Part shown: positions 1 to 64,000 of the stretch, one piece after another
How positions within the stretch are numbered: the stretch's first letter is position 1
Layout: each line of letters begins with the position of its first letter
Origin: Escherichia coli
GTDB taxonomy: Bacteria; Pseudomonadota; Gammaproteobacteria; Enterobacterales; Enterobacteriaceae
Reading direction: 5' to 3' (one strand)
Assembly (NCBI RefSeq): GCF_050920415.1
Contig: NZ_CP169309.1
DNA: 64,000 bases
Translations under genes and position numbers: made by a program
Notes under the pieces: generated by a model
The model's database searches: none
What the model was told of the DNA's origin: nothing
The model's input: the letters and a program-made list of their open reading frames with translations, nothing else

Positions 1-195
1 CAGGCTGCCGTTGTGCTGTAACGCCAGCGCGTCACTATTACGTAAGCCGTCCGGGGTCTTTTCGCTGCCAGAGGCGACCGGTTTATAACCTGCCGTCCGA
101 TAACCTGCTGCCTTCGCGGCTTGTAAAAGTGCACAACTGGCGACAGTTTTCCCCACTTCGGTATCCGTTCCGGTGACAAAATAACGTTTACTCAC
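1..195 (-). CDS. bioD: dethiobiotin synthetase BioD, N-terminal part only (gene runs off the window start)
   Basis: Minus-strand translation from GTG at 193-195 reads [42 protein letters not shown]; overlaps bioC stop as expected for bioBFCD operon. Confidence 0.85.
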
Positions 196-943
196 GAGCA
201 ATCACTCCCAAAAAAAGATGATACGTCAGAGGATATCGCCCCTGTTGTTGCGGCCAGGCCAGTTGCAATCGCTGCAACTGCGAACGCGTTAATATTCGTG
301 GGTAGCGCCCTTCATGAAGATGCGTGGCACCGATGCCTTTCAGCGAACGCATGGCACTGAGCGCATCAGCAAACCACAGCGTGATGGGCTGAATATGATG
401 TTGATAATGCACGCTGTTCAGCGACTGTTCGATTTCATCTGGCGGTAAAAAGCGATTAGCATGCGGGCGCTCGTCCACCGCCTGCCACGCCTGATGCAAT
501 TCAGGGAGCGATCCCTGCACCAGCGTGGTAAACGCGACCACGCCTCCGGGGCGCACCACGCGATACAGCTCGCGAAGTGCCGTGGATAAATTACCGCACC
601 ACTGCACCGCGAGATTGCTCCATGCAAGATCGAAGGTTGCAGTCGCTAACGGCAGGGATTCGATATCTCCCGCCAGATAATGGTCTGCGGCATCCTTCTG
701 GCGTGCCTGAACAAGCATTGGCGGCGAGAGATCTAACGCTGTCACCTGCGCGTGACGTTCCCGCCAGTGGCGACTCATCCAGCCAGGTCCACAACCCGCA
801 TCCAGTACGTGGGTGTATTTACGCTGTGGGAGCATTGCCAGTAAGACGTCAGCACTCTGGCGCTGTAGATCCGCATGTTGCTCATAATGTGCGGCTGCCC
901 GACCAAATGCCGCAGCAATGGCTTGTTTATTAACCGTTGCCAT
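188..943 (-). CDS. bioC: malonyl-ACP O-methyltransferase BioC
   Basis: ORF 188..982; product [29 protein letters not shown]... matches BioC; start placed at internal Met (MATVNK). Confidence 0.9.
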
Positions 944-2084
944 GCAGCACCTCCAGCAGACGGTCGATATCCTGCATTTCATGCGCGGCGGTTAGCGTTA
1001 AGCGCAGTCGCGCAGTACCAGCGGGTACGGTTGGCGGGCGAATCGCCGTGACCCAGCAGCCTTGCTGGCGCAGTTTTTCTGCCAGTTGTAACGCACGGCT
1101 GTTATCACCGACAATCAATGGCTGGATGGCGCTGTATGAATCAGCAAGCGTAAACGGCAAATCCTGTACTCCGGCACGAAAACGCGTGATGAGTGCCGCC
1201 AGTTTTTCGCGCCGTGCATCACCCTCATCACGGCGAATGACCGCCAGCGACGCACGTAATGCCTGCGCCTGAGCGGGCGGCATACTGGTGCTGTAAATAA
1301 GATGGCGGGCAAATTGCAGTAGATAATCCGCCACCGTATCGGAGCAAAGCACCGCTGCCCCGCTGACGCCAAATCCTTTGCCAAAAGTCACCACCAGCAA
1401 TTCTGGTTTTACCTTTTGCAGCCAGCAGTTGCCGCGCCCCTGTTCACCGATAACACCCGTGCCGTGGGCATCATCGACCATCAACCAGCCATTGTGCTGT
1501 TGCGTTACCTGCTGGATTTCCGCCAGTGGCGCACTATCGCCGTCCATGCTGAACACGCCTTCTGTCACCACCAGTTGCTGCCCCGGACAGGGGGAAGCAA
1601 GCAGTCGCGCCAGATGAGCGACATCGTTATGGGTAAAACGGCGAAGCTGCGACGGGCTTAAACTGGCAGCTTCAAGCAATGAGGCGTGACTCAGCCGATC
1701 GGCAACAATACGGTCCTCTTTCGCCGTCATCGCGGTAATGACTGCCTGGTTAGCGGCAAAACCAGAGATAAACAGCAGTGCCCGCGAATAGCCCAGCCAC
1801 TCGGCCAGTTCTTCTTCCAGCGCCTGATGCGCCATGCTATAACCGCTGACGTGACCGGAACCGCCACTACCGACGCCAAATTGTTCCGCACCCTGCTTCC
1901 ATGCACGAATGATGTCCGGATGATGGCTTAAGCCGAGGTAATCATTGCTGGAAAAGTTCAGATACTGGCGATCATCCACCACCAGCCAGCGTCCGGCCCC
2001 TTGCGCCACCGGATAACGGCGACGCAGGGCATCGGCAGTACGCCGCGCATCGAGCGCCGCGTTGATTTTCTCCTGCCAGCTCAT
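930..2084 (-). CDS. bioF: 8-amino-7-oxononanoate synthase BioF
   Basis: 384-aa [18 protein letters not shown]...; PLP aminotransferase class II; operon position. Confidence 0.93.
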
Positions 2085-3121
2085 AGTGCTGCCGCGTTGT
2101 AATATTCGTCAGTGTCCGGGGTCATCAGCGCCTGTTCAAGACGTTGCTGTTGTTCGTTATCGCCCGCCAGCACGGCGGTTTGCTGCGGATTTAACCCCAG
2201 TTTGCGGAACAGTTGCAGGTCTTTATCTTCTTCCGGATTCGGTGTGGTCAGCAATTTGCAACCGTAGAAAATCGAGTTTGCGCCAGCCATAAAGCACATC
2301 GCCTGAGTCTGTTCGTTCATCTGCTCGCGTCCGGCAGAAAGGCGCACGTATGAGGTCGGCATCATGATCCGCGCTACGGCAATGGTGCGAATAAAATCAA
2401 AGGCATCGACATCATCGTTATCCGCCAGCGGCGTGCCTTTCACCTTCACCAGCATGTTGATTGGTACGCTTTCCGGCGGCGTCGGCAGGTTTGCCAGTTG
2501 CAGCAATAATCCGGCGCGATCTTTTACCGTTTCGCCTAAGCCAACAATGCCACCTGAGCAGACTTTGATCCCGGCATCGCGCACTTTTTCCAGCGTGTCG
2601 AGACGTTCCTGATAAGTGCGTGTGGTGATGATATTGCCGTAAAACTCCGGCGAGGTGTCGAGGTTGTGGTTGTAGTAATCCAGGCCGGCGTTCGCGAGGC
2701 GCTGCGCCTGAGATTCACTCAACGTGCCCAGCGTCATACACGCCTCCAGGCCCATCGCTTTTACCCCCTGCACCATCTGTTCCAGGTACGGCATATCGCG
2801 TTCGTGGGGGTTCTTCCACGCCGCGCCCATGCAAAAACGCGTCGATCCCGCCGCTTTCGCTTTACGCGCCGACTCCAGCACCTGTTCAACTTCCATCAAC
2901 CGCTCAGCTTCCAGTCCGGTTTTATAACGCGAGCTTTGCGGGCAGTATTTGCAATCTTCCGGACAAGCTCCGGTTTTAATTGACAGCAAAGTACTGACCT
3001 GCACCTGACGAGGATCGAAATGCTGACGATGCACCTGCTGCGCTTCAAACAGCAGATCCAGCAACGGTTTTTCAAATAATTCTGTGACTTGCGACAATGT
3101 CCAGCGTGGGTGGTGAGCCAT
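2081..3121 (-). CDS. bioB: biotin synthase BioB (radical SAM)
   Basis: 346-aa [44 protein letters not shown]... with CPEDCKYC cluster motif. Confidence 0.95.
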
Positions 3122-3166
3122 GGGGCTTCTCCAAAACGTGTTTTTTGTTGTTAATTCGGTGTAGAC

Positions 3167-3200
3167 TTGTAAACCTAAATCTTTTCAATTTGGTTTACAA
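3167..3200. promoter_or_regulatory. bio operator (BirA binding palindrome) in divergent bioA/bioBFCD control region
   Basis: Inverted repeat TTGTAAACC-N16-GGTTTACAA between bioB and bioA starts. Confidence 0.7.
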
Positions 3201-3207
3201 GTCGATT

Positions 3208-4497
3208 ATGACAACGGACGATCTTGCCTTTGACCAACGCCATATCTGGCACCCATACACATCCATGACCTCCCCGCTACCGGTTTATCCGGTGGCGAGC
3301 GCCGAAGGTTGCGAGCTAATTTTGTCTGACGGCAGACGCCTGGTTGACGGTATGTCGTCCTGGTGGGCGGCGATCCACGGCTACAATCACCCGCAGCTCA
3401 ATGCGGCAATGAAGTCGCAAATTGATGCCATGTCGCATGTGATGTTTGGCGGTATCACCCATGCGCCCGCTGTCGAGCTGTGCCGCAAACTGGTGGCAAT
3501 GACGCCGCAACCGCTGGAATGCGTTTTTCTCGCGGACTCCGGCTCCGTAGCGGTGGAAGTGGCGATGAAAATGGCGTTGCAGTACTGGCAAGCCAAAGGC
3601 GAAGCGCGCCAGCGTTTTCTGACCTTCCGCAATGGTTATCATGGCGATACCTTTGGCGCGATGTCGGTGTGCGATCCAGACAACTCAATGCACAGCCTGT
3701 GGAAAGGCTATCTGCCAGAAAACCTGTTTGCTCCCGCGCCGCAAAGCCGCATGGATGGCGAATGGGATGAACGCGATATGGTGGGCTTCGCACGTCTGAT
3801 GGCGGCGCATCGTCATGAAATCGCGGCGGTGATCATTGAACCGATTGTTCAGGGCGCTGGCGGAATGCGCATGTACCATCCGGAATGGTTAAAACGAATC
3901 CGCAAAATGTGCGATCGTGAAGGTATCTTGCTGATTGCTGACGAGATAGCCACCGGTTTTGGTCGTACCGGCAAACTGTTTGCCTGCGAACATGCGGGGA
4001 TCGCGCCGGACATTTTGTGCCTCGGTAAAGCCTTAACCGGCGGTACGATGACCCTTTCCGCCACGCTCACTACACGCGAGGTTGCGGAAACCATCAGTAA
4101 CGGTGAAGCTGGCTGCTTTATGCATGGGCCTACTTTTATGGGCAATCCACTGGCCTGCGCGGCAGCAAACGCCAGCCTGGCCATTATCGAATCTGGCGAC
4201 TGGCAGCAGCAGGTAGCGACTATTGAAGTACAGCTGCGCGAGCAACTCACACCCGCACGTGACGCCGAAATGGTTGCCGATGTGCGCGTACTGGGGGCAA
4301 TCGGCGTGGTCGAAACCACTCATCCGGTGAATATGGCGGCGCTGCAAAAATTCTTTGTCGAACAGGGTGTCTGGATCCGGCCTTTTGGCAAACTGATTTA
4401 CCTGATGCCGCCCTATATTATTCTCCCGCAACAGTTGCAACGTCTGACCGCAGCGGTTAACCGCGCGGTACAGGATGAAACATTTTTTTGCCAATAA
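3208..4497 (+). CDS. bioA: adenosylmethionine-8-amino-7-oxononanoate aminotransferase BioA
   Basis: ORF 3097..4497; true start at ATG 3208 ([20 protein letters not shown]...), 429 aa. Confidence 0.95.
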
Positions 4498-4555
4498 CGG
4501 GAAGTCAACGTGAGGGTTTCTGGCTACACTTTCTGCAAAAAAGAAAGGAGGTTTC

Positions 4556-5032
4556 ATGAAACTCATCAGTAATGATCTGCGCGATGGCGATAAATTGCCG
4601 CATCGTCATGTCTTTAACGGCATGGGTTACGATGGCGATAATATTTCGCCGCATCTGGCATGGGATGATGTTCCTGCGGGAACGAAAAGTTTTGTCGTCA
4701 CCTGCTACGACCCGGATGCGCCAACCGGCTCCGGCTGGTGGCACTGGGTAGTTGTTAACTTACCCGCTGATACCCGCGTATTGCCGCAGGGGTTTGGCTC
4801 TGGTCTGGTGGCAATCCCTGATGGCGTGCTCCAGACACGTACCGATTTTGGTAAAGCCGGATACGGTGGCGCAGCGCCGCCGAAAGGCGAAACCCATCGC
4901 TACATCTTTACCGTTCACGCGCTGGATGTAGAACGTATTGATGTCGATGAAGGAGCCAGCGGCGCGATGGTCGGGTTTAACGTTCATTTCCACTCTCTGG
5001 CAAGCGCCTCGATTACTGCGATGTTTAGTTAA
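4556..5032 (+). CDS. ybhB: PEBP-family kinase-inhibitor homolog YbhB
   Basis: 158-aa ORF MKLISNDLRDGDKLPHRHVFNGMGYDGDNISPHLAWDDVPAG...; lies on the bio side of attB(lambda). Confidence 0.9.
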   Translation: MKLISNDLRDGDKLPHRHVFNGMGYDGDNISPHLAWDDVPAGTKSFVVTCYDPDAPTGSGWWHWVVVNLPADTRVLPQGFGSGLVAIPDGVLQTRTDFGKAGYGGAAPPKGETHRYIFTVHALDVERIDVDEGASGAMVGFNVHFHSLASASITAMFS

Positions 5033-5122
5033 TCACTCTGCCAGATGGCGCTATGCCATCTGGTATCACTTAAAGGTATTAAAAACAACTTTTTGTCTTT
5101 TTACCTTCCCGTTTCGCTCAAG

Positions 5123-5137
5123 TTAGTATAAAAAAGC
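5123..5137. other. attR core (lambda att common core, prophage/ybhB junction)
   Basis: TTAGTATAAAAAAGC (reverse complement of GCTTTTTTATACTAA); flank reads as attB arm cttgagcgaaac on host side. Confidence 0.88.
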
Positions 5138-5282
5138 TGAACGCGAAACATTAAAAACCATTAATATCAATGCGTTACAATATCTTTAGTCTAAAAAATA
5201 GACTACATGATGCTACAAAACACAACATATCCAGTCACTATGAATCAACTACTTAGATAGTATTAGTGACCTGAGACAGAGC

Positions 5283-5322
5283 ATTAGCGCAAGGTGATTT
5301 TTGTCTTCTTGCGCTAATTTTT
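5283..5322 (+). terminator. rho-independent terminator-like hairpin just inside the prophage end
   Basis: 10-bp perfect stem ttagcgcaag/cttgcgctaa with 14-nt loop followed by T6. Confidence 0.45.
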
Positions 5323-5394
5323 TGTCAACGCACTGGGTTAGTTGAATTTACAACCATGCTCAGTTTGGTGATCTCTTTAGGTCGATTGTTATGG

Positions 5395-6435
5395 TTATGC
5401 TCTGCTTGATTCAGTGATTTTGGAATCCTGCATTTTAGTAATCATACCCATAATTTTATGCCTAAGCTTTTCCATTGGGTTTTCGATTAGATAAAAACTT
5501 ACCGCCCCAACTAAGATTGATGCTACCATCGTTGCTATATACATATAGAAACTGATTCCTACGTACCACACACCCATTGCTAGAATCAGGAAGTGCCATA
5601 GGTATATAGAGAAGCTCCATTTACCAATGTAAGACATTAACGGTGTTGACAGAGCCCAAGCAAATACACCTTCTCCATAGCTCATTAGCAGAACAATGAG
5701 TCCAAATATTGGCGCATAGAAAATAAATTTGTTGAGAACCCATCCATCAGTAAACCCACCAGTTAACTTCCACATAACTTTAGGCAGTGCAATAAGCATT
5801 GATACAATAAAGAACAGGAAGGCTATATCAGACAACTCTTGACCAATTTTAAGGAAATTATCGTGATAGAGAAATGCTGCAATCATTCCGCAAGCAAACA
5901 GTGGGAAATACCACATCACCATTCCGCCATACGCACTATCCATCGCAGGGTACAATCCCTGTAGCAATACAGCCAGTGCGAAAATAAGGAATGCCGCTGC
6001 TTTTCCATTGTACACTTTTTGAATTGCGACACCAGCATACGCAAAGAATGGAAGTATGAAGTAGAATTTATACTCAATTGGTATTGTCCAGAAATGAAGC
6101 ACGGCCTCTTTCATCGTTATGATTGAGATTGCCGTATTCAAATCAAAATACCCAAAATATGAATACACGAGAACAGCTATTGCGAACACCGGAAGGATTC
6201 TCATTGTTCTTCCAAGGAAATAACTTAAAAGAGACCGCCAGGAAAATCCGGTAGAAATAAATCTACTGGTTAGCAAAAATGCGCTGAGAACAAAGAATAT
6301 CCAAACACCAAACTGTGAACTTCCACCAAGCATAACCTCATACTCATGAAAATATATTCCTGTAGCGTGGGCTATTATTACAAGGAATACCGCTATTGCC
6401 CTTAGTCCATCAAGAGACTTGATTTTACCTTTCAT
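5395..6435 (-). CDS. acyltransferase-3 family integral membrane protein, probable O-antigen acetyltransferase (lysogenic-conversion type)
   Basis: ORF 5395..6522; multi-TM product with LDGLRAIAVFLVIIAHA motif near N-terminus; AT-rich; last gene before att, as oac in Sf6. Confidence 0.7.
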   Translation of the reverse strand: MKGKIKSLDGLRAIAVFLVIIAHATGIYFHEYEVMLGGSSQFGVWIFFVLSAFLLTSRFISTGFSWRSLLSYFLGRTMRILPVFAIAVLVYSYFGYFDLNTAISIITMKEAVLHFWTIPIEYKFYFILPFFAYAGVAIQKVYNGKAAAFLIFALAVLLQGLYPAMDSAYGGMVMWYFPLFACGMIAAFLYHDNFLKIGQELSDIAFLFFIVSMLIALPKVMWKLTGGFTDGWVLNKFIFYAPIFGLIVLLMSYGEGVFAWALSTPLMSYIGKWSFSIYLWHFLILAMGVWYVGISFYMYIATMVASILVGAVSFYLIENPMEKLRHKIMGMITKMQDSKITESSRA

Positions 6436-6518
6436 TTCTTTCCCAGATATGGAGTGAACATCTGCGAAAATGTAGCACATTTCAAGGTAAACAAGAAGCG
6501 CATCCATGCGCATTTTCA

Positions 6519-8438
6519 TCACCCTGCCTTGGTGTATGTCCAGTTAAATGTTGTTGTTCCCTGGCTTGTGATGGTTACAATCCTTCCTGTCACTGTAAAT
6601 GATATCAACCCTCCTGACTTAAGCGGAGTTAAAGTAAGTGTTGTTCCGTCCCACATGGCAAGCTGAAGCGAAGAGAAATTTGTTCCACTGCTTTCTGCCC
6701 AAACGCTTATCAGGTACATCCCTTGGCTATTTGGCAGTTCAAACAACGTAGTTGCTACGTTAGCTGCAACAGCCTGAGTTCCTTTCGCTGTGTACACTGC
6801 TGGCAACTGATTACCTGCAGAGCTTCGTGATTCAACATATGAGCCTGAAGTTTGCGTCCCAGTTAATGAGCAGTCAGTAAATACTCCATTCCCTGTGCTG
6901 TAAGTTGATATTACAGGAGTCCCACCAGTCGGAGCCTTAAACCGGCATCCCTCAGCAATTATTTTTGCTGTTGAGTCTGTCAGCAATGTGTTTGGGTATC
7001 CAGAGCCAGTGTAGGTTATTGATTCGCTATCAAGGAAGCTATCGGTACTTGATTTTATGTTAACAATGCTTGTGCCTGTTGCAAAGATAAATGCTGCTGT
7101 CCCACTCCCCGTTGTTTGCATTGAGTTTCCATGCCCGGCCAATCCTGATATATGGGCAATAGTATCATTAAGTTTTATATACGACGCAGTAATTCCATTT
7201 GTATTTTTTATTATATTAGACTCACCATCATACCCTGTAATAGTAAGACACTTACATCCAGAAAAATATAACCCTGAGGAATCAAATGTATATTGCGACC
7301 CGTCAACTGTGATCTGGTCTCCTGCACAGTTTATTAGCTGAGGAGACAGGCAATTTACAACATACCATGCCTGTGCTGCATCCAGCACATAACATGTATC
7401 CCACTGTATTGTCGTTCCGTTCGCCTTATAGAAACCATGTGCAACTCTCCTCGCCCATACCTGGGTATACTTTGTTAGGTAATTTCCAGAGTCATCATAT
7501 ATGGCCCACCATGCACCATCAACCTCAACATTTTTAATGTGCATAACGCCTGGTGAAGTAGTTCCTCCATCAATTAGAATGCCAATTTTACCATCATTGC
7601 CAGTAGGTGATGTAGGGCGTCCTCCATCGTAAAAAATATAGACATTTTCAATATTTATTGTATTAAACGCTGCGTGGTAATGGAAACAAGCTATATTTCC
7701 TATTACTGCTATGAAAGTTTCCGGCCTATTTATGTTGCTGTTTGTTTCGCCATTTATTGTGCAGTTTGAATTCATCTCTATCGTTGCATTTACGAAGTAA
7801 GTTCCAGATGTCAATAATACATTCCGCCCTGTATTAATTGCGGCCTGTATGCCTGCATAGTCAAGAGACTGAGTTAGTGATGTTACGAATGGATAAACAG
7901 CCTGCGCCGCTGATAGTGTGGAGAATTTCTCGCTGAGTGGATGCAGAGTTCCGTCAGCTGTTGCACCGAAATCCTTGGCTGAAATGAAGTTGGTATTTTT
8001 ATCATGTTGAGTTAAAGCTATTGAGCCGATATATGGCTGCTTAACTGCAACTAGTGCATCTCCCATTCCATCAGCATCGCTTTCTAACTGCTGCTTAAAC
8101 TGATCAGGGTCATACTTCAGCACATTAGGAAAATAGAACTGCCGTGCACCATACGCATTATATACAGCCATAGAATGGCCTTGCACAGTTACGAACTTGG
8201 CAATCTGTCCGTTATATACAGGGTAACCAGCGGCGTTAATGATGATTGGTTGCGAAACAGGAACGTGAGAGCCGTCTTCGTTCTCTACATAAACCTGAAT
8301 CTGGTTTTCTGGATTTACTGGGTACGTGTCAATTTTACCGATATAAATTTTGCCATTGGCAACCGCTTTAAAAGAACGCGCCATAGTGAAGAGTTGCGAA
8401 GGCATGCTTACCACAACATTTGCGGTGATATCTGACAT
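6519..8438 (-). CDS. tailspike protein with P22-like N-terminal head-binding domain and divergent C-terminal receptor-binding domain
   Basis: ORF 6519..8486; from ATG 8438 reads [61 protein letters not shown]..., matching the P22 gp9 N-terminus; SD GGAG upstream. Confidence 0.85.
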
Positions 8439-8559
8439 TTCATTGCTCCAGACGAATGATATGATGCAACCATGATGTGATTGCATACCGAAATGGTACT
8501 ATTGAGTATTTATCCAGTAGGTTACGATGCCATTCCACCCAACTGGTGAGGCATCAAGG

Positions 8560-8820
8560 ATGTACAGCAAATACGACGAGGCGCAGTTTCACTTGAGACT
8601 TCCGCATGAACTCCACGCGAAAATTAAGCAGCGTGCGAAGATGAATAACAGGTCGCTGAACTCAGAGATAATTGCAGCGATTGAAGAATCATTGGATAAA
8701 CAAAGCTCTGCATCAGTTTACATTGACGATGCAGAGCGTATGGCAGAACAACAATCTGATATGGTTAAGAAAATGGTTTTTGAGACGCTCAAAGAGCTAT
8801 ATAAAAAAGACAGCAGCTAA
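8560..8820 (+). CDS. mnt: Mnt-like ribbon-helix-helix repressor
   Basis: ORF 8527..8820; MYSKYDEAQFHLRLPHELHAKIKQRAKMNNRSLNSEIIAAIEESL...DAERMAEQQSDMVKKMVFETLKELYKK resembles P22 Mnt; divergent from late genes. Confidence 0.7.
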   Translation: MYSKYDEAQFHLRLPHELHAKIKQRAKMNNRSLNSEIIAAIEESLDKQSSASVYIDDAERMAEQQSDMVKKMVFETLKELYKKDSS

Positions 8821-8840
8821 CTATCAGTTACGGAGGATTT

Positions 8841-8918
8841 ATGCAAAGAGATATGCTGAATATTGCGTTCTACATATTTGGTTTTTGCACGTTCCTGGTG
8901 TTTGCGAAGCTATTCTGA
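8841..8918 (+). CDS. 25-aa hydrophobic peptide (MQRDMLNIAFYIFGFCTFLVFAKLF), hypothetical
   Basis: ATG preceded by strong SD GGAGGA at 8832-8837; single predicted TM helix; below the ORF-track size cutoff. Confidence 0.35.
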   Translation: MQRDMLNIAFYIFGFCTFLVFAKLF

Positions 8919-10907
8919 CAACGCATCAGACTTGGCACCTTGAGTCAGGGCGTTAATGGCCTTTTGCGCCTGCTGCATGGCTTTCTCAAACGCTGTTGAT
9001 CCGCGTGGGGTGTTTGCCATTCGGAGCATTGCATTTCTGAATGGCTCGCTCTCATAGGCGCGAGTAAGAAGTCCGTAGCTTACCGCTGCGCCAGTTGTCG
9101 CCGGGTTCATTGCCGTCCCATATCCGATAATGAACGGGATGGTTTGCTGCCCTGTTGGTGTTGTTACTGCTGCTTTTGCAGCCTGCTGCGTGGATTGCAG
9201 GTAGTTTTTTAATCCTTTCAGATAAGCAGCGTCCTGCCCCTTAAATGTGATGCCAGTCTGGTTTTGCAGGATATTAAGCTGCCGAAGGAACTGGTCAGGG
9301 GATCCACCTGATTTCTCCATCGCCTTTCCAATGATGCCATTGCGCATTTGCGCCCTGCCAACACGACCAACTGAGTTATACAGCGTCTTAATTTCCGATT
9401 TGTTCTTGCTGAATAGCATGTTGTTGACAACTTCCGGCGTCAGGTCGCCTTTCATGAGAACATTCTTCAGCCTGGTATTCTTTAGTTTCGCCGCTTCGTC
9501 AGCGTAGACGGCATTGGCCTGCTGATATTTACGGAGAGTATCGTTGCCAAGATTCTGACCAATGGCACCATTGATATCGTCTGTCATTGCCTTGTAAACG
9601 CGCTGAATGGCAGCATCGGAACGGTTTGGTAACACTGATCGTTCCCCCTTCACGTCAATTCTGAACTGGCTGCGCAGATCGCTTAATTGCTTCAAATCCA
9701 GATTTACCGGACCATCAGGACCAGCATTGCGAACAAGCTCATCACGATAGGACTGAAGTTTTGAAATAGTCTCGTTATCGGCGACCTTACCAAGCTTCTG
9801 CAGGTTAGATATTTCTGTATCAATCTGCTGAATTGCTCGAGCAGGCTGGATATTGACTCCCGCCATTGCATTCTGAACCTGCTCAAGACGGTTCCCTGCA
9901 GCACGACGAATTCCTGATGTTTTCGCTTTAAGGCTGTCAATAACAACAGCTGGATCATACTCACCGAATTTATCAGCAAATCTCTGCACCAACTGGCTTC
10001 TCGCTTCCTGTTGCGTTGCTCTCATTCCGCTTGTGCCAGCCAGGGGGATATTTTCCGCTGTCGTCTGCGCCATTTTCCCGACGCGGGAAGTAGGCTGTAA
10101 CAGGTCTGTGGTGTGCAGAGGAACTCCTTCACGCTCTGCAAATCTGATAGCCTGCTGCGCTTCTGGCGCAATAGCACCACGAACGCCACGATAAGCAGCA
10201 CCTAATCCACGTCCGGCAGCGTTAATAGCACCGCCAGCCAGCACACCAACGCCTAAATCGGTGGCGAGTGCTTCCGCATCATCTTTCGCACTATTTGCAG
10301 CAAGTGATCCAACTGCGTTTTCTGCTAGAAGGCGAGTTGCTCCCTGAGCAATTCGACCTGCAAGTGTTGGTGCCTGTACCGCCGCTCTCTCAACGCCAGC
10401 AGGAGTGAGGTAAGGCAATGCTTCAGCAAATACCCTTCCCTCTGTCGTTTGTGGAGTCAGCGCACCTTGCTGAAGGCCAAAGTCCTGCTCTAATCCCTGC
10501 GTTGTTACTCGTGGCGCTGGTTGATATGTACCATAGCCAATACCGAGTTTACCGCCAGCCCAAGCCGCAGCGCTTGTTACAGCATCGGCAACTGATGCAG
10601 GTATGTTTGCCACGTTCACGCCAGCCTGCACCAGTCCGCGACCAGTTTCTTTCACGGCTTCACCAAGATCAGACATAAATCCAGTTTGCTGTGGTTGTTG
10701 CTGTGCTTCTGGTTGTTGTGTCTCCACTGGCTGCACAGATGGCAATGGATAGGCAGCATAGAAAGCTTGCTTAGCCTGCTCTGCATTTTCTCCGGCTTGC
10801 GGGGCCACGACTTCATTGAAGTATTGCTCCTGAGCCTGCGATTTTTGTTCTGGTGCTAACGCCTGATACTGTGGAGAGGCGATAACATCTTTCCATGCTT
10901 TAGCCAT
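8910..10907 (-). CDS. ejection (injection) protein, P22 gp16-like
   Basis: 665-aa ORF; position after gp20-like gene; Ala/Gly/Gln-rich composition typical of P22-like ejection proteins. Confidence 0.7.
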   Translation of the reverse strand: MAKAWKDVIASPQYQALAPEQKSQAQEQYFNEVVAPQAGENAEQAKQAFYAAYPLPSVQPVETQQPEAQQQPQQTGFMSDLGEAVKETGRGLVQAGVNVANIPASVADAVTSAAAWAGGKLGIGYGTYQPAPRVTTQGLEQDFGLQQGALTPQTTEGRVFAEALPYLTPAGVERAAVQAPTLAGRIAQGATRLLAENAVGSLAANSAKDDAEALATDLGVGVLAGGAINAAGRGLGAAYRGVRGAIAPEAQQAIRFAEREGVPLHTTDLLQPTSRVGKMAQTTAENIPLAGTSGMRATQQEARSQLVQRFADKFGEYDPAVVIDSLKAKTSGIRRAAGNRLEQVQNAMAGVNIQPARAIQQIDTEISNLQKLGKVADNETISKLQSYRDELVRNAGPDGPVNLDLKQLSDLRSQFRIDVKGERSVLPNRSDAAIQRVYKAMTDDINGAIGQNLGNDTLRKYQQANAVYADEAAKLKNTRLKNVLMKGDLTPEVVNNMLFSKNKSEIKTLYNSVGRVGRAQMRNGIIGKAMEKSGGSPDQFLRQLNILQNQTGITFKGQDAAYLKGLKNYLQSTQQAAKAAVTTPTGQQTIPFIIGYGTAMNPATTGAAVSYGLLTRAYESEPFRNAMLRMANTPRGSTAFEKAMQQAQKAINALTQGAKSDALSE

Positions 10908-12295
10908 TAATCACCCCATAGTGAAGAAAAGTTACTGCTGGCTGCTGGCTGTGATACCTGTGCAGGTTGAGATTGCTGCCGCTGAGATTTACCAACATTA
11001 ACGTTATATTGTTGGTTGTAATTGTTGGTGTATTCCTGAATCTCACGAATCGACTGCTGCATAGCCTCCGGGCTTGAATAGTCAACCTGCGGCATCCCCT
11101 GAAAATACATCTTCGCTTCTGCAACGGTGTTAATACCACTGGCACCCATGTCCCTTGCTGCCGCCACACCCTGATTCTGCATTCTGCCCTGAATCCGTTG
11201 TGCTGAGTTATATAACTGGCGCTGCTCTTTTCCTGTTAATCTGCTGCGAACATCAGCACCAATTGCTGGATTACCTGCACCGCCTGTCATTCCTGTCATG
11301 AAATCGAGAGCAGAAGCGTCTGCATTTGCGATCGCGTCGATATCCTTCTTCATGGCATAGTTTTGTGCTGATGCAGACGATGTTGCAGGCGCAGCGATTG
11401 AACTGGCAGGGACACGAACCATATTCCCCTCGTTGTCGATGCCTTCGTAGAACGCATTAGCCCCAGCGCCATGAAGCTTCCCGCCTACCGTTACAGTTCT
11501 GCCATCTGATAACTGAACTGTACGCTCATCATTCCCAGCGATTCCTCTTGTTGACGCTCGCTGCATTGCCAAATCCTGACCTCGTCGCGCAGTAGAAGAA
11601 GATAAGTCCTGACCGCGCATCGTGATGTTCTGGCCTCGTGCTGTTAGCGCCTCGCCAGCCTGATTGCTGCGGATTGTCTCTGCAAGTTTTCCGCGATCAA
11701 TCTCACGACCAGCCATCTTGTCCTGAACATTGAAGTAATCAATTGGACCAAGAGCAGCCATCCCAAGGTGATCAACAAACTCACCAAATCCTGAAGGATT
11801 CTGCTGATACATCTGAGCAACGTTGTTAGGGTCAACACCTACGCGAGTCAGTTCCTTGGCGTTGTTTTGCAGCCATGATTGCATCGCTTCTGGAGACGAT
11901 GCCGCAAGGCGAGCGCCAGCCGCTAAGGTGCCGATAGAATTACGCTGGTCTTCATCAATGAATCCCATGCCTTTACGAACGGATTCAATCTGGTCTGGAT
12001 ATTGAGTAGCCAACTGACGCAAAGCACCGCGATCACCAGACGCATAAGCATTAGCGTATGCCTGCTGAAATTCTTTCTGCCGCTGAGCCTGCTTTTCCTG
12101 CTGAAACACCCCCGCAATACCTGAAAGGCCTTGCAAAGCAGTCAGCCCAACATTGTTAGCGCCTGAACGCTCAATATCATTGTTCTGCCTGATAAGCTGA
12201 AGCGTATTGCCGATGTCATTTACGCTCGGAGCGTTTGAGTTGACGCCGCCGATACCAGCCAACAATCCGCCGTTTGTTCCTTGCCAAGTAGCCAT
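10907..12295 (-). CDS. ejection (injection) protein, P22 gp20-like
   Basis: 462-aa [20 protein letters not shown]...; synteny 14-7-20-16. Confidence 0.7.
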
Positions 12296-12304
12296 GATTA
12301 CCCC

Positions 12305-12838
12305 TTAAAACAACGAGCCAAGCAATCCGATACCAGCACCAATGCCAGCGCCCCAAGGCGTTGATGTTCCCAAAAGGCTGGCAAGACCTGCACCGGCAAT
12401 CGCACCAGACGTGCCACCGCTAATTGCAGTCTGAAGACTTGATGGTTTATTGGCATTAGCAGCGGCAAGTGCTGCGCTTTGCTGTGCAATGCTGCTCATG
12501 TTGTTGGCGTACGTCTGCCCGGCGTTTGCCTGACCTTGCAGCGCACCAAGCCCAACGTTTGCCAGATTGTTGTAATTGCTCATCTGGTTTGATAACCAAG
12601 ACTGACCGAGTGTAGGCGCGATTGTAGCCAGTTGATTGCTTGTGGCTGTCGAACCAAGTCCTCCCGTAGCCTCCGCAGCAGCAAGACTCTGGTAACGAGC
12701 CTGACCTGCAAGGTCTTTATACTGCTGAGAGTTGTAATACTGATTAAGTGCCTGCCCCTGACCTTCTAAACTGGAAAGGTTCTGAAGCTGGTTAACATAC
12801 TGCTCCGCAAGAGGCGTGAACGGAGCAAGGTTTTTCAT
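12305..12838 (-). CDS. ejection protein, P22 gp7-like (C-terminal 177 aa; see finding on split gene)
   Basis: ORF 12305..12865; ATG at 12836-12838 overlaps stop of upstream 53-aa ORF in ATGA arrangement. Confidence 0.55.
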   Translation of the reverse strand: MKNLAPFTPLAEQYVNQLQNLSSLEGQGQALNQYYNSQQYKDLAGQARYQSLAAAEATGGLGSTATSNQLATIAPTLGQSWLSNQMSNYNNLANVGLGALQGQANAGQTYANNMSSIAQQSAALAAANANKPSSLQTAISGGTSGAIAGAGLASLLGTSTPWGAGIGAGIGLLGSLF

Positions 12839-12996
12839 GATCGTCTGCCACTGCTGATTTTGCAATCTGCAGCATACTTCTGAGCTTCTGCTGCATACTT
12901 TGCGCTTTTATCAGAGCTGCCACCTTTCCCGCCTTTTTCAGGGCAATAAGGTTCCTCGCCGCGCAGTTTTCTGCCCAGCTTAAATGCATATAACAT
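12835..12996 (-). CDS. 53-aa ORF (MLYAFKLGRKLRGEEPYCPEKGGKGGSSDKSAKYAAEAQKYAAD...), possibly the N-terminal part of the gp7 homolog
   Basis: ATG at 12994-12996 with SD GGGAGA; not in ORF track (under 60 aa). Confidence 0.4.
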   Translation of the reverse strand: MLYAFKLGRKLRGEEPYCPEKGGKGGSSDKSAKYAAEAQKYAADCKISSGRRS

Positions 12997-12998
12997 GG

Positions 12999-13457
12999 CT
13001 ATCTCCCGTGATTCAGGAAGTCGATTAGTTCTTCGCGTGTGGCGCTGTAAAAAGTCACGTCATCCACGCCTTTGAAGTATTTCTTGATGGTTCCTACACG
13101 CTTAAGGCCAATCATTGCGCAGTACATCTGACCGTGGCGGAATTTGCGTGCGGCGAACGATGTGACACACTGGACGGTGGTGTTAGTCAGAATGTATCGC
13201 CAGAACGCCAGCCCAATTTCCTTGCTGAAGCCGCGAATCTCTGGCAGGTACATGGCGTGGCAATCGAATGTCAGCGGCTGAATCTCCTGATAGTAAACAA
13301 TGCCGCCGAACTGCCCGTGCACGTTCACCTCAAAGTAACGGCAATCAGGTTTGTAGTCGTATCCATCACCGTTGTTGCTCCCGGCAATAATGTCAGGGTG
13401 ATTTCCGACTGCTTCGATCAAGTCGATGTTTCGCGTTGGTTTGAACTGAATCATCAC
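12999..13457 (-). CDS. head assembly protein, P22 gp14-like
   Basis: 152-aa ORF; synteny between tail needle and gp7. Confidence 0.6.
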
Positions 13458-14302
13458 TGCTCCGCAATGATTTTGATGGTTGTGGCAGTAAACGCCGCAC
13501 CATTTGACTGAATGGTTAACGTACTGCCATTTGTGGCAAGAAAGCCGTCTTTATCCACGCTGAAGAACGTAGCTAACAGGATGTTATCGGTTGTTGTCGC
13601 CGAGTTGCGACTGCTTACCAGTGTGTCAGGAACAGAGCCGGAAAAGCTTAGTTGCATTGACCTGTTGGCGGTTCCGCTGGGCCACGTCCCGACGATCGAC
13701 AGCTTGAAGAACAAGGTTTTGTTCTCGTTGAACACAACCATCTTGTTGTTAACGGTGTCGAAGAATGGTGTCAACGAGCCGGATGACGGCGTGAGCGTTT
13801 TCAGTAGGCTAACAAGGTTGGTCGGCGCTGTCGGAATGGTTACTGATACGCCAGAGTAAACAACCTCTGACTTCTTGCGCGTGGTTGCATAATCCAGAGC
13901 ATCAATGCGCGATTCATGATCTGAAACCTGCGATTCCAGCGACTGAACTCTGGTATCAAGCGACGCAATATCGCTTTCATTCTGAGCGATTCGCGTTTCA
14001 TGTTCCTGAAGAGTTGATTCTGCCTGGCTGATTCGCTCCTCATGATTAACAAGCGTTGCTTCCGCAGCAGAAATTCGCTGCTCATGGTCAGCGAGAATCA
14101 CATCCTGCTCATCGTTCCTGACCTGTGCATCATAAGCGCCCTGTCCGGCCTCGTTGGCCTTGTTAGCCACGTTACCAACATCAGTACCTTGCGCGATAAC
14201 GTACAGCAGATACGACTGCGAGAAGATATTGCGTGGAAGGACTGATGTATCGAGCCGCGTAGCCTGGATGATTACCGGCACATTGAGATTCGAATCCGCC
14301 AT
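13454..14302 (-). CDS. tail needle protein (P22 gp26-like N-terminus, extended C-terminal knob)
   Basis: [43 protein letters not shown]...[20 protein letters not shown] matches gp26 N-terminus; 282 aa vs 233 in P22. Confidence 0.8.
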
Positions 14303-15720
14303 TACTCAATCCTTATCTGAGCGCCAGACAGAGTTACAGGTGACTTCGTGATAACGCGCAATTTGAAGCCGACATTTTTCCTGATGCGCCCGACACGCTT
14401 CCACAAAACGCGTTTGTCGTAAACGAACGGTTCATTCTGCTCAATCATCTGCTCACGACCGTAATTTATGCCGTCAGTGGTTGCAGAGAGGAACAGGCGG
14501 TCGGCGTACTGCGCAACGCCAGTTGAAGATTCAACTTCAAGGTCGAAAACTCTGGCGTTATCTGCTTTGAACAAAGGAGTAAACAGCAGGTGTTCCTGTT
14601 GCTTGTCGTACTGACTGCTGATATCGAACTGCAATTTCCCGGTCACGGATTCCAGCTTATCGCCGCACGTTATCTGATTGCCTTCGTAAATGAAGTCGAT
14701 AGCGCGGTACACATCGTCATACAGGCCTGTTTTCAGCACACACCATTGCGGACCATTGGCGCTTGAAGATGCGTCGTACACCAGAACATGGCGCGGAAGA
14801 TGGATAATCAGCAGCTCATGCGCATCAAATCGCAGAGACTCCATCACACCATCAGCCAGTTCATCAGCAGTGTAGGAGCGGAGAATTTTCTCAATGCTCG
14901 CGCTGGCGATTGGTGACACCTGACCGGAGCCAATGATATACACAGACGGCGCACCTGTTGCCGGATTGCTGATAAACGCATAAGAATCAGCGAATGGCGT
15001 TTTGCAGTAAGTCCCGGCAATGCCTTTCTGCACCATCAGCGATGGCTGGGCGACATACAAAGCAGAACCAACGGTGGTTGCACCAGTCAGGGAAAAATAC
15101 TCAATCGTCGAAGAACCAAAGCAGACGATGAAGTCTCGCCATGTCCCGATACCGATGATGCCGTCCGGCTGCGATTCTGCGCGATATTGTGCACTGTATC
15201 GGTCAGGGTGCGATTCGTCTTCAGGGTCAGTGATAAACCATGAATCAGTTCCGTCTTTTGACCACGCATAACGCCCACGTAAGCGCGTAATGTCGCGAAC
15301 TGAACCTAACTCGTACTGTGTGAATCCGCTGTCTGTAGGCCAGTTTGAGACGGTTTTAACCGTGCCATCATAGCGATACTCGACCAGTTGACCATTAACG
15401 CCTATCGCCTGTGATGTCCGACCATGCGCCATTGATACACGACCACTTCCGTCAACGTCACCGACTTCACTTTCTCCTTTGTACAGCTTGCCACCGCAAA
15501 CGCGATAAACAGCATTCTGCGCCATGTTGTACTCGACACCGCGCGATACACCATTCACATCAGAGCGTTTGGCAATGCCCGGGAATGAGCGAAGATATCC
15601 GCTGCTGTTGAGGATTTCTTTGGGTGTAGCCAACATATTCACTGGCAGATAGTCGATATAGTCGGCGTTTCGGAAATCTTTGCCGACACCTTTCATGAGC
15701 GGAAGTTGCTGAATCGGCAT
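14302..15720 (-). CDS. head completion / DNA stabilization protein, P22 gp10-like
   Basis: 472-aa ORF; synteny after gp4. Confidence 0.75.
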
Positions 15721-16197
15721 TATTCGCTCCCGTTATCGCAAGGTTCCTTTCGGTGGAAGTAATTCCAACCGTTCCACTTCGCCAACTGGTTACCGCTACC
15801 AACAGGCATACGGTTTGGATAACCGGACTTACATTTAGCGGCTTTTGCTCTGTCCATTGCAGACAGTTTGACGAGTCGCTCTTTCCCGTATCTGGCAGTG
15901 GTTATAAGTTTTGCAGGCGCTTCCAGCGCATAATCCGGTGCAATGCGGCAGGCAAGGTTGAAAATGACAGCATTGATAGCGTTATTTGATAAACCGTGCT
16001 CATCGCCCGGATCTGGAGCGACATCTGCATCAGCGAAAATGTAGCCAACGTTGATACCAGGTGACACATCACCGCCAAGCCATTCAGCCATCATCATTTC
16101 AAGGTCGTTGACGCCGTCTTCCATAGACTGCGGTTCGACATCGGTTAACGTGGCATTTGATGCCACACCGAGCTTACGTAATGCCGCAAGAACTAAA

Positions 16198-16220
<23 letters not shown>
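15720..16220 (-). CDS. head completion protein, P22 gp4-like
   Basis: ORF 15720..16316; from ATG 16220 reads [47 protein letters not shown]... resembling gp4 (166 aa). Confidence 0.8.
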
Positions 16221-16458
<238 letters not shown>

Positions 16459-16502
16459 GCTTGTCTCCAGATAAAAAAGGGAGCCGAAGCTCCCTCTGGT
16501 TA

Positions 16503-17798
16503 TCACGCAGTCTGGTTAGGCAGACCAACACCAATTGCCTCTGGTCGTACAGCACATGCTGAATACCACACAGCAATACGGCACTTGCCAGACAGAGTGT
16601 TGATATCACCCTGCGTTGCGAAGATGCCGTTAACACCAATACCTGGAATGCTGAAGGAAGAAGTTTTCATGCCAGCAAACAGTTCATGGGTTACCGGAAT
16701 CGGCTGAGACAGCAGGCGGATTGAGTCATCAGCCCAGAACACGTTAGCGGTGGTTGTTGCCACGTTCAGAACGTTTACCGGAGTGGCATCAGCAAGAGAG
16801 GTGTTTACGTTAGCGTAAGCCTTCTCTTCTTTTGTCAGTGACGAGTCATCCAGCGCAATCGGCTTCGGCGTGATTTCGATGTGAGTACTATGAATCACTC
16901 GGGTGATTGAGAAAGTAGCATCATCAGTCAGCACGTTCTTCGCCATCTGAGATAGGAATTTCACACCAGTGAAGCTGATTTTGTCGCCGCGCTTAAATCC
17001 GGTGGTGGAGGATACGGTCACCGTTGCAACACGGTTGTCGACGTTCTCTTTGTTACCATCGGTATCAAGGGTGTATGCCTGCGGCTTAAACTTCTGCGCA
17101 CCAGAAACAGTTACACCAGTAGCGGTTGACTTGGTAACTGCCGGAAGTTTCGGTGAGCGAAGAATTTCATCAAAGCCAGCAATCTGACGCTGAATAGTAC
17201 CGTTACGATACGCTTCTTCAGGAACGCGCCCAAAGATGTCACCATCTACCAGGTTGCGGCCTGCTTTGCGGTAATCGTCAGGGTTCAGGAAGTAACTGAT
17301 GCCCATATCGCGGTTTAGCTCACGGGAGAACATCAGGCGCTCTGCATCAGACACAAAATCCCAGCCAGACAGGCCAGTAGATGGACCAATTGCGCGGGTA
17401 TCGTGAACAACAAGTGAGCCCATTTCGGTTGCCTGTTTGGCAATTGCTGACTCAATGTTATTCGCCAGTTTTTTGGCGGATGCCTGGATGCGGCGACGGT
17501 AAGAACGCTCATCACGCAGGTCATCTGCACGAAGCTCGAAGAAATCGTTATCCGGATTGCCCATGTTGCATTTCACGGAGAGTTCCAGAATCCCGGTTGC
17601 GTTGCCAGTTAAATCCCAGCCTGTCTGAGTTGGCGCTTCCTGCTCAACAGGCATCCACACGGTGTTGCTTGAACGTTGCATGGATTCTGCCGGAGGGGTG
17701 TATTTTGTCACTTTGGACGCCATTGGCGTCAGGTTCTGGACGGTTTCGATGATTTCATCCAGAGCATATGTGACCAGTTGACCTTCATTTAATGCCAT
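16503..17798 (-). CDS. major coat protein, P22 gp5-like
   Basis: 431-aa [32 protein letters not shown]...[10 protein letters not shown]...GVGLPNQTA closely resembling P22 coat. Confidence 0.9.
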
Positions 17799-18709
17799 TA
17801 TCGAATTCCTTTATTCAGTTGCGCCTTAAGCTTGCGGTACGTCTCTACATCACCTTTGTTTGCTGCCGCTTCCATCTGCTTTTCAATCGCAGAGATATTT
17901 GCAGCAACAGCGTGTCCCTGAATGGGTTCATCAGGTAACGGGGCTTCTGAAACAGACTTGGCTCGAGGCTTGAGAGTTAAACGTTCTGACAGTCGAGTGA
18001 GTTCAATCAGCGCGGATTGCCCGTCCATCGCCAGTAACTGGCGTGTTTTCTCAGGATTAGCACCAAGGTGATACATGAGAGCAGCGGATTTCTCCGGGAA
18101 GAGGCGCATGATGTCGGCACCGACTGCTGGCGGCACCAGTTGCATGAATGCATCCTCTTTCTCCTGATAGTCAGGGATATTGAGCTTTTCCGCTGCGTCG
18201 TAGTGCTTACGGGCTGCCTCGACGTATTGCGCTGATTGCTGGGTGAACTCCTGAGTTTTGCGACCCTGCTCGGCGACAGCCTGGCTTCGTGCGTCCATGG
18301 CCTTGATCTGCCATTCACTGTTTGCCTGCTGGAAGGCAGCCAGTGCGCGGCTCTGGTCATAGTCGTACTTAGCCAGTGCATCTTCGGAAAGATAATCGTT
18401 AGGGTCTGGTTGTTTTGGTAACTCAGGGTTCACCCGCAGGTGCTCCGGCAACTCTCCACGCTTAACCGCTTCCATCTGCTGCTCAAGCTCACGCTGGCGT
18501 TTGCGTTCGATGCGGCGACGGGCAAATTCAGCATTAGTTGCCGGGTCTTGTTTTGGTTTCTCATCGTCTTTCAGGACAATCTCAAAGCCTTCTTCCTGAC
18601 CTGCGCTGTCGTTGGCATTATCGACAACTAAGCCATCAGCAGATGCCGCTGCATGATTGCCGGGCAGGGTTAATTCTTCAGAAGCCTGAATGTCGGTGGT
18701 TTGGTCCAT
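17798..18709 (-). CDS. scaffolding protein, P22 gp8-like
   Basis: 303-aa acidic/helical ORF between portal and coat. Confidence 0.8.
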
Positions 18710-18722
18710 GGTTAACTCTCTC

Positions 18723-20889
18723 TTATTGAGGTGTCTCGGCTACTCCGCCGGAGGGGATTTGAACTTGACGCATAAGATTCGCGAAATCCATGCGTTGTGA
18801 ATGAGTCTGGTCTGCATCTTTAAGAAGCAGCTCAGCGTTAGCACGAGCATCTTTGCTGCGCTGTTGCTGGAATTGACCTACGAGCTTGAGGTACTCACGC
18901 AGTTCTGCCTGCTTGTCGAGGTCCATATTGTTGAAGATTTCTGCAATCTTCGCGGCGTTGAGTTGGTTTTGGGCTTCAACCTTGGCGGCTTCAACCTGAA
19001 TCTGCGCCTGTTGGTTCTCTGCCTTGATCAATTCAGCCTGACCTTGCAGAAGGATACCCTGCGCCTGAATTTGCTCTGCTGATGGCTGCTGCGGCTGCTG
19101 TTGCGCCTGTTGCACCATCTCCATCTCTTCAGGTGTTTCTGGTTTCTTCAGCCACATCATCACCAGTTGCTTGTTCGCGTACTCTCGCATCATCTCGAAC
19201 GCCTTTACCGTCAAGCAGCGTGAAGTATTGCAACATCAGCATCTGGAACTCTGGAGTACCTTGCGGAACCTTGGTGAGTAACTCCTGAATCTCTGCGCGG
19301 TTCTGTTCCTTCATACTCTGGAAGGATGGTCCAACGTCGGTATAGCACTCATAGCGACCGCGAATGTCGTTGAGTGTGACCACATTACCGGACTGGTAAT
19401 CTACAACTTGCGCGTAGAGTTGAACGTCTTTCTCGCTACCATCTTCAAGTGTCAGCGTTACATGACGAGGAACGTCATAAATATCATTGACCATTGAAGC
19501 ATAAATCTCGCCATCACGTCGCATTGCGGTAGCAAGGTTATCCTGAAACACGTATGTCTCAAGGTCTGCCCGCATGTTCAGTTGATTGACGGTATCGAAA
19601 GCGACCTGAGAGTTTGCTGCCTGCGCATCCACACCAAGACTAGCCACCTCTTTCACTGCGTTGGTGGCAGCCTCAAGCATGTAAGCGTTGGCTTGCGGCA
19701 CTTCAGGGTTTTCCATGTAGGAGATTGGACCAATCGGCAGGTCGTTGCCGTTTTCATCGGTCCTGTTCTGCAGATAGTACGGATAGTCATCATTTCCACC
19801 GTACATGTATTCGTAGCCTTCGATTTGCTCAGGGAAGAAGGTCGGTTTCTTCTTCGGTGAACGAGCAACAATATCGGCGTTGAATGACATGATCATGTTA
19901 CGAAGGCGTTGACCGTCTTTCGTCAGCCTTACCACTCCTTCGTAGCACTCCTTGTCACCAGCGAATGACCATTCGCCATATACTGGAACGATTGGAATAT
20001 GCTCTCCGGCTATCTTCTCGCGGTCTTTCAGTATCTGCGTGCAGGTGACGATCGACTTATACACACGCCGACGCTTCACCTTGCGCTCTGCTACCTTAAT
20101 GAATCCACGATTAGCCAGGTCGTCGATGACGTCTTTGATATCCTGCTGGTAATAGCTGACCGGCTCACCTGTCAGCGGGTCGCGGTAGATGAAGACTTTC
20201 TCTTTCTTCTCTTCGACCTCGTAATACTCAGCGACGTAGACGACATCATTCGATACCCACGGAAACAGCCATGTATCGTTTGGATTCTGGAAAGATGGCA
20301 GCGTGTCCGGATCAATACCGTAATCCTCTGCGAACTCTTTCCAGCCATTGCGCGACAAGGCGTTAATCACCGTGCAGTGCTTAGCGTCGCTCTTATCCAT
20401 CTGCTTGCTGTTGGCGTCCCATATGACGTGTGAGCAGGCTTCATGGATTGGCAGGCGTCGGATTACCTGATTGTTGCTTGTTGGATCGTTGTCTTCGTAC
20501 TGCGTGACCAGACGCCATGCACCAACGCCTGACTCTATCTGCTCACGAACGCCAACGTTAACGGCAATTTTTGCCGTATTATGGCGCATATCAGTACGAT
20601 ACATCCCCATCAGCACATCGGCAGCATCAGGATTAGCGCCGTCTTTTGGTCTGAAGAGAACATCGATAGGGTTCCGGCGCATCTCTGCGACCAGCTTCCT
20701 GACCACCGGGCGAACAACATCGAATTGTCCGCGATATTGCAGGGTGGTGTAGTTTGATAGCCAGTCATCCCATTGCGACACTCGGCTAAAATACAGGTCA
20801 TTTGTCGCCTCGGTTCTGGCTTCATCGCTCGCCATCCAGTCTGCGTCAAACTTACACAGAATGGAATTGAGTCTGTTTTCGTCGGCCAT
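18723..20889 (-). pseudogene. portal protein gene (P22 gp1-like) split by a +1 frameshift near 19197
   Basis: ORFs 19129..20889 (586 aa) and 18723..19214 (163 aa) overlap by 86 nt in different frames; junction GKGV|[10 protein letters not shown] is restored by removing one nt; span 2167 nt = 3n+1. Confidence 0.7.
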
Positions 20890-22387
20890 TTAAGTTCTCC
20901 GTGCGATGGGCCTGATTGGGGCTGGTATCTTTTTCTCTTTTGGCTTTTTGATGTCGCGCATCATTTTTGCGAAGCGGCGCATCATGTATGCATAGCGAAC
21001 GGCGGATAGCACGTCGTCGTTAAGCTTGACGATTTTCCCGTTTTCATCACGGTGATAGAGGCGGAACTCCTCAAAGAATGGCTCACAGGTGTTGAATACT
21101 TTGAAGCGACCGTCGAGCATCATGTCTCGCAATTCAGTGATGCCAGGCTCAACAGCGTTACCGCCATCAGGCCATGTCGCATGCTCCTGCAACATCATAA
21201 ATCCAGCGTCCGCATACTGCCCTTTGAGCTGCTCACCGCCGCCCTTCTCGTGCTGGTTTCCGTCATGAGGCCATGCGGTTGGCACTTTATGCGCCCATGG
21301 TTTAACAGCTCCCCACGCCTGAACGGCTGTCTTTTCTTTCGCCTTCCAAACGCGTGAAAGGTAGATTATGTCTGCGTCCTTATCCCACCAAAGCTGAACC
21401 TGCGCCTGCGGGTGATCCCATCCGAAATCCATACCGCCAATTACGTAGAAGTGATCAGGACACTCGAACGCTGACACTTAATCGTCTCTTCCGGTATCTG
21501 GAAGATTCGACCACTACCCATCGTAGGAATACCGCGAGCACGCGCCTCTCTCTCATGCTCAGGATAGGATGCGATGATTTGCTCTTTCTGCTCGTCGGTG
21601 TAGTGCTCAGCGTCATAGATGGTCATGTTGACCACTTTCTGAGACTTGCTGGGATTCTTCAGGAACTTGGTAACAACGTCAGACATCCCCATCAGCGGGG
21701 TAAACGTCAGAATTGAGAATTGCCCGTATTTGTTGGTACGGGTAAGACCTTCGCCATAAATGCTGTATGGTGGCTCTTCGTCAAACCACACGCCGTGGAT
21801 TGTGTCACCCTGCCAGCGAGCACGGCCTTGCGAGTATGGTTTGAAGTAGCAGATTGAAATGCCATCTTCAACGCCATCAGCCGTGTGATGCTTAACCAGA
21901 AGATGATCAACAAGGTTCGGAAAGAAAGGAGACTTCTTCCAGCTAATGATGTCTTCTTTCGGTATGGAACGTAGCCTGGCTCACCATTCTCTTCGATACG
22001 ACCGCACAGGATGCGTTGAGTCGTTTTGGTTACAGTCTCGTTTGTCTCTCCACCAATCCAGAAGACAACAGGCTCATAGAAACGCTTACCTTTCCACTCA
22101 CCGCCATATTTACCATCAGCAGGATAGCCTTTTGTGCCCGGATAACGACCGGTAAGGTGAAACGCGACTTCAGCAGCACCAGTAAATGACTTACCAAGCT
22201 GGTTACCAGCCATAAAACATCGCTCTGGATAGTCATGCCCGGCGTCGATGAACTCACGCTGCTTGCTGTATGGCGTAAATTCATATAGCAGGTGTGTGTT
22301 CCGGTAGTTCTCTTCTTCTTCGAGTAGCTCGAGCAACTCGATTTGCTCTTCGTCGCTCAGGTTATCAAGAATCGCGTCCAGTTCCAC
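20890..22387 (-). pseudogene. terminase large subunit gene (P22 gp2-like) split by two -1 frameshifts (near 21957 and 21478)
   Basis: Three consecutive ORF fragments (21707..22387, 21441..21791, 20890..21477) in three frames; span 1498 nt = 3n-2; WFDEEPP motif in middle fragment. Confidence 0.7.
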
Positions 22388-22853
22388 GGTTGAATAGCTC
22401 CTTGATACGAGAGCGCCGCTTATCGCGATCTCCCTTATCAGGTGTCACGTCTTCAACTTGCGACTGCTCTTTGAGGCCCAAATCACGGGCGATGATGTTA
22501 GCGTTGAGAAGGTCAGCGGCTGCGCCAGAGAATTTCTGGTCGTAGATGACCTGTTCTGCTCGCGTAACGACTTCAGATAAATCTTCTCGCAGGCGATATG
22601 TGCGCCATGTTTCAAGCGTCACATCAATGAACAGAGTGAGGCCGGTAATGGTCATCGCTCGCATCTTGGCGATAGGCTCTTGTATTACTTCACCCTGATA
22701 CGAGAACGCCTTCATCTCCCATAGCGGGTTAGCTTCCACCCACTCGAAGTATTCACAACAAGCAGCCCACAGCGCCTCAGGCGATTCGAATTTAGGATTT
22801 CGCCCATGACTACTGCGGGCCTCCCAAAATCGGTTGCCCTTTGGTGCTGCCAT
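22365..22853 (-). CDS. terminase small subunit, P22 gp3-like
   Basis: 162-aa [49 protein letters not shown]... Confidence 0.85.
22565..22586 (-). promoter_or_regulatory. pac site (headful packaging initiation) inside small terminase gene
   Basis: Minus strand reads GAAGATTTATCTGAAGTCGTTA, matching the P22 pac sequence as recalled. Confidence 0.55.
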
Positions 22854-22932
22854 ATTGATTATTTCCCTTCTGCTTGCTTATCCCATTCATCGCGGAATTT
22901 GGATGGGTTGTCGAAACCTTGAGTTGCCATGT

Positions 22933-23175
22933 TTATGCTCCGGTAGTGAACAGGTCTAACGCTTCCTTCGATTTACGCACCGCTTCGATAGTGCGAGATG
23001 TGAAGTCTGGATTTGCACCGCCATCGTTGTAGTGCAACTTGAACAATTCCAGTTTCAGTTGGTCAGCACCAATGAATGCAAAAGCTTCCTCTGCCGCTGA
23101 ATTGTTCTTAGATAGCAGTCGGTAAATTTCTAACTTGAACTTCTGTTCTTCAGTCATGGGAATAATCTCTGCCAT
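22933..23175 (-). CDS. hypothetical 80-aa protein upstream of terminase
   Basis: ORF-track entry; no recognisable motif. Confidence 0.4.
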   Translation of the reverse strand: MAEIIPMTEEQKFKLEIYRLLSKNNSAAEEAFAFIGADQLKLELFKLHYNDGGANPDFTSRTIEAVRKSKEALDLFTTGA

Positions 23176-23713
23176 TGTTGGCTCCGTTTATCCGTTAAAA
23201 GGGATATCAGTTAAGTTATCCCGTGTAGGGTATAAGCCATTATCAAAGCCACTATGTAGGGAATGGCTTTTGTGATGGCAATAAAAAAGGCCGCCTGAGC
23301 GACCTGTTAGTTGTTCACAACTTCCATTGAAGGTCCAGCATGTCGAAAAATGATCCGCATTTAGGGGGATTTTCCATTCTTGCCCTCTCTTCAGCAGCTT
23401 TGTAATAAGCCATTGGCCTTTTCACACCATCAGCACCAGTGATGTATTCAACGCCTTCCTTCGGATCTTGTTCACGGAAACCATCGCAACCTATTCCACT
23501 TGTTTATCATCGATTCAGTGGATGTCTTTCCATCAGTCCGCCACCACAAAGAATCTTTTTTGCCATAAGGCAGGAGGTTCATCTTTCAGTGGCTGCCAGT
23601 GTTATTTCCCCACTTACTGGCTTGGGTTGTTTCGCTGTACTGCCGTTAACTGGTGGCCCAGAATAAATTCCGGTTTCATTATCAAGCCCACCCATTGATG
23701 GGCTTTGTAATGA

Positions 23714-24016
23714 CTACAGTAACGAACTGCACAATGCGCCTGTATTTCGAGGATGACGCCCAAATACGTTAATCTTCTCGCGAACGCTCTCACTACACAT
23801 TCGCTCTACAATTCGCCAAACAGCCTTTTCAGGTAAAAATTTCGGCGCTAGTGCTGAAATAGCACGCCACATACCCCGACTAAGCGAGCATGCTGTGCTA
23901 CCGAAACTAAAGATGGCGAACGAAATAGACGTGATAAACGCCCAGCACCCAGAGAGAAAAGTTGAGATGCGGTGATAAAGCTTAGTCATGTATTGCTCCT
24001 GTTTTTTGGTTTTCAT
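23714..24016 (-). CDS. hypothetical protein downstream of spanin genes
   Basis: 100-aa ORF-track entry with hydrophobic N-terminal segment; start uncertain. Confidence 0.3.
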   Translation of the reverse strand: MKTKKQEQYMTKLYHRISTFLSGCWAFITSISFAIFSFGSTACSLSRGMWRAISALAPKFLPEKAVWRIVERMCSESVREKINVFGRHPRNTGALCSSLL

Positions 24017-24023
24017 CGCCCGA

Positions 24024-24461
24024 TCATTTCAGGCATTGCGTCCTGATGTATTCCTGCAGGTAGTTAACCTGCGCGGTTATCTTGTCGATTCCACTTCTGA
24101 GACGGTAATAATTGAGTTCAGCATCTGCTGTAAGTCTTGGGCTTTCTCCATCGCCCATGCTGTTGGCTCCGGTCGTTGACTTTGCACAGGTGGCGGCGAC
24201 TTGCAGGCGCTTACGACCAGCAGAAACATCAGCACGGAGACTTTCGATAGTCGCATTAGCATCAGCAAGCTCCTTTGTGTATCTGGCGTCAAGTTCTGCT
24301 ACATCACGTTGACGCTTCTGCATGTCAGCGATTGTGGATGCGGCCTTATCGCGCTGTTCTTTGTAGGCGATGGCGTTATCACGGTAATGATTGACCGCCC
24401 ATGACAGACAGACGACGATGCAGATAATCAGAGCGGAGATAATCGCGGTGACTCTGCTCAT
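24024..24461 (-). CDS. Rz: i-spanin Rz (inner-membrane spanin subunit)
   Basis: 145-aa [34 protein letters not shown]... matches lambda Rz N-terminus, then diverges. Confidence 0.85.
24077..24256 (-). CDS. Rz1: o-spanin Rz1 (outer-membrane lipoprotein) embedded in Rz in another frame
   Basis: ORF 24077..24292; [25 protein letters not shown]... lipobox LVVSAC and Pro-rich segment; start uncertain. Confidence 0.6.
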
Positions 24462-24933
24462 ACCTCAATCTCTCTAACCGTTCCGCCTGCTTCTTTGAAT
24501 TTTGCAATCAGGCTGTCAGCCTTATGCTCGAACTGGCCATAACCAGCGCCCGGCAGTGAAGCCCAGATATTGCTGCAACGGTCGATTGCCTGACGAATAT
24601 CACCGCGATCAATCATCGGCAAAGCGCCACGCTCCTTAATCTGCTGCAATGCCACAGCGTCCTGACTTTTCGGAGAGAAGTCTTTCAGGCCAAGCTGCTT
24701 GCGGTAGGCATCCCACCAACGGGAAAGAAGCTGGTAACGTCCGGCTGCTGTTGATTTGAGTTTGGGGTTTAGCGTGACAAGTTTGCGAGGGTGATGGAGT
24801 AATCAGTGAATAGCCCCCCGCCTACAATGACGTCATAACCATGATTTCTGGTTTTCTGACGTCCGTTATCAGTTCCCTCTGACCACGCCAGCATATCGAG
24901 GAACGCCTTACGTTGATTATTGATTTCCACCAT
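24458..24933 (-). pseudogene. R: endolysin R (lambda-type transglycosylase) with a 1-nt deletion frameshift near 24795
   Basis: From ATG 24933: [46 protein letters not shown] then out of frame to a stop; downstream frame (ORF 24458..24655) resumes HPRKLVTLNPKLKS...ALQQIKERGALPMIDRG...; span 476 nt. Confidence 0.7.
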
Positions 24934-25240
24934 CTTCTACTCCGGCTTTTTTAGCAGCGAAGCGTTTGATAAGCGAACCAATCGAGTCAGTACCGATGTA
25001 GCCGATGAACACGCTCGTTATATAAGCGAGATTGCTACTTAGTCCGGCGAAGTCGAGAAGGTCACGAATGAACCAGGCGATAATGGCGCACATCGTTGCG
25101 TCGATTACTGTTTTTGTAAACGCACCGCCATTATATCTGCCGCGAAGGTACGCCATTGCAAACGCAAGGATTGCCCCGATGCCTTGTTCCTTTGCCGCGA
25201 GAATGGCGGCTAACAGGTCATGTTTTTCTGGCATCTTCAT
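24917..25240 (-). CDS. S: holin/antiholin S (lambda S107/S105)
   Basis: 107-aa [70 protein letters not shown]... essentially lambda S. Confidence 0.93.
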
Positions 25241-25535
25241 GTCTTACCCCCAATAAGGGGATTTGCTCTATTTAATTAGGAATAAGGTCGATTACTGATA
25301 GAACAAATCCAGGCTACTGTGTTTAGTAATCAGATTTGTTCGTGACCGATATGCACGGGCAAAACGGCATGAGGTTGTTAGCGCAACCTCTTGCCACCCG
25401 CTTTCACGAAGCCAGCCATTGAGCTGGTTTTCTTTTATGCAAAGCACACCGCACCGTAGCCACAGCGGATAAGGTGATTATTTTGGTCTGTCTGGTATTT
25501 GGTTTGATGCGCTTTCAGAAAGGTCGTGCTTAAAA

Positions 25536-25568
25536 CGCAAAAAGCCCCGAGCTATTAACTCAGGGCTT
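25536..25568 (-). terminator. tR'-like rho-independent terminator downstream of pR'
   Basis: Minus strand: hairpin GCCCTGAG-loop-CTCGGGGC followed by TTTTTGCGTTTT. Confidence 0.6.
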
Positions 25569-25602
25569 TATTTAACGAGTGCATTTATCCATCGTTGAGT
25601 CA

Positions 25603-25631
25603 AATTTACCCAACTTTATTCAAAAAGTCAA
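25603..25631 (-). promoter_or_regulatory. late promoter pR' (-35 TTGACT, 17-bp spacer, -10 TAAATT) with overlapping qut region
   Basis: Minus strand TTGACTttttgaataaagttgggTAAATT immediately downstream of Q; matches lambda pR' closely as recalled. Confidence 0.7.
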
Positions 25632-25673
25632 TATCATGCCGTTAATATGTTGCCATCCGTGGCAATCATGCTG

Positions 25674-26297
25674 CTAACGTGTGACCGCATTCAAAATGTT
25701 GTCTGCGATTGACTCTTCTTTGTGGCATTGCACCACCAGAGCGTCATACAGCGGCTTAACAGTGCGTGACCAGGTGGGTTGGGTAAGGTTTGGGATTAGC
25801 ATCGTTACAGCGCGATATGCAGCGCTTGCTGGCATTCTTGAATAGCCGACACCTTTGCATCTTCCGCACTCTTTCTCAACAACTCTCCCCCACTGCTCTG
25901 TTTTGGCTATATCAACCGCACGGCCTGTACCGTGGCAATCTCTGCATCTTGCGCCCGGCGTCGCGGCACTACGGCAATAATCAGCATAAGCGAATGTTGC
26001 GAGCACTTGCAGTACCTTTGCCTTAGTATTTCCTTCGAGCTTTGCCACACCCCGGTATTTCCCCGATACCTTGTGTGCAAATTGCATCAGATAGTTGATA
26101 GCCTTTTGTTTGTCGTTCTGGCTGAGTTCGTGCTTACCACAGAATGCAGCCATTCCGAATCCGGCTTGTGATTGCGCCATCCCCATAGCAGCCATCACAT
26201 CAGTACCGGAAAGAGAGTCAGAAGCCGTGGCCCGTGGTGAGTCACTCATCATCGGGCTTTTTGGCGAATGAAATTTAGCTACGCTTTCTAGTCTCAT
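25674..26297 (-). CDS. Q: late antiterminator Q (lambda-type)
   Basis: 207-aa ORF MRLESVAKFHSPKSPMMSDSPRATASDSLSGTDVMAAMGMAQSQAGFGMAAFCGKHELSQNDKQKAINYLMQFAHK... matches lambda Q. Confidence 0.93.
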   Translation of the reverse strand: MRLESVAKFHSPKSPMMSDSPRATASDSLSGTDVMAAMGMAQSQAGFGMAAFCGKHELSQNDKQKAINYLMQFAHKVSGKYRGVAKLEGNTKAKVLQVLATFAYADYCRSAATPGARCRDCHGTGRAVDIAKTEQWGRVVEKECGRCKGVGYSRMPASAAYRAVTMLIPNLTQPTWSRTVKPLYDALVVQCHKEESIADNILNAVTR

Positions 26298-26482
26298 GGC
26301 CTTCCCCTTTTGCCCTGTTTGACCATCAGGACGCCGTTAACTATTACGTGACGCTCGCCTTTGCTGTCTCGGTTGTACTTGAGCACTGTTCCTCTTGCGC
26401 AGGAAAGCATCCTCGCCACTTCGGTCTGATTGCCTCGTGTCTGGATAAGAAGCTCTGGTATCGTTTGAATTGTGGCGTTCAT
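26294..26482 (-). CDS. ninH: NinH-like small DNA-binding protein
   Basis: 62-aa ORF MNATIQTIPELLIQTRGNQTEVARMLSCARGTVLKYNRD... resembles lambda NinH. Confidence 0.7.
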   Translation of the reverse strand: MNATIQTIPELLIQTRGNQTEVARMLSCARGTVLKYNRDSKGERHVIVNGVLMVKQGKRGRP

Positions 26483-26841
26483 ACGTTCTCCAGTTCGGTG
26501 ATTTTTATTCCAAGCCGTCCGCCTGGTACTTTCACACCACGAATTACGCGAATGTCATCGAATTGCTCGTCGTCTTCCGCAAATCCGGCGTGGATAAGGG
26601 AGTCGAGTAAACCCTTCAGGATGTTATCGAGGTCGCGGCGGCGGGAGTCTGGAACGTCTGCGATGACTTTGATGCGGAGTCGTGATTTGGTGAAAATGTC
26701 TAACTTAAGTTGGCGGATGATTTGCTGAACGTCTTTTCGGTATTTCTGGCCTTTATCGCTGATGTAGTATTGACTCCCCCGTCTTCGCCAGTAGGTGTTC
26801 AGCGACGGCGGGTATGGAAGCACAAACTGATATTCGTTCAT
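26479..26841 (-). CDS. rusA: Holliday junction resolvase RusA family
   Basis: 120-aa ORF with LPYPPSLNTYWRRRG...DVPDSRRRDLDNILKGLLDSL matching RusA motifs. Confidence 0.85.
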   Translation of the reverse strand: MNEYQFVLPYPPSLNTYWRRRGSQYYISDKGQKYRKDVQQIIRQLKLDIFTKSRLRIKVIADVPDSRRRDLDNILKGLLDSLIHAGFAEDDEQFDDIRVIRGVKVPGGRLGIKITELENV

Positions 26842-27128
26842 GGCTTAATCTTCCCCTCCTTCAGCAGTATCGCCTGCGTCCTTATCACGCCTTCGAGGTG
26901 GTAAAGTCTGGCGTCTTTGTTGTCGAGAATCCTTGTGCGTCGGTCGATCTCCGCGTGGCAGTCACTACAAGCCCATGCGCCGATCAGGTCGTCAGGTTTC
27001 ATTCCCGTTCCGCAAATTCCAGCCATCCGGTAATGTGCCAGAACTGTAGTTTCAGGATTGCCATTGCATACGCCGTAAATACGTACCTGGCATTCTCTGT
27101 TGCGCGCTTCTTTGCGTAGGTTAGCCAT
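26838..27128 (-). CDS. DUF1364 (YbcO-like) Cys-rich nin-region protein
   Basis: 96-aa ORF MANLRKEARNRECQVRIYGVCNGNPETTVLAHYRMAGICGTG...CSDCHAEIDRR resembling DLP12 YbcO. Confidence 0.7.
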   Translation of the reverse strand: MANLRKEARNRECQVRIYGVCNGNPETTVLAHYRMAGICGTGMKPDDLIGAWACSDCHAEIDRRTRILDNKDARLYHLEGVIRTQAILLKEGKIKP

Positions 27129-27850
27129 TAAGCAGCCTCCCCTGTTACTTTCAGCATTCCGTTATCGAGCAGCTTTCTGGTCAGCCACTGTTGACCACGC
27201 CCGGTGATTTTTGTGGTGAACGATATCTGTATTCCGTGATTTGTGTTGACCGCTGTTTCTTTCACTGTGAAATAGCCGCGATCCATATATTCCTGCATTG
27301 GCACATTGCGCCGGGAACCTGAAGCAATAAGGATTTTGTGATCACGCATCCACGCAAACAGTTTGTTTGGACCAATACCGACAACCTTTGCAAAGTTTCC
27401 AATCAAAATTCCGCTGGCCTCGCCAACGCGATCGGCAAACTCAACTTTAGGTGCGGCAATTGCGAGCTGGTTTTCCAGTTGCATTTTCTGCTCAGCAAGA
27501 TCAGCAGCAAGGCGCAACGCTTCTGGTAGCGTTTTGGGGATATTAACCGCAGTTTCCTCAAGCTCTCGCCAACGGTCAACAAGACGAGCGGTGAATTCCG
27601 GCGACAACTGGGCAACAACGACAATACTGTCTCGCTTACCTTGTTCGCCTTCGAAGACGTAATGCTCGTACTGAACATTGAACCCTAAGTTATTGATTCT
27701 TTCGGAAACCTCAATTTGAGGAAGCCGGATAACACCATTTTTAGCCAGCGTTTCGATGGTACGTTTCACATTGTCTTGACGCTTACCCACCAACTCAGCG
27801 ATTTCAATGCTTGTCATTTTGATAGCATTGCCATTTATTAACTCATTCAT
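27128..27850 (-). CDS. Roi/antirepressor-like DNA-binding protein (Rha-type N-terminus, KilAC-type C-terminus)
   Basis: 240-aa ORF in nin region; assignment by composition and position. Confidence 0.45.
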   Translation of the reverse strand: MNELINGNAIKMTSIEIAELVGKRQDNVKRTIETLAKNGVIRLPQIEVSERINNLGFNVQYEHYVFEGEQGKRDSIVVVAQLSPEFTARLVDRWRELEETAVNIPKTLPEALRLAADLAEQKMQLENQLAIAAPKVEFADRVGEASGILIGNFAKVVGIGPNKLFAWMRDHKILIASGSRRNVPMQEYMDRGYFTVKETAVNTNHGIQISFTTKITGRGQQWLTRKLLDNGMLKVTGEAA

Positions 27851-28019
27851 CGTCTTCTTCCTCGTACATTGAGCTATTCGGATCGCTCATCAGTTCTGCG
27901 CAGCAATCTGAGCACACGTGAACTTCCAGCACATGCAGCTTCTGACCGCAGTTAGCGCACGTTAAAGCTCGCTCGACGCTTTCTTTCTGGTATTGAAGGG
28001 ATTGGGATGGGCTAAGCAT
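27843..28019 (-). CDS. ninF: NinF
   Basis: Hand-translated 58-aa [61 protein letters not shown] matches lambda NinF; below ORF-track cutoff. Confidence 0.75.
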
Positions 28020-28359
28020 TATTGGCGTCCTGCATCATGAGAAAGACAATCATGGCGGCGCGGAGAGGTCTGGTATCAAATATTGGGCTTACGCCTTTTG
28101 CATCCACACACCATTCAGTTAACTGGTCTAAGATAGAAATCCTGTGTTTCTCAATAATCGGCCATGAGGCACTCGGATCATTGCAGTAGTCAGGTAAATG
28201 GTTTAATGGCTCAAAAGTTGTATCAGCGTTTCCGTAATACCATTTGTTGGTATTATTCCCTGACGTTTCCGGCTTACATGCCCAAAGGCCCTTAAAAATT
28301 ATGTCTCCTACCATTCTGTTAATTTCAAAATCACTTAACTGTGAATAATCCATTGTCAT
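28012..28359 (-). CDS. nin-region hypothetical protein (NinX-like position)
   Basis: ORF 28012..28395; start uncertain (internal Met MTMDYSQ...). Confidence 0.45.
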
Positions 28360-28532
28360 TTCCTCGCACGATGTCTTAGCCACCGGATATCCCACAGGTG
28401 AGCCGTGTAGTTGAAGGTTTTTACGTCAGATTCTTTTGGGATTGGCTTGCGTTTATTTCTGGAGCGTTTCGTTGGAAGGTATTTGCAGTTTTCGCAGATG
28501 ATGTCGGTGAAACTTCGTCGCTGTCGTCTCAT
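28356..28532 (-). CDS. ninD: NinD-like zinc-finger protein
   Basis: ORF 28356..28592; C-terminal [47 protein letters not shown]; start placed at Met overlapping ninB stop. Confidence 0.6.
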
Positions 28533-28969
28533 GCCGCCCTGTCTCCCCATCGCGCTTTCCATTCGAGAGCCAGTCGCGCTTCGTCTGACCACTTAACGCC
28601 ACGCTCTGTACCGAATGCCTGTATAAGCTCTAATAGCTCCGCAAATTCGCTTACACGCATCCTGCTGGTTGACTGGCCTATTACCACAAAGCCATTCCCG
28701 GCAAGGTTAGGAACAACGTCCTGCTGCTTTAATGCTGCGGTAAAAACGCACTTCCAGCTTTCTGCATCCAGCCAGCGACCATGCCATTCAACCTGACGAG
28801 AGACGTCACCTAAGCAGGCCCATAGCTTCCTGTTTTGGTCTAAGCTGCGGTTGCGTTCCTGAATGGTTACTACGATTGGTTTGGTTGGGTCTGGAAGGAT
28901 TTGCTGTACTGCGTGAATAGCGTTTTGCTGATGTGCCGGAGATCGAATTTCAAAGGTTAGTTTTTTCAT
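28529..28969 (-). CDS. ninB: NinB recombination protein
   Basis: ORF 28529..28987; from [66 protein letters not shown]... matches lambda NinB. Confidence 0.88.
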
Positions 28970-29042
28970 GACTTCCCTCTCCCCCAAATAAAAAGGCCTG
29001 CGATTACCAGCAGGCCTGTTACAAGCTCAGTGATGTAGATGG

Positions 29043-30419
29043 TCATACGTCAGCCCCTTGTGCATATCGTCTGCCACGCGCAGCAGGTGCATTTGATGCT
29101 GTGCAAATCTGTCTGGCTTCATCCTGGTCACATGCCACAAAGTGTCCGTTGCAGAACCGCTGGTAAACCGTACCAAGCGAGCCAAAACGGTTTTTCGTCA
29201 CGATGATTTCAGCAAATGGCGCGGCGCTACTGTTCTCGTCATATACCGCTTCCCGATAGAGCATGATGATTGAGTCTGCGTCCTGTTCAATGCTTCCTGA
29301 ATCACGCAAATCTGCGTTTGTCGGGCGTTTATTTGGTCGCTTCTCAACATCGCGCGAAAGCTGACTTAGGGAGATAACAGGCGTTTTCAGGTCTTTCGCC
29401 ATCGCCTTCAGGCTTCCGGAGATGTGAGCAATTGCGAGGTCGTTGCGATCTGCTTTCGGCTTCTCAATCAGGCCAAGATAATCCGCCATGATGAGTGACA
29501 GGTTTGGATTTTCCTGTTTGTGCCGTTCTGCGATTGAGCGTATTTCTTCGACCGATAACCGCGAGGCATCGACTACCCATACATCCAAATCTGCAAGCTG
29601 ACTCATGCCGTTAGCAACACGCGCCCAGCCTTCGTCATCCATCGATGCAGGATTTCGCAGCACGCTAACCGACATCCTCCCGGCGTTGGCGATGCTTCGC
29701 TCTGCAATCTGCAATGCGCTCATTTCCATCGAGAAAATCAATACTCCGCGCCGGACGTCATAACCAGGAATAACGCGGCTTGCAACGCCTTCGGCAATCT
29801 TCAGCGCCAGTTCGGTTTTCCCCATACCAGGACGAGCAGCGATTATCACCAGGTCTTCTGCGTTCATCCCTCCGGTGATGGCATCAAGTTCTTCGATTCC
29901 GGTCTTCAGGGTATCGGACTCTTCTCCGTTCCTCAGACGCCTGTCAAGCGTGTCAGTGTAGTCAGTAATGATTTCCCATAACCGTACAGGTTTTACCTCG
30001 TCACGGGGCTTTCTGATGGCTGAAAGACGCTTTACAAGTTCATCCATCGCCTGACTCGATGCGTCGATGGTTCCGCTCTGAATTGGTTCACGCATTTCAT
30101 CCATGATTTCCAGCACCAGACGGCGGTGAAAGTTATCCGCGACCATTCCGGCATATCCCTTCAGGTTTGCGGCACTCGGGCAGTTTTTGCTGGTCATCAG
30201 GATTGACGTGAAATGCTCCTCTCCGCACGCCTCGGCAACCATCAGCGCGTCGATTAGGTTTCTGTTTCTCGCCTGCTTGCGGATAACCTCGAAGGCTTTC
30301 CGGTAGAGCGGAATTGAAAACGCTTCCGGCTCCAGCGTTGCCAGAACGTCACTGGCAGTTGGTGTTAATCCACCAATCAGCAGGCCACCGATAACGCTCG
30401 CTTCGATATCCTGTTTCAT
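29043..30419 (-). CDS. replicative DNA helicase (DnaB family; P22 gene 12-like)
   Basis: 458-aa ORF with Walker [18 protein letters not shown] and DnaB C-terminal motifs. Confidence 0.85.
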
Positions 30420-31363
30420 GCAATCCCCCTGTCTGCAAACTTCCCTTCCCGTACTCCCGTTAACGAATCTTCCCTCAACAGGTAATCAAAATCAGCTGTC
30501 CAGCCCGTGTCGTTGTCTCCGAAGTAAAACGGCTTGGCCTGATGCACAAACGCCCTGACATACGCTCTGAAACCGTCCACGTTTGGCGTTTTCAGCTGCG
30601 GGATGATTTTCTTCAGGCGGCGTTTTCGTTTCTCGTTGACCGCAACAGCGTGTGGAAGTCTGTCACCGACTTCGGTGTTGTAGGCGTTCAGGAAGGATTC
30701 GTAGTCGATTCGTTCTGCCTTGCGACGTTCAGGTTTAACCTGCCCATCGCCTCCCCCATTGGGGGGTAGGGGGGTATTATTTATATTCTTGTTAATACCT
30801 TCTTGTTCATGATGTGCGGTTGTTTGTGCGGCTTCATGTGCGCTTTCATGTGCGGCATGTACGCTGAAAGCCGCACCATTACTGGCTTCATCATGTGCGG
30901 AATCATGTGCGGTTGTTTGTGCGGCTTCATGTGCGGGTGAATTGTCCATTTTTTGAGCGTATTCATGGTAATTTGTGATGGTGATCACACGACCTTTTTG
31001 CTTCTCTCCATCAATGGTGATCATCCCCTCTTTCACAAAAACCTGAAGCATCCGCTCAACCTGATCACGGCTTGCCGGCTTGCCATGCCTGTCGCATAAC
31101 TGAAGACCTAAATCAGCTGCTGTCACAACCAGTTGACCGGGTTGCAGATGCCATTCATGACCTTTGAAATTCGCTTTGTATGGCTTTCTGGCGGCATTCA
31201 GGAGAAGGTTTTCCCACAGGGTGCGAAGATAAACATCTTTCGCCCATGACTGTTTCAGAATGCTCCGGTACAACGGAATGTAACCAGTTTTCTGGTTCTC
31301 CATCCTGTTGCTCCTGCGCTCGTGTGCGGCGCTGAAATCGTAGATTTTTGCTGTATTGCTCAT
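30416..31363 (-). CDS. replication initiator (lambda O / P22 gene 18-like) with internal origin
   Basis: 315-aa ORF; central His/Ala-rich repeats encoded by iteron DNA; sits immediately upstream of helicase. Confidence 0.7.
30805..30940. repeat. origin-like iteron array (about 8 copies of a TGTGCGG-core ~12-bp unit; 31-bp direct repeat at 30811 and 30904) with adjacent AT-rich tract
   Basis: Repeated tcatgtgcgg / tgtttgtgcgg units inside the initiator gene; AT-rich segment 30770-30805. Confidence 0.65.
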
Positions 31364-31365
31364 AA

Positions 31366-31638
31366 CTACCTGCCTTGACGAAAGACCTTAAGAACATCGT
31401 TAAACTGACTTACGGATATGTCTTCTTTGAGAAGCTTTTCCAGAAATGCGTTTGGAATGAACGTATATCCCTCCTCTTTTGGTAGAGACGGGAGCAACGC
31501 CCTCGCCTCAGCCTTCAGAAGCTCAGTTCTGGCAACTTTCACAAAAGAGATTTGAGTTCTTTCATCAATGGAACGAAGGAAGCGCAAACGCTTAGCTTCT
31601 TTGTGTGTATCAGGTGGATTAAAGCCTTTGTTTCGCAT
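31366..31638 (-). CDS. hypothetical 90-aa protein between cII and the initiator gene
   Basis: ORF 31366..31911, start placed at internal Met MRNKGFNPPDTHKEAKRLRF... to avoid overlap with cII. Confidence 0.4.
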   Translation of the reverse strand: MRNKGFNPPDTHKEAKRLRFLRSIDERTQISFVKVARTELLKAEARALLPSLPKEEGYTFIPNAFLEKLLKEDISVSQFNDVLKVFRQGR

Positions 31639-31660
31639 ATAATTACCTCGTTGGATGTTG

Positions 31661-31954
31661 TTAAAATTCCATTTGTATTTGATCAGAACGCTCGGTTGCC
31701 GCCGGGCGTTTTTTATTGGTGAGAATCGAAGCAACTTGTCGTGCCAATCGAGCCATGTCGTCGTCAACGACGCCCCATTCAAGAACAGCAAGCAGCATTG
31801 AGAACTTTGGAATCCAATCCCTCTTCCACCTGCTGATCTGCGACTTATCAACTCCCACAGCTTCCGCTGTCTTCTCAGTTCCAAGCATTGCGATTTTGTT
31901 AAGCAACGCACTCTCGATTCTTAGAGCCTCGTTGCGTTTGTTTGCACGAACCAT
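31661..31954 (-). CDS. cII: transcriptional activator CII (lambda-type)
   Basis: ORF 31661..32041; from MVRANKRNEALRIESALLNKIAMLGTEKTAEAVGVDKSQISRWKRDWIPKFSMLLAVLEWGVVDDDMARLARQV... matches lambda CII. Confidence 0.9.
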   Translation of the reverse strand: MVRANKRNEALRIESALLNKIAMLGTEKTAEAVGVDKSQISRWKRDWIPKFSMLLAVLEWGVVDDDMARLARQVASILTNKKRPAATERSDQIQMEF

Positions 31955-32012
31955 ATGTAAGTATTTCCTTAACAAATAAGAAGTTATGCGCATCAACTTA
32001 TGCGCGTTGTAT

Positions 32013-32056
32013 TCCCGCATTTCGGCGGGAATGAGGACCATGACTGTTAAAGAGCG
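32013..32056 (-). promoter_or_regulatory. nutR (boxA CGCTCTTTAACA + boxB hairpin TCCCGCCGAAATGCGGGA)
   Basis: Read on minus strand just downstream of cro; boxB identical to the nutL copy. Confidence 0.7.
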
Positions 32057-32063
32057 GTGTTAC

Positions 32064-32288
32064 TTATGCTGCCTGATTCGGTTTTGGAAACAGGTGTGGC
32101 AAATCGGGGCGAATTTCGTAAGCCTTGATCTGCCCTCCAGTGGCGTTAACGATGGCGGTAACTTTCTCTGGAGAGACCAATCCGCCTTTCAGCCATTTGT
32201 GTACTGCTGGCTGCGTTACACCACACTTGTCGGCAAGGCGCTTTTGGCTACCGACAATTTTCAAGGCTCGTTGAATTACTAAATTCAT
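32064..32288 (-). CDS. Cro-like HTH repressor
   Basis: ORF 32064..32309; MNLVIQRALKIVGSQKRLADKCGVTQPAVHKWLKGG...; divergent from repressor gene; start chosen by SD spacing. Confidence 0.7.
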   Translation of the reverse strand: MNLVIQRALKIVGSQKRLADKCGVTQPAVHKWLKGGLVSPEKVTAIVNATGGQIKAYEIRPDLPHLFPKPNQAA

Positions 32289-32312
32289 GAGCATACCTCT
32301 TGTGGTCATTGA

Positions 32313-32390
32313 TTATAACCAAAGATAACTCAAGTTATAAAAAATAGCAATAACCTTTGTTATTTTACTTTGGATAACCGTAGTTATAGA
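32313..32390. promoter_or_regulatory. OR operator cluster with pR/pRM: three 14-bp palindromes ATAAC-N4-GTTAT
   Basis: ataactcaagttat (32325-32338), ataacctttgttat (32350-32363), ataaccgtagttat (32374-32387); putative pR -35 TTGCTA / -10 TATCTT on minus strand. Confidence 0.65.
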
Positions 32391-32399
32391 TTTGTGGGT

Positions 32400-33107
32400 A
32401 TGAAAACATTCGCAGAAAGACTAAATGCAGCCATGAGCTTAGCTGGGGTATCACAATCACAGCTTGCAGACATGGTTGGAATATCTCAGCCAGCCATACA
32501 GAAGATGTCGTCCGGTAAAACAAACGGATCTCGCAAGATGGTTGAATTAGCCAATGCTTTAAAAGTGCGCCCTGAATGGCTTAGTTCTGGTATTGGTGAA
32601 ATGAGGGATGGTGCACATGAAGAACCATCCAATGTCCGTGAGTCATCTTTAAAAGCTGTGGTATGGGAAGACATTAAAAGAAACGATGACGAGTTTGTTG
32701 CGTTGCCTCTTCTTAACGTTTCGCTTTCAGCTGGAAGCGGTAGCTGCGAGCTAGAGGAATCATCGGAGTTCTCTTTGGTTTTCAGAAAGCACTATCTGAA
32801 AAAGATGGGAGTATCTGAAAGATCAGCCAAGCTAGTTAGGGTTGTAGGGCAAAGCATGGAACCTACGCTTCACGATGGCGATGTTGTTGGTGTTAACACG
32901 CAAGATACCACAATCAGAGATGGTAAAACCTACGCTATTTGCCAGTCTGATTTGTTACGAGTAAAAACATTAATCGCCACCCCTACATCGGTGATAATCA
33001 GATCAATAAATCGCGAAGAGTACCCGGATGAAGTAATGGATAGAGATGAATTTCATGAAACCGTAAGGATTATTGGCAGAGTATTCTGGTCGTCTCATAG
33101 TTGGTAA
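32400..33107 (+). CDS. CI-type prophage repressor (N-terminal HTH, C-terminal LexA/S24 autocleavage domain)
   Basis: ORF 32370..33107; MKTFAERLNAAMSLAGVSQSQLADMVGISQPAIQKM... and C-terminal GQSMEPTLHDGDVVGV motif. Confidence 0.85.
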   Translation: MKTFAERLNAAMSLAGVSQSQLADMVGISQPAIQKMSSGKTNGSRKMVELANALKVRPEWLSSGIGEMRDGAHEEPSNVRESSLKAVVWEDIKRNDDEFVALPLLNVSLSAGSGSCELEESSEFSLVFRKHYLKKMGVSERSAKLVRVVGQSMEPTLHDGDVVGVNTQDTTIRDGKTYAICQSDLLRVKTLIATPTSVIIRSINREEYPDEVMDRDEFHETVRIIGRVFWSSHSW

Positions 33108-33147
33108 CCGATAATCAGAAGAAGACTTACGGAAGTGCGGAGGGATA

Positions 33148-33444
33148 ATGGAATTTCTGATAGTTTTTGTTGTTGTTTTGGTCATCATTCTTTTTGTTTT
33201 GCTAAGCATTAGCAAAAAGCTATCTCAAATGATTGAACATAGCTCTAATCGCGCAAAAGAAGAAGAGCATCTAATTGATATAAAAGAGATTCTCTCTGAT
33301 ATAAAAATCACATTAGATGAAATAAAATACACAACAGATCTAATTGAACAGTATAAAATACCAACCCCAAACGAGAGAAAATCAATAGATCAATATCGTA
33401 TTGACTTAGAAATCGACGAAATGCTAAGCAACAGAAAGGACTAA
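33148..33444 (+). CDS. 98-aa single-pass membrane protein co-transcribed with repressor (candidate superinfection-exclusion/abortive-infection moron)
   Basis: SD GGAGGG then ATG 33148, 40 nt after cI stop; MEFLIVFVVVLVIILFVLLSISKK... TM helix then charged helical tail; very AT-rich; terminator follows. Confidence 0.6.
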   Translation: MEFLIVFVVVLVIILFVLLSISKKLSQMIEHSSNRAKEEEHLIDIKEILSDIKITLDEIKYTTDLIEQYKIPTPNERKSIDQYRIDLEIDEMLSNRKD

Positions 33445-33447
33445 AAA

Positions 33448-33474
33448 CACCCGGCCTCAGCGCCGGGTTTTTCT
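33448..33474 (+). terminator. rho-independent terminator after the cI-linked moron
   Basis: Stem CCCGGC/GCCGGG with 5-nt loop followed by TTTTTCTTTC. Confidence 0.65.
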
Positions 33475-33597
33475 TTCCCTGCCGTTCACCATCCAATCAA
33501 CCATCCTCATCATAGACAAGCATCAAGCCAAAGGTAACACCTTCACCCAGCACGCAAGCCCTCAAACACCAATCAATCAGCAACATTTACAAAAATA

Positions 33598-33690
33598 AAA
33601 TACCTTTGTTATCCATCACTTATAACTTATTTACCACAAAATATAAATTAGGTTATTGACCACACCTATAACCTAAGTTATCTTTAAGCC
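33598..33690. promoter_or_regulatory. OL operators and pL promoter (-35 TTGACC 33656-33661, -10 TATCTT 33679-33684)
   Basis: Operator palindrome ataacctaagttat (33668-33681) overlapping spacer and -10; second half-matching site atacctttgttat near 33600. Confidence 0.6.
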
Positions 33691-33728
33691 ATCAGCAGGA
33701 AGCTGGTAGCCAAACGGAACAGATTGGC

Positions 33729-33769
33729 AGGCTCTTTAACATTGATGGGATTGTCCCGCCGAAATGCGG
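33729..33769 (+). promoter_or_regulatory. nutL (boxA GCTCTTTAACA + boxB hairpin TCCCGCCGAAATGCGGGA)
   Basis: Between pL and N start; same boxA/boxB as nutR. Confidence 0.7.
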
Positions 33770-33878
33770 GAACCAAAGAGTAGTTGGCTTTGGGGTGACG
33801 TGAAGTGCAGCTGCACGACGGCAACCGGAAGATAAGCACCCGGCGCGTCACCGCCAAAGTCAATCATCGGAGGTCAAC

Positions 33879-34184
33879 ATGGCAGTAGTCATTACATATC
33901 TGGCTGACGATAACGCCAGAAATCGCCGCAGAGCACGCAGGCAGGCTCAACGTGAACAGGCAATGCAAGAACAGCGACTGGCGCGAAAGATTGCGCTAAA
34001 GCTCTCTGGTTGCGTCAGAGCAGATAAAGCAGCATCACTCGGAAGCCTTCGCTGCAAGAAGGTAGAAGAAGTCGAGCGTAAACAGAACCGTATTTACTAC
34101 CGAAAGCCACGGAGTGAAATGGGTGTGACATGCTCAGGCCGCCAGAAGCAACGCGGAAAATCAATTCCAGCTTATTACGATTGA
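33879..34184 (+). CDS. N: antitermination protein N (arginine-rich motif; phage 21 N-like)
   Basis: 101-aa ORF; NARNRRRARRQAQREQ arginine-rich N-terminus; LARKIALKLSGCVRADKAASLGSLRCKK...EVERKQNRIYY resembles phage 21 N as recalled. Confidence 0.7.
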   Translation: MAVVITYLADDNARNRRRARRQAQREQAMQEQRLARKIALKLSGCVRADKAASLGSLRCKKVEEVERKQNRIYYRKPRSEMGVTCSGRQKQRGKSIPAYYD

Positions 34185-34192
34185 GGTGAGAT

Positions 34193-34663
34193 ATGACAAT
34201 ATCATGGAGCGTACCTTTTCCTGAATCAGAAACTGAACATGAGGGAATGCCTGTTTTCTGGAGATTCCAGGCGACAGTTGAAGAAGATGGAATCAAAATA
34301 TTAGCACTTCAATATATAGCTTTTCATCAGACAGAGCATTATGCATGGTTGGTTCCTGCGCATTGGATTGTTAATTTTAAACCAGCACCAAATCAGTGGT
34401 TACAGGAATGGAAACAAAGGAGAAATAGATATGCAATTAAGAAAGTAGCAAAAAATGCAGAAAGATCTTTTGCATTCCCAACGAAGAAACTTGCCATTGA
34501 GAGTTTATTGCGCCGGAAGAAATACCATTTAATGAGAATCAAACAAGATTTGGCTGTTGTATCAACTCTTGTTGATGGGATGAAGAATATTGATACATCA
34601 ACACCAGATATTGAATATAACTTTGGGCACAACCAAGAAACAGAAAATTGGGTATTTTATTAG
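34193..34663 (+). CDS. hypothetical 156-aa protein immediately downstream of N (AT-rich accessory gene)
   Basis: SD GGTGAG then ATG 34193; no recognisable motif. Confidence 0.5.
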   Translation: MTISWSVPFPESETEHEGMPVFWRFQATVEEDGIKILALQYIAFHQTEHYAWLVPAHWIVNFKPAPNQWLQEWKQRRNRYAIKKVAKNAERSFAFPTKKLAIESLLRRKKYHLMRIKQDLAVVSTLVDGMKNIDTSTPDIEYNFGHNQETENWVFY

Positions 34664-34765
34664 TACGAGTAAGCACTGTGTATTCATTCCAACGAGTGAA
34701 TACACGGAGCAATGTCGCTCGTAACTAAACAGGAGCCGACTTGTTCTGATTATTGGAAATCTTCT

Positions 34766-34794
34766 TTGCCCTCCAGTGTGAGGGCAATTTTTTT
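34766..34794 (+). terminator. rho-independent terminator inside pL operon (N-readthrough type)
   Basis: Stem TTGCCCT/AGGGCAA with 7-nt loop followed by T7, 12 nt upstream of next gene start. Confidence 0.6.
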
Positions 34795-34932
34795 GATGGA
34801 GGATATATGAGTGAAGTAACAGATTTAGTTGTTATTGAAAAAGCAAATGCAATGACTGTATTTCAGTCTGCCGACCAGATTGAAGAAATCTGAACCGCCC
34901 CGGGTTTCCTGGAGAGTGTTTTATCTGTGAAC

Positions 34933-35820
34933 TCAGGCTGCCAGATCATTGTTTCCGATGGAAGCATAATAAGCTTTTTCTGCTTCTGCCGGAGGAGTAT
35001 GGCCCAGCCTTCCCAGCAATCGTCGATTGTTATACCAGTCCACCCACGTGAGTGTGGCCAGTTCCACTTCTGCACGGTTTTTCCAGCTCTTACGGTGTAT
35101 TACCTCCGCTTTGTAAAGACCATTGATGCTCTCAGCCATCGCGTTGTCATACGAGTCGCCTGTACTCCCTGTTGATGCCAGCAGTTTTGCTTCTTTTAGT
35201 CGCTCCGTATAGGCCAGTGACACATACTGAGAGCCTTTATCGCTGTGATGGATGGTGCCAGACGGACGACGGGCCCACAACGCCTGCTCCAGCGCATCCA
35301 GCACGAATGTCGTTTCCATAGACGATGAGACCCGCCACCCCACGATGTATCCGGCAAACACATCAATGATGAACGCCACATAGACGAAGCCCTGCCATGT
35401 GCTGACGTAAGTAAAATCAGCCACCCACAGCTGGTCAGGACGTTCTGCCACGAACTGACGGTTTACGCGGTCACCTGTGGCAACGGTTTTCCGGCTGACG
35501 GTAGTGCGGACCTTTTTACCCCGGAGAACACCGGCAAGTCCCATAACCGCCATGAGGCGCGCCACTGTACATCTGGCCACCCTGATTCCTTCCCGTAACA
35601 ACTGACGCCAGACTTTACGCACACCGTACACCTGATGATTTTCATCGTATACGCGCTGTATCTCTCTCTTCAGCCAGTCATCGCGCTGCGCACGGGCACT
35701 GCGTTTATCAGGATGATGCCGCTGCTGCTGACAATGGTAATACGTTGACGGGGCGATATGCAGTTCACTGCATACCGGTCCGACCCCGTACTGCTCACGC
35801 AGCTTATCCAGCAGTGGCAT
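34933..35820 (-). CDS. IS3-family transposase OrfB (DDE integrase domain)
   Basis: 295-aa ORF with DDE-type catalytic region; overlaps orfA end as expected for programmed -1 frameshift fusion. Confidence 0.85.
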   Translation of the reverse strand: MPLLDKLREQYGVGPVCSELHIAPSTYYHCQQQRHHPDKRSARAQRDDWLKREIQRVYDENHQVYGVRKVWRQLLREGIRVARCTVARLMAVMGLAGVLRGKKVRTTVSRKTVATGDRVNRQFVAERPDQLWVADFTYVSTWQGFVYVAFIIDVFAGYIVGWRVSSSMETTFVLDALEQALWARRPSGTIHHSDKGSQYVSLAYTERLKEAKLLASTGSTGDSYDNAMAESINGLYKAEVIHRKSWKNRAEVELATLTWVDWYNNRRLLGRLGHTPPAEAEKAYYASIGNNDLAA

Positions 35821-36146
35821 TATTTTTTCCAGAGGCGGTCGAACTCCGCCTTCGCAAAATAAGCGGAAGCCTGGCGAAGGATATCGTTACTGCGGCGCAG
35901 TTCACGATTTTCACGTTCCAGCTCTTTCAGACGCTGACGTTCAGCGGTGGTGAGCCCACCATCACCGCTCCCGGTATCCCTCTCATGCTGGCGAACCCAG
36001 ACACGCAGAGTCTCTGGCGTACAGCCAATCTTTGGAGCAATGGAACAAATTGCCGCCCATTGTGAGTCATATTCGCCCTGACTTTCCAGAACCATACGAA
36101 CTGCGCGTTGACGGACTTCGGGGGAAAAACGAGTATTTTTAGTCAT
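35820..36146 (-). CDS. IS3-family transposase OrfA (HTH)
   Basis: 108-aa [60 protein letters not shown]... Confidence 0.85.
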
Positions 36147-37112
36147 CCTGTTTACCTCTTTCTCAGGAAGTTTAGTCTCCAGGATTTCCGGGGCGGTTCA
36201 ATCCTTCAAAAGGTTGAACGTGAAGTTATGTCCTTTGTGCCTGATATCACAACGGCAAAGGGCAGAAAGGAGATCGCTTCTCTGGCGTATAAAGTTGCGC
36301 AGACGAAAACATATCTCGATGGTCTTGGCAAAGACCTTGTTGCTGAACTGAAGGAAATTCCAAAGCTAATTGATGCCAACCGCAAGACAGTGCGCGATCG
36401 CCTTGATGAGCTGAAAGCCAAGGCACGCCAGCCTCTTACTGATTATGAGGAAGAACAGGCGCGGATTAAAGCCGAAGAAGAAGCTAAGGCAGCAGCTGAA
36501 GCTCTCGCAAAGCAAATTGAGTCTGACCATGAAATAGCGATTTTGATGGATCGCGAATTTGACCGCCAAAGAGAAGAGGCAAGACTCAAAGCTGAGCAGG
36601 AAAAGCGAGAGCATGAAGAACGCTTAAAAAGAGAAGCTGAAGAGAAAGCAAGAGCAGAAGCCGAAGCAAAGGCAAAAGCCGAAATTGAAGCAGCCGCAAG
36701 GCGAGAAGCAGAAGCTAAGGCCGCAGCGGAACGTGCAGAGCGTGAACGCATTGAGGCCGAGCAACGAGCACAGCGCGAAGCAAAAGAGGCAGCAGAACGA
36801 GCTGAAAGAGAAAAGCAGGCAGCAATTGAAGCAGAACGCAGAAAAGCACAGGAGGAGGCTGAACGAATCCGTCGCGAGGCTGAAGCAAAAGAGCAAGCCA
36901 GAATCGCAGAAGAAAAAAGAATCAAGGACGAAGAAGAGCACAGAGCAAAGGATAAAGCTCACCGGAAAGAAGTAAATAACAAAATACTTGCTGACCTTAT
37001 CAAGGTTGGCGCATCAGAAGATGTTGCTAAAAATATCATAACAGCCATCGTAAAAGGCGAAGTATTCGCAACAAAAATAACCTACTAATAAAACCAACAT
37101 AAGGAACCACCC

Positions 37113-37244
37113 ATGATTTACGCAATCGCGGGAGGCGCTCGCATGGGTGCCTTCCAACTAAATGAATCTTTACTTGAACGAATCACCCGTAAATTACGTG
37201 ACGGATGGAAAAGAGTTGAGGTCCTATTATGCGCAATGAAATAG
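37113..37244 (+). CDS. cIII: CIII-like protein (FtsH/HflB inhibitor)
   Basis: Hand-translated 43-aa ORF MIYAIAGGARMGAFQLNESLLERITRKLRDGWKR... matches lambda CIII core SLLERITRKLRDGWKR; below ORF-track cutoff. Confidence 0.7.
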   Translation: MIYAIAGGARMGAFQLNESLLERITRKLRDGWKRVEVLLCAMK

Positions 37245-37381
37245 CCATCAATCACCATATGCTTCGTGCTGCACAGAACAAAGCAGTAATAGCCAGATTT
37301 ATTGGTGATTCCAAAATGTGGCTTGAAGCAAATAAAGCGATGAAATCAGCTATCAACATTCCGTGGTATCGCAGGAAATGA
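37229..37381 (+). CDS. Kil-like host cell-division inhibitor
   Basis: Hand-translated 50-aa ORF MRNEIAINHHMLRAAQNKAVIARFIGDSKMWLEANKAMKSAINIPWYRRK; Kil-family FIGD motif; immediately after cIII-like gene. Confidence 0.5.
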   Translation: MRNEIAINHHMLRAAQNKAVIARFIGDSKMWLEANKAMKSAINIPWYRRK

Positions 37382-37536
37382 GTTTTACAGATAACTGGTC
37401 AGACGAAGAATTCATTCGTCAGATGAAAGAATTAATCGGTAACGAAGGAGATATTCATGTCACTTGCAACCACCGTGAAGGAGAGCAAGTTACAGAGACG
37501 CATGTACACGCAGAAAGCTCTCTGGTATCGCCATAA
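37378..37536 (+). CDS. hypothetical 52-aa protein
   Basis: ATG overlaps Kil-like stop (ATGA); MSFTDNWSDEEFIRQMKELIGNEGDIHVTCNHREGEQVTETHVHAESSLVSP. Confidence 0.35.
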   Translation: MSFTDNWSDEEFIRQMKELIGNEGDIHVTCNHREGEQVTETHVHAESSLVSP

Positions 37537-37635
37537 TGGCGACCGCGAAGGAATGCGGGTATGCCTTAATTTGTCTCGAGTCGAAGTATTAAATCAGCGT
37601 TATTTCCTTGGGCCGTGTCCATTCTGAGGTGAATT

Positions 37636-38343
37636 ATGGATTTGAATAAATTCGATGAGCCATTCAGCCCTGAAGATATCGAATGGCGAATACAGCAAAG
37701 CGGTAAAACACGCGATGGCAAAGTGTGGGCTATGGTGCTGGCTTATGTCACGAACCGGGCAATCATGAAACGCCTGGACGATGTTTGCGGCAAAGCAGGA
37801 TGGCGCAATGAATACCGCGATATTCCCAACAACGGCGGCGTTGAATGCGGCATATCAATAAAGATTGATTCCGAATGGGTAACCAAATGGGATGCTGCTG
37901 AAAACACGCAGGTAGAAGCCGTCAAAGGTGGTCGTTCCGGTGCAATGAAGCGCGCTGCCGTTCAGTGGGGAATCGGTCGGTATCTGTATAACCTTGAGGA
38001 AGGTTTCGCACAAACATCTCCCGATAAAAAGCAGGGGTGGCACAGGGCAAAACTGAAGGATGGAACAGGATTTTACTGGCTCCCTCCATCGCTGCCGGGA
38101 TGGGCAATCCCAGCATCAGATAACAAACCATCACCAGAAAATACCAACCAGAAATCTCCATCGGTTGACTGCGAACAAATCCTGAAAGACTTCAGCGATT
38201 ATGCATCAACAGAAACTGACAAGAAAAAACTCATCGAGCGTTATCAGCGTGACTGGCAATTAATGGCTGGCAACGAGGAGGCGCAGGCTAAATGCGTTCA
38301 GGTAATGAACATCAGAGTTAACGAACTAAAACAGGCGGCATAA
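37636..38343 (+). CDS. erf: Erf-like single-strand annealing recombinase
   Basis: 235-aa ORF; C-terminus ...ETDKKKLIERYQRDWQLMAGNEEAQAKCVQVMNIRVNELKQAA resembles P22 Erf C-terminus. Confidence 0.75.
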   Translation: MDLNKFDEPFSPEDIEWRIQQSGKTRDGKVWAMVLAYVTNRAIMKRLDDVCGKAGWRNEYRDIPNNGGVECGISIKIDSEWVTKWDAAENTQVEAVKGGRSGAMKRAAVQWGIGRYLYNLEEGFAQTSPDKKQGWHRAKLKDGTGFYWLPPSLPGWAIPASDNKPSPENTNQKSPSVDCEQILKDFSDYASTETDKKKLIERYQRDWQLMAGNEEAQAKCVQVMNIRVNELKQAA

Positions 38344-38817
38344 ATGGCAAGCAGAGGCGTAAATAAGGTGATCATTATTGGTCGCCTTGGGCATGATCCA
38401 GAAATCAGATATTCACCATCAGGAACGGCATTTGCAAACCTTACAGTTGCTACGTCAGAACAATGGCGTGATAAGCAAACTGGAGAGCAAAAGGAGCAGA
38501 CGGAGTGGCACCGTGTGGTAATGAGCGGGAAACTGGCAGAAATTGCCAGCGAATATCTGCGAAAAGGCTCTGAGGTTTATCTTGAAGGCAAATTGCGGAC
38601 AAGAAAATGGCAGGATCAAAGCGGACAGGATCGGTTCACTACCGAAGTTATCGTAGGCGTTGGTGGAACCATGCAAATGCTTGGTGGCAAGCAAGGAGGC
38701 AATGAACAGTCTTCACCTCAGCGAAATAACGGTCAGCAACAAAGACAGCAATCTCAGCAGCAAGGGAATCACAGCGAACCACCTATGAACTTCGACGATT
38801 CGGATATTCCGTTCTAG
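38344..38817 (+). CDS. ssb: single-stranded DNA-binding protein
   Basis: 157-aa ORF; OB-fold N-terminus, Gln/Gly-rich linker, acidic tail DDSDIPF. Confidence 0.9.
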
Positions 38818-38826
38818 GAGCTGAAT

Positions 38827-39306
38827 ATGAAAATCTGCTCAAGATGCCATCAACAGAAGGAAGAAAGGGACTTTCAAATCAGAAGAGCATCCAGAGATGG
38901 ATTAACTGCCGCTTGCCGGGCTTGCCTGGCTGAATATGACAAAGAGCGCGCGGGATTGCCACATCGAGTATCAGCAAGGAGAGAATATCAATCATCGGAA
39001 CGCGGCAGAGAACGGTGTAACGCAGCCAAAAAGCGGTTCATTCAGAGCAACCCATGGAAAAGAAAAGCCCACATCATCGTGGGTAATTTTTTGCGCGACG
39101 GTAAGCTAATCCGACCACCACAATGTGAGTGCTGCGGATCAGAATGTAAACCACAGGCGCACCACTGCGACTACAGCAAACCAACCGATGTGATGTGGCT
39201 CTGCAAGTCATGTCATGTCGAGTGGCACAAACATAACAAACCTATCTACCCAGACGAGGAGCCAGTAACTCTCCCCTTCCCTCGTCACGCTATTCACGCA
39301 ATTTAA
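38827..39306 (+). CDS. Cys-rich protein with C-terminal HNH endonuclease-like motif
   Basis: 159-aa ORF; CxxC pairs and HHCDYSKPTDVMWLCKSCHVEWH. Confidence 0.55.
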   Translation: MKICSRCHQQKEERDFQIRRASRDGLTAACRACLAEYDKERAGLPHRVSARREYQSSERGRERCNAAKKRFIQSNPWKRKAHIIVGNFLRDGKLIRPPQCECCGSECKPQAHHCDYSKPTDVMWLCKSCHVEWHKHNKPIYPDEEPVTLPFPRHAIHAI

Positions 39307-39319
39307 TCAGGAGAAAATC

Positions 39320-39613
39320 ATGCCAGCGCCTCAGTATGGTGCGGATGACCCGCGCCGCTGTTCCGGCAATTCCGTATCGGAGGTGCTGGATAAATTCAGG
39401 AAAAACTACGACCGGATAATGTCGCTACCGCAGGAAACGAAAGAGGAAAAGGAATTTCGTCACTGTATATGGCTTGCAGAGAAAGAAGAACGCGAGCGAA
39501 TTTACCAGACATCAATCCGACCATTCCGCAAAGCCACATATACCCACTTCCCTGAAATTGACCCGCGCCTGCGTAATTATCGATCACGCTATGGCGCTAT
39601 CAGTAATGACTGA
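39320..39613 (+). CDS. hypothetical 97-aa protein
   Basis: ORF-track entry in early-left operon. Confidence 0.4.
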
Positions 39614-39623
39614 GGAATTTACC

Positions 39624-39791
39624 ATGAGAGGACTTACATACAATCCCGGCATTCTTCCGGCAGAAATGATTATTCGCCAACGCGTAAAGCCAATGCCATC
39701 GAGAGAGGAATTGCTTAAAAGAAAGAGTTTCGGTTCTGTTAATGACAACAAATATCTGAATGCGATGTGGCGTAAAGGAGGCAAGCAGTGA
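39624..39791 (+). CDS. hypothetical 55-aa protein
   Basis: ATG 39624 with SD GAGGAA; C-terminal part of ORF 39474..39791. Confidence 0.3.
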
Positions 39792-40087
39792 GTGTATGTC
39801 TTATTGATAAACGTCGACGTGGGCAACAAATACCATCTGTTGAAATGCCGAATCACACATGGTTTTGCGTACTTGATATCGATGGTATGGATACGTTGGT
39901 TGACACTCGTCATTACTGCGATACCGCAACAGCTACTCCGGCGAAAGCAAAGAAAATGGCTGCTATGATAGAAAGCTGGACTCCACCTGATGGTTGGTGC
40001 AATGGGAATGATCGAGATTGGCACGAAAAAATGAAGGGCTATATCTGCGATTTTTTACGTAAATGCAACGGATTCAGGGTGATGTGA
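39788..40087 (+). CDS. hypothetical 99-aa protein
   Basis: ORF-track entry; ATGA-type coupling to neighbours. Confidence 0.4.
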
Positions 40088-40088
40088 C

Positions 40089-40982
40089 ATGAGCGAGATT
40101 AACCATCAGGCACTGCGTGAGGCGGCGGAAAATGCAACTAAGGGGAGCTACATCGTAGGGCATACATCGGTCAATCAGCACGGTAATTTAACAGGAGTTT
40201 TTGTTTGTCAAAAATGGAAAGGAGAACCCGGAGGCGTGATTGCAGAATGTCATGTTAACTGCCTGGTTGAAACAGATGTTCAGGCTTATGCAAACGCTGA
40301 ATTTATTGCTGCCTTTAATCCAAATGTTGCGCTGGCGCTACTGGATGAACGGGAAAGAAACCAGCAATACATCAAACGCCGCGACCAGGAGAACGAGGAA
40401 ATTGCGCTAACGGTAGGGAAGCTGCGTGTTGAGCTGGAAGGCAAAGACAAGCTGATTGCAGAGCTTAGAAAACAATGCGCTGAATGGGAGCGAAAAGCAT
40501 TAAGCAACTTTGAAGAGTGTGCTGCGATGGCTGAACGTATCGAAGAGTTGCAGACAAAATCTGCACCAGATTCGTTTGGCATCATCGGTGAAAATATTCG
40601 AACACAGGATAATCGAATAACGTCAGACCCTATGTTTTGTGTGTATCAAAAGCGCGAAATCGTTGTTGATGCTGATTATGACTATGACCGGATTGTCTGG
40701 GTTGATGAAGATGGCAATGAAGCCAATAAACGCCAAAGTCGTCGTCTCGAACTACTTCACGAAAACTTTCGAGAGCCACCAGAAAAATGGCGGCGCGTTG
40801 CTGTGAAAGATATTGATGAATTCGTTACCTGCTGTTTCACCGAACAGGGTTGTAAAGACTACCTGGCAGTCAATGGTCACAATCTTCGCTTGCCATTTAT
40901 ATATGTAAAAAGCGGTTTCAGGAACGCTGAATATATCGGCATAAGAAACTGGCTTGCTGGCATTCGCATCAAAGGAGAGTGA
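40089..40982 (+). CDS. Ead/Ea22-like early protein
   Basis: 297-aa ORF MSEINHQALREAAENA...ALALLDERERNQQYIKRRDQENEEIALTVGKLRVELE resembles lambda Ea22. Confidence 0.7.
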   Translation: MSEINHQALREAAENATKGSYIVGHTSVNQHGNLTGVFVCQKWKGEPGGVIAECHVNCLVETDVQAYANAEFIAAFNPNVALALLDERERNQQYIKRRDQENEEIALTVGKLRVELEGKDKLIAELRKQCAEWERKALSNFEECAAMAERIEELQTKSAPDSFGIIGENIRTQDNRITSDPMFCVYQKREIVVDADYDYDRIVWVDEDGNEANKRQSRRLELLHENFREPPEKWRRVAVKDIDEFVTCCFTEQGCKDYLAVNGHNLRLPFIYVKSGFRNAEYIGIRNWLAGIRIKGE

Positions 40983-40983
40983 G

Positions 40984-41175
40984 ATGAATGGACAAATATC
41001 AATTGTTCGACCAGGAGCATGTGACGATCGCGAAATACGAATGATTATTCGTCTGGCGATGGGGAAAACAATAACAGCTCTCATTACTCCAGAAAATCTC
41101 GCATTAGCTTTAACCGGAAAGTCAGACCTGCCAGTGGAGCTAAAGCTGCGAAATGTTGAGATTAAGGTGAAATAG
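40984..41175 (+). CDS. hypothetical 63-aa protein
   Basis: SD AGGAGA then ATG 40984; part of ORF 40954..41175. Confidence 0.35.
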   Translation: MNGQISIVRPGACDDREIRMIIRLAMGKTITALITPENLALALTGKSDLPVELKLRNVEIKVK

Positions 41176-41177
41176 CT

Positions 41178-42383
41178 ATGACCACTATTACCAAAGAACG
41201 TATCGAATTGTTCATTAAAAATCCGCTTGATAACGGACTTACTCGTGGCGAACAAATGGAACTGGCACGAATTGCACTGGCCTCGCTTGAGGCAGAGCCA
41301 GTTGGTGCATTCCACATTGCTGAACAGCAAGTTGACGGAACAAGTGACTATCTCAAGGATGGAGAATGGCCTATTGATAATGGGATTATTGAAGTCTACG
41401 CCGCTCCGCCAGTACCGGTAGTACCTGCTGCATTACCTGAGAACGACGATGAGGACGGGCATGACATTGATTATCTTGAGCCATCTGAAGTTTACGCGCT
41501 TGGGCGAACAGCTGGCTGGAACGCCTGCCGCGTCGCCATGCTTCAGTCCGGAAACTTTCTGGAAAACAAGAATTCGTCAACCAATAATTTTCGGGAAATC
41601 GCGGAAACGTCAACCAACTCTCCGGTAATTCCTGATGAGGTGTTGTCCGCAATCCGGGAGGTTGCCAGGATTCGCGCCGATTTCGATGATTTTGACGGTG
41701 ACAGGCGAGGTATCGGTGATTGTCTGGATGAGGCCGAGCAAGAGCTTATCGTTACCATTAACAAATATGCCAGTCAGTTGGCAGTAGAGCCGGTAGTGCC
41801 TGCTGTTCTGGAACGTTTGCGAACCATTGTAGCGGACCCACGCGCATTACCTCGCAGAAAAGAATGGGTTAGTGGGCAGCAGTACAGTTACGTACTTCTC
41901 GAAAACGTAGAAGCTATGGTTGATGAAGCCTGCCGTGCAGCCATGCTCTATGGTGCCGTACATGCAAGCCAGGCTTACAAGTTGCCACAAACGCAGTTTA
42001 AACAGGTTGCTGACCTCTACGAAATGCAATTTGATGACGGTCGCACTTGTACCTTTCACACTGATGCGCAAAAGGCTGTGCAATGGCTTCAGGCGTGCGA
42101 CGGAAACAGGGTTCAGGAATACGTTAAGCTGGAACGATTGCAGAACGCACTGTCTGGCAACTCTCCGGTAACTCCGGATGGTTGGATAAGCTGTAGTGAG
42201 CGAGTGCCAGAGGACGGTCAGCACGTAATTATTTTATGTGATGGCGCATTCGTTCTTTATGCGCAATATCGGGGCGGTGAGTTTTTTGATGTCGTCCGCA
42301 ATGGTGAGGAGTTCTTCGAAACGCAGAGCCGCAATGTAACCCACTGGATGCCGCTACCAGAACCGCCGCAGGAGGCGAAATGA
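41178..42383 (+). CDS. Ead/Ea22-family protein with DUF551-like C-terminal domain
   Basis: 401-aa ORF; C-terminal WISCSERVPEDGQHVIILCDG...HWMPLPEPP. Confidence 0.55.
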   Translation: MTTITKERIELFIKNPLDNGLTRGEQMELARIALASLEAEPVGAFHIAEQQVDGTSDYLKDGEWPIDNGIIEVYAAPPVPVVPAALPENDDEDGHDIDYLEPSEVYALGRTAGWNACRVAMLQSGNFLENKNSSTNNFREIAETSTNSPVIPDEVLSAIREVARIRADFDDFDGDRRGIGDCLDEAEQELIVTINKYASQLAVEPVVPAVLERLRTIVADPRALPRRKEWVSGQQYSYVLLENVEAMVDEACRAAMLYGAVHASQAYKLPQTQFKQVADLYEMQFDDGRTCTFHTDAQKAVQWLQACDGNRVQEYVKLERLQNALSGNSPVTPDGWISCSERVPEDGQHVIILCDGAFVLYAQYRGGEFFDVVRNGEEFFETQSRNVTHWMPLPEPPQEAK

Positions 42384-42640
42384 TGAATGTAAAAGAGAAG
42401 GTTTTTCAGGTGATGCGTTCCCGGGCTGCCCTGCAAGATAAAGCTCTCGGCGGGGAATATCCATTCAGGATGGCAACCTGGAATCTGCGGTTGGCAATGG
42501 AGAAGGAATTTCCTGATGAAGAATGGCGTTCGGCAGATTTGCGCAAAATTCTTATGGAGATGGCTAAAGACGGAACAGTATCCAAAGATACCCATGCCAG
42601 CCGGATTGGTCAGGCGGTATGGAGACTGGAGGTGAGGTAA
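42380..42640 (+). CDS. hypothetical 86-aa protein
   Basis: ORF-track entry. Confidence 0.4.
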   Translation: MMNVKEKVFQVMRSRAALQDKALGGEYPFRMATWNLRLAMEKEFPDEEWRSADLRKILMEMAKDGTVSKDTHASRIGQAVWRLEVR

Positions 42641-42924
42641 TGGCTAACCTGCAACTTGCCGTTAAATGTGAATACTTCGATGCCATGATTCGTGGAGAGA
42701 AAACGGAAGAGTATCGCTTGTGTAATGACTACTGGAATAAGCGAATTATGTTCCGCGAGTACGACCGCCTGATTATCACAAAGGGATATCCGAAGCGCGA
42801 CGACTCCAGTCGTAGAATTGACGTCCCGTATGACGGATATGAAATCAAGACAATCATACATCCACACTTCGGTGATAAACCGGTAAAGGTGTTCGCGATA
42901 AAGGTGAATATCGGCAATGAATAA
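42640..42924 (+). CDS. hypothetical 94-aa protein (possibly ASCH-like)
   Basis: ORF 42619..42924, start placed at MANLQLAVKCEYFDAMIRGEKTEEYR with SD GGAGGTGAGG. Confidence 0.4.
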   Translation: MANLQLAVKCEYFDAMIRGEKTEEYRLCNDYWNKRIMFREYDRLIITKGYPKRDDSSRRIDVPYDGYEIKTIIHPHFGDKPVKVFAIKVNIGNE

Positions 42925-42995
42925 CATCCTCGCACTCGCGGGGATTTCTTTTATCTGAACTCGCTACGGCGGGTTTTGTTTTATGGAGATGATAA

Positions 42996-43163
42996 ATGCA
43001 CTTCCGAGTCACAGGTGAATGGAATGGAGAGCCATTCAACAGAGTTATCGAAGCAGAGAACATCAACGACTGCTATGACCACTGGATGCTGTGGGCGCAG
43101 ATAGCACATGCAGACGTAACCAATATTCGAATTGAAGAACTGAAAGAACACCAAGCCGCCTGA
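42996..43163 (+). CDS. hypothetical 55-aa protein upstream of xis
   Basis: Hand-translated MHFRVTGEWNGEPFNRVIEAENINDCYDHWMLWAQIAHADVTNIRIEELKEHQAA. Confidence 0.4.
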   Translation: MHFRVTGEWNGEPFNRVIEAENINDCYDHWMLWAQIAHADVTNIRIEELKEHQAA

Positions 43164-43176
43164 TGGCGGTTTTTTC
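43155..43176 (+). terminator. rho-independent terminator-like hairpin upstream of xis
   Basis: GCCGCC-tgat-GGCGGT followed by TTTTTTC. Confidence 0.5.
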
Positions 43177-43202
43177 TTGCGTGTAATTGCGGAGACTTTG
43201 CG

Positions 43203-43421
43203 ATGTACTTGACACTTCAGGAGTGGAACGCTCGCCAGCGACGCCCAAGAAGCCTTGAAACAGTTCGTCGATGGGTGCGCGAATGCAGGATATTCCCTCC
43301 TCCGGTTAAGGATGGAAGAGAATATCTGTTCCACGAATCAGCGGTAAAGGTTGACTTAAATCGACCAGTAACAGGTAGCCTTTTGAAGAGGATCAGAAAT
43401 GGGAAGAAGGCGAAGTCATGA
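43203..43421 (+). CDS. xis: excisionase Xis (lambda-type)
   Basis: 72-aa ORF MYLTLQEWNARQRRPRSLETVRRWVRECRIFPPPVKDGREYLFHESAVKVDLNRPVTGSLLKRIRNGKKAKS matches lambda Xis. Confidence 0.95.
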   Translation: MYLTLQEWNARQRRPRSLETVRRWVRECRIFPPPVKDGREYLFHESAVKVDLNRPVTGSLLKRIRNGKKAKS

Positions 43422-44469
43422 GCGCCGGGATTTACCCCCTAACCTTTATATAAGAAACAATGGATATTACTGCTACAGGGACCCAAGGACGGGTAAAGAG
43501 TTTGGATTAGGCAGAGACAGGCGAATCGCAATCACTGAAGCCATACAGGCCAACATTGAGTTATTTTCAGGACACAAACACAAGCCTCTGACAGCGAGAA
43601 TCAACAGTGATAATTCCGTTACGTTACATTCATGGCTTGATCGCTACGAAAAAATCCTGGCCAGCAGAGGAATCAAGCAGAAGACACTCATAAATTACAT
43701 GAGCAAAATTAAAGCAATAAGGAGGGGGCTGCCTGATGCTCCACTTGAAGACATCACCACAAAAGAAATTGCGGCAATGCTCAATGGATACATAGACGAG
43801 GGCAAGGCGGCGTCAGCCAAGTTAATCAGATCAACACTGAGCGATGCATTCCGAGAGGCAATAGCTGAAGGCCATATAACAACAAACCCTGTCGCTGCCA
43901 CTCGCGCAGCAAAATCAGAGGTAAGGAGATCAAGACTTACGGCTGACGAATACCTGAAAATTTATCAAGCAGCAGAATCATCACCATGTTGGCTCAGACT
44001 TGCAATGGAACTGGCTGTTGTTACCGGGCAACGAGTTGGTGATTTATGCGAAATGAAGTGGTCTGATATCGTAGATGGATATCTTTATGTCGAGCAAAGC
44101 AAAACAGGCGTAAAAATTGCCATCCCAACAACATTGCATGTTGATGCTCTCGGGATATCAATGAAGGAAACACTTGATAAATGCAAAGAGATTCTTGGCG
44201 GAGAAACCATAATTGCATCTACTCGTCGTGAACCGCTTTCATCCGGCACAGTATCAAGGTATTTTATGCGCGCACGAAAAGCATCAGGTCTTTCCTTCGA
44301 AGGGGATCCGCCTACCTTTCACGAGTTGCGCAGTTTGTCTGCAAGACTCTATGAGAAGCAGATAAGCGATAAGTTTGCTCAACATCTTCTCGGGCATAAG
44401 TCGGACACCATGGCATCACAGTATCGTGATGACAGAGGCAGGGAGTGGGACAAAATTGAAATCAAATAA
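43399..44469 (+). CDS. int: integrase Int (lambda-type tyrosine recombinase)
   Basis: 356-aa ORF MGRRRSHERRDLPPNLYIRNNGYYCYRDPRTGKEFGLGRDRRIAITEAIQANIELFSG... matches lambda Int. Confidence 0.96.
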   Translation: MGRRRSHERRDLPPNLYIRNNGYYCYRDPRTGKEFGLGRDRRIAITEAIQANIELFSGHKHKPLTARINSDNSVTLHSWLDRYEKILASRGIKQKTLINYMSKIKAIRRGLPDAPLEDITTKEIAAMLNGYIDEGKAASAKLIRSTLSDAFREAIAEGHITTNPVAATRAAKSEVRRSRLTADEYLKIYQAAESSPCWLRLAMELAVVTGQRVGDLCEMKWSDIVDGYLYVEQSKTGVKIAIPTTLHVDALGISMKETLDKCKEILGGETIIASTRREPLSSGTVSRYFMRARKASGLSFEGDPPTFHELRSLSARLYEKQISDKFAQHLLGHKSDTMASQYRDDRGREWDKIEIK

Positions 44470-44542
44470 TGATTTTATTTTGACTGATAGTGACCTGTTC
44501 GTTGCAACAAATTGATAAGCAATGCTTTTTTATAATGCCAAC

Positions 44543-44557
44543 TTAGTATAAAAAAGC
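44543..44557. other. attL core (lambda att common core, int-proximal junction) with lambda P-prime arm at 44470-44542
   Basis: TTAGTATAAAAAAGC identical to the 5123-5137 copy; adjacent sequence reads as lambda attP P-prime arm. Confidence 0.88.
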
Positions 44558-44603
44558 AGGCTTCAACGGATTCATTTTTCTATTTCATAGCCCGGAGCAA
44601 CCT

Positions 44604-45887
44604 GTGAATACATTTTCAGTTTCCCGTCTGGCGCTGGCATTGGCTTTTGGCGTGACGCTGACCGCCTGTAGCTCAACACCACCCGATCAACGTCCTTCTG
44701 ATCAAACCGCGCCTGGTACCTCTTCTCGCCCGATTCTGTCGGCAAAAGAAGCGCAGAATTTCGATGCTCAACACTATTTTGCGTCCCTGACGCCGGGCGC
44801 AGCATCATGGAATCCATCACCGATTACTCTGCCTGCACAACCTGACTTTGTTGTCGGCCCGGCGGGTACTCCGGGTGTAACGCATACCACGATTCAGGCG
44901 GCGGTAGATGCGGCAATTATCAAGCGCACCAACAAGCGCCAGTATATTGCCGTGATGCCTGGTGAATATCAGGGAACGGTGTATGTCCCTGCCGCTCCGG
45001 GTGGAATTACTCTGTACGGTACAGGTGAAAAACCGATTGATGTGAAGATTGGGCTTTCCCTTGATGGGGGCATGAGCCCTGCCGACTGGCGTCACGACGT
45101 CAACCCGCGCGGCAAATATATGCCAGGTAAACCAGCGTGGTATATGTACGATAGCTGCCAGAGCAAACGCAGCGACAGTATCGGCGTTCTCTGCTCTGCG
45201 GTCTTCTGGTCACAAAACAATGGCCTGCAACTGCAAAACCTGACCATCGAAAACACGCTGGGTGATAGCGTAGATGCGGGTAACCATCCGGCGGTGGCAC
45301 TGCGTACTGATGGCGACAAAGTGCAGATCAATAACGTCAACATTCTCGGTCGTCAGAATACATTCTTTGTCACCAACAGTGGTGTGCAAAACCGTCTGGA
45401 AACCAACCGTCAGCCGCGTACTCTGGTGACCAACAGTTACATTGAAGGGGATGTGGATATCGTTTCTGGTCGCGGCGCAGTGGTGTTCGATAATACCGAA
45501 TTCCGCGTGGTGAACTCACGTACTCAGCAAGAAGCGTATGTGTTTGCACCGGCTACGCTGTCTAACATCTATTACGGTTTCCTCGCCGTAAACAGCCGTT
45601 TCAATGCTTCCGGTGATGGCGTGGCGCAACTGGGCCGCTCGCTGGATGTTGATGCCAATACCAACGGTCAGGTGGTGATCCGTGATAGCGCCATCAACGA
45701 AGGTTTTAACACGGCTAAACCGTGGGCCGATGCGGTGATTTCCAATCGTCCGTTTGCGGGTAATACTGGCAACGTTGATGATAACGACGAAGTACAGCGT
45801 AATCTGAATGACACTAACTACAACCGCATGTGGGAATACAATAACCGCGGCGTGGGTAGCAAAGTGGTTGCAGAGGCGAAGAAGTAA
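44604..45887 (+). CDS. ybhC: outer-membrane lipoprotein YbhC (pectinesterase-like)
   Basis: 427-aa ORF MNTFSVSRLALALAFGVTLTACSSTPPDQRPSDQTAPG... with lipobox LTAC. Confidence 0.93.
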   Translation: MNTFSVSRLALALAFGVTLTACSSTPPDQRPSDQTAPGTSSRPILSAKEAQNFDAQHYFASLTPGAASWNPSPITLPAQPDFVVGPAGTPGVTHTTIQAAVDAAIIKRTNKRQYIAVMPGEYQGTVYVPAAPGGITLYGTGEKPIDVKIGLSLDGGMSPADWRHDVNPRGKYMPGKPAWYMYDSCQSKRSDSIGVLCSAVFWSQNNGLQLQNLTIENTLGDSVDAGNHPAVALRTDGDKVQINNVNILGRQNTFFVTNSGVQNRLETNRQPRTLVTNSYIEGDVDIVSGRGAVVFDNTEFRVVNSRTQQEAYVFAPATLSNIYYGFLAVNSRFNASGDGVAQLGRSLDVDANTNGQVVIRDSAINEGFNTAKPWADAVISNRPFAGNTGNVDDNDEVQRNLNDTNYNRMWEYNNRGVGSKVVAEAKK

Positions 45888-45899
45888 AAGCGATTAACT

Positions 45900-46015
<116 letters not shown>

Positions 46016-46027
46016 ACATGGCGCTTT

Positions 46028-48289
46028 TTACATCTGACGGTTTTTATTGAAGTTAATCAAACTACCCGCCTTGATAATCTCGCGCTCTTCAGCAGTCAGA
46101 CTTTCCATATAGAGCGTAATCTCTGTTACCGGCGCATCTTCATGGATCACATAACCTTTAAACGTCGTCCCCGGATTATCCAGCGCCGCTTTAATGCCAA
46201 GGATGTAAATGTAATCCCCCACTTCAAACGTTGGTGCTTCCGCCATTTGCAGCGGTAACATCCCCCAGTTGATGACGTTAGAACGGTAGCGTTTAGTCGC
46301 GTATTCCTCGGCAATATTCGCCAGACCGCCAATCACACGCTGGCAGCTCGCCGCCTGCTCACGCGCAGACCCATCGCCTGGTTTCACCGCATAGACCATG
46401 CTGCCAATTTCAGTTTGCAGCGGATCAATATGCTCCTGACCAGCAATCTGCTTAATGCGCGCAAACACCTCTGTCAGCTCGCTGACATTGCCCGCCAGAC
46501 GCTGATTTTCCAGCTCGGCAGTCGCTTTACTTCTGCCAACATAACCTGGATCGCGGCGTGACAGGGTAAACTCCGCCAAACCAATCGGATTTGAACGATA
46601 AGAAGAGGTTTCACCGGAAGGAATCAATTCGTCGGTGGTGGTCACTTCGTCGAGGATCTTCGAGCACACTTTGAGGACGATATTGTCAGTCAGCGCCCCC
46701 AATTCCGGCCAGTCTTTGATGTTCGGTCCGTAGATCAGCGATTGCTGGGTCGCCCCTTTCACAAAGCCCTGATAGACGCGATTTTTATACAGCGTGACAT
46801 CGAAGGCATACTCCGGCACGATGTCCCAGCAGTCCAATTCACTTGCAGAGGTTAAATAACCACCGTTTGCGGCTGTTGCAGCGATAGAACGGGCATCCAT
46901 CAACGCCACCGCTGACATCTGACCGTTGGCTGGCTTAGAGCCTTCGCGGTTCGGGAAGTTACGCGTGGTGTGGCGAATACTCAAACCGTTGTTGATTGGC
47001 GTGTCGCCCGCGCCAAAGCATGGGCCGCAAAACGCAGTTCTGATGATTGCACCTGCGCCAATCAAATCTGCTACCACGCCTTTTTTGGCTAAATCCATAA
47101 ACACCGGCTGTGATGATGGATAAACCGCCAGCGAGAAGGTGTCATTGCCACAGGATTGACCGCGCAGCGCATTAGCTGCAGCGATAACGTTTTCATAGTT
47201 ACCGCCAGAACAGCCCGCGATAATCCCCTGCTGCACTTTCAGGCGACCATTTTCGACTTTATCCAGCAATGAGAGTTTGGCTTTCCCGTGCGCCACGCGC
47301 TCGGACTCAATTTCAATCTCACGCAGAATGTCAGTCAGGTTCTGGTTCAGCATGTCGATTTCATACACGTTGCTCGGGTGGAACGGCAGCGCAATCATTG
47401 GTTTGATGGCACTCAAATCAACGCTGATGCAGCCATCGTAGTACGCCATCGGTTGAGGGTTAAGCTGACAATAATCCTGGCCGCGACCGTGCAGCGCCAG
47501 CCAGTTATGGACTTCTTCATCAGTTTGCCAGACAGAACTTAAACAGGTAGTTTCAGTGGTCATCACGTCAACGCTGTTACGGAAATCGGTAGAGAGCGCT
47601 GCAACACCGGGCCCCACGAATTCCATCACTTTGTTTTTGACGTAGCCGTTTTTGAACACGGCACCAATGATAGCCAGCGCCACATCCTGCGGCCCCACAT
47701 ACGGCGCAGGTTTTCCGGTCAAATGCACCGCAACAACTCCCGGATAGTCGATATCCCAGGTGTCATTAAGCAGCTGTTTTACCAACTCACCGCCACCCTC
47801 ACCGACTGCCATTGTCCCTAATGCACCGTAACGGGTGTGGCTGTCTGACCCGAGGATCATTTTGCCGCCTCCTGCCATCATCTCACGCATATATTGATGG
47901 ATGACCGCAATATGCGGAGGCACAAAAATACCGCCATAACGCTGCGCTGCCGATAAACCAAAAACATGGTCATCACCGTTAATGGTGCCGCCGACGGCGC
48001 AGAGTGAGTTATGGCAGTTGGTCAGCACATACGGCAGCGGGAAACGTTCCATACCGGACGCTTTAGCGGTCTGTACAATACCAACAAAGGTAATATCGTG
48101 AGAGGCTAATGAATCAAACTTAATTTTAAGTTTATCCATATTTCCGGACGTATTATGAGAAGAGAGAATAGACCAGGCAATAGTGCCTTTTTTTGCTTCT
48201 TCTTTTTTAATTTCGCCTCTGAAATGTTCTTCGGCAATTATTTCGTTATTACTGGCGAGAAATACGCCTTTTTCAGATAACTTGATCAT
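46028..48289 (-). CDS. ybhJ: aconitase-family protein YbhJ
   Basis: ORF 46028..48313; product ~753 aa from [31 protein letters not shown]... Confidence 0.9.
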
Positions 48290-48471
48290 CAAATGCTCCA
48301 GATATCTGCGCACCGTTAAGTGCGCAGAAAGATAATAAATGGATATACTCTAAATAATTCGAGTTGCAGGAAGGCGGCAAGCGAGTGAATCCCCAGGAGC
48401 TTACATAAGTAAGTGACTGGGGTGAGCGAACGCAGACGCAGCACATGCAACTTGAAGTATGACGAGTATAT

Positions 48472-49905
48472 TTACAGCATGTTCCAGCCGATCAGCATAT
48501 TCCACCACCACACGCCGAGGGTGATATGTACCAGGAAGGTTAATATCGTCAGTACCGCACCGACCAACCACCAGGATTTAATATCGTTATAGCCTACGCC
48601 GAAGATGACCGGACCTGCCGCACCGCCATAGTGAGTAACCATGCCGCCATAGGAGTTGGAGAAAAGCAGCGCCAGCGCAGTTAACATTAACGGTGCGCCG
48701 GAGACGTTCGCCAGCATGGCAAATACCGGTAACATGGCAACGATATAGGCACTACCGGAAGCAAAGAAATAACGCACGATGATGCTAAGGAAAATAATAA
48801 CGAAGAAAGCTACGTTACCATGACCGTCAAATGCCAGGTTATTTTTAAAGACTTCAGCTAACCATTCGAAGAATTTAACTTTCGATAATAAGGAGCTTAA
48901 GCCGATAATACCGCCGTACCAGATTAAGGTATTCCAGCCGCCTTTATTTTTCACCACGTCTTCCCAGGTAACGATCCCCAGCAGCAGCATGGTCGCCATA
49001 ACAACGATTGCCACAGTGGATTCATCTACCCCGAGCGTTTTACTGAAAATCCAGCCCAGCAGCGCCAGCACGAAGACACCGAGCAGCATTTTTTCGCGGA
49101 TTTTCATCGGCCCCAGCTCAGCAAGGCCCGCTTTGGCGATGGTTTTGTTATCCACTTTCTTAATTTCTGGCGGATACATGGTGTAAATCACCAGCGGAGT
49201 GACCAGTAGCATAATGATGCCAGGCAATCCAGCAGCCAGCGCCCATCCACCCCAACTAATTTGTAGGTGCAGAATATCATTGATCATTTTCAGCGCCAGA
49301 ATGTTCCCCGCCATTGCGGTAAAGAACATATAGCTGGTGGTTTTAGTGACCATGTAAATGGACATCATCAGGTAATGTCCAACACGACGTGGGCTTTTTT
49401 CAGGTTCTGACCCCAAAGCCACCGCCACGCTGTTGATGATCGGTAACACAATGCCGCCCGCACGCGCGGTGTTAGACGGTGTTGCCGGAGCCAGTACCAG
49501 ATCGAGGAATACCGTAACGTAACCCAGCCCCAGGGTAGTGCTACCAATTTTGCCAATCAATAAATAGGCAATACGTTTACCTAACCCTGTGGTCACAAAT
49601 GCGGCACTTAAGGTAAACGCCGAGAATACCAGCCAGGTGGTACCTGAAGAGTAACCGCTTAATACGGCGGTAGTCTTAAATGCACCATCGGATAAATTAC
49701 CGACCACCACCATGGAGGCAGCAACGGCAATTAACAGTACGACAGGTTCCGGGAAAGGCTTGATAACCAGCCCCACAATGGCCGCCAGGTAAATACCAAA
49801 AAGCACCCACGCCAGTTCGCTTAATCCTGCCGGAGCTGGCATAAAGCCAATAATACATGGGATCGCTAATATCAGAATTAGCTTCCATAACGATTTCTTA
49901 TTCAT
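48472..49905 (-). CDS. ybhI: DASS-family anion:sodium symporter YbhI
   Basis: 477-aa multi-TM ORF MNKKSLWKLILILAIPCIIGFMPAPAG... Confidence 0.9.
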   Translation of the reverse strand: MNKKSLWKLILILAIPCIIGFMPAPAGLSELAWVLFGIYLAAIVGLVIKPFPEPVVLLIAVAASMVVVGNLSDGAFKTTAVLSGYSSGTTWLVFSAFTLSAAFVTTGLGKRIAYLLIGKIGSTTLGLGYVTVFLDLVLAPATPSNTARAGGIVLPIINSVAVALGSEPEKSPRRVGHYLMMSIYMVTKTTSYMFFTAMAGNILALKMINDILHLQISWGGWALAAGLPGIIMLLVTPLVIYTMYPPEIKKVDNKTIAKAGLAELGPMKIREKMLLGVFVLALLGWIFSKTLGVDESTVAIVVMATMLLLGIVTWEDVVKNKGGWNTLIWYGGIIGLSSLLSKVKFFEWLAEVFKNNLAFDGHGNVAFFVIIFLSIIVRYFFASGSAYIVAMLPVFAMLANVSGAPLMLTALALLFSNSYGGMVTHYGGAAGPVIFGVGYNDIKSWWLVGAVLTILTFLVHITLGVWWWNMLIGWNML

Positions 49906-49980
49906 TTAAAATCCTGTTCTTTCTGTATGACTCATACAGAAGTCCTTTATTGATTGTCCTTATCCTGACAACGAATATTT

Positions 49981-51033
49981 TCAGGGAAGATAAACTTCAC
50001 CGGAAAATATTTTTCTGGTTGTCCGAATAACAGATGCGCGTAACGTCGTGGCATCCTGACCTTCATTACTTAAATGAACGTCGAGTGCACCACTGGGGTG
50101 TTCAATATTGATATTGCCGTATCCTACAGAAGGGACGATTTGTCGGGTGACGGTGCCTTCCAATGCACAACTACTGGAAATAGCAATAGCACCGGTTATC
50201 GCCAGCGCGCGATGGCAAGAATGCGGCATAAAATAACGCACATTAATTGCCCCGCCTTTCTGCGCAGGAGAAATAAGCACAGGTTTAGGGATAACCATAT
50301 TACTGACATCGCCTAAGCCCATTGCTTTACCCGCTTGTAGGCGGATAGATTCAATGCGGGCTAATAATGTTTTGTCGGCATCCAGTTCCGCCGGTAATTC
50401 ATAGCCTGTTTTACCCAAATAATCAGCCGGAATAATGACGACTGGCATCGCCATATCGATACAAGTCACTGGAACATCGTCAAAATAATCAATCTGATTA
50501 TCAGTCGGGAAGACTTTTCCGGTTTTGGTTCCAGCGGCATTCAGGAAAGTGAGCGCAACCGGTGCGGCAGTACCCGGTACGCCGTCAATTCTGGCGCTAC
50601 CCTCGTACTCGACAACACCATTTGGCGTTTGCACATCAGCTTCGATGAACGTACCCGTATTGACGTTGCGGATACATACGCGGGTAACTGGCGAAGTCGC
50701 TGCAATCAAACCATTTTCAATGGCGAATGCCCCAACGCCAGACAGCATATTGCCGCAGTTAGGCGTGGTATCGACACGTTGCTCATGGACGATAACCTGA
50801 GCAAACAGATAATCGACGTCAGCACGCGGATCGCTGGAACGGCTAATTATGGCGACTTTACTGGTCAGTGGATTACCGCCGCCAATACCGTCAATTTCCA
50901 GATCGTTACCGGAACCCATAATTGCCATCAATATTTTATCGCGCTGCGTTTGATCTTCGGGTAGATGTTCCGCTAACAGGAACGCGCCCCTCGAGGTTCC
51001 ACCTCGCATCATCACGCAGGGTATTTTTTTCAT
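49981..51033 (-). CDS. ybhH: PrpF/AcnD-accessory-like isomerase YbhH
   Basis: 350-aa ORF MKKIPCVMMRGGTSRGAFLLAEHLPEDQTQRDKILMAIMGSGN... Confidence 0.9.
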   Translation of the reverse strand: MKKIPCVMMRGGTSRGAFLLAEHLPEDQTQRDKILMAIMGSGNDLEIDGIGGGNPLTSKVAIISRSSDPRADVDYLFAQVIVHEQRVDTTPNCGNMLSGVGAFAIENGLIAATSPVTRVCIRNVNTGTFIEADVQTPNGVVEYEGSARIDGVPGTAAPVALTFLNAAGTKTGKVFPTDNQIDYFDDVPVTCIDMAMPVVIIPADYLGKTGYELPAELDADKTLLARIESIRLQAGKAMGLGDVSNMVIPKPVLISPAQKGGAINVRYFMPHSCHRALAITGAIAISSSCALEGTVTRQIVPSVGYGNINIEHPSGALDVHLSNEGQDATTLRASVIRTTRKIFSGEVYLP

Positions 51034-51216
51034 AATAATGCCCTCAATTTAAAAACATAACTTATTGCGATATGGTTACATTAAGGGCAAAGCATCTCTA
51101 ATGACTTTAGCTCAACGATTAATAACATTTTTTCATTAATTTAAGTTGGCTAAATGCAGTTAAAATTTTTAACTGCCTGTCATCCAAAATCGTCGCATCC
51201 ATTTTTCGGAGTAATA

Positions 51217-52170
51217 ATGAAGCATGAATTATCAAGTATGAAGGCATTTGTCATACTGGCAGAGTCCAGTTCATTTAACAATGCTGCTAAATTACTCAAT
51301 ATTACGCAACCTGCATTAACGCGAAGAATAAAAAAGATGGAAGAGGATTTACATATTCAACTATTTGAGCGTACAACTCGCAAGGTTACGTTAACAAAAG
51401 CAGGAAAAAGGTTGCTCCCGGAGGCGCGGGAATTAATAAAGAAATTCGATGAAACGCTTTTTAATATTCGTGATATGAATGCTTATCATCGTGGTATGGT
51501 GACGTTAGCGTGTATTCCGACCGCAGTATTTTATTTTTTACCACTGGCAATCGGTAAATTTAATGAGCTGTATCCCAATATTAAAGTGCGGATTCTGGAA
51601 CAAGGCACGAATAATTGCATGGAATCGGTGCTGTGTAACGAATCAGACTTTGGCATAAACATGAACAACGTCACAAATTCATCCATTGATTTTACCCCAC
51701 TGGTCAACGAGCCGTTTGTGCTGGCCTGTCGGCGTGACCACCCATTAGCCAAAAAGCAGCTTGTAGAATGGCAGGAGTTAGTGGGTTACAAAATGATTGG
51801 CGTACGCTCCTCCAGCGGCAACCGACTTTTGATAGAACAACAGCTGGCCGACAAGCCCTGGAAGCTGGACTGGTTTTACGAAGTGCGTCATCTTTCGACG
51901 TCATTAGGACTGGTGGAGGCGGGACTGGGGATTTCGGCGCTTCCTGGTCTGGCAATGCCCCATGCACCCTATTCTTCGATTATTGGTATCCCGCTGGTGG
52001 AACCGGTTATACGTCGGACATTGGGGATTATTCGCCGCAAAGATGCCGTGCTTTCTCCGGCTGCAGAACGCTTTTTTGCCTTGCTGATTAATTTATGGAC
52101 CGACGATAAAGACAACTTGTGGACCAATATCGTCGAACGCCAGAGACATGCGTTACAGGAAATAGGTTAA
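51217..52170 (+). CDS. ybhD: LysR-family transcriptional regulator YbhD
   Basis: ORF 51154..52170; from MKHELSSMKAFVILAESSSFNNAAKLLNITQPALTRRIKKMEE (HTH), 317 aa. Confidence 0.9.
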   Translation: MKHELSSMKAFVILAESSSFNNAAKLLNITQPALTRRIKKMEEDLHIQLFERTTRKVTLTKAGKRLLPEARELIKKFDETLFNIRDMNAYHRGMVTLACIPTAVFYFLPLAIGKFNELYPNIKVRILEQGTNNCMESVLCNESDFGINMNNVTNSSIDFTPLVNEPFVLACRRDHPLAKKQLVEWQELVGYKMIGVRSSSGNRLLIEQQLADKPWKLDWFYEVRHLSTSLGLVEAGLGISALPGLAMPHAPYSSIIGIPLVEPVIRRTLGIIRRKDAVLSPAAERFFALLINLWTDDKDNLWTNIVERQRHALQEIG

Positions 52171-52210
52171 TACACCGGCGCAGGAGAGACTGCGCCGGGT
52201 GAATCAGCGG

Positions 52211-53242
<1,032 letters not shown>

Positions 53243-53360
53243 CTAAAATTAGTCGCTTTTGGCGGTGAATGCTGAATTAAAACGCAGAATTTTGTCCGAT
53301 AGTGGTATCGGTGTACCATTCGCGCAGACGAAAATTCTTAACCTTAATCTGGAATACGCC

Positions 53361-54179
53361 ATGACCACACGCGTGATTGCACTCGACTTAGACGGCACCT
53401 TATTGACCCCGAAAAAAACCTTGCTTCCTTCATCGATAGAAGCCCTGGCCCGCGCTCGCGAAGCAGGCTATCAATTAATCATCGTCACGGGCCGCCATCA
53501 TGTCGCTATTCATCCTTTTTATCAGGCGCTGGCGCTGGATACACCTGCTATTTGCTGTAATGGCACCTATTTGTATGATTATCATGCAAAAACAGTGCTT
53601 GAAGCCGATCCAATGCCCGTTAATAAAGCCCTGCAACTCATTGAGATGCTGAATGAACACCACATTCACGGTCTGATGTATGTGGATGATGCAATGGTCT
53701 ATGAGCACCCGACCGGGCATGTCATTCGCACGTCTAACTGGGCGCAAACCCTGCCGCCGGAACAGCGTCCGACCTTTACCCAGGTTGCTTCACTGGCCGA
53801 GACAGCGCAGGAAGTTAACGCAGTATGGAAGTTCGCCCTGACACACGATGACCTGCCGCAATTGCAGCATTTTGGTAAGCATGTTGAACATGAATTGGGA
53901 CTGGAGTGTGAATGGTCCTGGCACGATCAGGTTGATATTGCCCGCGGTGGTAACAGCAAAGGTAAACGCCTGACGAAATGGGTTGAGGCGCAAGGCTGGT
54001 CGATGGAAAACGTCGTCGCATTCGGCGATAATTTTAATGATATCAGTATGCTGGAAGCCGCTGGTACAGGCGTGGCGATGGGCAACGCTGATGACGCAGT
54101 AAAAGCGCGTGCCAACATTGTGATTGGTGATAACACCACCGACAGCATTGCCCGGTTCATTTATAACCACCTGATTTAA
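53361..54179 (+). CDS. ybhA: HAD-family pyridoxal phosphate phosphatase YbhA
   Basis: ORF 53259..54179; from MTTRVIALDLDGTLLTPKKTLLPSSIEALARAREAGYQLIIVTGRHH, 272 aa. Confidence 0.9.
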   Translation: MTTRVIALDLDGTLLTPKKTLLPSSIEALARAREAGYQLIIVTGRHHVAIHPFYQALALDTPAICCNGTYLYDYHAKTVLEADPMPVNKALQLIEMLNEHHIHGLMYVDDAMVYEHPTGHVIRTSNWAQTLPPEQRPTFTQVASLAETAQEVNAVWKFALTHDDLPQLQHFGKHVEHELGLECEWSWHDQVDIARGGNSKGKRLTKWVEAQGWSMENVVAFGDNFNDISMLEAAGTGVAMGNADDAVKARANIVIGDNTTDSIARFIYNHLI

Positions 54180-55238
54180 TCAGGCGGTTATCGAGACACT
54201 TTTAATTTGCGCGTATAGCCATAGGCCAGGTTTGATCGCCAGTTCATCCCTGGCCCACGGGCTTATTCGCGCCCACAGCGTTTTACCGCCGACTTCCAAT
54301 TCCACTTCCACCTGACCGTTGTCGTCATAGCTATTGACGACTTTGGCGCGCAATACGTTACGAATGCTGGTTTGTTGCGGCGGTTGTAAAACCAGAGAAA
54401 CATCGGAAGCCTGGATGCGGATGCGTAGCGCGGCTTGCAGCGGTTCATCCAGCTTATTAACCCACAAATGCTGATCGCCCAGCGCCAGCGCGGTCATCGC
54501 GTAACGCGGATGATGTTCCAGTACCGTTACTTTCAGAATGCTGCTTTGTTGCTCTTTCGGCAACCATGGATTCATTACGCTACTGCCCCAGACTTCTTCC
54601 AGCGCACCGAACGCTTTCACCTGGCCGTTTTCCAGTACCATCACTCGGTCTGCCAGATGGAGGATCTCATCCAGCGAATGGCTGACATAGAGCATCGGAA
54701 TGTTGATTTCCCGCGTCAACCGTTGCAGATAAGGCAATAGCTCGCGTTTTCGCGGAAGATCCAGCGAGGCCAGTGGTTCATCCAGCAATAATAATTCCGG
54801 TGCCGTCAGCAATGCCCGGCCAATTGCCACACGCTGTTTTTCGCCTCCGGACAGGCTGCCCGGTAAACGCTCAAGCAACGGATCAATGCCTAAAAGCGCC
54901 ACCAGCTTATCGAACTGATCGACCATGCTTTTCGCCATGCCGTAGCGCAGATTTCCACGTACTTTGTAATGCGGAAACAGCCGCGCATCCTGAAACACAT
55001 AACCAACGCGACGCTTTTCTGGCGAAAGGCAGATCCCTTTTTCGGCGTCATTTAGTACCCGACCATTGAGGACAATCCGCCCTTTTTGCGGACGTGTCAG
55101 CCCACTGATGGCATTAATCAGCGAGGTTTTTCCAGCTCCGGAGACACCAAAGATAGCGGTGATACCATTGGCGGGCAGCGTTTCATTAATGGCCAGGCAA
55201 TGATTGCCCAACGTCTGGGAAAAATTCAGTTCCAGCAT
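54180..55238 (-). CDS. modC: molybdate ABC transporter ATPase ModC
   Basis: 352-aa ORF; Walker [10 protein letters not shown], signature [15 protein letters not shown]. Confidence 0.95.
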
Positions 55239-55240
55239 GA

Positions 55241-55930
55241 TTAGCGCCCCGCCCGTTCACGGCTGATTCTGGCCAGCCATTCAGAAATCAACAGGGAGAT
55301 CATCGCCAGCGCAATAGAGATAATGCACAGTCTCGCCGCACCACTTTCCCCGCCGGGGGTCTGGATCAGGGTATACATGGCTGAAGGAATGGTTCGCGTT
55401 TCGCCAGGAATGTTAGAAACAAAGGTGATCGTTGCCCCAAACTCACCAAGCGAACGAGCGAATGCCAGTACCGTACCGACGATAATTCCCGGTAAGGTCA
55501 GCGGTAACGTGATAGTAAAGAACACGCGCCAGCGCCCTGCCCCCAATGTTCTTGCGGCCTGTTCCAGTTTGACATCAACCCCTTCCAGCGCCAGACGAAT
55601 TGCCCGCACCATCAACGGAAACGACATCACGGCGGCAGCGAGAACCGCGCCACGCCAGCTAAAGGCGAAGGTAATGCCAAACCAGTCATACAGACGTTCA
55701 CCGATAAATCCGCGCCGTCCCATCGAAACTAATAACAAGTAACCGACGACCACGGGCGGTAACACCAGCGGTAGATGCAGTACGCTGTCGAGCAGAGCTT
55801 TGCCCGGAAATGTGCAACGCACCAGTAACCAGGCAAAAAAGATCCCAAACGGCAGGCTAAACAGCACAGCCAGGGAAGAAACTTTCAGGCTTAATAAAAC
55901 CGCCTGCCATTCTGGATCGGTCAGTATCAT
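55241..55930 (-). CDS. modB: molybdate ABC transporter permease ModB
   Basis: 229-aa multi-[41 protein letters not shown]... Confidence 0.95.
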
Positions 55931-56703
55931 TACTTGGTTGTAAATCCGTAGCGTTTAAAAATTTCCGCAGCCTGCGGTCCCTTCAGATAATCATAAAATG
56001 CTTTTACTGTCGCATTGTTATGTCCTTCCACAACAGCAACCGGATATTCCACTTTTTTATGTGAATCTTCCGGGAAGGTGGCAACCACTTTTACCCCTTT
56101 GCTGGCAACTGCGTCAGAACCGTAAACAATACCCAGCGGCGCTTCATTGCGTTCGACCAACGCCAGCGCGCCACGAACATCTTCCGCCGGAGCCAGTTTC
56201 GGGGAGAGCGTATCCCATGCGCCCAGTTTTTGCAGTGCTTCTTTTGCATAAATGCCAGCGGGAACATGTTCCGGATCACCAACCGCCAGGCGACCGCCAT
56301 TCAGCAGCGAAGTCCAGTTGGTTTTGCTGTCAATGGAGAAATCTTTCTGCTCGCTGGCTTTCGGTGCTACAACAACCAGGCTATTACCGAGTAGAGTCTG
56401 ACGCGAGGCCGTATCGATCGCTTTTTTATCAACCGCATAATCCATCCATTTCTGATCGGCAGAAATAAACAGATCCGCAGGCGCACCCGCTTCAATCTGA
56501 CGGGCCAGGGTAGAAGACGAGGCGAAAGAAGAGACGACATCTACGCCTTTCTCTTTTTTATACTGCGTAGCGATGTCCTGCATTGCGTTAGTCAGTGATG
56601 CGGCGGCGAATACCGTGATTTTCCCTTCATCTGCCAGTACATTGCCAGCAGCAGCGAAAGAGAGTGCCGCCCCGGCAAACAAGTTCAACCATTTACGAGC
56701 CAT
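55930..56703 (-). CDS. modA: molybdate-binding periplasmic protein ModA
   Basis: 257-aa ORF MARKWLNLFAGAALSFAAAGNVLADEGKITVFAAASLTNAMQDIATQYKKEKG... Confidence 0.95.
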   Translation of the reverse strand: MARKWLNLFAGAALSFAAAGNVLADEGKITVFAAASLTNAMQDIATQYKKEKGVDVVSSFASSSTLARQIEAGAPADLFISADQKWMDYAVDKKAIDTASRQTLLGNSLVVVAPKASEQKDFSIDSKTNWTSLLNGGRLAVGDPEHVPAGIYAKEALQKLGAWDTLSPKLAPAEDVRGALALVERNEAPLGIVYGSDAVASKGVKVVATFPEDSHKKVEYPVAVVEGHNNATVKAFYDYLKGPQAAEIFKRYGFTTK

Positions 56704-56720
56704 TGGTAACCCCTTAATGC

Positions 56721-56747
56721 AACGTTATGTAGGCGATAATATAACGG
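56721..56747. promoter_or_regulatory. ModE operator in modA promoter region
   Basis: Minus strand reads CCGTTATATTATCGCCTACATAACGTT, resembling the ModE site CGTTATATT...TACATAACG. Confidence 0.5.
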
Positions 56748-56868
56748 CTAGCTCAGAATTTTCCCAGCAGTTATTGCTAACCTTTGTGAGGTAGATGAGA
56801 AAAATATCGGCAGGAAAAGCAGGAAGTTGAGAACAAGAAAATGCCCGACTAAGCGGGCATTCAGGGAA

Positions 56869-57036
<168 letters not shown>

Positions 57037-57146
57037 TCATGAGACTATTCTAACCGCTAAGCACAGAAAAGCACTCCCCTTTTGTGCGGTCAGCTTTGCG
57101 TGGCGTTCGTTTTCCGTCACAATAAGACTTTTGCCAGGACATTGTT

Positions 57147-57935
57147 ATGCAGGCCGAAATCCTTCTCACCCTTAAGCTCCAACAAAAATTATTCGCCGAC
57201 CCGCGCCGCATTTCGTTACTAAAACACATTGCGCTTTCCGGTTCCATTAGCCAGGGAGCGAAAGATGCCGGTATCAGCTATAAAAGCGCCTGGGATGCCA
57301 TTAACGAGATGAATCAGTTAAGTGAGCATATTCTGGTTGAGCGCGCAACAGGCGGTAAAGGTGGCGGCGGCGCAGTACTGACCCGCTATGGTCAGCGACT
57401 GATTCAGCTCTATGATTTACTGGCGCAAATCCAGCAAAAAGCCTTTGATGTGTTAAGTGACGATGACGCCTTGCCGCTGAACAGCCTGCTGGCCGCGATC
57501 TCACGTTTTTCACTGCAGACCAGTGCCCGTAACCAGTGGTTTGGCACCATCACCGCCCGCGATCATGATGACATTCAACAACATGTTGATGTCTTACTGG
57601 CCGATGGCAAAACACGCCTTAAAGTCGCGATTACCGCACAAAGTGGCGCACGTCTGGGACTGGATGAAGGCAAAGAAGTGTTGATTCTGCTGAAAGCGCC
57701 GTGGGTGAACATTACTCAGGATGACACTGTCGCCCAGGGTGCCGACAACCAATTGCCGGGCATTATTCGTCATATAGAGCGCGGTGCAGAACAGTGCGAA
57801 GTATTAATGGCGTTACCTGACGGGCAAACTCTGTGCGCCACGGTGCCGATAAATGAAGCAGCTTCTCTTGAACAAGGGCAGAATGCCACGGCTTACTTTA
57901 ACGCCGACAGCGTGATTATCGCTACGCTTTGCTAA
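57147..57935 (+). CDS. modE: molybdate-responsive transcriptional regulator ModE
   Basis: 262-aa ORF MQAEILLTLKLQQKLFADPRRISLLKHIALSGSISQGAKDAGISYKSAWDAINEMNQL... Confidence 0.95.
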   Translation: MQAEILLTLKLQQKLFADPRRISLLKHIALSGSISQGAKDAGISYKSAWDAINEMNQLSEHILVERATGGKGGGGAVLTRYGQRLIQLYDLLAQIQQKAFDVLSDDDALPLNSLLAAISRFSLQTSARNQWFGTITARDHDDIQQHVDVLLADGKTRLKVAITAQSGARLGLDEGKEVLILLKAPWVNITQDDTVAQGADNQLPGIIRHIERGAEQCEVLMALPDGQTLCATVPINEAASLEQGQNATAYFNADSVIIATLC

Positions 57936-58002
57936 GCGTGTTGACAATTTGTTATGAAACACGTATCCCTGTCAGTAATCGCTGCAAAAAATGGGATATA
58001 AA

Positions 58003-59475
58003 ATGTCATCGTTGCAAATTTTGCAAGGCACGTTTCGTCTTAGCGACACAAAAACGCTGCAATTGTCTCAGCTAACGTTAAACGCGGGTGATAGTTGGGC
58101 GTTTGTCGGTTCGAATGGAAGCGGGAAGTCGGCGCTGGCCCGCGCGCTGGCGGGGGAACTTCCGTTTTTGAAAGGTGAACGACAAAGTCAGTTTTCCCAC
58201 ATCACTCGTCTCTCCTTCGAGCAATTGCAAAAGCTCGTCAGCGACGAATGGCAACGGAATAACACCGATATGCTCGGCCCTGGCGAAGATGACACCGGAC
58301 GCACTACGGCTGAAATCATTCAGGATGAAATTAAGGATGCACAGCGTTGTGCGCAGTTGGCGCAGCAGTTCGGCATTACCGCCCTTCTCGACCGACGCTT
58401 TAAATACCTTTCCACTGGCGAGACGCGAAAAACCCTGCTGTGTCAGGCGCTGATGTCGGAGCCAGACTTGTTGATTCTTGATGAGCCGTTCGATGGCCTG
58501 GATGTTGCCTCACGTCAGCAGCTGGCTGAGCTGCTCGCCTCGTTACATCAGTCCGGTATTACCCTGGTACTGGTGCTCAATCGCTTCGATGAGATCCCGG
58601 AATTTGTCCAGTTTGCTGGCGTGCTGGCGGATTGCACGTTAGCGGAAACTGGCGCTAAAGAGGAACTGCTCCAACAAGCACTCGTCGCGCAACTGGCGCA
58701 TAGCGAACAGCTTGAAGGTGTGCAACTGCCGGAGCCAGATGAACCTTCAGCACGTCACGCCTTACCCGCCAACGAACCGCGCATTGTGCTGAAAAATGGC
58801 GTGGTTTCTTATAACGATCGCCCCATTCTTAATAACCTTAGCTGGCAGGTGAATCCAGGCGAGCACTGGCAAATTGTCGGGCCAAATGGCGCGGGAAAAT
58901 CGACGCTATTAAGCCTGATTACAGGCGATCATCCGCAAGGTTACAGCAACGATTTGACGCTTTTTGGACGACGTCGCGGCAGCGGCGAAACCATCTGGGA
59001 CATCAAAAAGCATATCGGTTACGTCAGCAGTAGTTTGCATCTGGATTACCGGGTCAGCACTACCGTGCGTAATGTGATCCTTTCTGGCTATTTTGATTCG
59101 ATTGGCATTTATCAGGCCGTTTCAGATCGCCAGCAAAAACTGGTGCAGCAGTGGCTGGATATTCTCGGCATTGATAAACGCACGGCTGACGCTCCTTTCC
59201 ATAGTCTTTCCTGGGGACAGCAGCGTCTGGCGCTGATCGTTCGCGCACTGGTGAAGCATCCGACTTTGCTTATTCTTGATGAACCTTTACAGGGCCTTGA
59301 TCCACTCAATCGCCAGCTTATCCGCCGTTTTGTTGATGTGCTGATTAGCGAAGGTGAAACGCAATTATTGTTTGTTTCACACCACGCCGAAGATGCGCCC
59401 GCCTGTATTTCCCATCGTCTTGAGTTCGTGCCGGACGGTGACCTCTATCGTTATGCGCTGACAAAAATAAACTGA
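58003..59475 (+). CDS. modF: ABC-family ATPase ModF (two ATP-binding cassettes)
   Basis: ORF 57991..59475; from MSSLQILQGTFRLSDTKTLQL...; two Walker A motifs GSNGSGKS and GPNGAGKS. Confidence 0.93.
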   Translation: MSSLQILQGTFRLSDTKTLQLSQLTLNAGDSWAFVGSNGSGKSALARALAGELPFLKGERQSQFSHITRLSFEQLQKLVSDEWQRNNTDMLGPGEDDTGRTTAEIIQDEIKDAQRCAQLAQQFGITALLDRRFKYLSTGETRKTLLCQALMSEPDLLILDEPFDGLDVASRQQLAELLASLHQSGITLVLVLNRFDEIPEFVQFAGVLADCTLAETGAKEELLQQALVAQLAHSEQLEGVQLPEPDEPSARHALPANEPRIVLKNGVVSYNDRPILNNLSWQVNPGEHWQIVGPNGAGKSTLLSLITGDHPQGYSNDLTLFGRRRGSGETIWDIKKHIGYVSSSLHLDYRVSTTVRNVILSGYFDSIGIYQAVSDRQQKLVQQWLDILGIDKRTADAPFHSLSWGQQRLALIVRALVKHPTLLILDEPLQGLDPLNRQLIRRFVDVLISEGETQLLFVSHHAEDAPACISHRLEFVPDGDLYRYALTKIN

Positions 59476-59642
59476 GTCGGTAATGCTGACTGTACCGGAG
59501 GCGGCCTTAGCGCCCTCTCCGGCCTAAAGTTCGACGCATCCAGGCATGAAACCGCGACTTTTTTCAGATAAAAAGCGCAATCATTCATAAACCCTCTGTT
59601 TTATAATCACTTAATCGTGCATAAAGAACGGCTAAATTCTTG

Positions 59643-59658
59643 TGTAAACGATTCCACT
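59643..59658. promoter_or_regulatory. gal operator OE (GalR/GalS site) upstream of galE
   Basis: GTGTAAACGATTCCAC about 80 bp upstream of galE ATG. Confidence 0.75.
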
Positions 59659-59735
59659 AATTTATTCCATGTCACACTTTTCGCATCTTTGTTATGCTAT
59701 GGTTATTTCATACCATAAGCCTAATGGAGCGAATT

Positions 59736-60752
59736 ATGAGAGTTCTGGTTACCGGTGGTAGCGGTTACATTGGAAGTCATACCTGTGTGCAATTACTGCA
59801 AAACGGTCATGATGTCATCATTCTTGATAACCTCTGTAACAGTAAGCGCAGCGTACTGCCTGTTATCGAGCGTTTAGGCGGCAAACATCCAACGTTTGTT
59901 GAAGGTGATATCCGTAACGAAGCGTTGATGACCGAGATCCTGCACGATCACGCTATCGACACCGTGATCCACTTCGCCGGGCTGAAAGCCGTTGGCGAAT
60001 CGGTACAAAAACCGCTGGAATATTACGACAACAATGTCAACGGCACCCTGCGCCTGATTAGCGCCATGCGCGCCGCTAACGTCAAAAACTTTATCTTCAG
60101 CTCCTCCGCCACCGTTTATGGCGATCAGCCCAAAATTCCATACGTTGAAAGCTTCCCGACCGGCACGCCACAAAGTCCTTACGGCAAAAGCAAGCTGATG
60201 GTGGAACAGATCCTCACCGATCTGCAAAAAGCCCAGCCGGACTGGAGCATTGCCCTGCTGCGCTACTTCAACCCAGTTGGCGCGCATCCGTCGGGCGATA
60301 TGGGCGAAGATCCGCAAGGTATTCCGAATAACCTGATGCCATACATCGCCCAGGTTGCCGTAGGCCGTCGCGACTCGCTGGCTATTTTTGGTAACGATTA
60401 TCCGACCGAAGACGGTACTGGCGTACGCGATTACATCCACGTAATGGACCTGGCAGACGGCCACGTCGTGGCAATGGAAAAACTGGCGAACAAGCCAGGC
60501 GTACACATCTACAACCTCGGCGCAGGCGTAGGCAGCAGCGTGCTGGATGTGGTTAATGCCTTCAGTAAAGCTTGCGGCAAACCGGTTAATTATCATTTTG
60601 CACCGCGTCGCGAGGGCGACCTTCCGGCCTACTGGGCTGACGCCAGCAAAGCCGACCGTGAACTGAACTGGCGCGTAACGCGCACACTCGATGAAATGGC
60701 ACAGGACACCTGGCACTGGCAGTCACGCCATCCACAGGGATATCCCGATTAA
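59736..60752 (+). CDS. galE: UDP-glucose 4-epimerase GalE
   Basis: ORF 59694..60752; from MRVLVTGGSGYIGSHTCVQLLQNGHDVIILDNLCNSKRSVLPVIERLGGKHPTFVEGDIRNEALMTEIL..., 338 aa. Confidence 0.96.
   Translation: MRVLVTGGSGYIGSHTCVQLLQNGHDVIILDNLCNSKRSVLPVIERLGGKHPTFVEGDIRNEALMTEILHDHAIDTVIHFAGLKAVGESVQKPLEYYDNNVNGTLRLISAMRAANVKNFIFSSSATVYGDQPKIPYVESFPTGTPQSPYGKSKLMVEQILTDLQKAQPDWSIALLRYFNPVGAHPSGDMGEDPQGIPNNLMPYIAQVAVGRRDSLAIFGNDYPTEDGTGVRDYIHVMDLADGHVVAMEKLANKPGVHIYNLGAGVGSSVLDVVNAFSKACGKPVNYHFAPRREGDLPAYWADASKADRELNWRVTRTLDEMAQDTWHWQSRHPQGYPD
59755..59770. promoter_or_regulatory. gal operator OI (internal GalR site within galE 5-prime end)
   Basis: GTGGTAGCGGTTACAT inside first codons of galE. 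Confidence 0.75.
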
Positions 60753-60761
60753 GGAACGACC

Positions 60762-61808
60762 ATGACGCAATTTAATCCCGTTGATCATCCACATCGCCGC
60801 TACAACCCGCTCACCGGGCAATGGATTCTGGTTTCACCGCACCGCGCCAAGCGCCCCTGGCAGGGGGCGCAGGAAACGCCAGCCAAACAGGTGTTACCTG
60901 CGCACGATCCAGATTGCTTCCTCTGCGCAGGTAATGTGCGGGTGACAGGCGATAAAAACCCCGATTACACCGGGACTTACGTTTTCACTAATGACTTTGC
61001 GGCCTTGATGTCTGACACGCCAGATGCGCCAGAAAGCAACGATCCTTTGATGCGTTGTCAGAGCGCGCGCGGTACCAGCCGGGTGATCTGCTTTTCACCG
61101 GATCACAGTAAAACGCTGCCAGAACTGGGCGTTGCGGCATTGACGGAAATCGTCAAAACCTGGCAGGAGCAAACCGCAGAACTGGGGAAAACATACCCGT
61201 GGGTGCAGGTCTTTGAAAACAAAGGCGCGGCGATGGGCTGCTCTAACCCGCATCCGCACGGACAGATTTGGGCAAATAGCTTCCTGCCTAACGAAGCTGA
61301 GCGCGAAGACCGCCTGCAAAAAGAATATTTCGCCGGGCAGAAATCACCAATGCTGGTGGATTATGTTCAGCGCGAGCTGGCAGACGGTAGCCGTACCGTT
61401 GTCGAAACCGAACACTGGTTAGCCGTTGTGCCTTACTGGGCTGCCTGGCCGTTCGAAACGCTACTGCTGCCCAAAGCCCACGTTTTGCGAATCACCGATT
61501 TGACCGACGCCCAACGCAGCGATTTGGCGCTGGCGTTGAAAAAGCTGACCAGTCGTTATGACAACCTCTTCCAGTGCTCCTTCCCCTACTCTATGGGCTG
61601 GCACGGCGCACCGTTTAATGGCGAAGAGAATAAACACTGGCAGCTGCACGCGCACTTTTATCCGCCTCTGCTGCGCTCCGCCACCGTACGTAAATTTATG
61701 GTTGGTTATGAAATGCTGGCAGAGACCCAGCGAGACCTGACCGCAGAACAGGCAGCAGAGCGTTTACGCGCAGTCAGCGATATCCATTTTCGCGAATCCG
61801 GAGTGTAA
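60762..61808 (+). CDS. galT: galactose-1-phosphate uridylyltransferase GalT
   Basis: 348-aa [38 protein letters not shown]... with HPHGQ active-site motif. Confidence 0.96.
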
Positions 61809-61811
61809 GTA

Positions 61812-62960
61812 ATGAGTCTGAAAGAAAAAACACAATCTCTGTTTGCCAATGCATTTGGCTACCCTGCCACTCATACCATTCAGGCGCCTGGCCGCGTGAA
61901 TCTTATTGGCGAACACACCGACTACAACGACGGTTTCGTTCTGCCCTGCGCAATTGATTATCAAACCGTCATTAGTTGTGCGCCACGTGATGACCGTAAC
62001 GTTCGCGTGATGGCAGCCGATTATGAAAATCAGCTCGACGAGTTTTCCCTCGATGCGCCCATTGTCGCGCATGAAAACTATCAATGGGCTAACTACGTTC
62101 GTGGCGTGGTGAAACATCTGCAACTGCGTAACAACAGCTTCGGCGGCGTGGACATGGTGATCAGCGGCAATGTGCCGCAGGGGGCCGGGTTAAGTTCTTC
62201 CGCTTCACTGGAAGTCGCGGTCGGAACCGTATTGCAGCAGCTTTATCATCTGCCGCTGGACGGCGCACAAATCGCACTTAACGGCCAGGAAGCAGAAAAC
62301 CAGTTTGTTGGCTGTAACTGTGGGATCATGGATCAGCTGATTTCCGCGCTCGGCAAAAAAGATCATGCCTTGCTGATCGATTGCCGCTCACTGGGCACCA
62401 AAGCGGTTTCCATGCCGAAAGGTGTGGCTGTCGTCATCATCAACAGTAACTTCAAACGTACCCTGGTTGGCAGCGAATACAACACCCGTCGTGAACAGTG
62501 CGAAACCGGTGCGCGTTTCTTCCAGCAGCCAGCCCTGCGCGATGTCACCATTGAAGAGTTCAACGCTGTTGCGCATGAACTGGACCCGATCGTGGCGAAA
62601 CGCGTGCGTCATATCCTGACTGAAAACGCCCGTACCGTTGAAGCAGCCAGCGCACTGGAGCAAGGCGACCTGAAACGTATGGGCGAGTTGATGGCGGAGT
62701 CTCATGCTTCTATGCGAGATGATTTCGAAATCACCGTGCCGCAAATTGACACTCTGGTAGAAATCGTCAAAGCTGTGATTGGCGACAAAGGTGGCGTACG
62801 CATGACCGGCGGCGGATTTGGCGGCTGTATCGTCGCACTGATCCCGGAAGAGCTGGTGCCTGCCGTACAGCAAGCTGTCGCTGAACAATATGAAGCAAAA
62901 ACAGGTATTAAAGAGACTTTTTACGTTTGTAAACCATCACAAGGAGCAGGACAGTGCTGA
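61812..62960 (+). CDS. galK: galactokinase GalK
   Basis: 382-aa [56 protein letters not shown]... Confidence 0.96.
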
Positions 62961-63994
62961 ACGAAACTCCCGCACTGGCACCCGATGGTCAGCCGTACCG
63001 ACTGTTAACTTTGCGTAACAACGCAGGGATGGTAGTCACGCTGATGGACTGGGGTGCGACTTTACTTTCCGCCCGTATTCCGCTTTCCGATGGCAGCGTC
63101 CGCGAGGCGCTGCTTGGCTGCGCCAGCCCGGAATGCTATCAGGATCAGGCCGCATTTCTTGGGGCCTCTATTGGTCGTTATGCAAACCGTATCGCCAATA
63201 GTCGTTATACCTTTGACGATGAAACCGTAACGCTTTCGCCAAGTCAGGGCGTCAACCAGCTGCACGGCGGCCCGGAAGGGTTCGACAAACATCGCTGGCA
63301 GATTGTGAACCAGAACGATCGTCAGGTGCTGTTTGCCTTGAGTTCAGATGATGGCGATCAGGGCTTTCCGGGGAATCTCGGCGCGACAGTGCAGTATCGT
63401 CTGACCGACGATAACCGTATCTCTATTACTTATCGCGCCACGGTTGATAAACCTTGCCCGGTGAATATGACTAACCACGTCTATTTCAACCTCGACGGCG
63501 AGCAGTCTGACGTACGCAATCACAAGCTGCAGATTCTGGCAGACGAATATCTGCCGGTTGATGAAGGCGGCATTCCGCACGACGGCCTGAAATCTGTCGC
63601 CGGAACGTCTTTTGATTTCCGCAGCGCCAAAATCATCGCCAGTGAATTTCTTGCCGACGATGATCAGCGCAAAGTGAAAGGTTACGATCATGCGTTCTTG
63701 TTACAGGCTAAAGGTGATGGCAAGAAAGTGGCGGCGCATGTCTGGTCAGCAGATGAAAAATTGCAACTGAAGGTCTACACCACCGCTCCGGCTCTGCAAT
63801 TTTACTCCGGCAACTTCCTTGGTGGCACGCCGTCACGGGGAACTGAACCTTACGCTGACTGGCAGGGACTGGCTCTGGAAAGCGAGTTTCTGCCGGACAG
63901 CCCAAACCACCCTGAATGGCCGCAACCGGACTGCTTCCTGCGTCCTGGCGAAGAGTATTCCAGCCTGACTGAATATCAGTTTATTGCTGAATAA
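62954..63994 (+). CDS. galM: aldose 1-epimerase (galactose mutarotase) GalM
   Basis: 346-aa [50 protein letters not shown]... Confidence 0.95.
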
Positions 63995-64000
63995 CTTTAA

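Follow-up and report, generated by a model that had tools for sequence, protein, structure and literature searches.

Organisation of the immunity region

The window, i.e., the whole stretch of 64,000 nucleotides that was analysed (contig NZ_CP169309.1), contains a lambdoid prophage of Escherichia coli, and the gene under study, here called ORF98, is sited inside its immunity region. The features of this region are as follows.

32064–32288, minus strand: cro, accompanied by a cII-like gene
32325–32387: OR operators, three ATAAC-N4-GTTAT palindromes (at 32325, 32350 and 32374) between cro and cI
32400–33107, plus strand: cI-type repressor of 235 aa with a helix-turn-helix (HTH) and a Peptidase_S24 autopeptidase domain (phrog_4, E 6e-53)
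33110–33580: variable cargo slot from the cI stop to OL, swapped wholesale within the same immunity type
33138–33480, plus strand: mobile cassette of 343 nt, comprising Shine-Dalgarno sequence, open reading frame and terminator
33139–33144, plus strand: Shine-Dalgarno sequence GGAGGG
33148–33444, plus strand: ORF98, ATG start, predicted single-pass membrane protein of 98 aa (phrog_18389)
33154–33210, plus strand: predicted N-terminal transmembrane helix, residues 3–21 (Kyte-Doolittle 3.67)
33277–33441, plus strand: conserved acidic helical hairpin, residues 44–98, predicted to be cytoplasmic
33449–33474, plus strand: intrinsic terminator, equivalent to tIMM, predicted end of the cI-ORF98 unit
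33643–33684, plus strand: OL operators (33643 and 33668) and an overlapping pL-like promoter (33656–33684, TTGACC-17-TATCTT) directed away from ORF98
33755–33772, plus strand: boxB-like hairpin of nutL, with an identical 18-mer at 32012–32029 (minus strand) as nutR
33879–34184, plus strand: N-like antiterminator, first gene of the pL operon (phrog_271, E 3e-36)

The repressor also matches phrog_6201 (CI-like) and is named XRE family transcriptional regulator in RefSeq. The assignment of the flanking control sites is supported by their frequency, as ATAAC-N4-GTTAT occurs seven times in the window where 1.37 matches are expected, with clusters at OR and OL, and the boxB-like 18-mer occurs twice where none is expected. 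By analogy with lambda, PRM is expected to lie at OR. Between the ORF98 terminator and OL there are approximately 100 nt of CA-rich non-coding DNA. An earlier sequence-only reading of this DNA had assigned the gene to the position held by rexAB in lambda, and the layout agrees with this: ORF98 lies downstream of cI, inside the immunity region, and its terminator precedes OL.

Composition and expression signals of the gene

The same reading had described a reading frame of 98 aa that has a strong ribosome-binding site, begins 40 nt downstream of the cI stop, is followed directly by a rho-independent terminator and is far more AT-rich than its neighbours, which was taken as a moron signature. 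All of this was borne out by the analysis. The spacer between the cI stop (33107) and the start of ORF98 (33148) is 40 nt long, and it harbours no significant RNA structure by folding (z = 0.33). The G+C content of ORF98 is 30.6%, compared with 43.4% for cI, 50.7% for N and 49.5% for the window, and only 0.03% of the 297-nt segments of the stretch are equally AT-rich. The terminator consists of a 7 bp stem (six of the pairs G-C) with a 6-nt loop at 33449–33468, followed by TTTTTCTTT; its folding energy is −13.7 kcal/mol (z = −3.2), and none of 200 shuffled sequences was as stable. A terminator is predicted there on the minus strand as well.

A promoter belonging to the cassette itself was not found, the block shared with other prophages beginning 10 nt before the ATG and the spacers of homologues measuring 12–54 nt. 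One promoter-like site alone was detected nearby (33073–33101, 9/12 matches), within sequence specific to cI and no better than chance for the region, and no internal promoter resembling pLIT is evident in the cassette. Since the cassette leaves no room for a promoter, and pL, nutL and pR are directed away from it, the transcripts that express ORF98 should start upstream of cI, i.e., at PRM and PRE. We therefore strongly infer that ORF98 is co-transcribed with cI from the repressor promoters, an arrangement that the layout all but forces.

An antisense reading frame of 62 aa with a TTG start (33308–33496, minus strand) was rejected as coding, because the substitutions in relatives obey the plus-strand frame. 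Small minus-strand genes follow the terminator in other loci, and no remnant of them was detected in the window. An Rfam search over the whole window returned the IS3 frameshift pseudoknot only, with nothing at ORF98. In prophage NC-SV the sRNA svsR is found at the 3' end of a cI gene, but it was not linked to the ORF98 locus.

Predicted structure of the protein

The hydrophobic segment of ORF98, FLIVFVVVLVIILFVLLSI (residues 3–21), averages 3.67 on the Kyte-Doolittle scale and is the only one in the protein. No lysine or arginine precedes it, KK follows straight after it, and the tail carries 18 acidic (D/E) and 13 basic (K/R) residues, residues 44–98 having a net charge of −5. This pattern extends to the family: in all 21 aligned members the single hydrophobic segment lies at the extreme N-terminus with no second one, the 0–8 residues before it contain no K/R, and the 15 residues after it contain one to four. 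Under the positive-inside rule such a charge bias indicates an N-out/C-in anchor and not a signal peptide. The charge pattern thus points to an N-out/C-in topology with a cytoplasmic tail, and the one N-terminal transmembrane helix and charged helical cytoplasmic tail that had been proposed from the sequence are a prediction that fits 21 of the 21 members. A cleavable signal peptide with a periplasmic tail was rejected, given that a basic n-region is absent throughout the family and K/R follow the helix in each member. The identity of ORF98 as an i-spanin or a holin was likewise ruled out by its position, its expression logic and its charge bias.

An AlphaFold2 model built from the family alignment (mean pLDDT 79.6) consists of a helix at residues 2–68, a loop (YKIPT) at 69–73 and a second helix at 74–97. 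The hairpin carries the conserved motif IKYTTDxIExYK(L/I)PTPxERKxIDQ and conservation is maximal at its tip, with Y69, P72, D81 and E88 invariant in the 21-member alignment and T63, D64, I66, E67, E76 and R77 nearly so, while the linker between the transmembrane helix and the hairpin is variable. For a dimer, two copies were fused in tandem via a Gly-Ser linker and modelled with a paired alignment; the result was poor (pLDDT 51, pTM 0.36), and oligomerisation is therefore unsupported.

Family membership and selection

ORF98 is annotated in RefSeq as the hypothetical protein WP_000394869 and matches phrog_18389, a PHROGs family of unknown function, over its full length (E 1.1e-61, residues 1–98 on profile positions 1–98 of 98); distant relatives (P0014–P0025) match the same profile. 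Searches of 5.8 billion clustered proteins and 1.84 billion cluster representatives recovered a small family, comprising close copies in E. coli, relatives at 65–77% identity in Citrobacter and in assembled public sequencing runs, and relatives at 30–48% identity that include Yersinia frederiksenii and one Pelagicoccus. The hairpin motif is retained even in remote non-lambdoid relatives such as that from Pelagicoccus.

For pairs with unsaturated synonymous sites, pairwise dN/dS ranges between 0.10 and 0.23. By region, pN/pS is lowest in the C-terminal domain (0.11–0.24), intermediate in the transmembrane helix (0.29–0.42) and highest in the linker (0.41–0.75). ORF98 is therefore a genuine gene under purifying selection, and its C-terminal hairpin is the most constrained part of the protein.

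Searches against characterised families did not yield a function. ORF98 alone matched no Pfam family at E ≤ 0.001, and the 21 family members gave a single match at this threshold, to DUF2721 in one member. Neither search returned a Rex or SieB family, which upholds the statement of the sequence-only reading that the protein resembles neither. A search of NCBIfam with ORF98 gave nothing significant, and no defence model of PADLOC-DB v2.0.0 was matched, a ZorB hit at E 0.009 being noise from the transmembrane helix. A sequence profile search of the PDB returned designed coiled coils and transmembrane noise from MotB only, and Foldseek found no match for the AlphaFold2 model in BFVD or the PDB. 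No literature was found for WP_000394869, phrase searches giving general papers on the slot only, nor was any experiment or public dataset on the protein.

A portable cassette behind diverse repressors

The segment 33138–33480 is the sole block that this region shares with a prophage of Citrobacter freundii (L002), over 343 nt at 80% identity. That prophage has a lambda-like repressor with only 22% identity to the cI of the window, whereas the ORF98 proteins are 77% identical; the similarity of ORF98 does not track that of the repressor.

The relatives examined, down to approximately 36% identity, each follow a cI/S24 repressor encoded on the same strand, with a spacer of 12–54 nt, and precede an N gene wherever the contig extends that far. 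Co-occurrence with repressors in other prophages, which had been suggested as a check, was thus found in eight independent contexts from assemblies and in 36 of 36 viral contigs of IMG/VR, a consistent picture over 44 contexts. All 36 IMG/VR copies are intact. Purine runs resembling a Shine-Dalgarno sequence lie upstream of the start codon in every homologous locus, and a GC-rich hairpin follows the homologue in all eight other loci, the T-run missing in one alone (L009). Of the non-coding parts of the cassette, the terminator is conserved best.

The linked repressors fall into at least nine types with clearly different DNA-binding domains; among the eight that were typed, most pairs are weakly or locally similar, while some are 55–64% identical over nearly their full length. 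In the lambdoid contexts with Pfam data, every linked repressor has the S24 autocleavage domain. The other, unannotated contexts without a detectable repressor neighbour belong to the remotest relatives only (≤35% identity). Taken together, the ORF98 cassette is horizontally mobile and yet positionally locked to repressors.

Accessory status of the gene

In complete E. coli genomes the cassette is present as one allele (≥95% identity) in 98 of 5,426 (1.8%), and a matching cI (≥95% identity) is present in 105. Query coverage is at least 80% in 97 of the 98 carriers, and in strain 3CM an IS3 element is inserted in ORF98. The gene is placed on chromosomes only (none of 102 placements on plasmids), and its copies in the Enterobacterales all lie in the repressor slot of lambdoid prophages, never at core-genome sites. 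Carriers include a Stx1a-converting phage and O26 strains. The O26 prophages with ORF98 encode a separate annotated superinfection exclusion protein further down the pL operon.

The interval from cI to N is a known mosaic hotspot of lambdoid phages in which the accessory genes rexAB, bstA and hex reside, all of them co-transcribed with the repressor (PMC8585504, PMC7067206, PMC3564112). Here, prophages with the same Cro (WP_001054987.1) and a cI that is 92–99% identical include some that lack ORF98 and have other cargo at 33110–33580. In one of these (L006, cI 92% identical), homology to the window ends at 33109 and restarts at 33581. One alternative cargo consists of a DUF3024 gene that matches the PADLOC defence candidate PDC-S43 over its full length (E 7e-42), together with an ORF of 177 aa, and another of ORFs of 120 aa and 42 aa. 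In a more distant immunity type (cI 79% identical) the slot holds a small minus-strand ORF alone. Since the slot can be filled by other cargo without a change of immunity type, ORF98 is accessory and dispensable for immunity. The earlier reading had named absence from relatives of identical immunity as evidence against its proposal. Such absence does formally occur, in a minority of these prophages, and it demonstrates dispensability, not lack of function; for accessory cargo it is to be expected, and it is not evidence of a non-functional gene.

Possible functions

The candidate role that we consider best is that ORF98 excludes heterologous superinfecting phages and so protects the lysogen, for which we judge the case to be evenly balanced. 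This proposal draws on the analogy with other occupants of the slot (rexAB, bstA and hex) and on a likeness to gp15 of phage HK97. The presence of the PADLOC candidate PDC-S43 among the alternative cargo of the slot is counted in favour of defence, again by analogy. However, Hex and RexAB also tune prophage stability, and therefore the slot alone is no proof of a defence function.

Under this proposal ORF98 would be the cargo of a promoter-less moron cassette lodged in the slot between cI and OL. Only transcripts that start upstream, from PRM in the lysogen and from PRE during establishment, would run through cI and stop at the terminator of the cassette; synthesis of the protein would therefore accompany that of the repressor, and the lytic promoters would play no part in it. 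It would insert in the inner membrane with two residues outside, and a long helix would lead from the membrane via the variable linker into the cytoplasm, ending in the acidic helix-loop-helix hairpin, whose tip (TTDxIExYKLPxxxER) is the likely docking surface. The protein might then act in one of two ways, either by interfering with the incoming conduit for DNA delivery, as has been proposed for HK97 gp15, or by sensing infection through the hairpin tip and causing the membrane to collapse, i.e., abortive infection. As ORF98 would be barely exposed to the periplasm, a block to DNA entry would have to act within or below the membrane. The strong purifying selection on the hairpin, which extends to remote relatives, makes a conserved host partner likelier than an arms race with phages.

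A bolder form of this proposal is that ORF98, and phrog_18389 with it, is a standalone membrane-tethered anti-phage system with a new mechanism, in which the hairpin tip, held approximately 70 Å below the inner membrane on the long helix, would capture a conserved host or phage factor and thereby halt genome delivery or trigger membrane failure. We put this forward tentatively, as possible but doubtful. If it is true, few self-contained defence genes would be smaller than ORF98, which would travel as a plug-in for any cI operon without a promoter of its own.

The strongest alternative to exclusion is that ORF98 acts on its own prophage, modulating the lysis-lysogeny switch or the stability of the lysogen via a general host factor (RecA*, FtsH/HflKC, ClpXP or Lon). 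It predicts less spontaneous induction or favoured establishment, as for Hex of phage 434 and for RexA and RexB of lambda. There are precedents for this, as Hex is co-transcribed with the 434 repressor and RecA-dependent spontaneous induction is approximately 30-fold lower with it (PMC3564112), and the lambda switch is influenced by RexA and RexB (bioRxiv 10.1101/2021.04.19.439022). The layout, which links ORF98 exclusively to lysogenic promoters, would suit such a role, as would the slowly evolving cytoplasmic domain, which suggests a conserved host partner, and the S24 autocleavage domain found in all linked lambdoid repressors with Pfam data. Set against this, ORF98 accompanies at least nine repressor types that are mostly weakly similar, unrelated genes take its place behind near-identical repressors, the immunity module can do without it, and its remote relatives have no detectable repressor neighbour. 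The many repressor partners make a repressor-specific role of the kind seen for Hex unlikely. We regard an action on the switch as unlikely overall, although it is the best placed of the alternatives to a role against phages.

Somewhat less probable again is that ORF98 is a lysogenic-conversion factor that serves host fitness in a manner unrelated to phages, e.g., in envelope stress, transport or stress tolerance. Many small N-terminally anchored proteins serve envelope stress, benefits other than defence are listed in the literature on morons (PMC3594210), and the motif persists in contexts that are not phage-like, such as Pelagicoccus and unannotated metagenome contigs. A general benefit to the host is harder to reconcile with the restriction of the Enterobacterales copies to the lambdoid repressor slot, their absence from plasmids (0/102 places) and their rarity (1.8% of complete E. 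coli genomes), and no signal links ORF98 to a host pathway.

It is very improbable that ORF98 is a small membrane toxin or addiction element, similar to type I toxins or holins and kept under control in the lysogen, or mere filler that carries the terminator of the immunity region: the very hydrophobic N-terminal helix, the AT-rich gene, the lethality of full-length Hex from the 434 slot when over-expressed (PMC3564112) and a terminator that is the best-conserved non-coding part of the cassette are in keeping with it, but its length of 98 aa and its long acidic domain, conserved and soluble, set ORF98 apart from toxins of the Hok, Ldr or TisB type, neither an antitoxin RNA (Rfam) nor a partner gene or conserved antisense ORF was found at the locus, and filler is excluded by the purifying selection on the protein.

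Significance

Genes that are made together with prophage repressors decide the susceptibility of a lysogen to other phages, including the Stx-converting phages of pathogenic E. coli, and although the slot behind cI is known as a reservoir of such genes, its contents have been poorly catalogued. ORF98 belongs to an uncharacterised family that is portable between unrelated immunity modules, and by analogy with its neighbours in this reservoir we consider it a good candidate, clean and minimal, for an exclusion gene in a known cargo site, which will not surprise a specialist. As the gene is tiny, it is easily cloned and mutated. If ORF98 excludes phages, it would do so by a minimal membrane mechanism and offer a handle on DNA entry or the sensing of infection at the cytoplasmic face of the inner membrane; if it tunes induction instead, it would have a bearing on the stability of toxin-converting prophages.

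Comparison with known systems

When sequence membership was tested for the rexAB, SieB and gp15 families, ORF98 fell outside each of them, and the comparisons that follow concern position, architecture and expression. In the sense of Juhala and Hendrix, ORF98 shows the deviant composition and the presence or absence among relatives that mark a moron, and it has a terminator of its own, but it lacks its own promoter.

The rexA-rexB genes of lambda lie, like ORF98, between cI and OL, are served by the repressor promoters and end at an intrinsic terminator before OL (PMC8585504, PMC7067206). RexB is an inner-membrane protein, as is predicted for ORF98, and both cargoes are accessory and replaced in related phages. 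However, rexAB comprises two genes where ORF98 has the interval from the cI stop to the terminator to itself, and RexB has four transmembrane helices where ORF98 has one hydrophobic segment, hence the combination of a two-component sensor with a four-helix membrane protein is not found here.

Hex of phage 434 is an accessory protein that is encoded on the PRM transcript with the repressor and contributes to both exclusion and lysogen stability (PMC3564112). By its description it differs from ORF98, being approximately 17.5 kDa, encoded by an ORF that overlaps the repressor gene and seemingly repressor-specific, whereas ORF98 is separated from cI, is predicted to be membrane-anchored and pairs with many repressors.

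The prophage-expressed exclusion proteins SieA and SieB of P22 offer less of a parallel. SieA has three transmembrane helices and 162–164 aa, and is encoded elsewhere in the genome. The sequence-only reading had placed sieB of P22 in the slot occupied here by ORF98, which was mistaken: one prophage (L005) has a SieB-family gene beyond N on the opposite strand, where it coexists with an ORF98 homologue, and ORF98 is therefore not the positional equivalent of SieB.

BstA of the Salmonella prophage BTP1 is a single-gene prophage defence system transcribed from the cI promoter as an operon, and it resembles ORF98 in lying directly downstream of cI with a rho-independent terminator of its own (PMC8585504, PMC7067206). 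BstA differs in that it is described as localising to sites of phage DNA replication, with the self-immunity DNA element aba, and not as a membrane protein. No sequence link between the two was found via PADLOC, Pfam or PHROG.

The protein HK97 gp15 (YebO-like) is a demonstrated superinfection exclusion factor, expressed from the prophage, that blocks genome entry from the inner membrane (PMC3594210, PMC10883804). Both gp15 and ORF98 begin with ME, continue with an N-terminal transmembrane helix that has basic residues only after it, and end in a charged helical tail, and both are AT-rich moron cargo followed directly by a terminator. Homology was not detectable when the family alignment was compared with gp15 in hhalign (probability 3.3%), and the settings differ: gp15 has 62 aa and is encoded in the tail operon with its own promoter, whereas ORF98, probably expressed from the repressor promoter, has an additional conserved helix-loop-helix. 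On these comparisons ORF98 appears akin to the accessory genes of repressor operons (rexAB, bstA and hex) in its position and to small membrane proteins of the gp15 type in its architecture.

Alternative cargo behind cI

The slot between the cI stop and OL (window 33110-33580) holds ORF98, the predicted single-pass membrane protein gene, and in other prophages the equivalent slot is occupied by different cargo. Two comparison loci, L006 and L055, share the Cro protein of the window and have a near-identical cI, and the cI of a third, L007, is 79% identical to that of the window. The contents of these slots are as follows:

L006, 2746-3810: DUF3024 protein and a 177-aa ORF (phrog_2602)
L055, 2754-3260: 120-aa ORF (phrog_13858) and 42-aa ORF (phrog_12503)
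L007, 2861-3070 (-): a sole ORF of 69 aa (phrog_3946)

The DUF3024 protein was matched full-length by the PADLOC candidate PDC-S43 (E 7e-42). Together, the three slots form a natural allelic series, the genes of which are uncharacterised candidates for expression in the lysogen.

Other phages bearing the cassette (Shine-Dalgarno sequence, ORF98 and terminator) carry a minus-strand gene of 68-75 aa between ORF98 and OL, which converges on the cassette terminator:

L002, 5324-5530 (-): phrog_3975
L003, 4383-4607 (-)
L004, 4733-4960 (-)
L005, 2402-2611 (-): phrog_5948, DUF2767

Read on the minus strand, the cassette terminator is likewise scored as a terminator. The window retains no remnant of a small minus-strand gene between ORF98 and OL.

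Separately annotated exclusion genes

Prophages with ORF98 homologues were also found to have annotated exclusion genes, separate from the homologue and lying within or near the pL operon:

L054 (E. coli O26 97-3250), 4256-4567: superinfection exclusion protein WP_000776959.1, 103 aa
L005, 3361-3960 (-): SieB-family gene beyond N

Since both loci combine an ORF98 homologue with a separate exclusion gene, one prophage can stack several exclusion-type genes.

Probable antitermination sites and insertion elements

The 18-mer CCCGCCGAAATGCGGGAA is present in the window as two identical copies on opposite strands (0 expected), one downstream of pR (32012-32029, -) and the other downstream of pL (33755-33772, +), each able to fold into a hairpin (5-bp stem, 6-nt loop). 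These are probably the boxB hairpins of nutR and nutL, serving the N-like antiterminator. Around the pL-side copy, the window and the Citrobacter prophage locus L002 share a block (33787-33859 in the window) at 90% identity, although the cI genes are unrelated.

The early-left (pL) operon of the window is interrupted by an IS3-family element at approximately 34900-36150 (region 34807-37088), which comprises:

35820-36146 (-): orfA
34933-35820 (-): orfB
35749-35865: ALIL frameshift pseudoknot (RF01497, 122 bits)

The element appears to split a coiled-coil gene of ~323 aa, the start of which matches 34807-34862 while the rest extends to 37088. Its insertion junction was found in none of the complete E. 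coli genomes of the collection (best coverage 87%). The element probably exerts a polar effect and may have crippled the prophage.

An IS3-family transposase is also inserted in the ORF98 homologue of E. coli strain 3CM (L056, 2751-4181), leaving a remnant (P0010) annotated as 75 aa with a new N-terminus; this strain alone, of the 98 E. coli genomes that carry the gene, has a disrupted copy.

Remote relatives of ORF98

Three remote relatives, one of them from Pelagicoccus (Verrucomicrobiota), have 30-35% identity to ORF98 and retain the YKLP...ER...D motif (P0022, P0025 and P0023, at L012, L014 and L015, respectively). Their contexts are non-lambdoid and nearly devoid of annotation, with a SHOCT-domain lipoprotein-like gene as the upstream neighbour of P0022. 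The retention of the motif in such relatives and contexts indicates that it predates the lambdoid cassette and is more widespread.

Follow-up and report, generated by a model that had tools for sequence, protein, structure and literature searches.

The region following N in the early-left operon of an Escherichia coli lambdoid prophage: a gp45-family gene and a homologue of the lambda PreS/tL2a element

Introduction

The position directly after the antiterminator gene N in the early-left operon of lambdoid phages is occupied by different genes in different phages. SieB, whose gene lies just after N in lambda and P22, is a membrane protein which has its own promoter and is expressed in the lysogen. 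Exchangeable genes of another kind, the "morons", are said to have been described by Juhala et al. in 2000 as promoter-gene-terminator cassettes. Of the lambda terminators which are relevant here, tL1 lies between N and the sRNA gene described below, and the original mapping of tL2a is reportedly that of Luk and Szybalski in 1983. A further gene of this region, viz. gene 45 of phage HK97 (L0079 in phage 933W), has been catalogued in sequence records since 1999-2000 as a gene of unknown function, and in every source its family is annotated either as "hypothetical" or as "prophage protein".

The spacer between ral and ea10 in lambda encodes an Hfq-enriched RNA, LPR1, which has been renamed PreS and whose 3' end is the terminator tL2a (Silverman et al., bioRxiv 10.1101/2024.10.31.621285). 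The same work reports northern bands of ~88 nt and, more strongly, of a processed form of ~68 nt; the RNA appears within 10 min of induction and is absent in the lysogen, so that its expression is lytic only. Its unpaired seed region pairs with dozens of host RNAs. In the case of dnaN, this pairing exposes the ribosome-binding site and translation increases, as shown by compensatory mutations and structure probing, whereas alaS is repressed. Deletion of the seed or of the entire PreS lowers lambda DNA and the yield of spontaneous phage (plaques) by 2- to 4-fold in an Hfq-dependent manner, and the authors count the PreS sequence in 2,537 genomes (bioRxiv 10.1101/2024.10.31.621285).

The present analysis concerns positions 34,193 to 34,794 of a stretch of 64,000 nucleotides of E. 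coli DNA (assembly GCF_050920415.1, contig NZ_CP169309.1), which is referred to as the window. We consider it highly probable that this region consists of two independent mosaic modules of a pL operon, an assessment which covers their identities and architecture and leaves the function of gp45 aside. The first module (34181-34663) is the gp45 gene with its own strong ribosome-binding site overlapping the stop codon of N. The second (34673-34806) is, as judged from its sequence, a lambda-type lpr1 locus comprising a hairpin followed by PreS with the tL2a terminator stem-loop. Both components are already known, gp45 as an annotated gene and PreS/tL2a from its characterisation in lambda.

The early-left operon of the prophage

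The DNA flanking this region is the plus-strand early-left (pL) operon of a lambdoid prophage. Its features, in coordinates of the window, are as follows.

32370-33107, cI-like repressor gene from the ORF list, with a cro-like gene on the opposite strand
33656-33684, plus strand, pL-like promoter, TTGACC-17-TATCTT, 9/12 matches in a consensus scan (consensus match only)
33731-33771, plus strand, nutL: boxA GCTCTTTAACA at 33731-33741 and boxB-like hairpin at 33754-33759 / 33766-33771
33879-34184, plus strand, N antiterminator gene, 101 aa, arginine-rich motif NARNRRRARRQAQRE, PHROG 271 at E 3.1e-36
34193-34663, plus strand, gene for the 156-aa protein of the HK97 gp45 / 933W L0079 family (PHROG 1636), ATG start
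34673-34710, plus strand, strong hairpin just 5' of the probable PreS start, part of the lambda-type module
34707-34794, plus strand, putative homologue of the lambda sRNA LPR1/PreS, ~88 nt, 5' end placed from the published length
roughly 34727-34794, plus strand, putative processed form of the PreS homologue, ~68 nt, 5' end likewise placed from the published length
34742-34752 and 34757-34768, plus strand, seed region, two blocks with exact complementarity to the dnaN leader
34766-34794, plus strand, intrinsic terminator (8-bp stem and T7), lambda tL2a homologue and also the PreS 3' end
34807-34890, plus strand, 5' fragment (28 codons) of the next early-left gene in the ORF list, continuing at 36204-37088
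34891-36200, minus strand, IS3-family insertion sequence (IS), IS629/IS1203-like, 1310 bp, with orfA and orfB on the minus strand

The pL-like promoter is placed between the cI-like gene (32370-33107) and nutL, and the boxB-like hairpin of the latter has a folding energy of -10.5 kcal/mol. An identical nutL precedes a related N gene in L010. The PHROG family which is matched by N carries the label "anti-termination protein N-like". The TGA stop codon of N (34182-34184) overlaps GAGGT (34183-34187), the Shine-Dalgarno sequence of the ORF for the 156-aa protein, with 8 nt between the stop codon and the ATG. The GC content is 36.3% in this ORF, compared with 50.7% in N and 49.5% across the window. 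In the consensus scan no promoter-like site was found between pL and this ORF, and from pL to 34766 the scan detected no intrinsic terminator (a Rho-dependent stop within N-gp45 is possible). Going downstream from pL, the first intrinsic terminator which the scan detected is the element at 34766-34794, and in both 933W and PA28 the same element is the first strong terminator after pL. The ATG of the next gene is at 34807, 12 nt past the T run.

An earlier description of this DNA (the sequence-only reading) had noted an AT-rich 156-aa ORF coupled to N, with a hairpin and a rho-independent terminator 12 nt before the next gene. These observations stand: the ORF lies at 34193-34663 with 36.3% GC and a Shine-Dalgarno sequence which overlaps the N stop, and the positions given for the hairpin and terminator are accurate, with dG of -21.7 and -13.2, respectively. 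The further claim, that expression of the downstream genes depends on N, is reasonable in view of the first terminator detected after pL being located here and of the terminators which are annotated in HK97 and phage 21.

Identity, conservation and predicted structure of gp45

The 156-aa protein matches PHROG 1636 ("unknown function") with an E value of 1.6e-110, residues 1-156 aligning with profile positions 1-156, and in tblastn comparisons its amino-acid identity is 98.1% to 933W L0079 and 97.4% to HK97 gp45. The gp45 gene is present in 87 phage records, including those of 933W, H-19B, BP-4795, Min27, Stx2-86, PA28 and HK97, as well as in 597 of the 5,426 complete E. coli genomes. The gene is unannotated in the record for H-19B. 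The prophage gene resembles its counterparts in HK97 and 933W in its length, in its place right after N and in being followed by the same terminator element. However, the N allele is different, the gap between N and gp45 is 8 nt in the window type compared with 58 nt in the 933W/HK97 type, and the gene downstream of the terminator element, which is cIII in HK97 and ssb/ea10 in 933W, also differs in the window.

A locus search with close alignment retrieved only near-identical E. coli copies. Full-length homologues showing 55-97% identity, with 40 invariant residues, are found across Enterobacterales, where the 33 cluster representatives belong to Escherichia, Pectobacterium, Brenneria, Cronobacter and Rosenbergiella; a profile search at E <= 1e-3 extends the family to 87 representatives, which are proteins of ~140 aa. 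In the single pair for which it was computable dN/dS is 0.18, and in the other pairs dS is saturated with dN of 0.1-0.36. Pfam searches with the 156-aa protein and 78 family members gave no match below E 0.001, and for the 156-aa protein no match was obtained in NCBIfam or PADLOC, nor among the PDB sequences with either single-sequence or profile queries. A literature search on L0079 / HK97 gp45, and on tL2, retrieved nothing relevant.

A first AlphaFold run with only 21 close homologues gave a poor model (pLDDT 58.8). The AlphaFold2 model based on a 78-sequence alignment has a pLDDT of 95.2 and a pTM of 0.82, and shows a beta meander of three strands, short helices and a helix of 33 residues (98-130). 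Foldseek matches of this model in AFDB50 are limited to its own uncharacterised family, including proteins from Pseudomonas, Pantoea and marine gammaproteobacteria. The predicted fold is, on this model, unlike that of any characterised protein. No transmembrane segment is predicted, the highest 19-residue Kyte-Doolittle mean being 0.62; the segment 76-130 has a net charge of +11, and the median pI of the family is 8.9. Based on these properties, gp45 is predicted to be a soluble, moderately basic protein. The structure prediction which the sequence-only reading had proposed has thus yielded a confident model with no characterised relatives. Its description of the gene as unknown is correct in this latter sense, but the gene itself was already catalogued as HK97 gene 45 / L0079 / PHROG 1636.

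The lambda-type element downstream of gp45

The sequence following gp45 is 96.3% identical over 135 nt to lambda positions 34045-33911 on the leftward strand, which lie in the intergenic region between ral and ea10. Positions 34673-34785 are identical to lambda, and the differences are confined to the stem base at 34786 (A/G) and the end of the T run, with 1 gap. The T run comprises 7 T in the window and 6 in lambda, and the affected stem pair is A-U in the window and G-U in lambda. The window copy falls within the limits (>=92% identity and <=3 gaps) which the authors of the preprint apply to lpr1. Counting the published lengths back from the T run gives the coordinates of the PreS homologue and of its processed form, and with a start at ~34707 the hairpin is located just 5' of the sRNA.

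This hairpin is built on a perfect core of 14 bp (34676-34689 / 34694-34707), and further pairing outside the core extends it to 34673-34710. Its dG is -21.7 kcal/mol (z = -7.1), and 0/200 shuffled sequences fold as well, which agrees with the stable hairpin that the sequence-only reading had presupposed; it may have a role in processing or stability. At the other end of the element, the terminator is formed by a stem at 34766-34773 / 34780-34787 and T7 at 34788-34794 (dG -13.2, z = -3.0), corresponding in the RNA to a GC-rich stem-loop with 8-bp stem and 5 G-C pairs followed by U7, as in the 3' end of PreS. A terminator scan taken alone is not significant (10 sites in 5 kb versus 6.2 +/- 2.7 expected); chance is ruled out because the 135-nt element is conserved at 96-99% identity. 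In ~70 loci the terminator stem is kept and the variation is almost entirely in the loop, and conservation is equally strict in the 60 nt which precede the stem.

The seed region (34742-34768) lies mostly in a part of the RNA which is predicted to be unpaired or weakly paired. Its block at 34757-34768 (12 nt) is perfectly complementary to positions -47..-36 of dnaN of MG1655 and the block at 34742-34752 (11 nt) to positions -27..-17. The dG of the seed-dnaN duplex is -32.1 kcal/mol compared with -14.8 +/- 2.7 in shuffled sequences, and this value was reached in 0/500 of them.

Overall, the element resembles lambda LPR1/PreS and tL2a in its hairpin, sRNA body and seed identity, in its early-left position on the pL strand, in the GC-rich stem with a U run and in the complementarity to dnaN. 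However, it is not located between ral and ea10: although the operon and its plus strand are the same, the gene upstream of it is gp45, next to N, instead of ral, the downstream gene encodes a 322-aa protein instead of Ea10, and the second terminator after ral in lambda ("type B") is absent from the window. As the genes flanking the element vary among phages, its neighbours are probably not a defining characteristic of PreS. Based on its sequence, its terminator and its seed, the 3' module is assigned as PreS/tL2a. When positions 33400-35000 were searched against Rfam 15 (E <= 1), the only two matches were at chance level and are located elsewhere; as Rfam 15 has no model for it, the PreS assignment rests on sequence identity with lambda and on one preprint. 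By analogy with lambda, the window copy would be expected to bind Hfq, to be expressed in the lytic cycle and to be processed into forms of ~88 and ~68 nt. The EHEC prophage sRNAs AgvB, AsxR, the EcOnc set and Pas were considered as other candidates and rejected, as the genes of all of them are late-region genes close to Q or PR'.

The 135-nt element is present at 96-99% identity in 2,236 of the 5,426 complete E. coli genomes (~41%) and in 327 phage records, and a 143-nt query locates 3,197 places in these 2,236 genomes, with up to 6 per genome. In nearly all of the matches listed there is no RefSeq feature under the element. The HK97 record labels it a "putative terminator" after gene 45, and the record of phage 21, where it follows ral, also labels it a terminator. 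An alternative explanation is that the hairpin and terminator serve only as a transcription stop and a recombination "boundary" sequence, and that this phage makes no functional sRNA from them. In agreement with such a role, the element coincides exactly with mosaic junctions and is flanked by different genes, HK97, phage 21 and mEpX1 annotate a terminator only, and the annotators of CUS-3 mark "boundary sequences" hereabouts. However, a bare terminator would not need the conservation seen in the 60 nt upstream, which matches that of the stem; further, the lambda copy gives rise to an Hfq-bound sRNA with validated targets, and the dnaN-complementary blocks are intact in the window. In view of these observations, a stop without an sRNA appears unlikely, and the assignment as a PreS homologue is preferred. 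On this assignment, an unannotated 135-nt element is explained as a copy of a phage sRNA which targets the host replication clamp.

Independence of the two modules

The boundaries of the modules were examined by comparing 95 gp45 loci with the window. On the 5' side, similarity is lost in 47 of these loci at 34181, immediately ahead of the ribosome-binding site, and on the 3' side it is lost in 59 of them at 34791-34810, immediately behind the T run. In the 95 loci, the upstream neighbour of gp45 is most often N, with a gap of 2-58 nt. The N genes which precede gp45 carry at least five kinds of arginine-rich motif, viz. lambda-like MDAQTRRRERRAEKQ, P22-like GNAKTRRHERRRK, 933W/HK97-like, window-like and phi21-like. 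At other gp45 loci a Nun homologue is found upstream or, less often, ral, a small membrane protein or another small ORF. The order of N followed by gp45 is also kept for homologues which are 81% and 71% identical (gaps of 7 and 2 nt, respectively), and in both cases a different intrinsic terminator follows immediately after gp45; across phages, the gene is trailed by three unrelated terminator sequences. Distant members of the family are located beside xis-int and elsewhere in early operons. The linkage with N/Nun across these loci indicates that gp45 is a dispensable accessory gene which strongly favours the slot after N without being restricted to it.

The same slot is occupied by Ral, small membrane proteins and other small ORFs in related phages; the earlier view of this location as a hotspot for accessory genes is in accordance with this. 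In Sakai Sp5, another gene follows N and gp45 is absent, and in phi367 ral is found beside a gp45 homologue. A 140-aa protein from the same slot in CUS-3 was considered as a remote relative of gp45 and rejected (hhalign probability 0.15%).

The 3' element, in turn, is found in about four times as many E. coli genomes as gp45 (2,236 vs 597). The segment corresponding to 34672-34890 is present without gp45 in HF4s and CUS-3, the element in phage 21 also occurs without gp45, and in Bas106 it is located two genes downstream of gp45. Because the element also occurs without gp45, the hairpin and terminator do not constitute a private 3' end of this gene. The sequence-only reading had missed this separate module, with its 96.3% identity to lambda, and had overlooked the known sRNA PreS/LPR1. 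The gp45 module resembles the morons in being AT-rich, sharply bounded and exchangeable between genomes, but its identification as a classical moron was rejected, as no promoter of its own was detected and the terminator belongs to a separate module which is also found without gp45.

Possible functions of gp45

Like Ral and SieB, gp45 occupies the slot after N and has the status of a dispensable accessory gene in the early-left operon, but it shows no sequence similarity to either of them. An identity with Ral was rejected, since there is no Pfam or PHROG match to Ral and lambda Ral is a protein of 66 aa, and an identity with a SieB-type protein was rejected in the absence of a transmembrane helix, of a promoter-like site of its own and of a PADLOC match. 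The ORF is thus neither of the two proteins which the sequence-only reading had named as matches that would count against it. We tentatively suggest that gp45 is a non-essential, host-directed accessory protein which exerts its action very early, through the binding of either nucleic acid or a nucleic-acid-associated host factor, in anti-defence or host takeover, although we regard this as only one possibility and hold it with low confidence.

Other explanations of the ORF appear less probable. The absence of a known domain and of an annotation in the H-19B record could be taken to mean that it is a chance open frame in an AT-rich spacer and not a gene. However, full-length homologues are found down to 55% identity with 40 invariant residues, dN is far below dS, the ribosome-binding site is strong and the fold is predicted with confidence. 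The conservation pattern refutes the interpretation as a chance frame, to which we attach practically no probability, and by these comparisons the ORF is a real gene under purifying selection. Its product could be a superinfection-exclusion or abortive-infection protein which protects the lysogen in the manner of SieB, since it shares the slot after N with other accessory genes, is AT-rich as are many acquired genes, and is dispensable as shown by the many related phages which lack it. However, with no promoter-like site between pL and the ORF, cI would be expected to silence the gene in the lysogen, the protein lacks a transmembrane segment unlike the membrane proteins of the same slot, and PADLOC gave no match; a role in exclusion is therefore considered unlikely. 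A slightly smaller probability still is given to gp45 being a transcription or RNA factor which works alongside N or Nun, e.g. by modulating termination, Rho or RNA polymerase. Its tight adjacency to N/Nun genes of many specificities, which extends to diverged homologues, is consistent with such a role, as is its basic central segment, which suits nucleic-acid binding. However, N is present without gp45 in lambda, P22, phage 21, CUS-3 and Sakai Sp5, other members of the family adjoin xis-int or are located in non-lambdoid contexts, and there is no similarity to any known transcription factor. Being conserved and confidently folded, the gp45 family is a sensible candidate for functional screens.

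Proposed working of the N-gp45-PreS region

The following scheme is drawn from the layout of the operon and from the work on lambda, with termination efficiency, processing and Hfq binding taken by analogy with lambda. Upon induction or infection, RNA polymerase starting from pL would transcribe nutL, N, gp45 and PreS. Without N, the polymerase would go no further than the tL2a homologue, and the resulting immediate-early RNA, which is N-independent, would carry N, gp45 and, at its 3' end, PreS. This RNA could then be processed into the ~88-nt and ~68-nt sRNA, and PreS together with Hfq would pair with the dnaN leader, leading to more beta-clamp and helping phage DNA replication. Once N accumulates, the N-modified polymerase would read through to the remaining early-left genes; as the tL2a homologue is the first terminator detected after pL, this read-through should require N.

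A broader proposal is that, both here and in many Stx, HK97-like and P22-like phages, pL drives an N-independent three-part unit consisting of N, a host-acting gp45 of novel fold, and PreS as the 3' end of the same mRNA. We regard this proposal as speculative and somewhat doubtful. If true, gp45 would represent a new class of very early phage effector, and PreS would bring about an increase in DnaN before N acts, which could affect the replication of Stx phages and their toxin output. In 933W, H-19B, many Stx-converting phages and HK97, PreS is located directly after the uncharacterised gp45, within the stretch of the operon which ends at the first detected terminator. In lambda PreS is found after ral and further from pL, and its kinetics in the window layout may therefore differ. 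As both pieces were already catalogued, the layout is an ordinary one, and current understanding is not overturned by any of the results; the remaining interest lies in the function and unmatched fold of gp45 and in the possible production of PreS before N acts.

The downstream gene and the IS element

The gene downstream of the terminator is intact in phages Huey, HF4s and Bas106, where it encodes a protein of 322 aa; in HF4s its label, which is that of the depositors only, is "similar to phi80 Agt". In the window it is interrupted by the IS, which has inverted repeats of 25 nt (34891-34915 and 36176-36200) and is flanked by a 3-bp target duplication, ATC (34888-34890 and 36201-36203). On matching copies of this IS, the RefSeq annotation is "IS3-like element IS1203 family transposase". 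The IS splits the 322-aa gene after codon 28, and the remaining part of the operon is probably impaired as a result, but N, gp45 and PreS are intact despite its presence.

Signals within and around the gp45/PreS region

The hairpin and terminator of the PreS module (which also carries the homologue of the lambda-type sRNA PreS) are not the only signals of this kind near the gp45 gene, the 156-aa ORF directly after N. A second conserved terminator, consisting of GGCCGCATAGTCGGCC and then TTTATTTTT, is present in 12 close loci (L019, L022, L024 and L031 among them) and in two diverged homologues, where it overlaps the stop codon of gp45. In phages HF4s and CUS-3 the same sequence lies 3' of a membrane-protein gene, and in lambda a degenerate copy is present in a tandem arrangement, upstream of the hairpin and the PreS module.

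Second terminator (each locus in its own coordinates)
L010, 4470-4495: second terminator
L012, 4479-4503: second terminator
Lambda, 34086-34060: degenerate copy after ral

Two further features overlie this region in the window.

34712-34810: 32-codon ORF across PreS and the terminator stem
34682-34654, minus strand: promoter-like match TACACA-17-TAAAAT (9/12)

The 32-codon ORF shares an ATGA overlap with the ATG of the next gene. Its annotation in phages Huey, Bas106 and phi367 reads 'hypothetical protein', and the ORF is probably an annotation artefact overlying the sRNA PreS. The promoter-like match is situated partly within the hairpin arm and is directed antisense into the gp45 gene; the number of such matches is within chance expectation. 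Its retention in 933W and PA28 reflects the conservation of the element as a whole.

Flanking genes and the insertion element

On the 3' side of the terminator, the 322-aa gene is interrupted by an IS629/IS1203-like element, which has inverted repeats of 25 nt at its ends and is flanked by a duplicated target of 3 bp (ATC). The exact IS junction of the window is absent from the complete E. coli genomes in our collection, where no place covers at least 80% of 33000-36200. On the other side, the 98-aa ORF beside the cI-like gene has a hydrophobic N-terminal segment (MEFLIVFVVVLVIILFVLL...) and ends at a hairpin that resembles a two-way terminator (33449-33468). The ORF could be an accessory gene of the immunity operon that is expressed in the lysogen.

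34891-36200: IS3-family element, IS629/IS1203-like, 1310 bp
35820-36146, minus strand: IS orfA
34933-35820, minus strand: IS orfB
33148-33468: 98-aa ORF, directly downstream of the cI-like gene, same strand

In both PA28 and mEpX1, an N-like gene is found upstream of the gp45/PreS region, with a Nun-like ORF after it. The Nun-like ORF is of the HK022 Nun type (...HAHQRNPNKKWS) in both phages, and in PA28 only a 46-aa fragment of it is annotated.

L003 (phage PA28), 1736-2381: N-like and Nun-like ORFs
L103 (mEpX1), 1-638: N-like and Nun-like ORFs

Relatives of gp45

UniProt gives the label 'Transposase' to two remote members of the gp45 family, each about 145 aa long (AFDB entries A0A1B8SZU4 and A0AB37QL73, one of them a Pseudomonas coronafaciens protein); no support for this label was seen for either entry. 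The gp45 homologue of Pectobacterium and Brenneria prophages is located just 5' of xis-int, with a terminator-like hairpin on its 5' side and a conserved hairpin (GGGCGTGTC.TTG.CATGCCC), whose T run is weak, on its 3' side. Two metagenomic prophage contigs carry about 1.1 kb without called genes immediately 5' of a remote family member.

L004, 5478-5560: gp45-homologue hairpin site
L005, 5478-5560: gp45-homologue hairpin site
L007, 3872-5001: stretch without called genes
L008, 3313-4442: stretch without called genes

Follow-up and report, generated by a model that had tools for sequence, protein, structure and literature searches.

An IS629/IS1203-type insertion sequence within the gene-33 homologue of an Sf6-like prophage of Escherichia coli

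IS629 elements are known from prophages, where 62% of the IS629 copies sit, and they generate target duplications of 3-4 bp (Rump et al., 2011, PMC3271280). Subtypes of IS629, the isoforms IS1203 and IS3411 included, differ by 4-5% (Rump et al., 2011, PMC3271280). In the Stx prophage phiPA2, IS629 disrupts a methyltransferase gene of the early region and thereby alters spontaneous induction and virulence, and the prophages compared there, which are nearly identical in other respects, differ mainly in where the IS lies (PMC10810198). A further precedent is phage Sf6 itself, which carries IS911 in ninG and is viable. The locus described here is comparable to both cases: as in phiPA2, IS629 has entered a lambdoid prophage at an accessory gene of the early region (PMC10810198), and as in Sf6, an IS3-family element lies in an early gene, expected to be non-essential, of an Sf6-type phage. 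In contrast to our locus, the Sf6 case involves IS911, ninG and the early-right operon, and for the phiPA2 disruption an influence on spontaneous induction and virulence has been demonstrated.

Our analysis covers a stretch of 64,000 nucleotides from one E. coli contig, in the following called the window. With a probability of roughly 0.93, we conclude that a probably active IS629/IS1203-type IS transposed into codon 28 of the homologue of Sf6 gene 33, which belongs to an Sf6-like prophage between ybhB and ybhC (Table 1). In the whole analysis, we found no evidence contradicting the insertion itself.

The prophage (Lederbergvirus-type; P22-like and lambdoid) comprises about 39 kb between ybhB/bio and ybhC/gal. 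Its early-left operon lies on the plus strand and consists of i) a pL-like promoter, ii) a boxA-like sequence with a hairpin, iii) N, iv) a PHROG 1636 gene, v) a tL2A-like terminator and vi) the interrupted gene, after which follow cIII, kil and the genes for an Erf/Rad52-like annealing protein, ssb, an endonuclease and abc2. With the exception of the PHROG 1636 gene, the gene order is that of Sf6, and the proteins from cIII to abc2 are 96-100% identical to their Sf6 counterparts. The interrupted gene has the pL-operon position of the gene-33 family, namely between the tL2A terminator and cIII-kil. Sf6 gene 33 occupies the same position between tL2A and cIII and differs from the window gene in not being split by an IS. 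The original prediction had spoken of an early-left phage gene, and this is borne out, as the gene follows N and precedes cIII and kil.

Table 1. Features of the insertion and of the surrounding early-left operon. Positions refer to the window.
Feature	Position	Strand	Basis or remark
pL-like promoter	33656-33684	+	Sequence
boxA-like GCTCTTTAACA, followed by a hairpin (boxA/boxB-like nutL)	Upstream of N	+	Sequence
N	33879-34184	+	Early-left operon
Terminator-like hairpin with T run, at the position of Sf6/lambda tL2A	34766-34787	+	In Sf6, tL2A is annotated just before gene 33
5' fragment of the Sf6 gene-33 homologue, codons 1-28	34807-34890	+	100% to Sf6 gp33 residues 1-28
First ATC of the target-site duplication; codon 28 (Ile) of the gene-33 homologue	34888-34890	.	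Comparison with intact alleles
Complete IS629/IS1203-type insertion sequence (IS3 family)	34891-36200	-	1310 bp; transposase read against the direction of the pL operon
Right inverted repeat (IRR), downstream of orfB	34891-34915	.	22/25 against the other end
orfB, 295 codons, -1 relative to orfA; HTH_21 (PF13276) and rve (PF00665)	34933-35820	-	ORF list and Pfam
ALIL pseudoknot, frameshift stimulator	35749-35865	-	Rfam RF01497, 122.1 bits (gathering score 50), E = 6.7e-32, full-length
orfA, 108 aa; HTH_Tnp_1 (PF01527), NCBIfam NF033516	35820-36146	-	ORF list and Pfam
A6 run (UGG AAA AAA UAA) at the end of orfA, likely -1 slip site	35823-35828	-	Sequence
Left inverted repeat (IRL), upstream of orfA	36176-36200	.	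Inverted-repeat comparison and end search
Target-site duplication, copy 2 (ATC)	36201-36203	.	Single ATC in intact alleles
3' fragment of the Sf6 gene-33 homologue, codons 29-322 and stop	36204-37088	+	99.7% to Sf6 gp33 residues 28-322; PHROG 1376/21365
cIII, intact	37113-37244	+	PHROG and Sf6 comparison
kil, intact	37229-37381	+	PHROG and Sf6 comparison

Several other parts of the prophage deserve a brief description. A small ORF (33150-33468, plus strand) separates the repressor gene from the pL-like promoter and is followed by a strong bidirectional terminator-like hairpin at 33449-33468; Sf6 gene 38 and the lambda rex region have a comparable position. At the left end of the prophage (5395-6522 and 6519-8486, both on the minus strand), an O-antigen acetyltransferase-like gene (PHROG 3333/6705) adjoins the tailspike. 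Placed as oac is in Sf6, it is likely a serotype-converting moron. A 2.8-kb stretch (40089-42383, plus strand) is missing from the otherwise similar 3CM prophage and contains two mosaic ORFs of 297 and 401 aa, which match only PHROGs of unknown function (phrog_60, 250, 3205) and are probably of the ead/Ea22-like kind. PADLOC and NCBIfam gave no match for the ORFs of this stretch, and the PADLOC check for defence systems gave none for the ORFs neighbouring the insertion.

For the element itself, both ends are clearly defined. The sequence TGAACCGCCCCGG starts at 34891, its reverse complement ends at 36200, and there is no third occurrence in the 64-kb window. The same end coordinates and the length of 1310 bp had been predicted from the outset and are exact in the sequence. 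The ends read TGAACC...GGTTCA and thus have the TG...CA termini that are canonical for the IS3 family. Within the terminal 25 positions, a block of 13 exact matches is followed by three mismatches and another nine exact matches. Imperfect inverted repeats of this type, the TG...CA termini and the length (1.2-1.55 kb in this class) are all in agreement with an IS3-family element. The G+C content of the IS is 53.6% in comparison to 44.5% in the flanking phage DNA.

The coding capacity follows the IS3-family pattern as well, with overlapping orfA and orfB, a predicted -1 frameshift signal, an HTH at the N terminus and a DDE (rve) domain at the C terminus. The orfA stop and the orfB ATG overlap as TAATG in 0/-1 phase, and a -1 slip on the A6 run would yield a 404-aa OrfAB, a length that agrees with the 'programmed frameshift' CDS of 1214 nt that RefSeq annotates on homologous copies. 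The orfA stop codon is TAA in the window copy and TGA in the four other copies compared. OrfB scores 313.9 bits against NCBIfam NF033516 'IS3 family transposase' (cut-off 160), and the catalytic triad D244, D303 and E339 (OrfAB numbering) has DD(35)E spacing. Based on the domains, the triad, the frameshift signals and the existence of near-identical copies, the element is an intact member of the IS629 group and is probably active.

Following established IS3-family biology, such an element would have moved by copy-out/paste-in transposition. Ribosomes slipping by -1 on the A6 run, with the ALIL pseudoknot as stimulator, would produce the DDE transposase OrfAB, and staggered target cuts 3 bp apart would give rise to the ATC duplication. 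Membership in the IS629 group, together with the literature, would further imply a circular intermediate and IEE-stimulated excision (PMC9943667; bioRxiv 10.1101/2023.06.07.543989).

To place the element among its relatives, we compared the 1310 bp with 5,426 complete E. coli genomes and found matches at 31,011 places in 4,250 genomes, with a median of 4 and a maximum of 53 places per genome for IS629-type copies. Most of these copies are 95-99% identical to the window element at the nucleotide level. The best matches, in RM9088, UTAK-1 and the OkiPb strains, differ by a single nucleotide (99.9%) and encode an identical OrfAB. Against a copy from O157 that RefSeq labels 'IS3-like element IS1203 family transposase', identity is 97.1% for nucleotides and 97.3% for OrfAB amino acids. 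ISfinder regards elements as isoforms if they share more than 90% nucleotide or more than 95% amino-acid identity with a named reference, and measured against the RefSeq-labelled O157 copy, the window element exceeds both values for the IS629 isoform group (IS629/IS1203/IS3411). Together with the 99.9% identity to other copies, this supports the assignment to the IS3 family and the IS629/IS1203 type, which had originally been made from the letters alone. Further properties shared with IS629/IS1203/IS3411 are the length of 1310 bp, the TGAACCGCCCCGG termini, the -1 frameshift between orfA and orfB with an ALIL pseudoknot, the 3-bp duplication and the location in a prophage; to typical E. coli copies of this group the nucleotide identity is 95-98%. 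The window copy is not of the commonest O157 subtype; at least 99% identity was reached in only 43 of the 6,993 matching records from complete E. coli genomes.

If the IS and one ATC are removed, joining of 34807-34890 to 36204-37088 gives 969 nt, i.e. 322 codons and a stop in one frame, while deletion of two or four bases instead of three breaks this frame. The reconstructed ORF is held to at least 80% in one place in 495 of the 5,426 complete E. coli genomes, and its best matches are single uninterrupted pieces of 100% length and about 99% identity. The protein of about 322 aa proposed in the original prediction therefore exists intact in nature, and since it is found uninterrupted in 495 genomes, the insertion pattern is not due to chance. 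The reconstructed protein is 99.5% identical to Sf6 gp33 and to proteins of mEp043, mEp234, HK633, HK544, IME10, Sf101 and Stx1a phages. It matches phrog_1376, a PHROG of unknown function, over the full length and collinearly (residues 1-322, E = 4e-110). An alignment of homologues from prophages of Escherichia, Enterobacter, Citrobacter, Cronobacter and Salmonella shows conserved N- and C-terminal parts and a coiled coil that varies in length. In strain 07_3636, the gene-33 homologue is a pseudogene with an internal stop.

Searches for a domain in the gene-33 protein gave no match in Pfam, even at E <= 10, and none in NCBIfam, and a PDB sequence search returned only coiled-coil noise (E >= 0.005). 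An AlphaFold2 model, built from a 19-sequence alignment, reached a pTM of 0.28, with a single helix at residues 107-295 and a pLDDT of 40-70 in the N-terminal region. Homologue searches returned thousands of prophage proteins without a Pfam domain and with the spurious name 'TolA'. We rejected a TolA identity, as neither the N-terminal membrane anchor nor the C-terminal domain III of TolA was found and the protein matched no Pfam or NCBIfam model. Judged from its sequence, the likeness is limited to an Ala/Glu/Lys-rich helix and the 'TolA' name is a composition artefact; in the same way, both 'TolA' and 'antitoxin' as database names would go back solely to coiled-coil composition. Gene 33 encodes a coiled-coil protein and is a widely conserved accessory gene that is expected to be non-essential.

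What does the insertion mean for this gene? The IS begins with TGA (34891-34893), and this stop codon ends the 5' fragment and leaves a 28-aa peptide (ORF 34753-34893). The insertion adds 1313 bp in total. The original prediction had called the position frame-preserving; this does not apply, since 1313 bp are added and the TGA stops translation, and the wording says no more than that the duplication measures 3 bp. As the gene is split into a 28-codon stub and a 294-codon remainder with neither promoter nor start, the gene-33 homologue is almost certainly knocked out.

A very unlikely alternative is that the gene is not knocked out, and that pL read-through yields a truncated protein starting at Met37 (ATG at 36228) or an IS-phage fusion starting at a TTG (36108), which keeps or changes the function. 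Transcription from pL is expected to traverse the IS, and no stop interrupts the frame between 36108 and the end of the gene at 37088. The internal ATG had been put forward in the original prediction as a possible start of a truncated product, and it is indeed in frame. The working product itself finds no such backing, as there is no Shine-Dalgarno motif at a workable distance before 36228 or 36108, and the 36 residues that would be lost include many invariant positions in the homologues from Escherichia, Enterobacter, Citrobacter, Cronobacter and Salmonella. Furthermore, neither the truncated nor the fusion product is on record as a called protein in an exact-protein look-up. We consider it less likely still that the loss of gene 33 was selected in the lysogen, for example because it encodes a costly, leaky host-takeover or anti-defence factor, with recurrent targeting of this short part of the early-left operon by IS629-type elements, or that an altered truncated or fusion protein is made. 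The selection reading would draw on the upstream IS629-type copies in other prophages, described below, and on the internal stop in strain 07_3636.

Concerning the rest of the operon, the analogy with lambda and Sf6 suggests N-antitermination of the pL transcripts, so that polarity on cIII, kil, the Erf/Rad52-like recombinase, ssb, xis and int should be slight after induction. Since an accessory gene within an N-antiterminated operon is hit, the insertion would also be expected to be tolerated by the phage.

The repeat that flanks the element can be compared directly with uninterrupted alleles. In strain HCM-22C-2, base-level alignment of the intact alleles gives one ATC (...GAAGAAATC|CTTCAAAAG...). 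With a single ATC in the intact alleles, the ATC pair is a genuine 3-bp target duplication that corresponds exactly to codon 28. This upholds the 3-bp ATC duplication of the original prediction, which had named a duplication of 4 bp or none at all as speaking against it; on checking, 3 bp holds. Moreover, 3 bp is the modal duplication for this IS: among 76 distinct IS629-type sites, 41 have 3 bp, three have 4 bp, two have 5 bp and 30 have none. For the 30 sites without a duplication, recombination between IS copies or deletion of neighbouring DNA suggests itself. The two 5-bp direct repeats, CGAGT and GGGTG, belong to the copies in locus L011 (151-1458) and locus L059.

A duplication of 4 bp (AATC) around an element of 1309 bp is a highly improbable reading. 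It draws on the A that precedes the left ATC and equals the last base of the IS, so that AATC stands on both sides, and on the 3-4 bp quoted for IS629 in the literature (PMC3271280). However, the terminal A is found in every copy examined, also where G, C or T occupies the matching flank position. An A occupies this flank position in only 14 of the 38 independent 3-bp sites (p = 0.09), which makes the shared A a coincidence, and an element lacking it would not have the canonical TG...CA ends of the IS3 family. We therefore retain the duplication of 3 bp.

Two apparent regularities in the flanks were considered and given up. An A before the duplication, in the sense of a four-base target, was seen at nine of ten sites in a first small sample and fell at the 38 independent sites mentioned above. 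A 'CCGCCAGA' flank motif resembling the IS end appeared in the top matches to the left junction; it was absent from unbiased samples, and we dropped it because the first sample had been chosen by similarity to the window flank. The 38 independent 3-bp sites (among loci L006-L139) are, however, weakly biased towards a palindromic target, 5'-C N [NNN] N G-3': a C precedes the duplication at a distance of two bases in 20 of 38 (p = 3.5e-5), and a G follows at the same distance in 21 of 38 (p = 1.2e-4). The same C/G bias is seen at copies without a duplication. The insertion site in the window (34883-34890, 36201-36208) has neither the C nor the G. For comparison, no sequence-based target was reported for IS629 by Rump et al. 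(2011, PMC3271280).

With respect to its distribution, the junction seems to be confined to this strain. A 300-bp query across the left junction had no covering match in the 5,426 complete E. coli genomes, the exact 28-mer junction was absent from the metagenome contigs searched, and none of the 120 IMG/VR loci with this IS end has the IS inside gene 33. The single nucleotide that separates the element from other copies, the perfect duplication and the lack of the junction in any other searched genome argue that the insertion is recent and strain-specific.

Other prophages contain independent IS629-type copies about 0.1-0.5 kb upstream of the gene-33 homologue and outside the gene. One copy (L111, minus strand) lies about 140 bp upstream, before a tL2A-like terminator; the copies in L002 (4001-5310) and L130 lie about 470 bp upstream and adjoin sieB, and the copy in L001 (4001-5310) adjoins ral. 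This upstream region may be a regional IS hot spot or simply tolerated ground.

A separate observation concerns the integrity of the prophage. In comparison to close homologues, single-base indels occur at about 12865, 19198, 21470, 21970 and 24795, and they shift the frames of the gp7-like ejection protein (-1), the portal (+1), terL (-1, twice) and the endolysin (-1). The prophage may be defective and decaying, or these five late-gene frameshifts may be local assembly indel errors. The late genes affected are essential ones, and either way the question of whether the phage tolerates the insertion may be moot. The adjoining chromosome (44539-64000, 19.5 kb) is 100.0% identical to strain MFDS1022581. 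That the IS at 34891-36200 was itself placed here by the assembly, through contigs wrongly joined at one of the repeated IS copies, has a next to negligible probability: the multi-copy nature of IS629-type elements (median 4, up to 53 per genome) and the five suspicious frameshifts would fit, but both junctions fall at one codon of one gene with a perfect 3-bp duplication, and removal of the IS restores the gene exactly, which a mis-join would not produce.

Taken as a transposition into codon 28 of the gene-33 homologue, the event is a routine strain-specific gene disruption of a kind that is already known, and it gives no new insight into how IS3-family elements work. As a strain-specific marker, the insertion could serve for typing in the style of IS-printing. 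Besides, it represents a natural knock-out of a very widespread gene of lambdoid/P22-like phages, Sf6 gene 33, and in the search for the role of this gene, the lysogen could be a ready-made mutant for comparison with an IS-free relative.

Follow-up and report, generated by a model that had tools for sequence, protein, structure and literature searches.

What kind of gene sits between ssb and abc2 in a lambdoid prophage, and does it serve the recombination genes around it or merely travel with them? The locus that raises this question lies in a 64,000-nucleotide stretch of Escherichia coli DNA, hereafter the window, and encodes ORF159 (38827-39306, plus strand; ATG start; 159 aa). The original prediction described a cysteine-rich 159-residue protein right after erf-ssb, with several CxxC pairs and a C-terminal HHCDY…LCKSCHVEWH motif. 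The reading frame, its sequence and its position were all confirmed, the pairs are C4/C7, C30/C33, C100/C103 and C126/C129, and the motif reads A-H112-H113-C-D115-Y...L-C126-K-S-C129-H130-V-E-W-H134. On the same strand, ORF159 is preceded by an erf-like (Rad52-family) single-strand annealing gene (37636-38343; Pfam Rad52_Rad22, 2.2e-25; phrog_1097, 1.2e-129) and by a phage ssb of bacterial type with the canonical tip at its end (38344-38817; Pfam SSB, 1.7e-38; phrog_44). Its right neighbour is the anti-RecBCD gene abc2 (39320-39613, plus strand; Pfam Anti-RecBCD_p2, 4.9e-63). The complete order in the window is gp33-like gene (36108-37088, upstream of erf), small ORFs, erf, ssb, ORF159, abc2, DUF7739, Ead/Ea22 and DUF551; these genes lie in the early-left operon of a prophage of the P22/Sf6 type. 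An IS3-family insertion sequence (34933-36146, minus strand) with a 108-aa OrfA (HTH_Tnp_1) and a 295-aa OrfB (rve), which we take to resemble IS629/IS1203, is placed immediately ahead of the gp33-like gene. The listed TTG start of the gp33-like gene (36108) falls within the end of this element, and the element may separate erf-ssb-ORF159 from PL.

The gene itself is a known, uncharacterised one: ORF159 is Sf6 gene 26 in an E. coli prophage. It has the same amino-acid sequence as the Sf6 gene 26 protein (NP_958202; also in IME10, N7 and CurroJimenez) at 98.8% nucleotide identity, and the Sf6 order erf-ssb-26-abc2 is that of the window. The Sf6 product is called 'endonuclease' in RefSeq, where 14 residues in common with an SSB are also pointed out; in E. 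coli genomes the gene is unannotated. In E. coli L65 (L110; NZ_CP034738), for example, an intact ORF at 2492-2993 of the locus falls in 500 bp between ssb and the anti-RecBCD gene that PGAP/RefSeq leave unannotated, with locus tags jumping from RS08340 to RS08350, and the same annotation gap is found in H87, H88, IME10 and N7. ORF159 is not a chance reading frame, since it has 77 database relatives at E<=1e-3, a nearest cluster of 1262 member sequences and conserved cysteines and histidines. Its start lies 9 nt behind the ssb stop within the junction ATT-CCG-TTC-TAG-GAG-CTGAAT-ATG, in which the ssb stop runs into the ORF159 Shine-Dalgarno sequence, AGGAG (TAG-GAG-CTGAAT-ATG; 38815-38829, plus strand). 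Because the Shine-Dalgarno sequence overlaps the ssb stop, ORF159 would be a promoter-less, translationally coupled cassette, and other loci share this layout of IPF codons, stop, GGAG, about 6 nt and ATG. Local RNA structure at the ssb/ORF159 junction of the window is not significant (z -0.26), and the GC content of ORF159 (0.49) equals that of its neighbours.

Is the product an HNH nuclease, as the original prediction had it? At the N terminus lies a Cys4 zinc ribbon (C4, C7, C30, C33; 38836-38925, plus strand), which probably belongs to the DNA-binding half of the protein. The AF2 model (pLDDT 93.9 for the whole protein, 97.2 for the domain) places strands at 16-18 and 26-30 and then helices over 31-91. 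They are followed by the catalytic-type core C100-x2-C103...H112-H113-x-D115-Y116...D121...C126-x2-C129-H130...H134 (39124-39228, plus strand), a zinc-braced beta-beta-alpha-Me unit. In an alignment of 44 homologues C100, C103, H112, H113, Y116 and L125 are invariant, whereas C129 is replaced by His in some; conservation reaches at least 90% at all four ribbon cysteines and at D115, P119, C126, H130, W133 and H134. The model contains the beta-hairpin plus helix (beta-beta-alpha) by which the HNH superfamily is recognized, with H113 (44/44) ending strand 110-113 and H134 (at least 90%) on helix 127-136; the register of these two histidines relative to solved HNH enzymes is inferred.

Profile searches gave a divided answer. 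PHROGs assigned the whole protein to phrog_2340 'endonuclease' (2.6e-47), while N-terminal residues 1-55 and 1-69 alone matched phrog_2633 and phrog_5558 (1.6e-4 and 7.5e-7). These two families, touched by the ribbon only, are annotated as Lar-like and endonuclease VII, and Pfam gives no full-length match to the T4 endonuclease VII family (PF02945) or to Lar-like proteins. The original prediction had proposed a Pfam HNH search as its check and the lack of an HNH domain as grounds for rejection; this search returned no significant HNH domain, and the sole Pfam match of ORF159 is an insignificant zinc ribbon. PF01844 is touched by just 2 of the 44 aligned family members (E 0.68), the precomputed HNH Pfam domain occurs in 0 of about 200 homologues, and NCBIfam and PADLOC searches of ORF159 gave no match. 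A domain-profile search for Pfam-annotated bridging relatives returned unannotated proteins only. Against the PDB, phmmer and hmmsearch with full-length and domain profiles found nothing significant (best E 0.15), and this holds for the Gme HNH nickase (4h9d), Hpy99I (3fc3), T5 SciA (9qgx) and PacI (3m7k); the best, weak match is the T5 SciA HNH nickase, which aligns in register. Compared with the solved zinc-finger-type HNH nucleases, ORF159 carries H-H...D/E...H in place of D-H...N...H/N and adds the N-terminal zinc ribbon and a helical arm. The reading as a zinc-binding HNH nuclease is supported at the level of fold and motif, whereas the curated HNH profiles do not recover it; by its predicted fold and its motif, ORF159 is a member of the HNH superfamily, from a clade that current sequence profiles miss. 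A protein of this kind could be merely HNH-like, namely a catalytically inert zinc-finger regulator that binds DNA or RNA. This we judge very improbable: H112, H113, D115 and H134 stand at canonical catalytic or metal positions with little or no variation, which also holds for most tandem domain copies (see below), and the top structural matches of ORF159 are active HNH nucleases.

The family to which this presumed nuclease belongs is very large. In an exhaustive profile search, counted at 50% clustering, 39,383 representatives pass E<=1e-3 and 26,509 of them pass E<=1e-10, and tblastn over 50,697 phage records found ORF159 homologues in 532. Among them is I-KsaII of Staphylococcus phages K, A5W and P4W, which is 35% identical to ORF159 residues 2-134 (E 2e-29) and is a full-length homologue with both domains and the C-x2-C...HH-x-DY...WLC-x2-CH...H core. 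The I-KsaII gene is located inside the three-piece polA of phage A5W, and the intervening sequences of A5W and K polA are predicted group I introns (PMC5618024). Thus I-KsaII lies within a predicted intron in the Exo II motif region of polA, whereas ORF159 is free-standing behind ssb and carries an extra 14-aa tail. Enterococcus phage 163 and Bacillus phages SBSphiJ7 and BCP8-2 have homologues at the same site of a split polA, directly after ...KVGHN. Hence the members from Firmicute phages lie within split polA genes, in intervening sequences annotated as group I introns, and such residence in self-splicing introns or beside conserved genes is what a family of homing genes shows. The A5W record and the literature describe two group I introns in the polA region; Rfam at gathering threshold calls no group I intron there (L009, 2397-7435), and this missing call counts against homing.

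Some relatives depart from the two-domain plan. Some of the proteins P0197-P0213 repeat the C-terminal domain two or three times in tandem with the Cys/His signature mostly intact, and they may be single-chain pseudo-dimers. Others (P0011, P0014, P0024, P0053, P0057) are chimeric and include parts of ORF159: some join an SSB N-terminus to the ORF159 C-terminal half at a common 'IVG', others combine ORF159 fragments with a 3'-5' exonuclease or an HTH protein. All these chimeric proteins look like deletion or mosaic products of decaying prophages.

In Gram-negative phages the free-standing members follow a different positional rule: they lie directly 3' of genes whose products end in an SSB-type acidic tip. 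We scored all ORFs of at least 70 aa (n=1191) in 80 IMG/VR loci, the best 80 of 587 matches and hence biased to the window's branch. Strict tip endings were found in 54 of the 1191, and all 54 lay on the same strand directly upstream of a homologue, at distances of -4 to +155 nt. With junctions read by eye or scored by relaxed rules, the pattern extends to nearly all loci that include upstream sequence. In the window the tip codons (F-D-D-S-D-I-P-F) and stop occupy 38791-38817 on the plus strand and form the left junction of ORF159. The common form, ...D-D-x-I-P-F, recurs in proteins of at least three SSB families (phrog_44 in L005, phrog_9002 in L004, phrog_743 in L008), in a 405-aa phrog_4477 protein and in a primase/helicase, and annotated SSBs stand upstream in Vibrio K72, D288, Acinetobacter Silvergun, Murrayvirus ST231, Ralstonia GP4 and Pseudomonas PPpW-3. 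DU_PP_I, K54_rec4, GAP31, MPK9, KIL1 and PsgM04F were considered as non-SSB exceptions and rejected as such, since all have tip-ending upstream proteins: the phrog_4477 protein in DU_PP_I (...DFDLDIPF-stop), proteins ending ...MDFDDQIPF-stop in K54_rec4, ...SSDIPF-stop in MPK9 and ...DSDAPF-stop in KIL1, and the primase/helicase in GAP31. Vibrio K228 is ambiguous (...ADDIPAEM-stop). In Vibrio phage D288 (L099, about 1380-1420) the SSB ends ...DFDDDRS-stop and is followed by in-frame GAC-ATC-CCG-TTC-TAA (D-I-P-F-stop), and its tip appears to have been cut off by a 9-nt insertion with a stop; ten listed D-series Vibrio phage records have identical matches to the query. A search of the literature found no description of a family-wide link to acidic-tip gene ends, and the association appears to be undescribed there.

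Near-universal adjacency to tip genes is also expected from a functional partnership, and to that extent it counts against homing. In this reading, the main rival to homing, ORF159 would be an accessory nuclease of recombination or replication that the neighbouring SSB or primase/helicase draws in through its acidic tip, in the way that partners of the host SSB are recruited; it would nick or trim DNA for Erf annealing or for replication restart, and the gene order would reflect co-expression of partners. Relatives of ORF159 always adjoin the gene of a tip-bearing replication or recombination protein, often with translational coupling, and occur inside Rec modules with Erf, Sak4 or AAA_24/Gp157. 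This agrees with the view that HNH genes tightly packed into Rec modules are probably genuine module members (PMC12315714). The neighbour-like GC content also fits a partner, as does the fact that numerous E. coli prophages keep the gene intact, at 97-100% identity; neither is like a degenerating selfish gene, and together they speak against homing. Many contexts, however, contain no annealing protein. No annealase is encoded nearby in GAP31, where the homologue fills the gap between primase/helicase and DNA polymerase, in DU_PP_I and K54_rec4, where it lies beside tail-fibre genes, in KIL1, or in the polA introns that house many family members. Across these contexts we did not find the obligate co-occurrence with a single-strand annealing protein that would mark a Rec-module nuclease.

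The same surroundings suggest another role, that of an anti-host or anti-defence nuclease or a superinfection weapon, which would destroy the DNA of host or competitor and do nothing to have its own gene copied. A nuclease fold beside the anti-RecBCD gene abc2 in the early left operon would suit it, and HNH nucleases serve roles of this type elsewhere (PMC12315714). Such a role is nevertheless improbable: besides the missing PADLOC match there is no partner immunity gene, and neither the placement behind tip-coding ends nor the intron-encoded relatives would have a reason.

Alleles with and without the gene can be compared. ORF159 ends in a 14-codon tail, PVTLPFPRHAIHAI, plus stop (39262-39306, plus strand), and these 45 nt are the ssb 3' end in phages that lack ORF159, with 100% nucleotide identity to the ssb end of HK75, epsilon34, g341c, mEpX2, mEp235 and CP-1639. 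The HK75 SSB (L002, 2039-2545) ends ...DFDDDIPF-APVTLPFPRHAIHAI-stop with the tail in the same frame as in ORF159, and the endonucleases of loci L031-L035 end ...PDE-APVTLPFPRHAIHAI. In HK75 and at least 18 further phages abc2 comes straight after erf-ssb, and comparison of Sf6 or the window with HK75 puts the ORF159 body exactly between the Phe codon of the tip and the tail. The ORF is present in 97 of the 5426 complete E. coli genomes, whereas in about 300 others ssb ends in the fused tail alone, its 45 nt again 100% identical. An equivalent pair exists in Vequintavirinae, at a different gene: the primase/helicases of PVP-SE1 and rV5 end at the tip (...MDEDTPF-stop and ...EDDETPF-stop) with pol directly after, GAP31 has the tip, a tail (APIGLQYANHAIYAL-stop) and the endonuclease gene before homology to PVP-SE1 resumes just ahead of pol, and Seu621 has tip and tail without the endonuclease gene. 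In both comparisons, Sf6 with HK75 and GAP31 with PVP-SE1, filled and empty alleles differ exactly after the Phe codon of the tip. Sporadic presence with precise filled and empty junctions, typical of homing genes, is therefore seen in lambdoid phages, in Vequintavirinae and across E. coli genomes. The gene is dispensable, since the close relatives HK75, mEp235, epsilon34, PVP-SE1 and rV5 do without it at the same site, and this counts against an accessory nuclease. The PVP-SE1 primase/helicase gene (L107, 522-1229), at whose 3' end the homologue of GAP31 resides in that phage, is itself interrupted by another mobile element: an I-HmuI-like HNH endonuclease gene splits it into a two-piece join.

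The tail has features of its own. A 15-aa tail after the tip recurs in the SSBs of HK75 and L005, the primase/helicases of GAP31 and Seu621 and a 317-aa PsgM04F protein; the start codon of the endonuclease overlaps with it in two of these, L005 and GAP31. Between GAP31 and Seu621 the tail differs at 8 codons, with 5 of the differences synonymous, and this mostly synonymous pattern suggests that the peptide may be under selection. A selected tail peptide is a feature that the homing model leaves unexplained, and a tail that looks selected, whether carried by the upstream protein or by the endonuclease, speaks for an accessory nuclease. The C-terminal position of the E. coli SSB tip matters for partner binding; a tail placed after IPF should mask the tip. 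We also considered the HK75 SSB with tip and tail as a simple deletion derivative of an arrangement like that of phage Huey and rejected it, as the tip codons differ at several positions.

The phylogenies of endonuclease and upstream protein are strongly discordant: in 191 pairs of loci the endonucleases are at least 50% identical and the upstream proteins unrelated. The window and L036, for instance, share 82% identity in the endonuclease and 27% in the SSB, with a common DNA block that starts about 45-48 nt before the ssb stop and ends at about +430. Discordance with flanking genes is the pattern of a homing gene and argues against an accessory nuclease. In phage Huey, ssb is of the HK75 type with its last ~30 nt switched to the window type. 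The Huey endonuclease (L003, 2180-2647) is divergent and AT-rich (GC 0.36) in its N-terminal two-thirds and near-identical to the window from about codon 105 onward into abc2, which indicates a recombination junction inside the gene.

The slot between ssb and abc2 can also be filled by an unrelated gene. In ES18 the order is erf, ssb (ending ...NFDDEIPF-stop), endonuclease and abc2, and the endonuclease, gp47 (L098, 414-935), is unrelated to ORF159 (BLASTP E 9.6); it belongs to Pfam HNH_3 / zf-His_Me_endon, resembles T7 gp7.7 and I-HmuI, and is AT-rich (GC 0.33, vs 0.47-0.48 for erf and ssb upstream). Its presence supports homing and weighs against recruitment as an accessory nuclease, which, with tip adjacency and the selected-looking tail on one side and dispensability, polA introns and discordance on the other, we regard as unlikely though deserving of attention. 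Homing is further supported by the parallel with T4 segG, which lies free-standing between genes 32 and 59 and encodes an endonuclease directed at gene 32, and with the many T4 seg and mob genes that are promoter-less cassettes or controlled by RNA structure (PMC2988022). Like ORF159, segG lies beside the gene of a phage single-strand-binding protein and is expressed with the neighbouring transcription unit (PMC2988022); unlike it, SegG has a GIY-YIG fold, its neighbour belongs to the gp32 SSB family, and no acidic-tip coding link is reported.

Fold and residues, relatives encoded in introns, placement behind tip genes, exact junctions and discordant phylogenies together lead us to conclude that ORF159 is, on balance and by a modest preference, a free-standing homing-type HNH endonuclease. 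Under this homing model ORF159 would be transcribed from PL with erf and ssb and translated through coupling to the ssb stop. The predicted enzyme would nick or cut alleles that lack the endonuclease, such as the HK75 type with tip and tail, at or close to the end of ssb that encodes the tip, so that the tip codons at 38791-38817 are a candidate homing-site region. Recombinational repair from an endonuclease-carrying copy would then copy in the gene together with the last ~30-45 nt of ssb, possibly assisted by the adjacent Erf and SSB functions, and the locus itself would be protected because the endonuclease gene splits or replaces the site. We further propose, tentatively and with some doubt, that the free-standing branch as a whole has the coding DNA of the SSB-type acidic tip (...D-D-x-I-P-F-stop) as its homing target.

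Longer spacers carry a further trace of the tip codons. We read the spacers between the ssb stop and the homologue start in L040-L095 and found a second copy of the I-P-F codons in 25 of 41 loci with a spacer of at least 12 nt, where shuffles expect 0.44 loci; often a stop and GGAG come next, immediately ahead of the endonuclease ATG. The two copies are separated by AATGGTATAMT, a block that can pair with the IPF codons by complementarity and gives stable hairpins (z -5.4, -3.4), and in 10 loci it matches an extended -10 element. We considered the second copy as a footprint of the target site; it may equally be an operator for autoregulation, a promoter, or an RNA hairpin that switches coupling. 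The ssb/ORF159 junction of the window has none of the second copy, the block or the hairpin.

The gene itself is ordinary, being present in about 2% of complete E. coli genomes. Its family is less so: some 39,000 representatives of a group that fold and conserved residues mark as HNH nucleases escape Pfam and NCBIfam and go unannotated by PGAP, and the tip rule of the free-standing members spans unrelated proteins and hosts. About 300 SSBs of E. coli prophages are longer by 15 residues, which should mask their canonical C-terminal tip. For lambdoid phages, where it has been asked whether the HNH genes of Rec modules are recombination functions or passengers (PMC12315714), our data favour passengers. 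If the free-standing branch does home to tip-coding DNA, a short motif constrained by interaction and common to non-homologous proteins would let one lineage jump between genes and phages, each time landing after the Phe codon, and the 15-aa tails, the second IPF copy and the hairpin/-10 block would be junction or regulatory elements derived from the cassette, or scars of its gain and loss.
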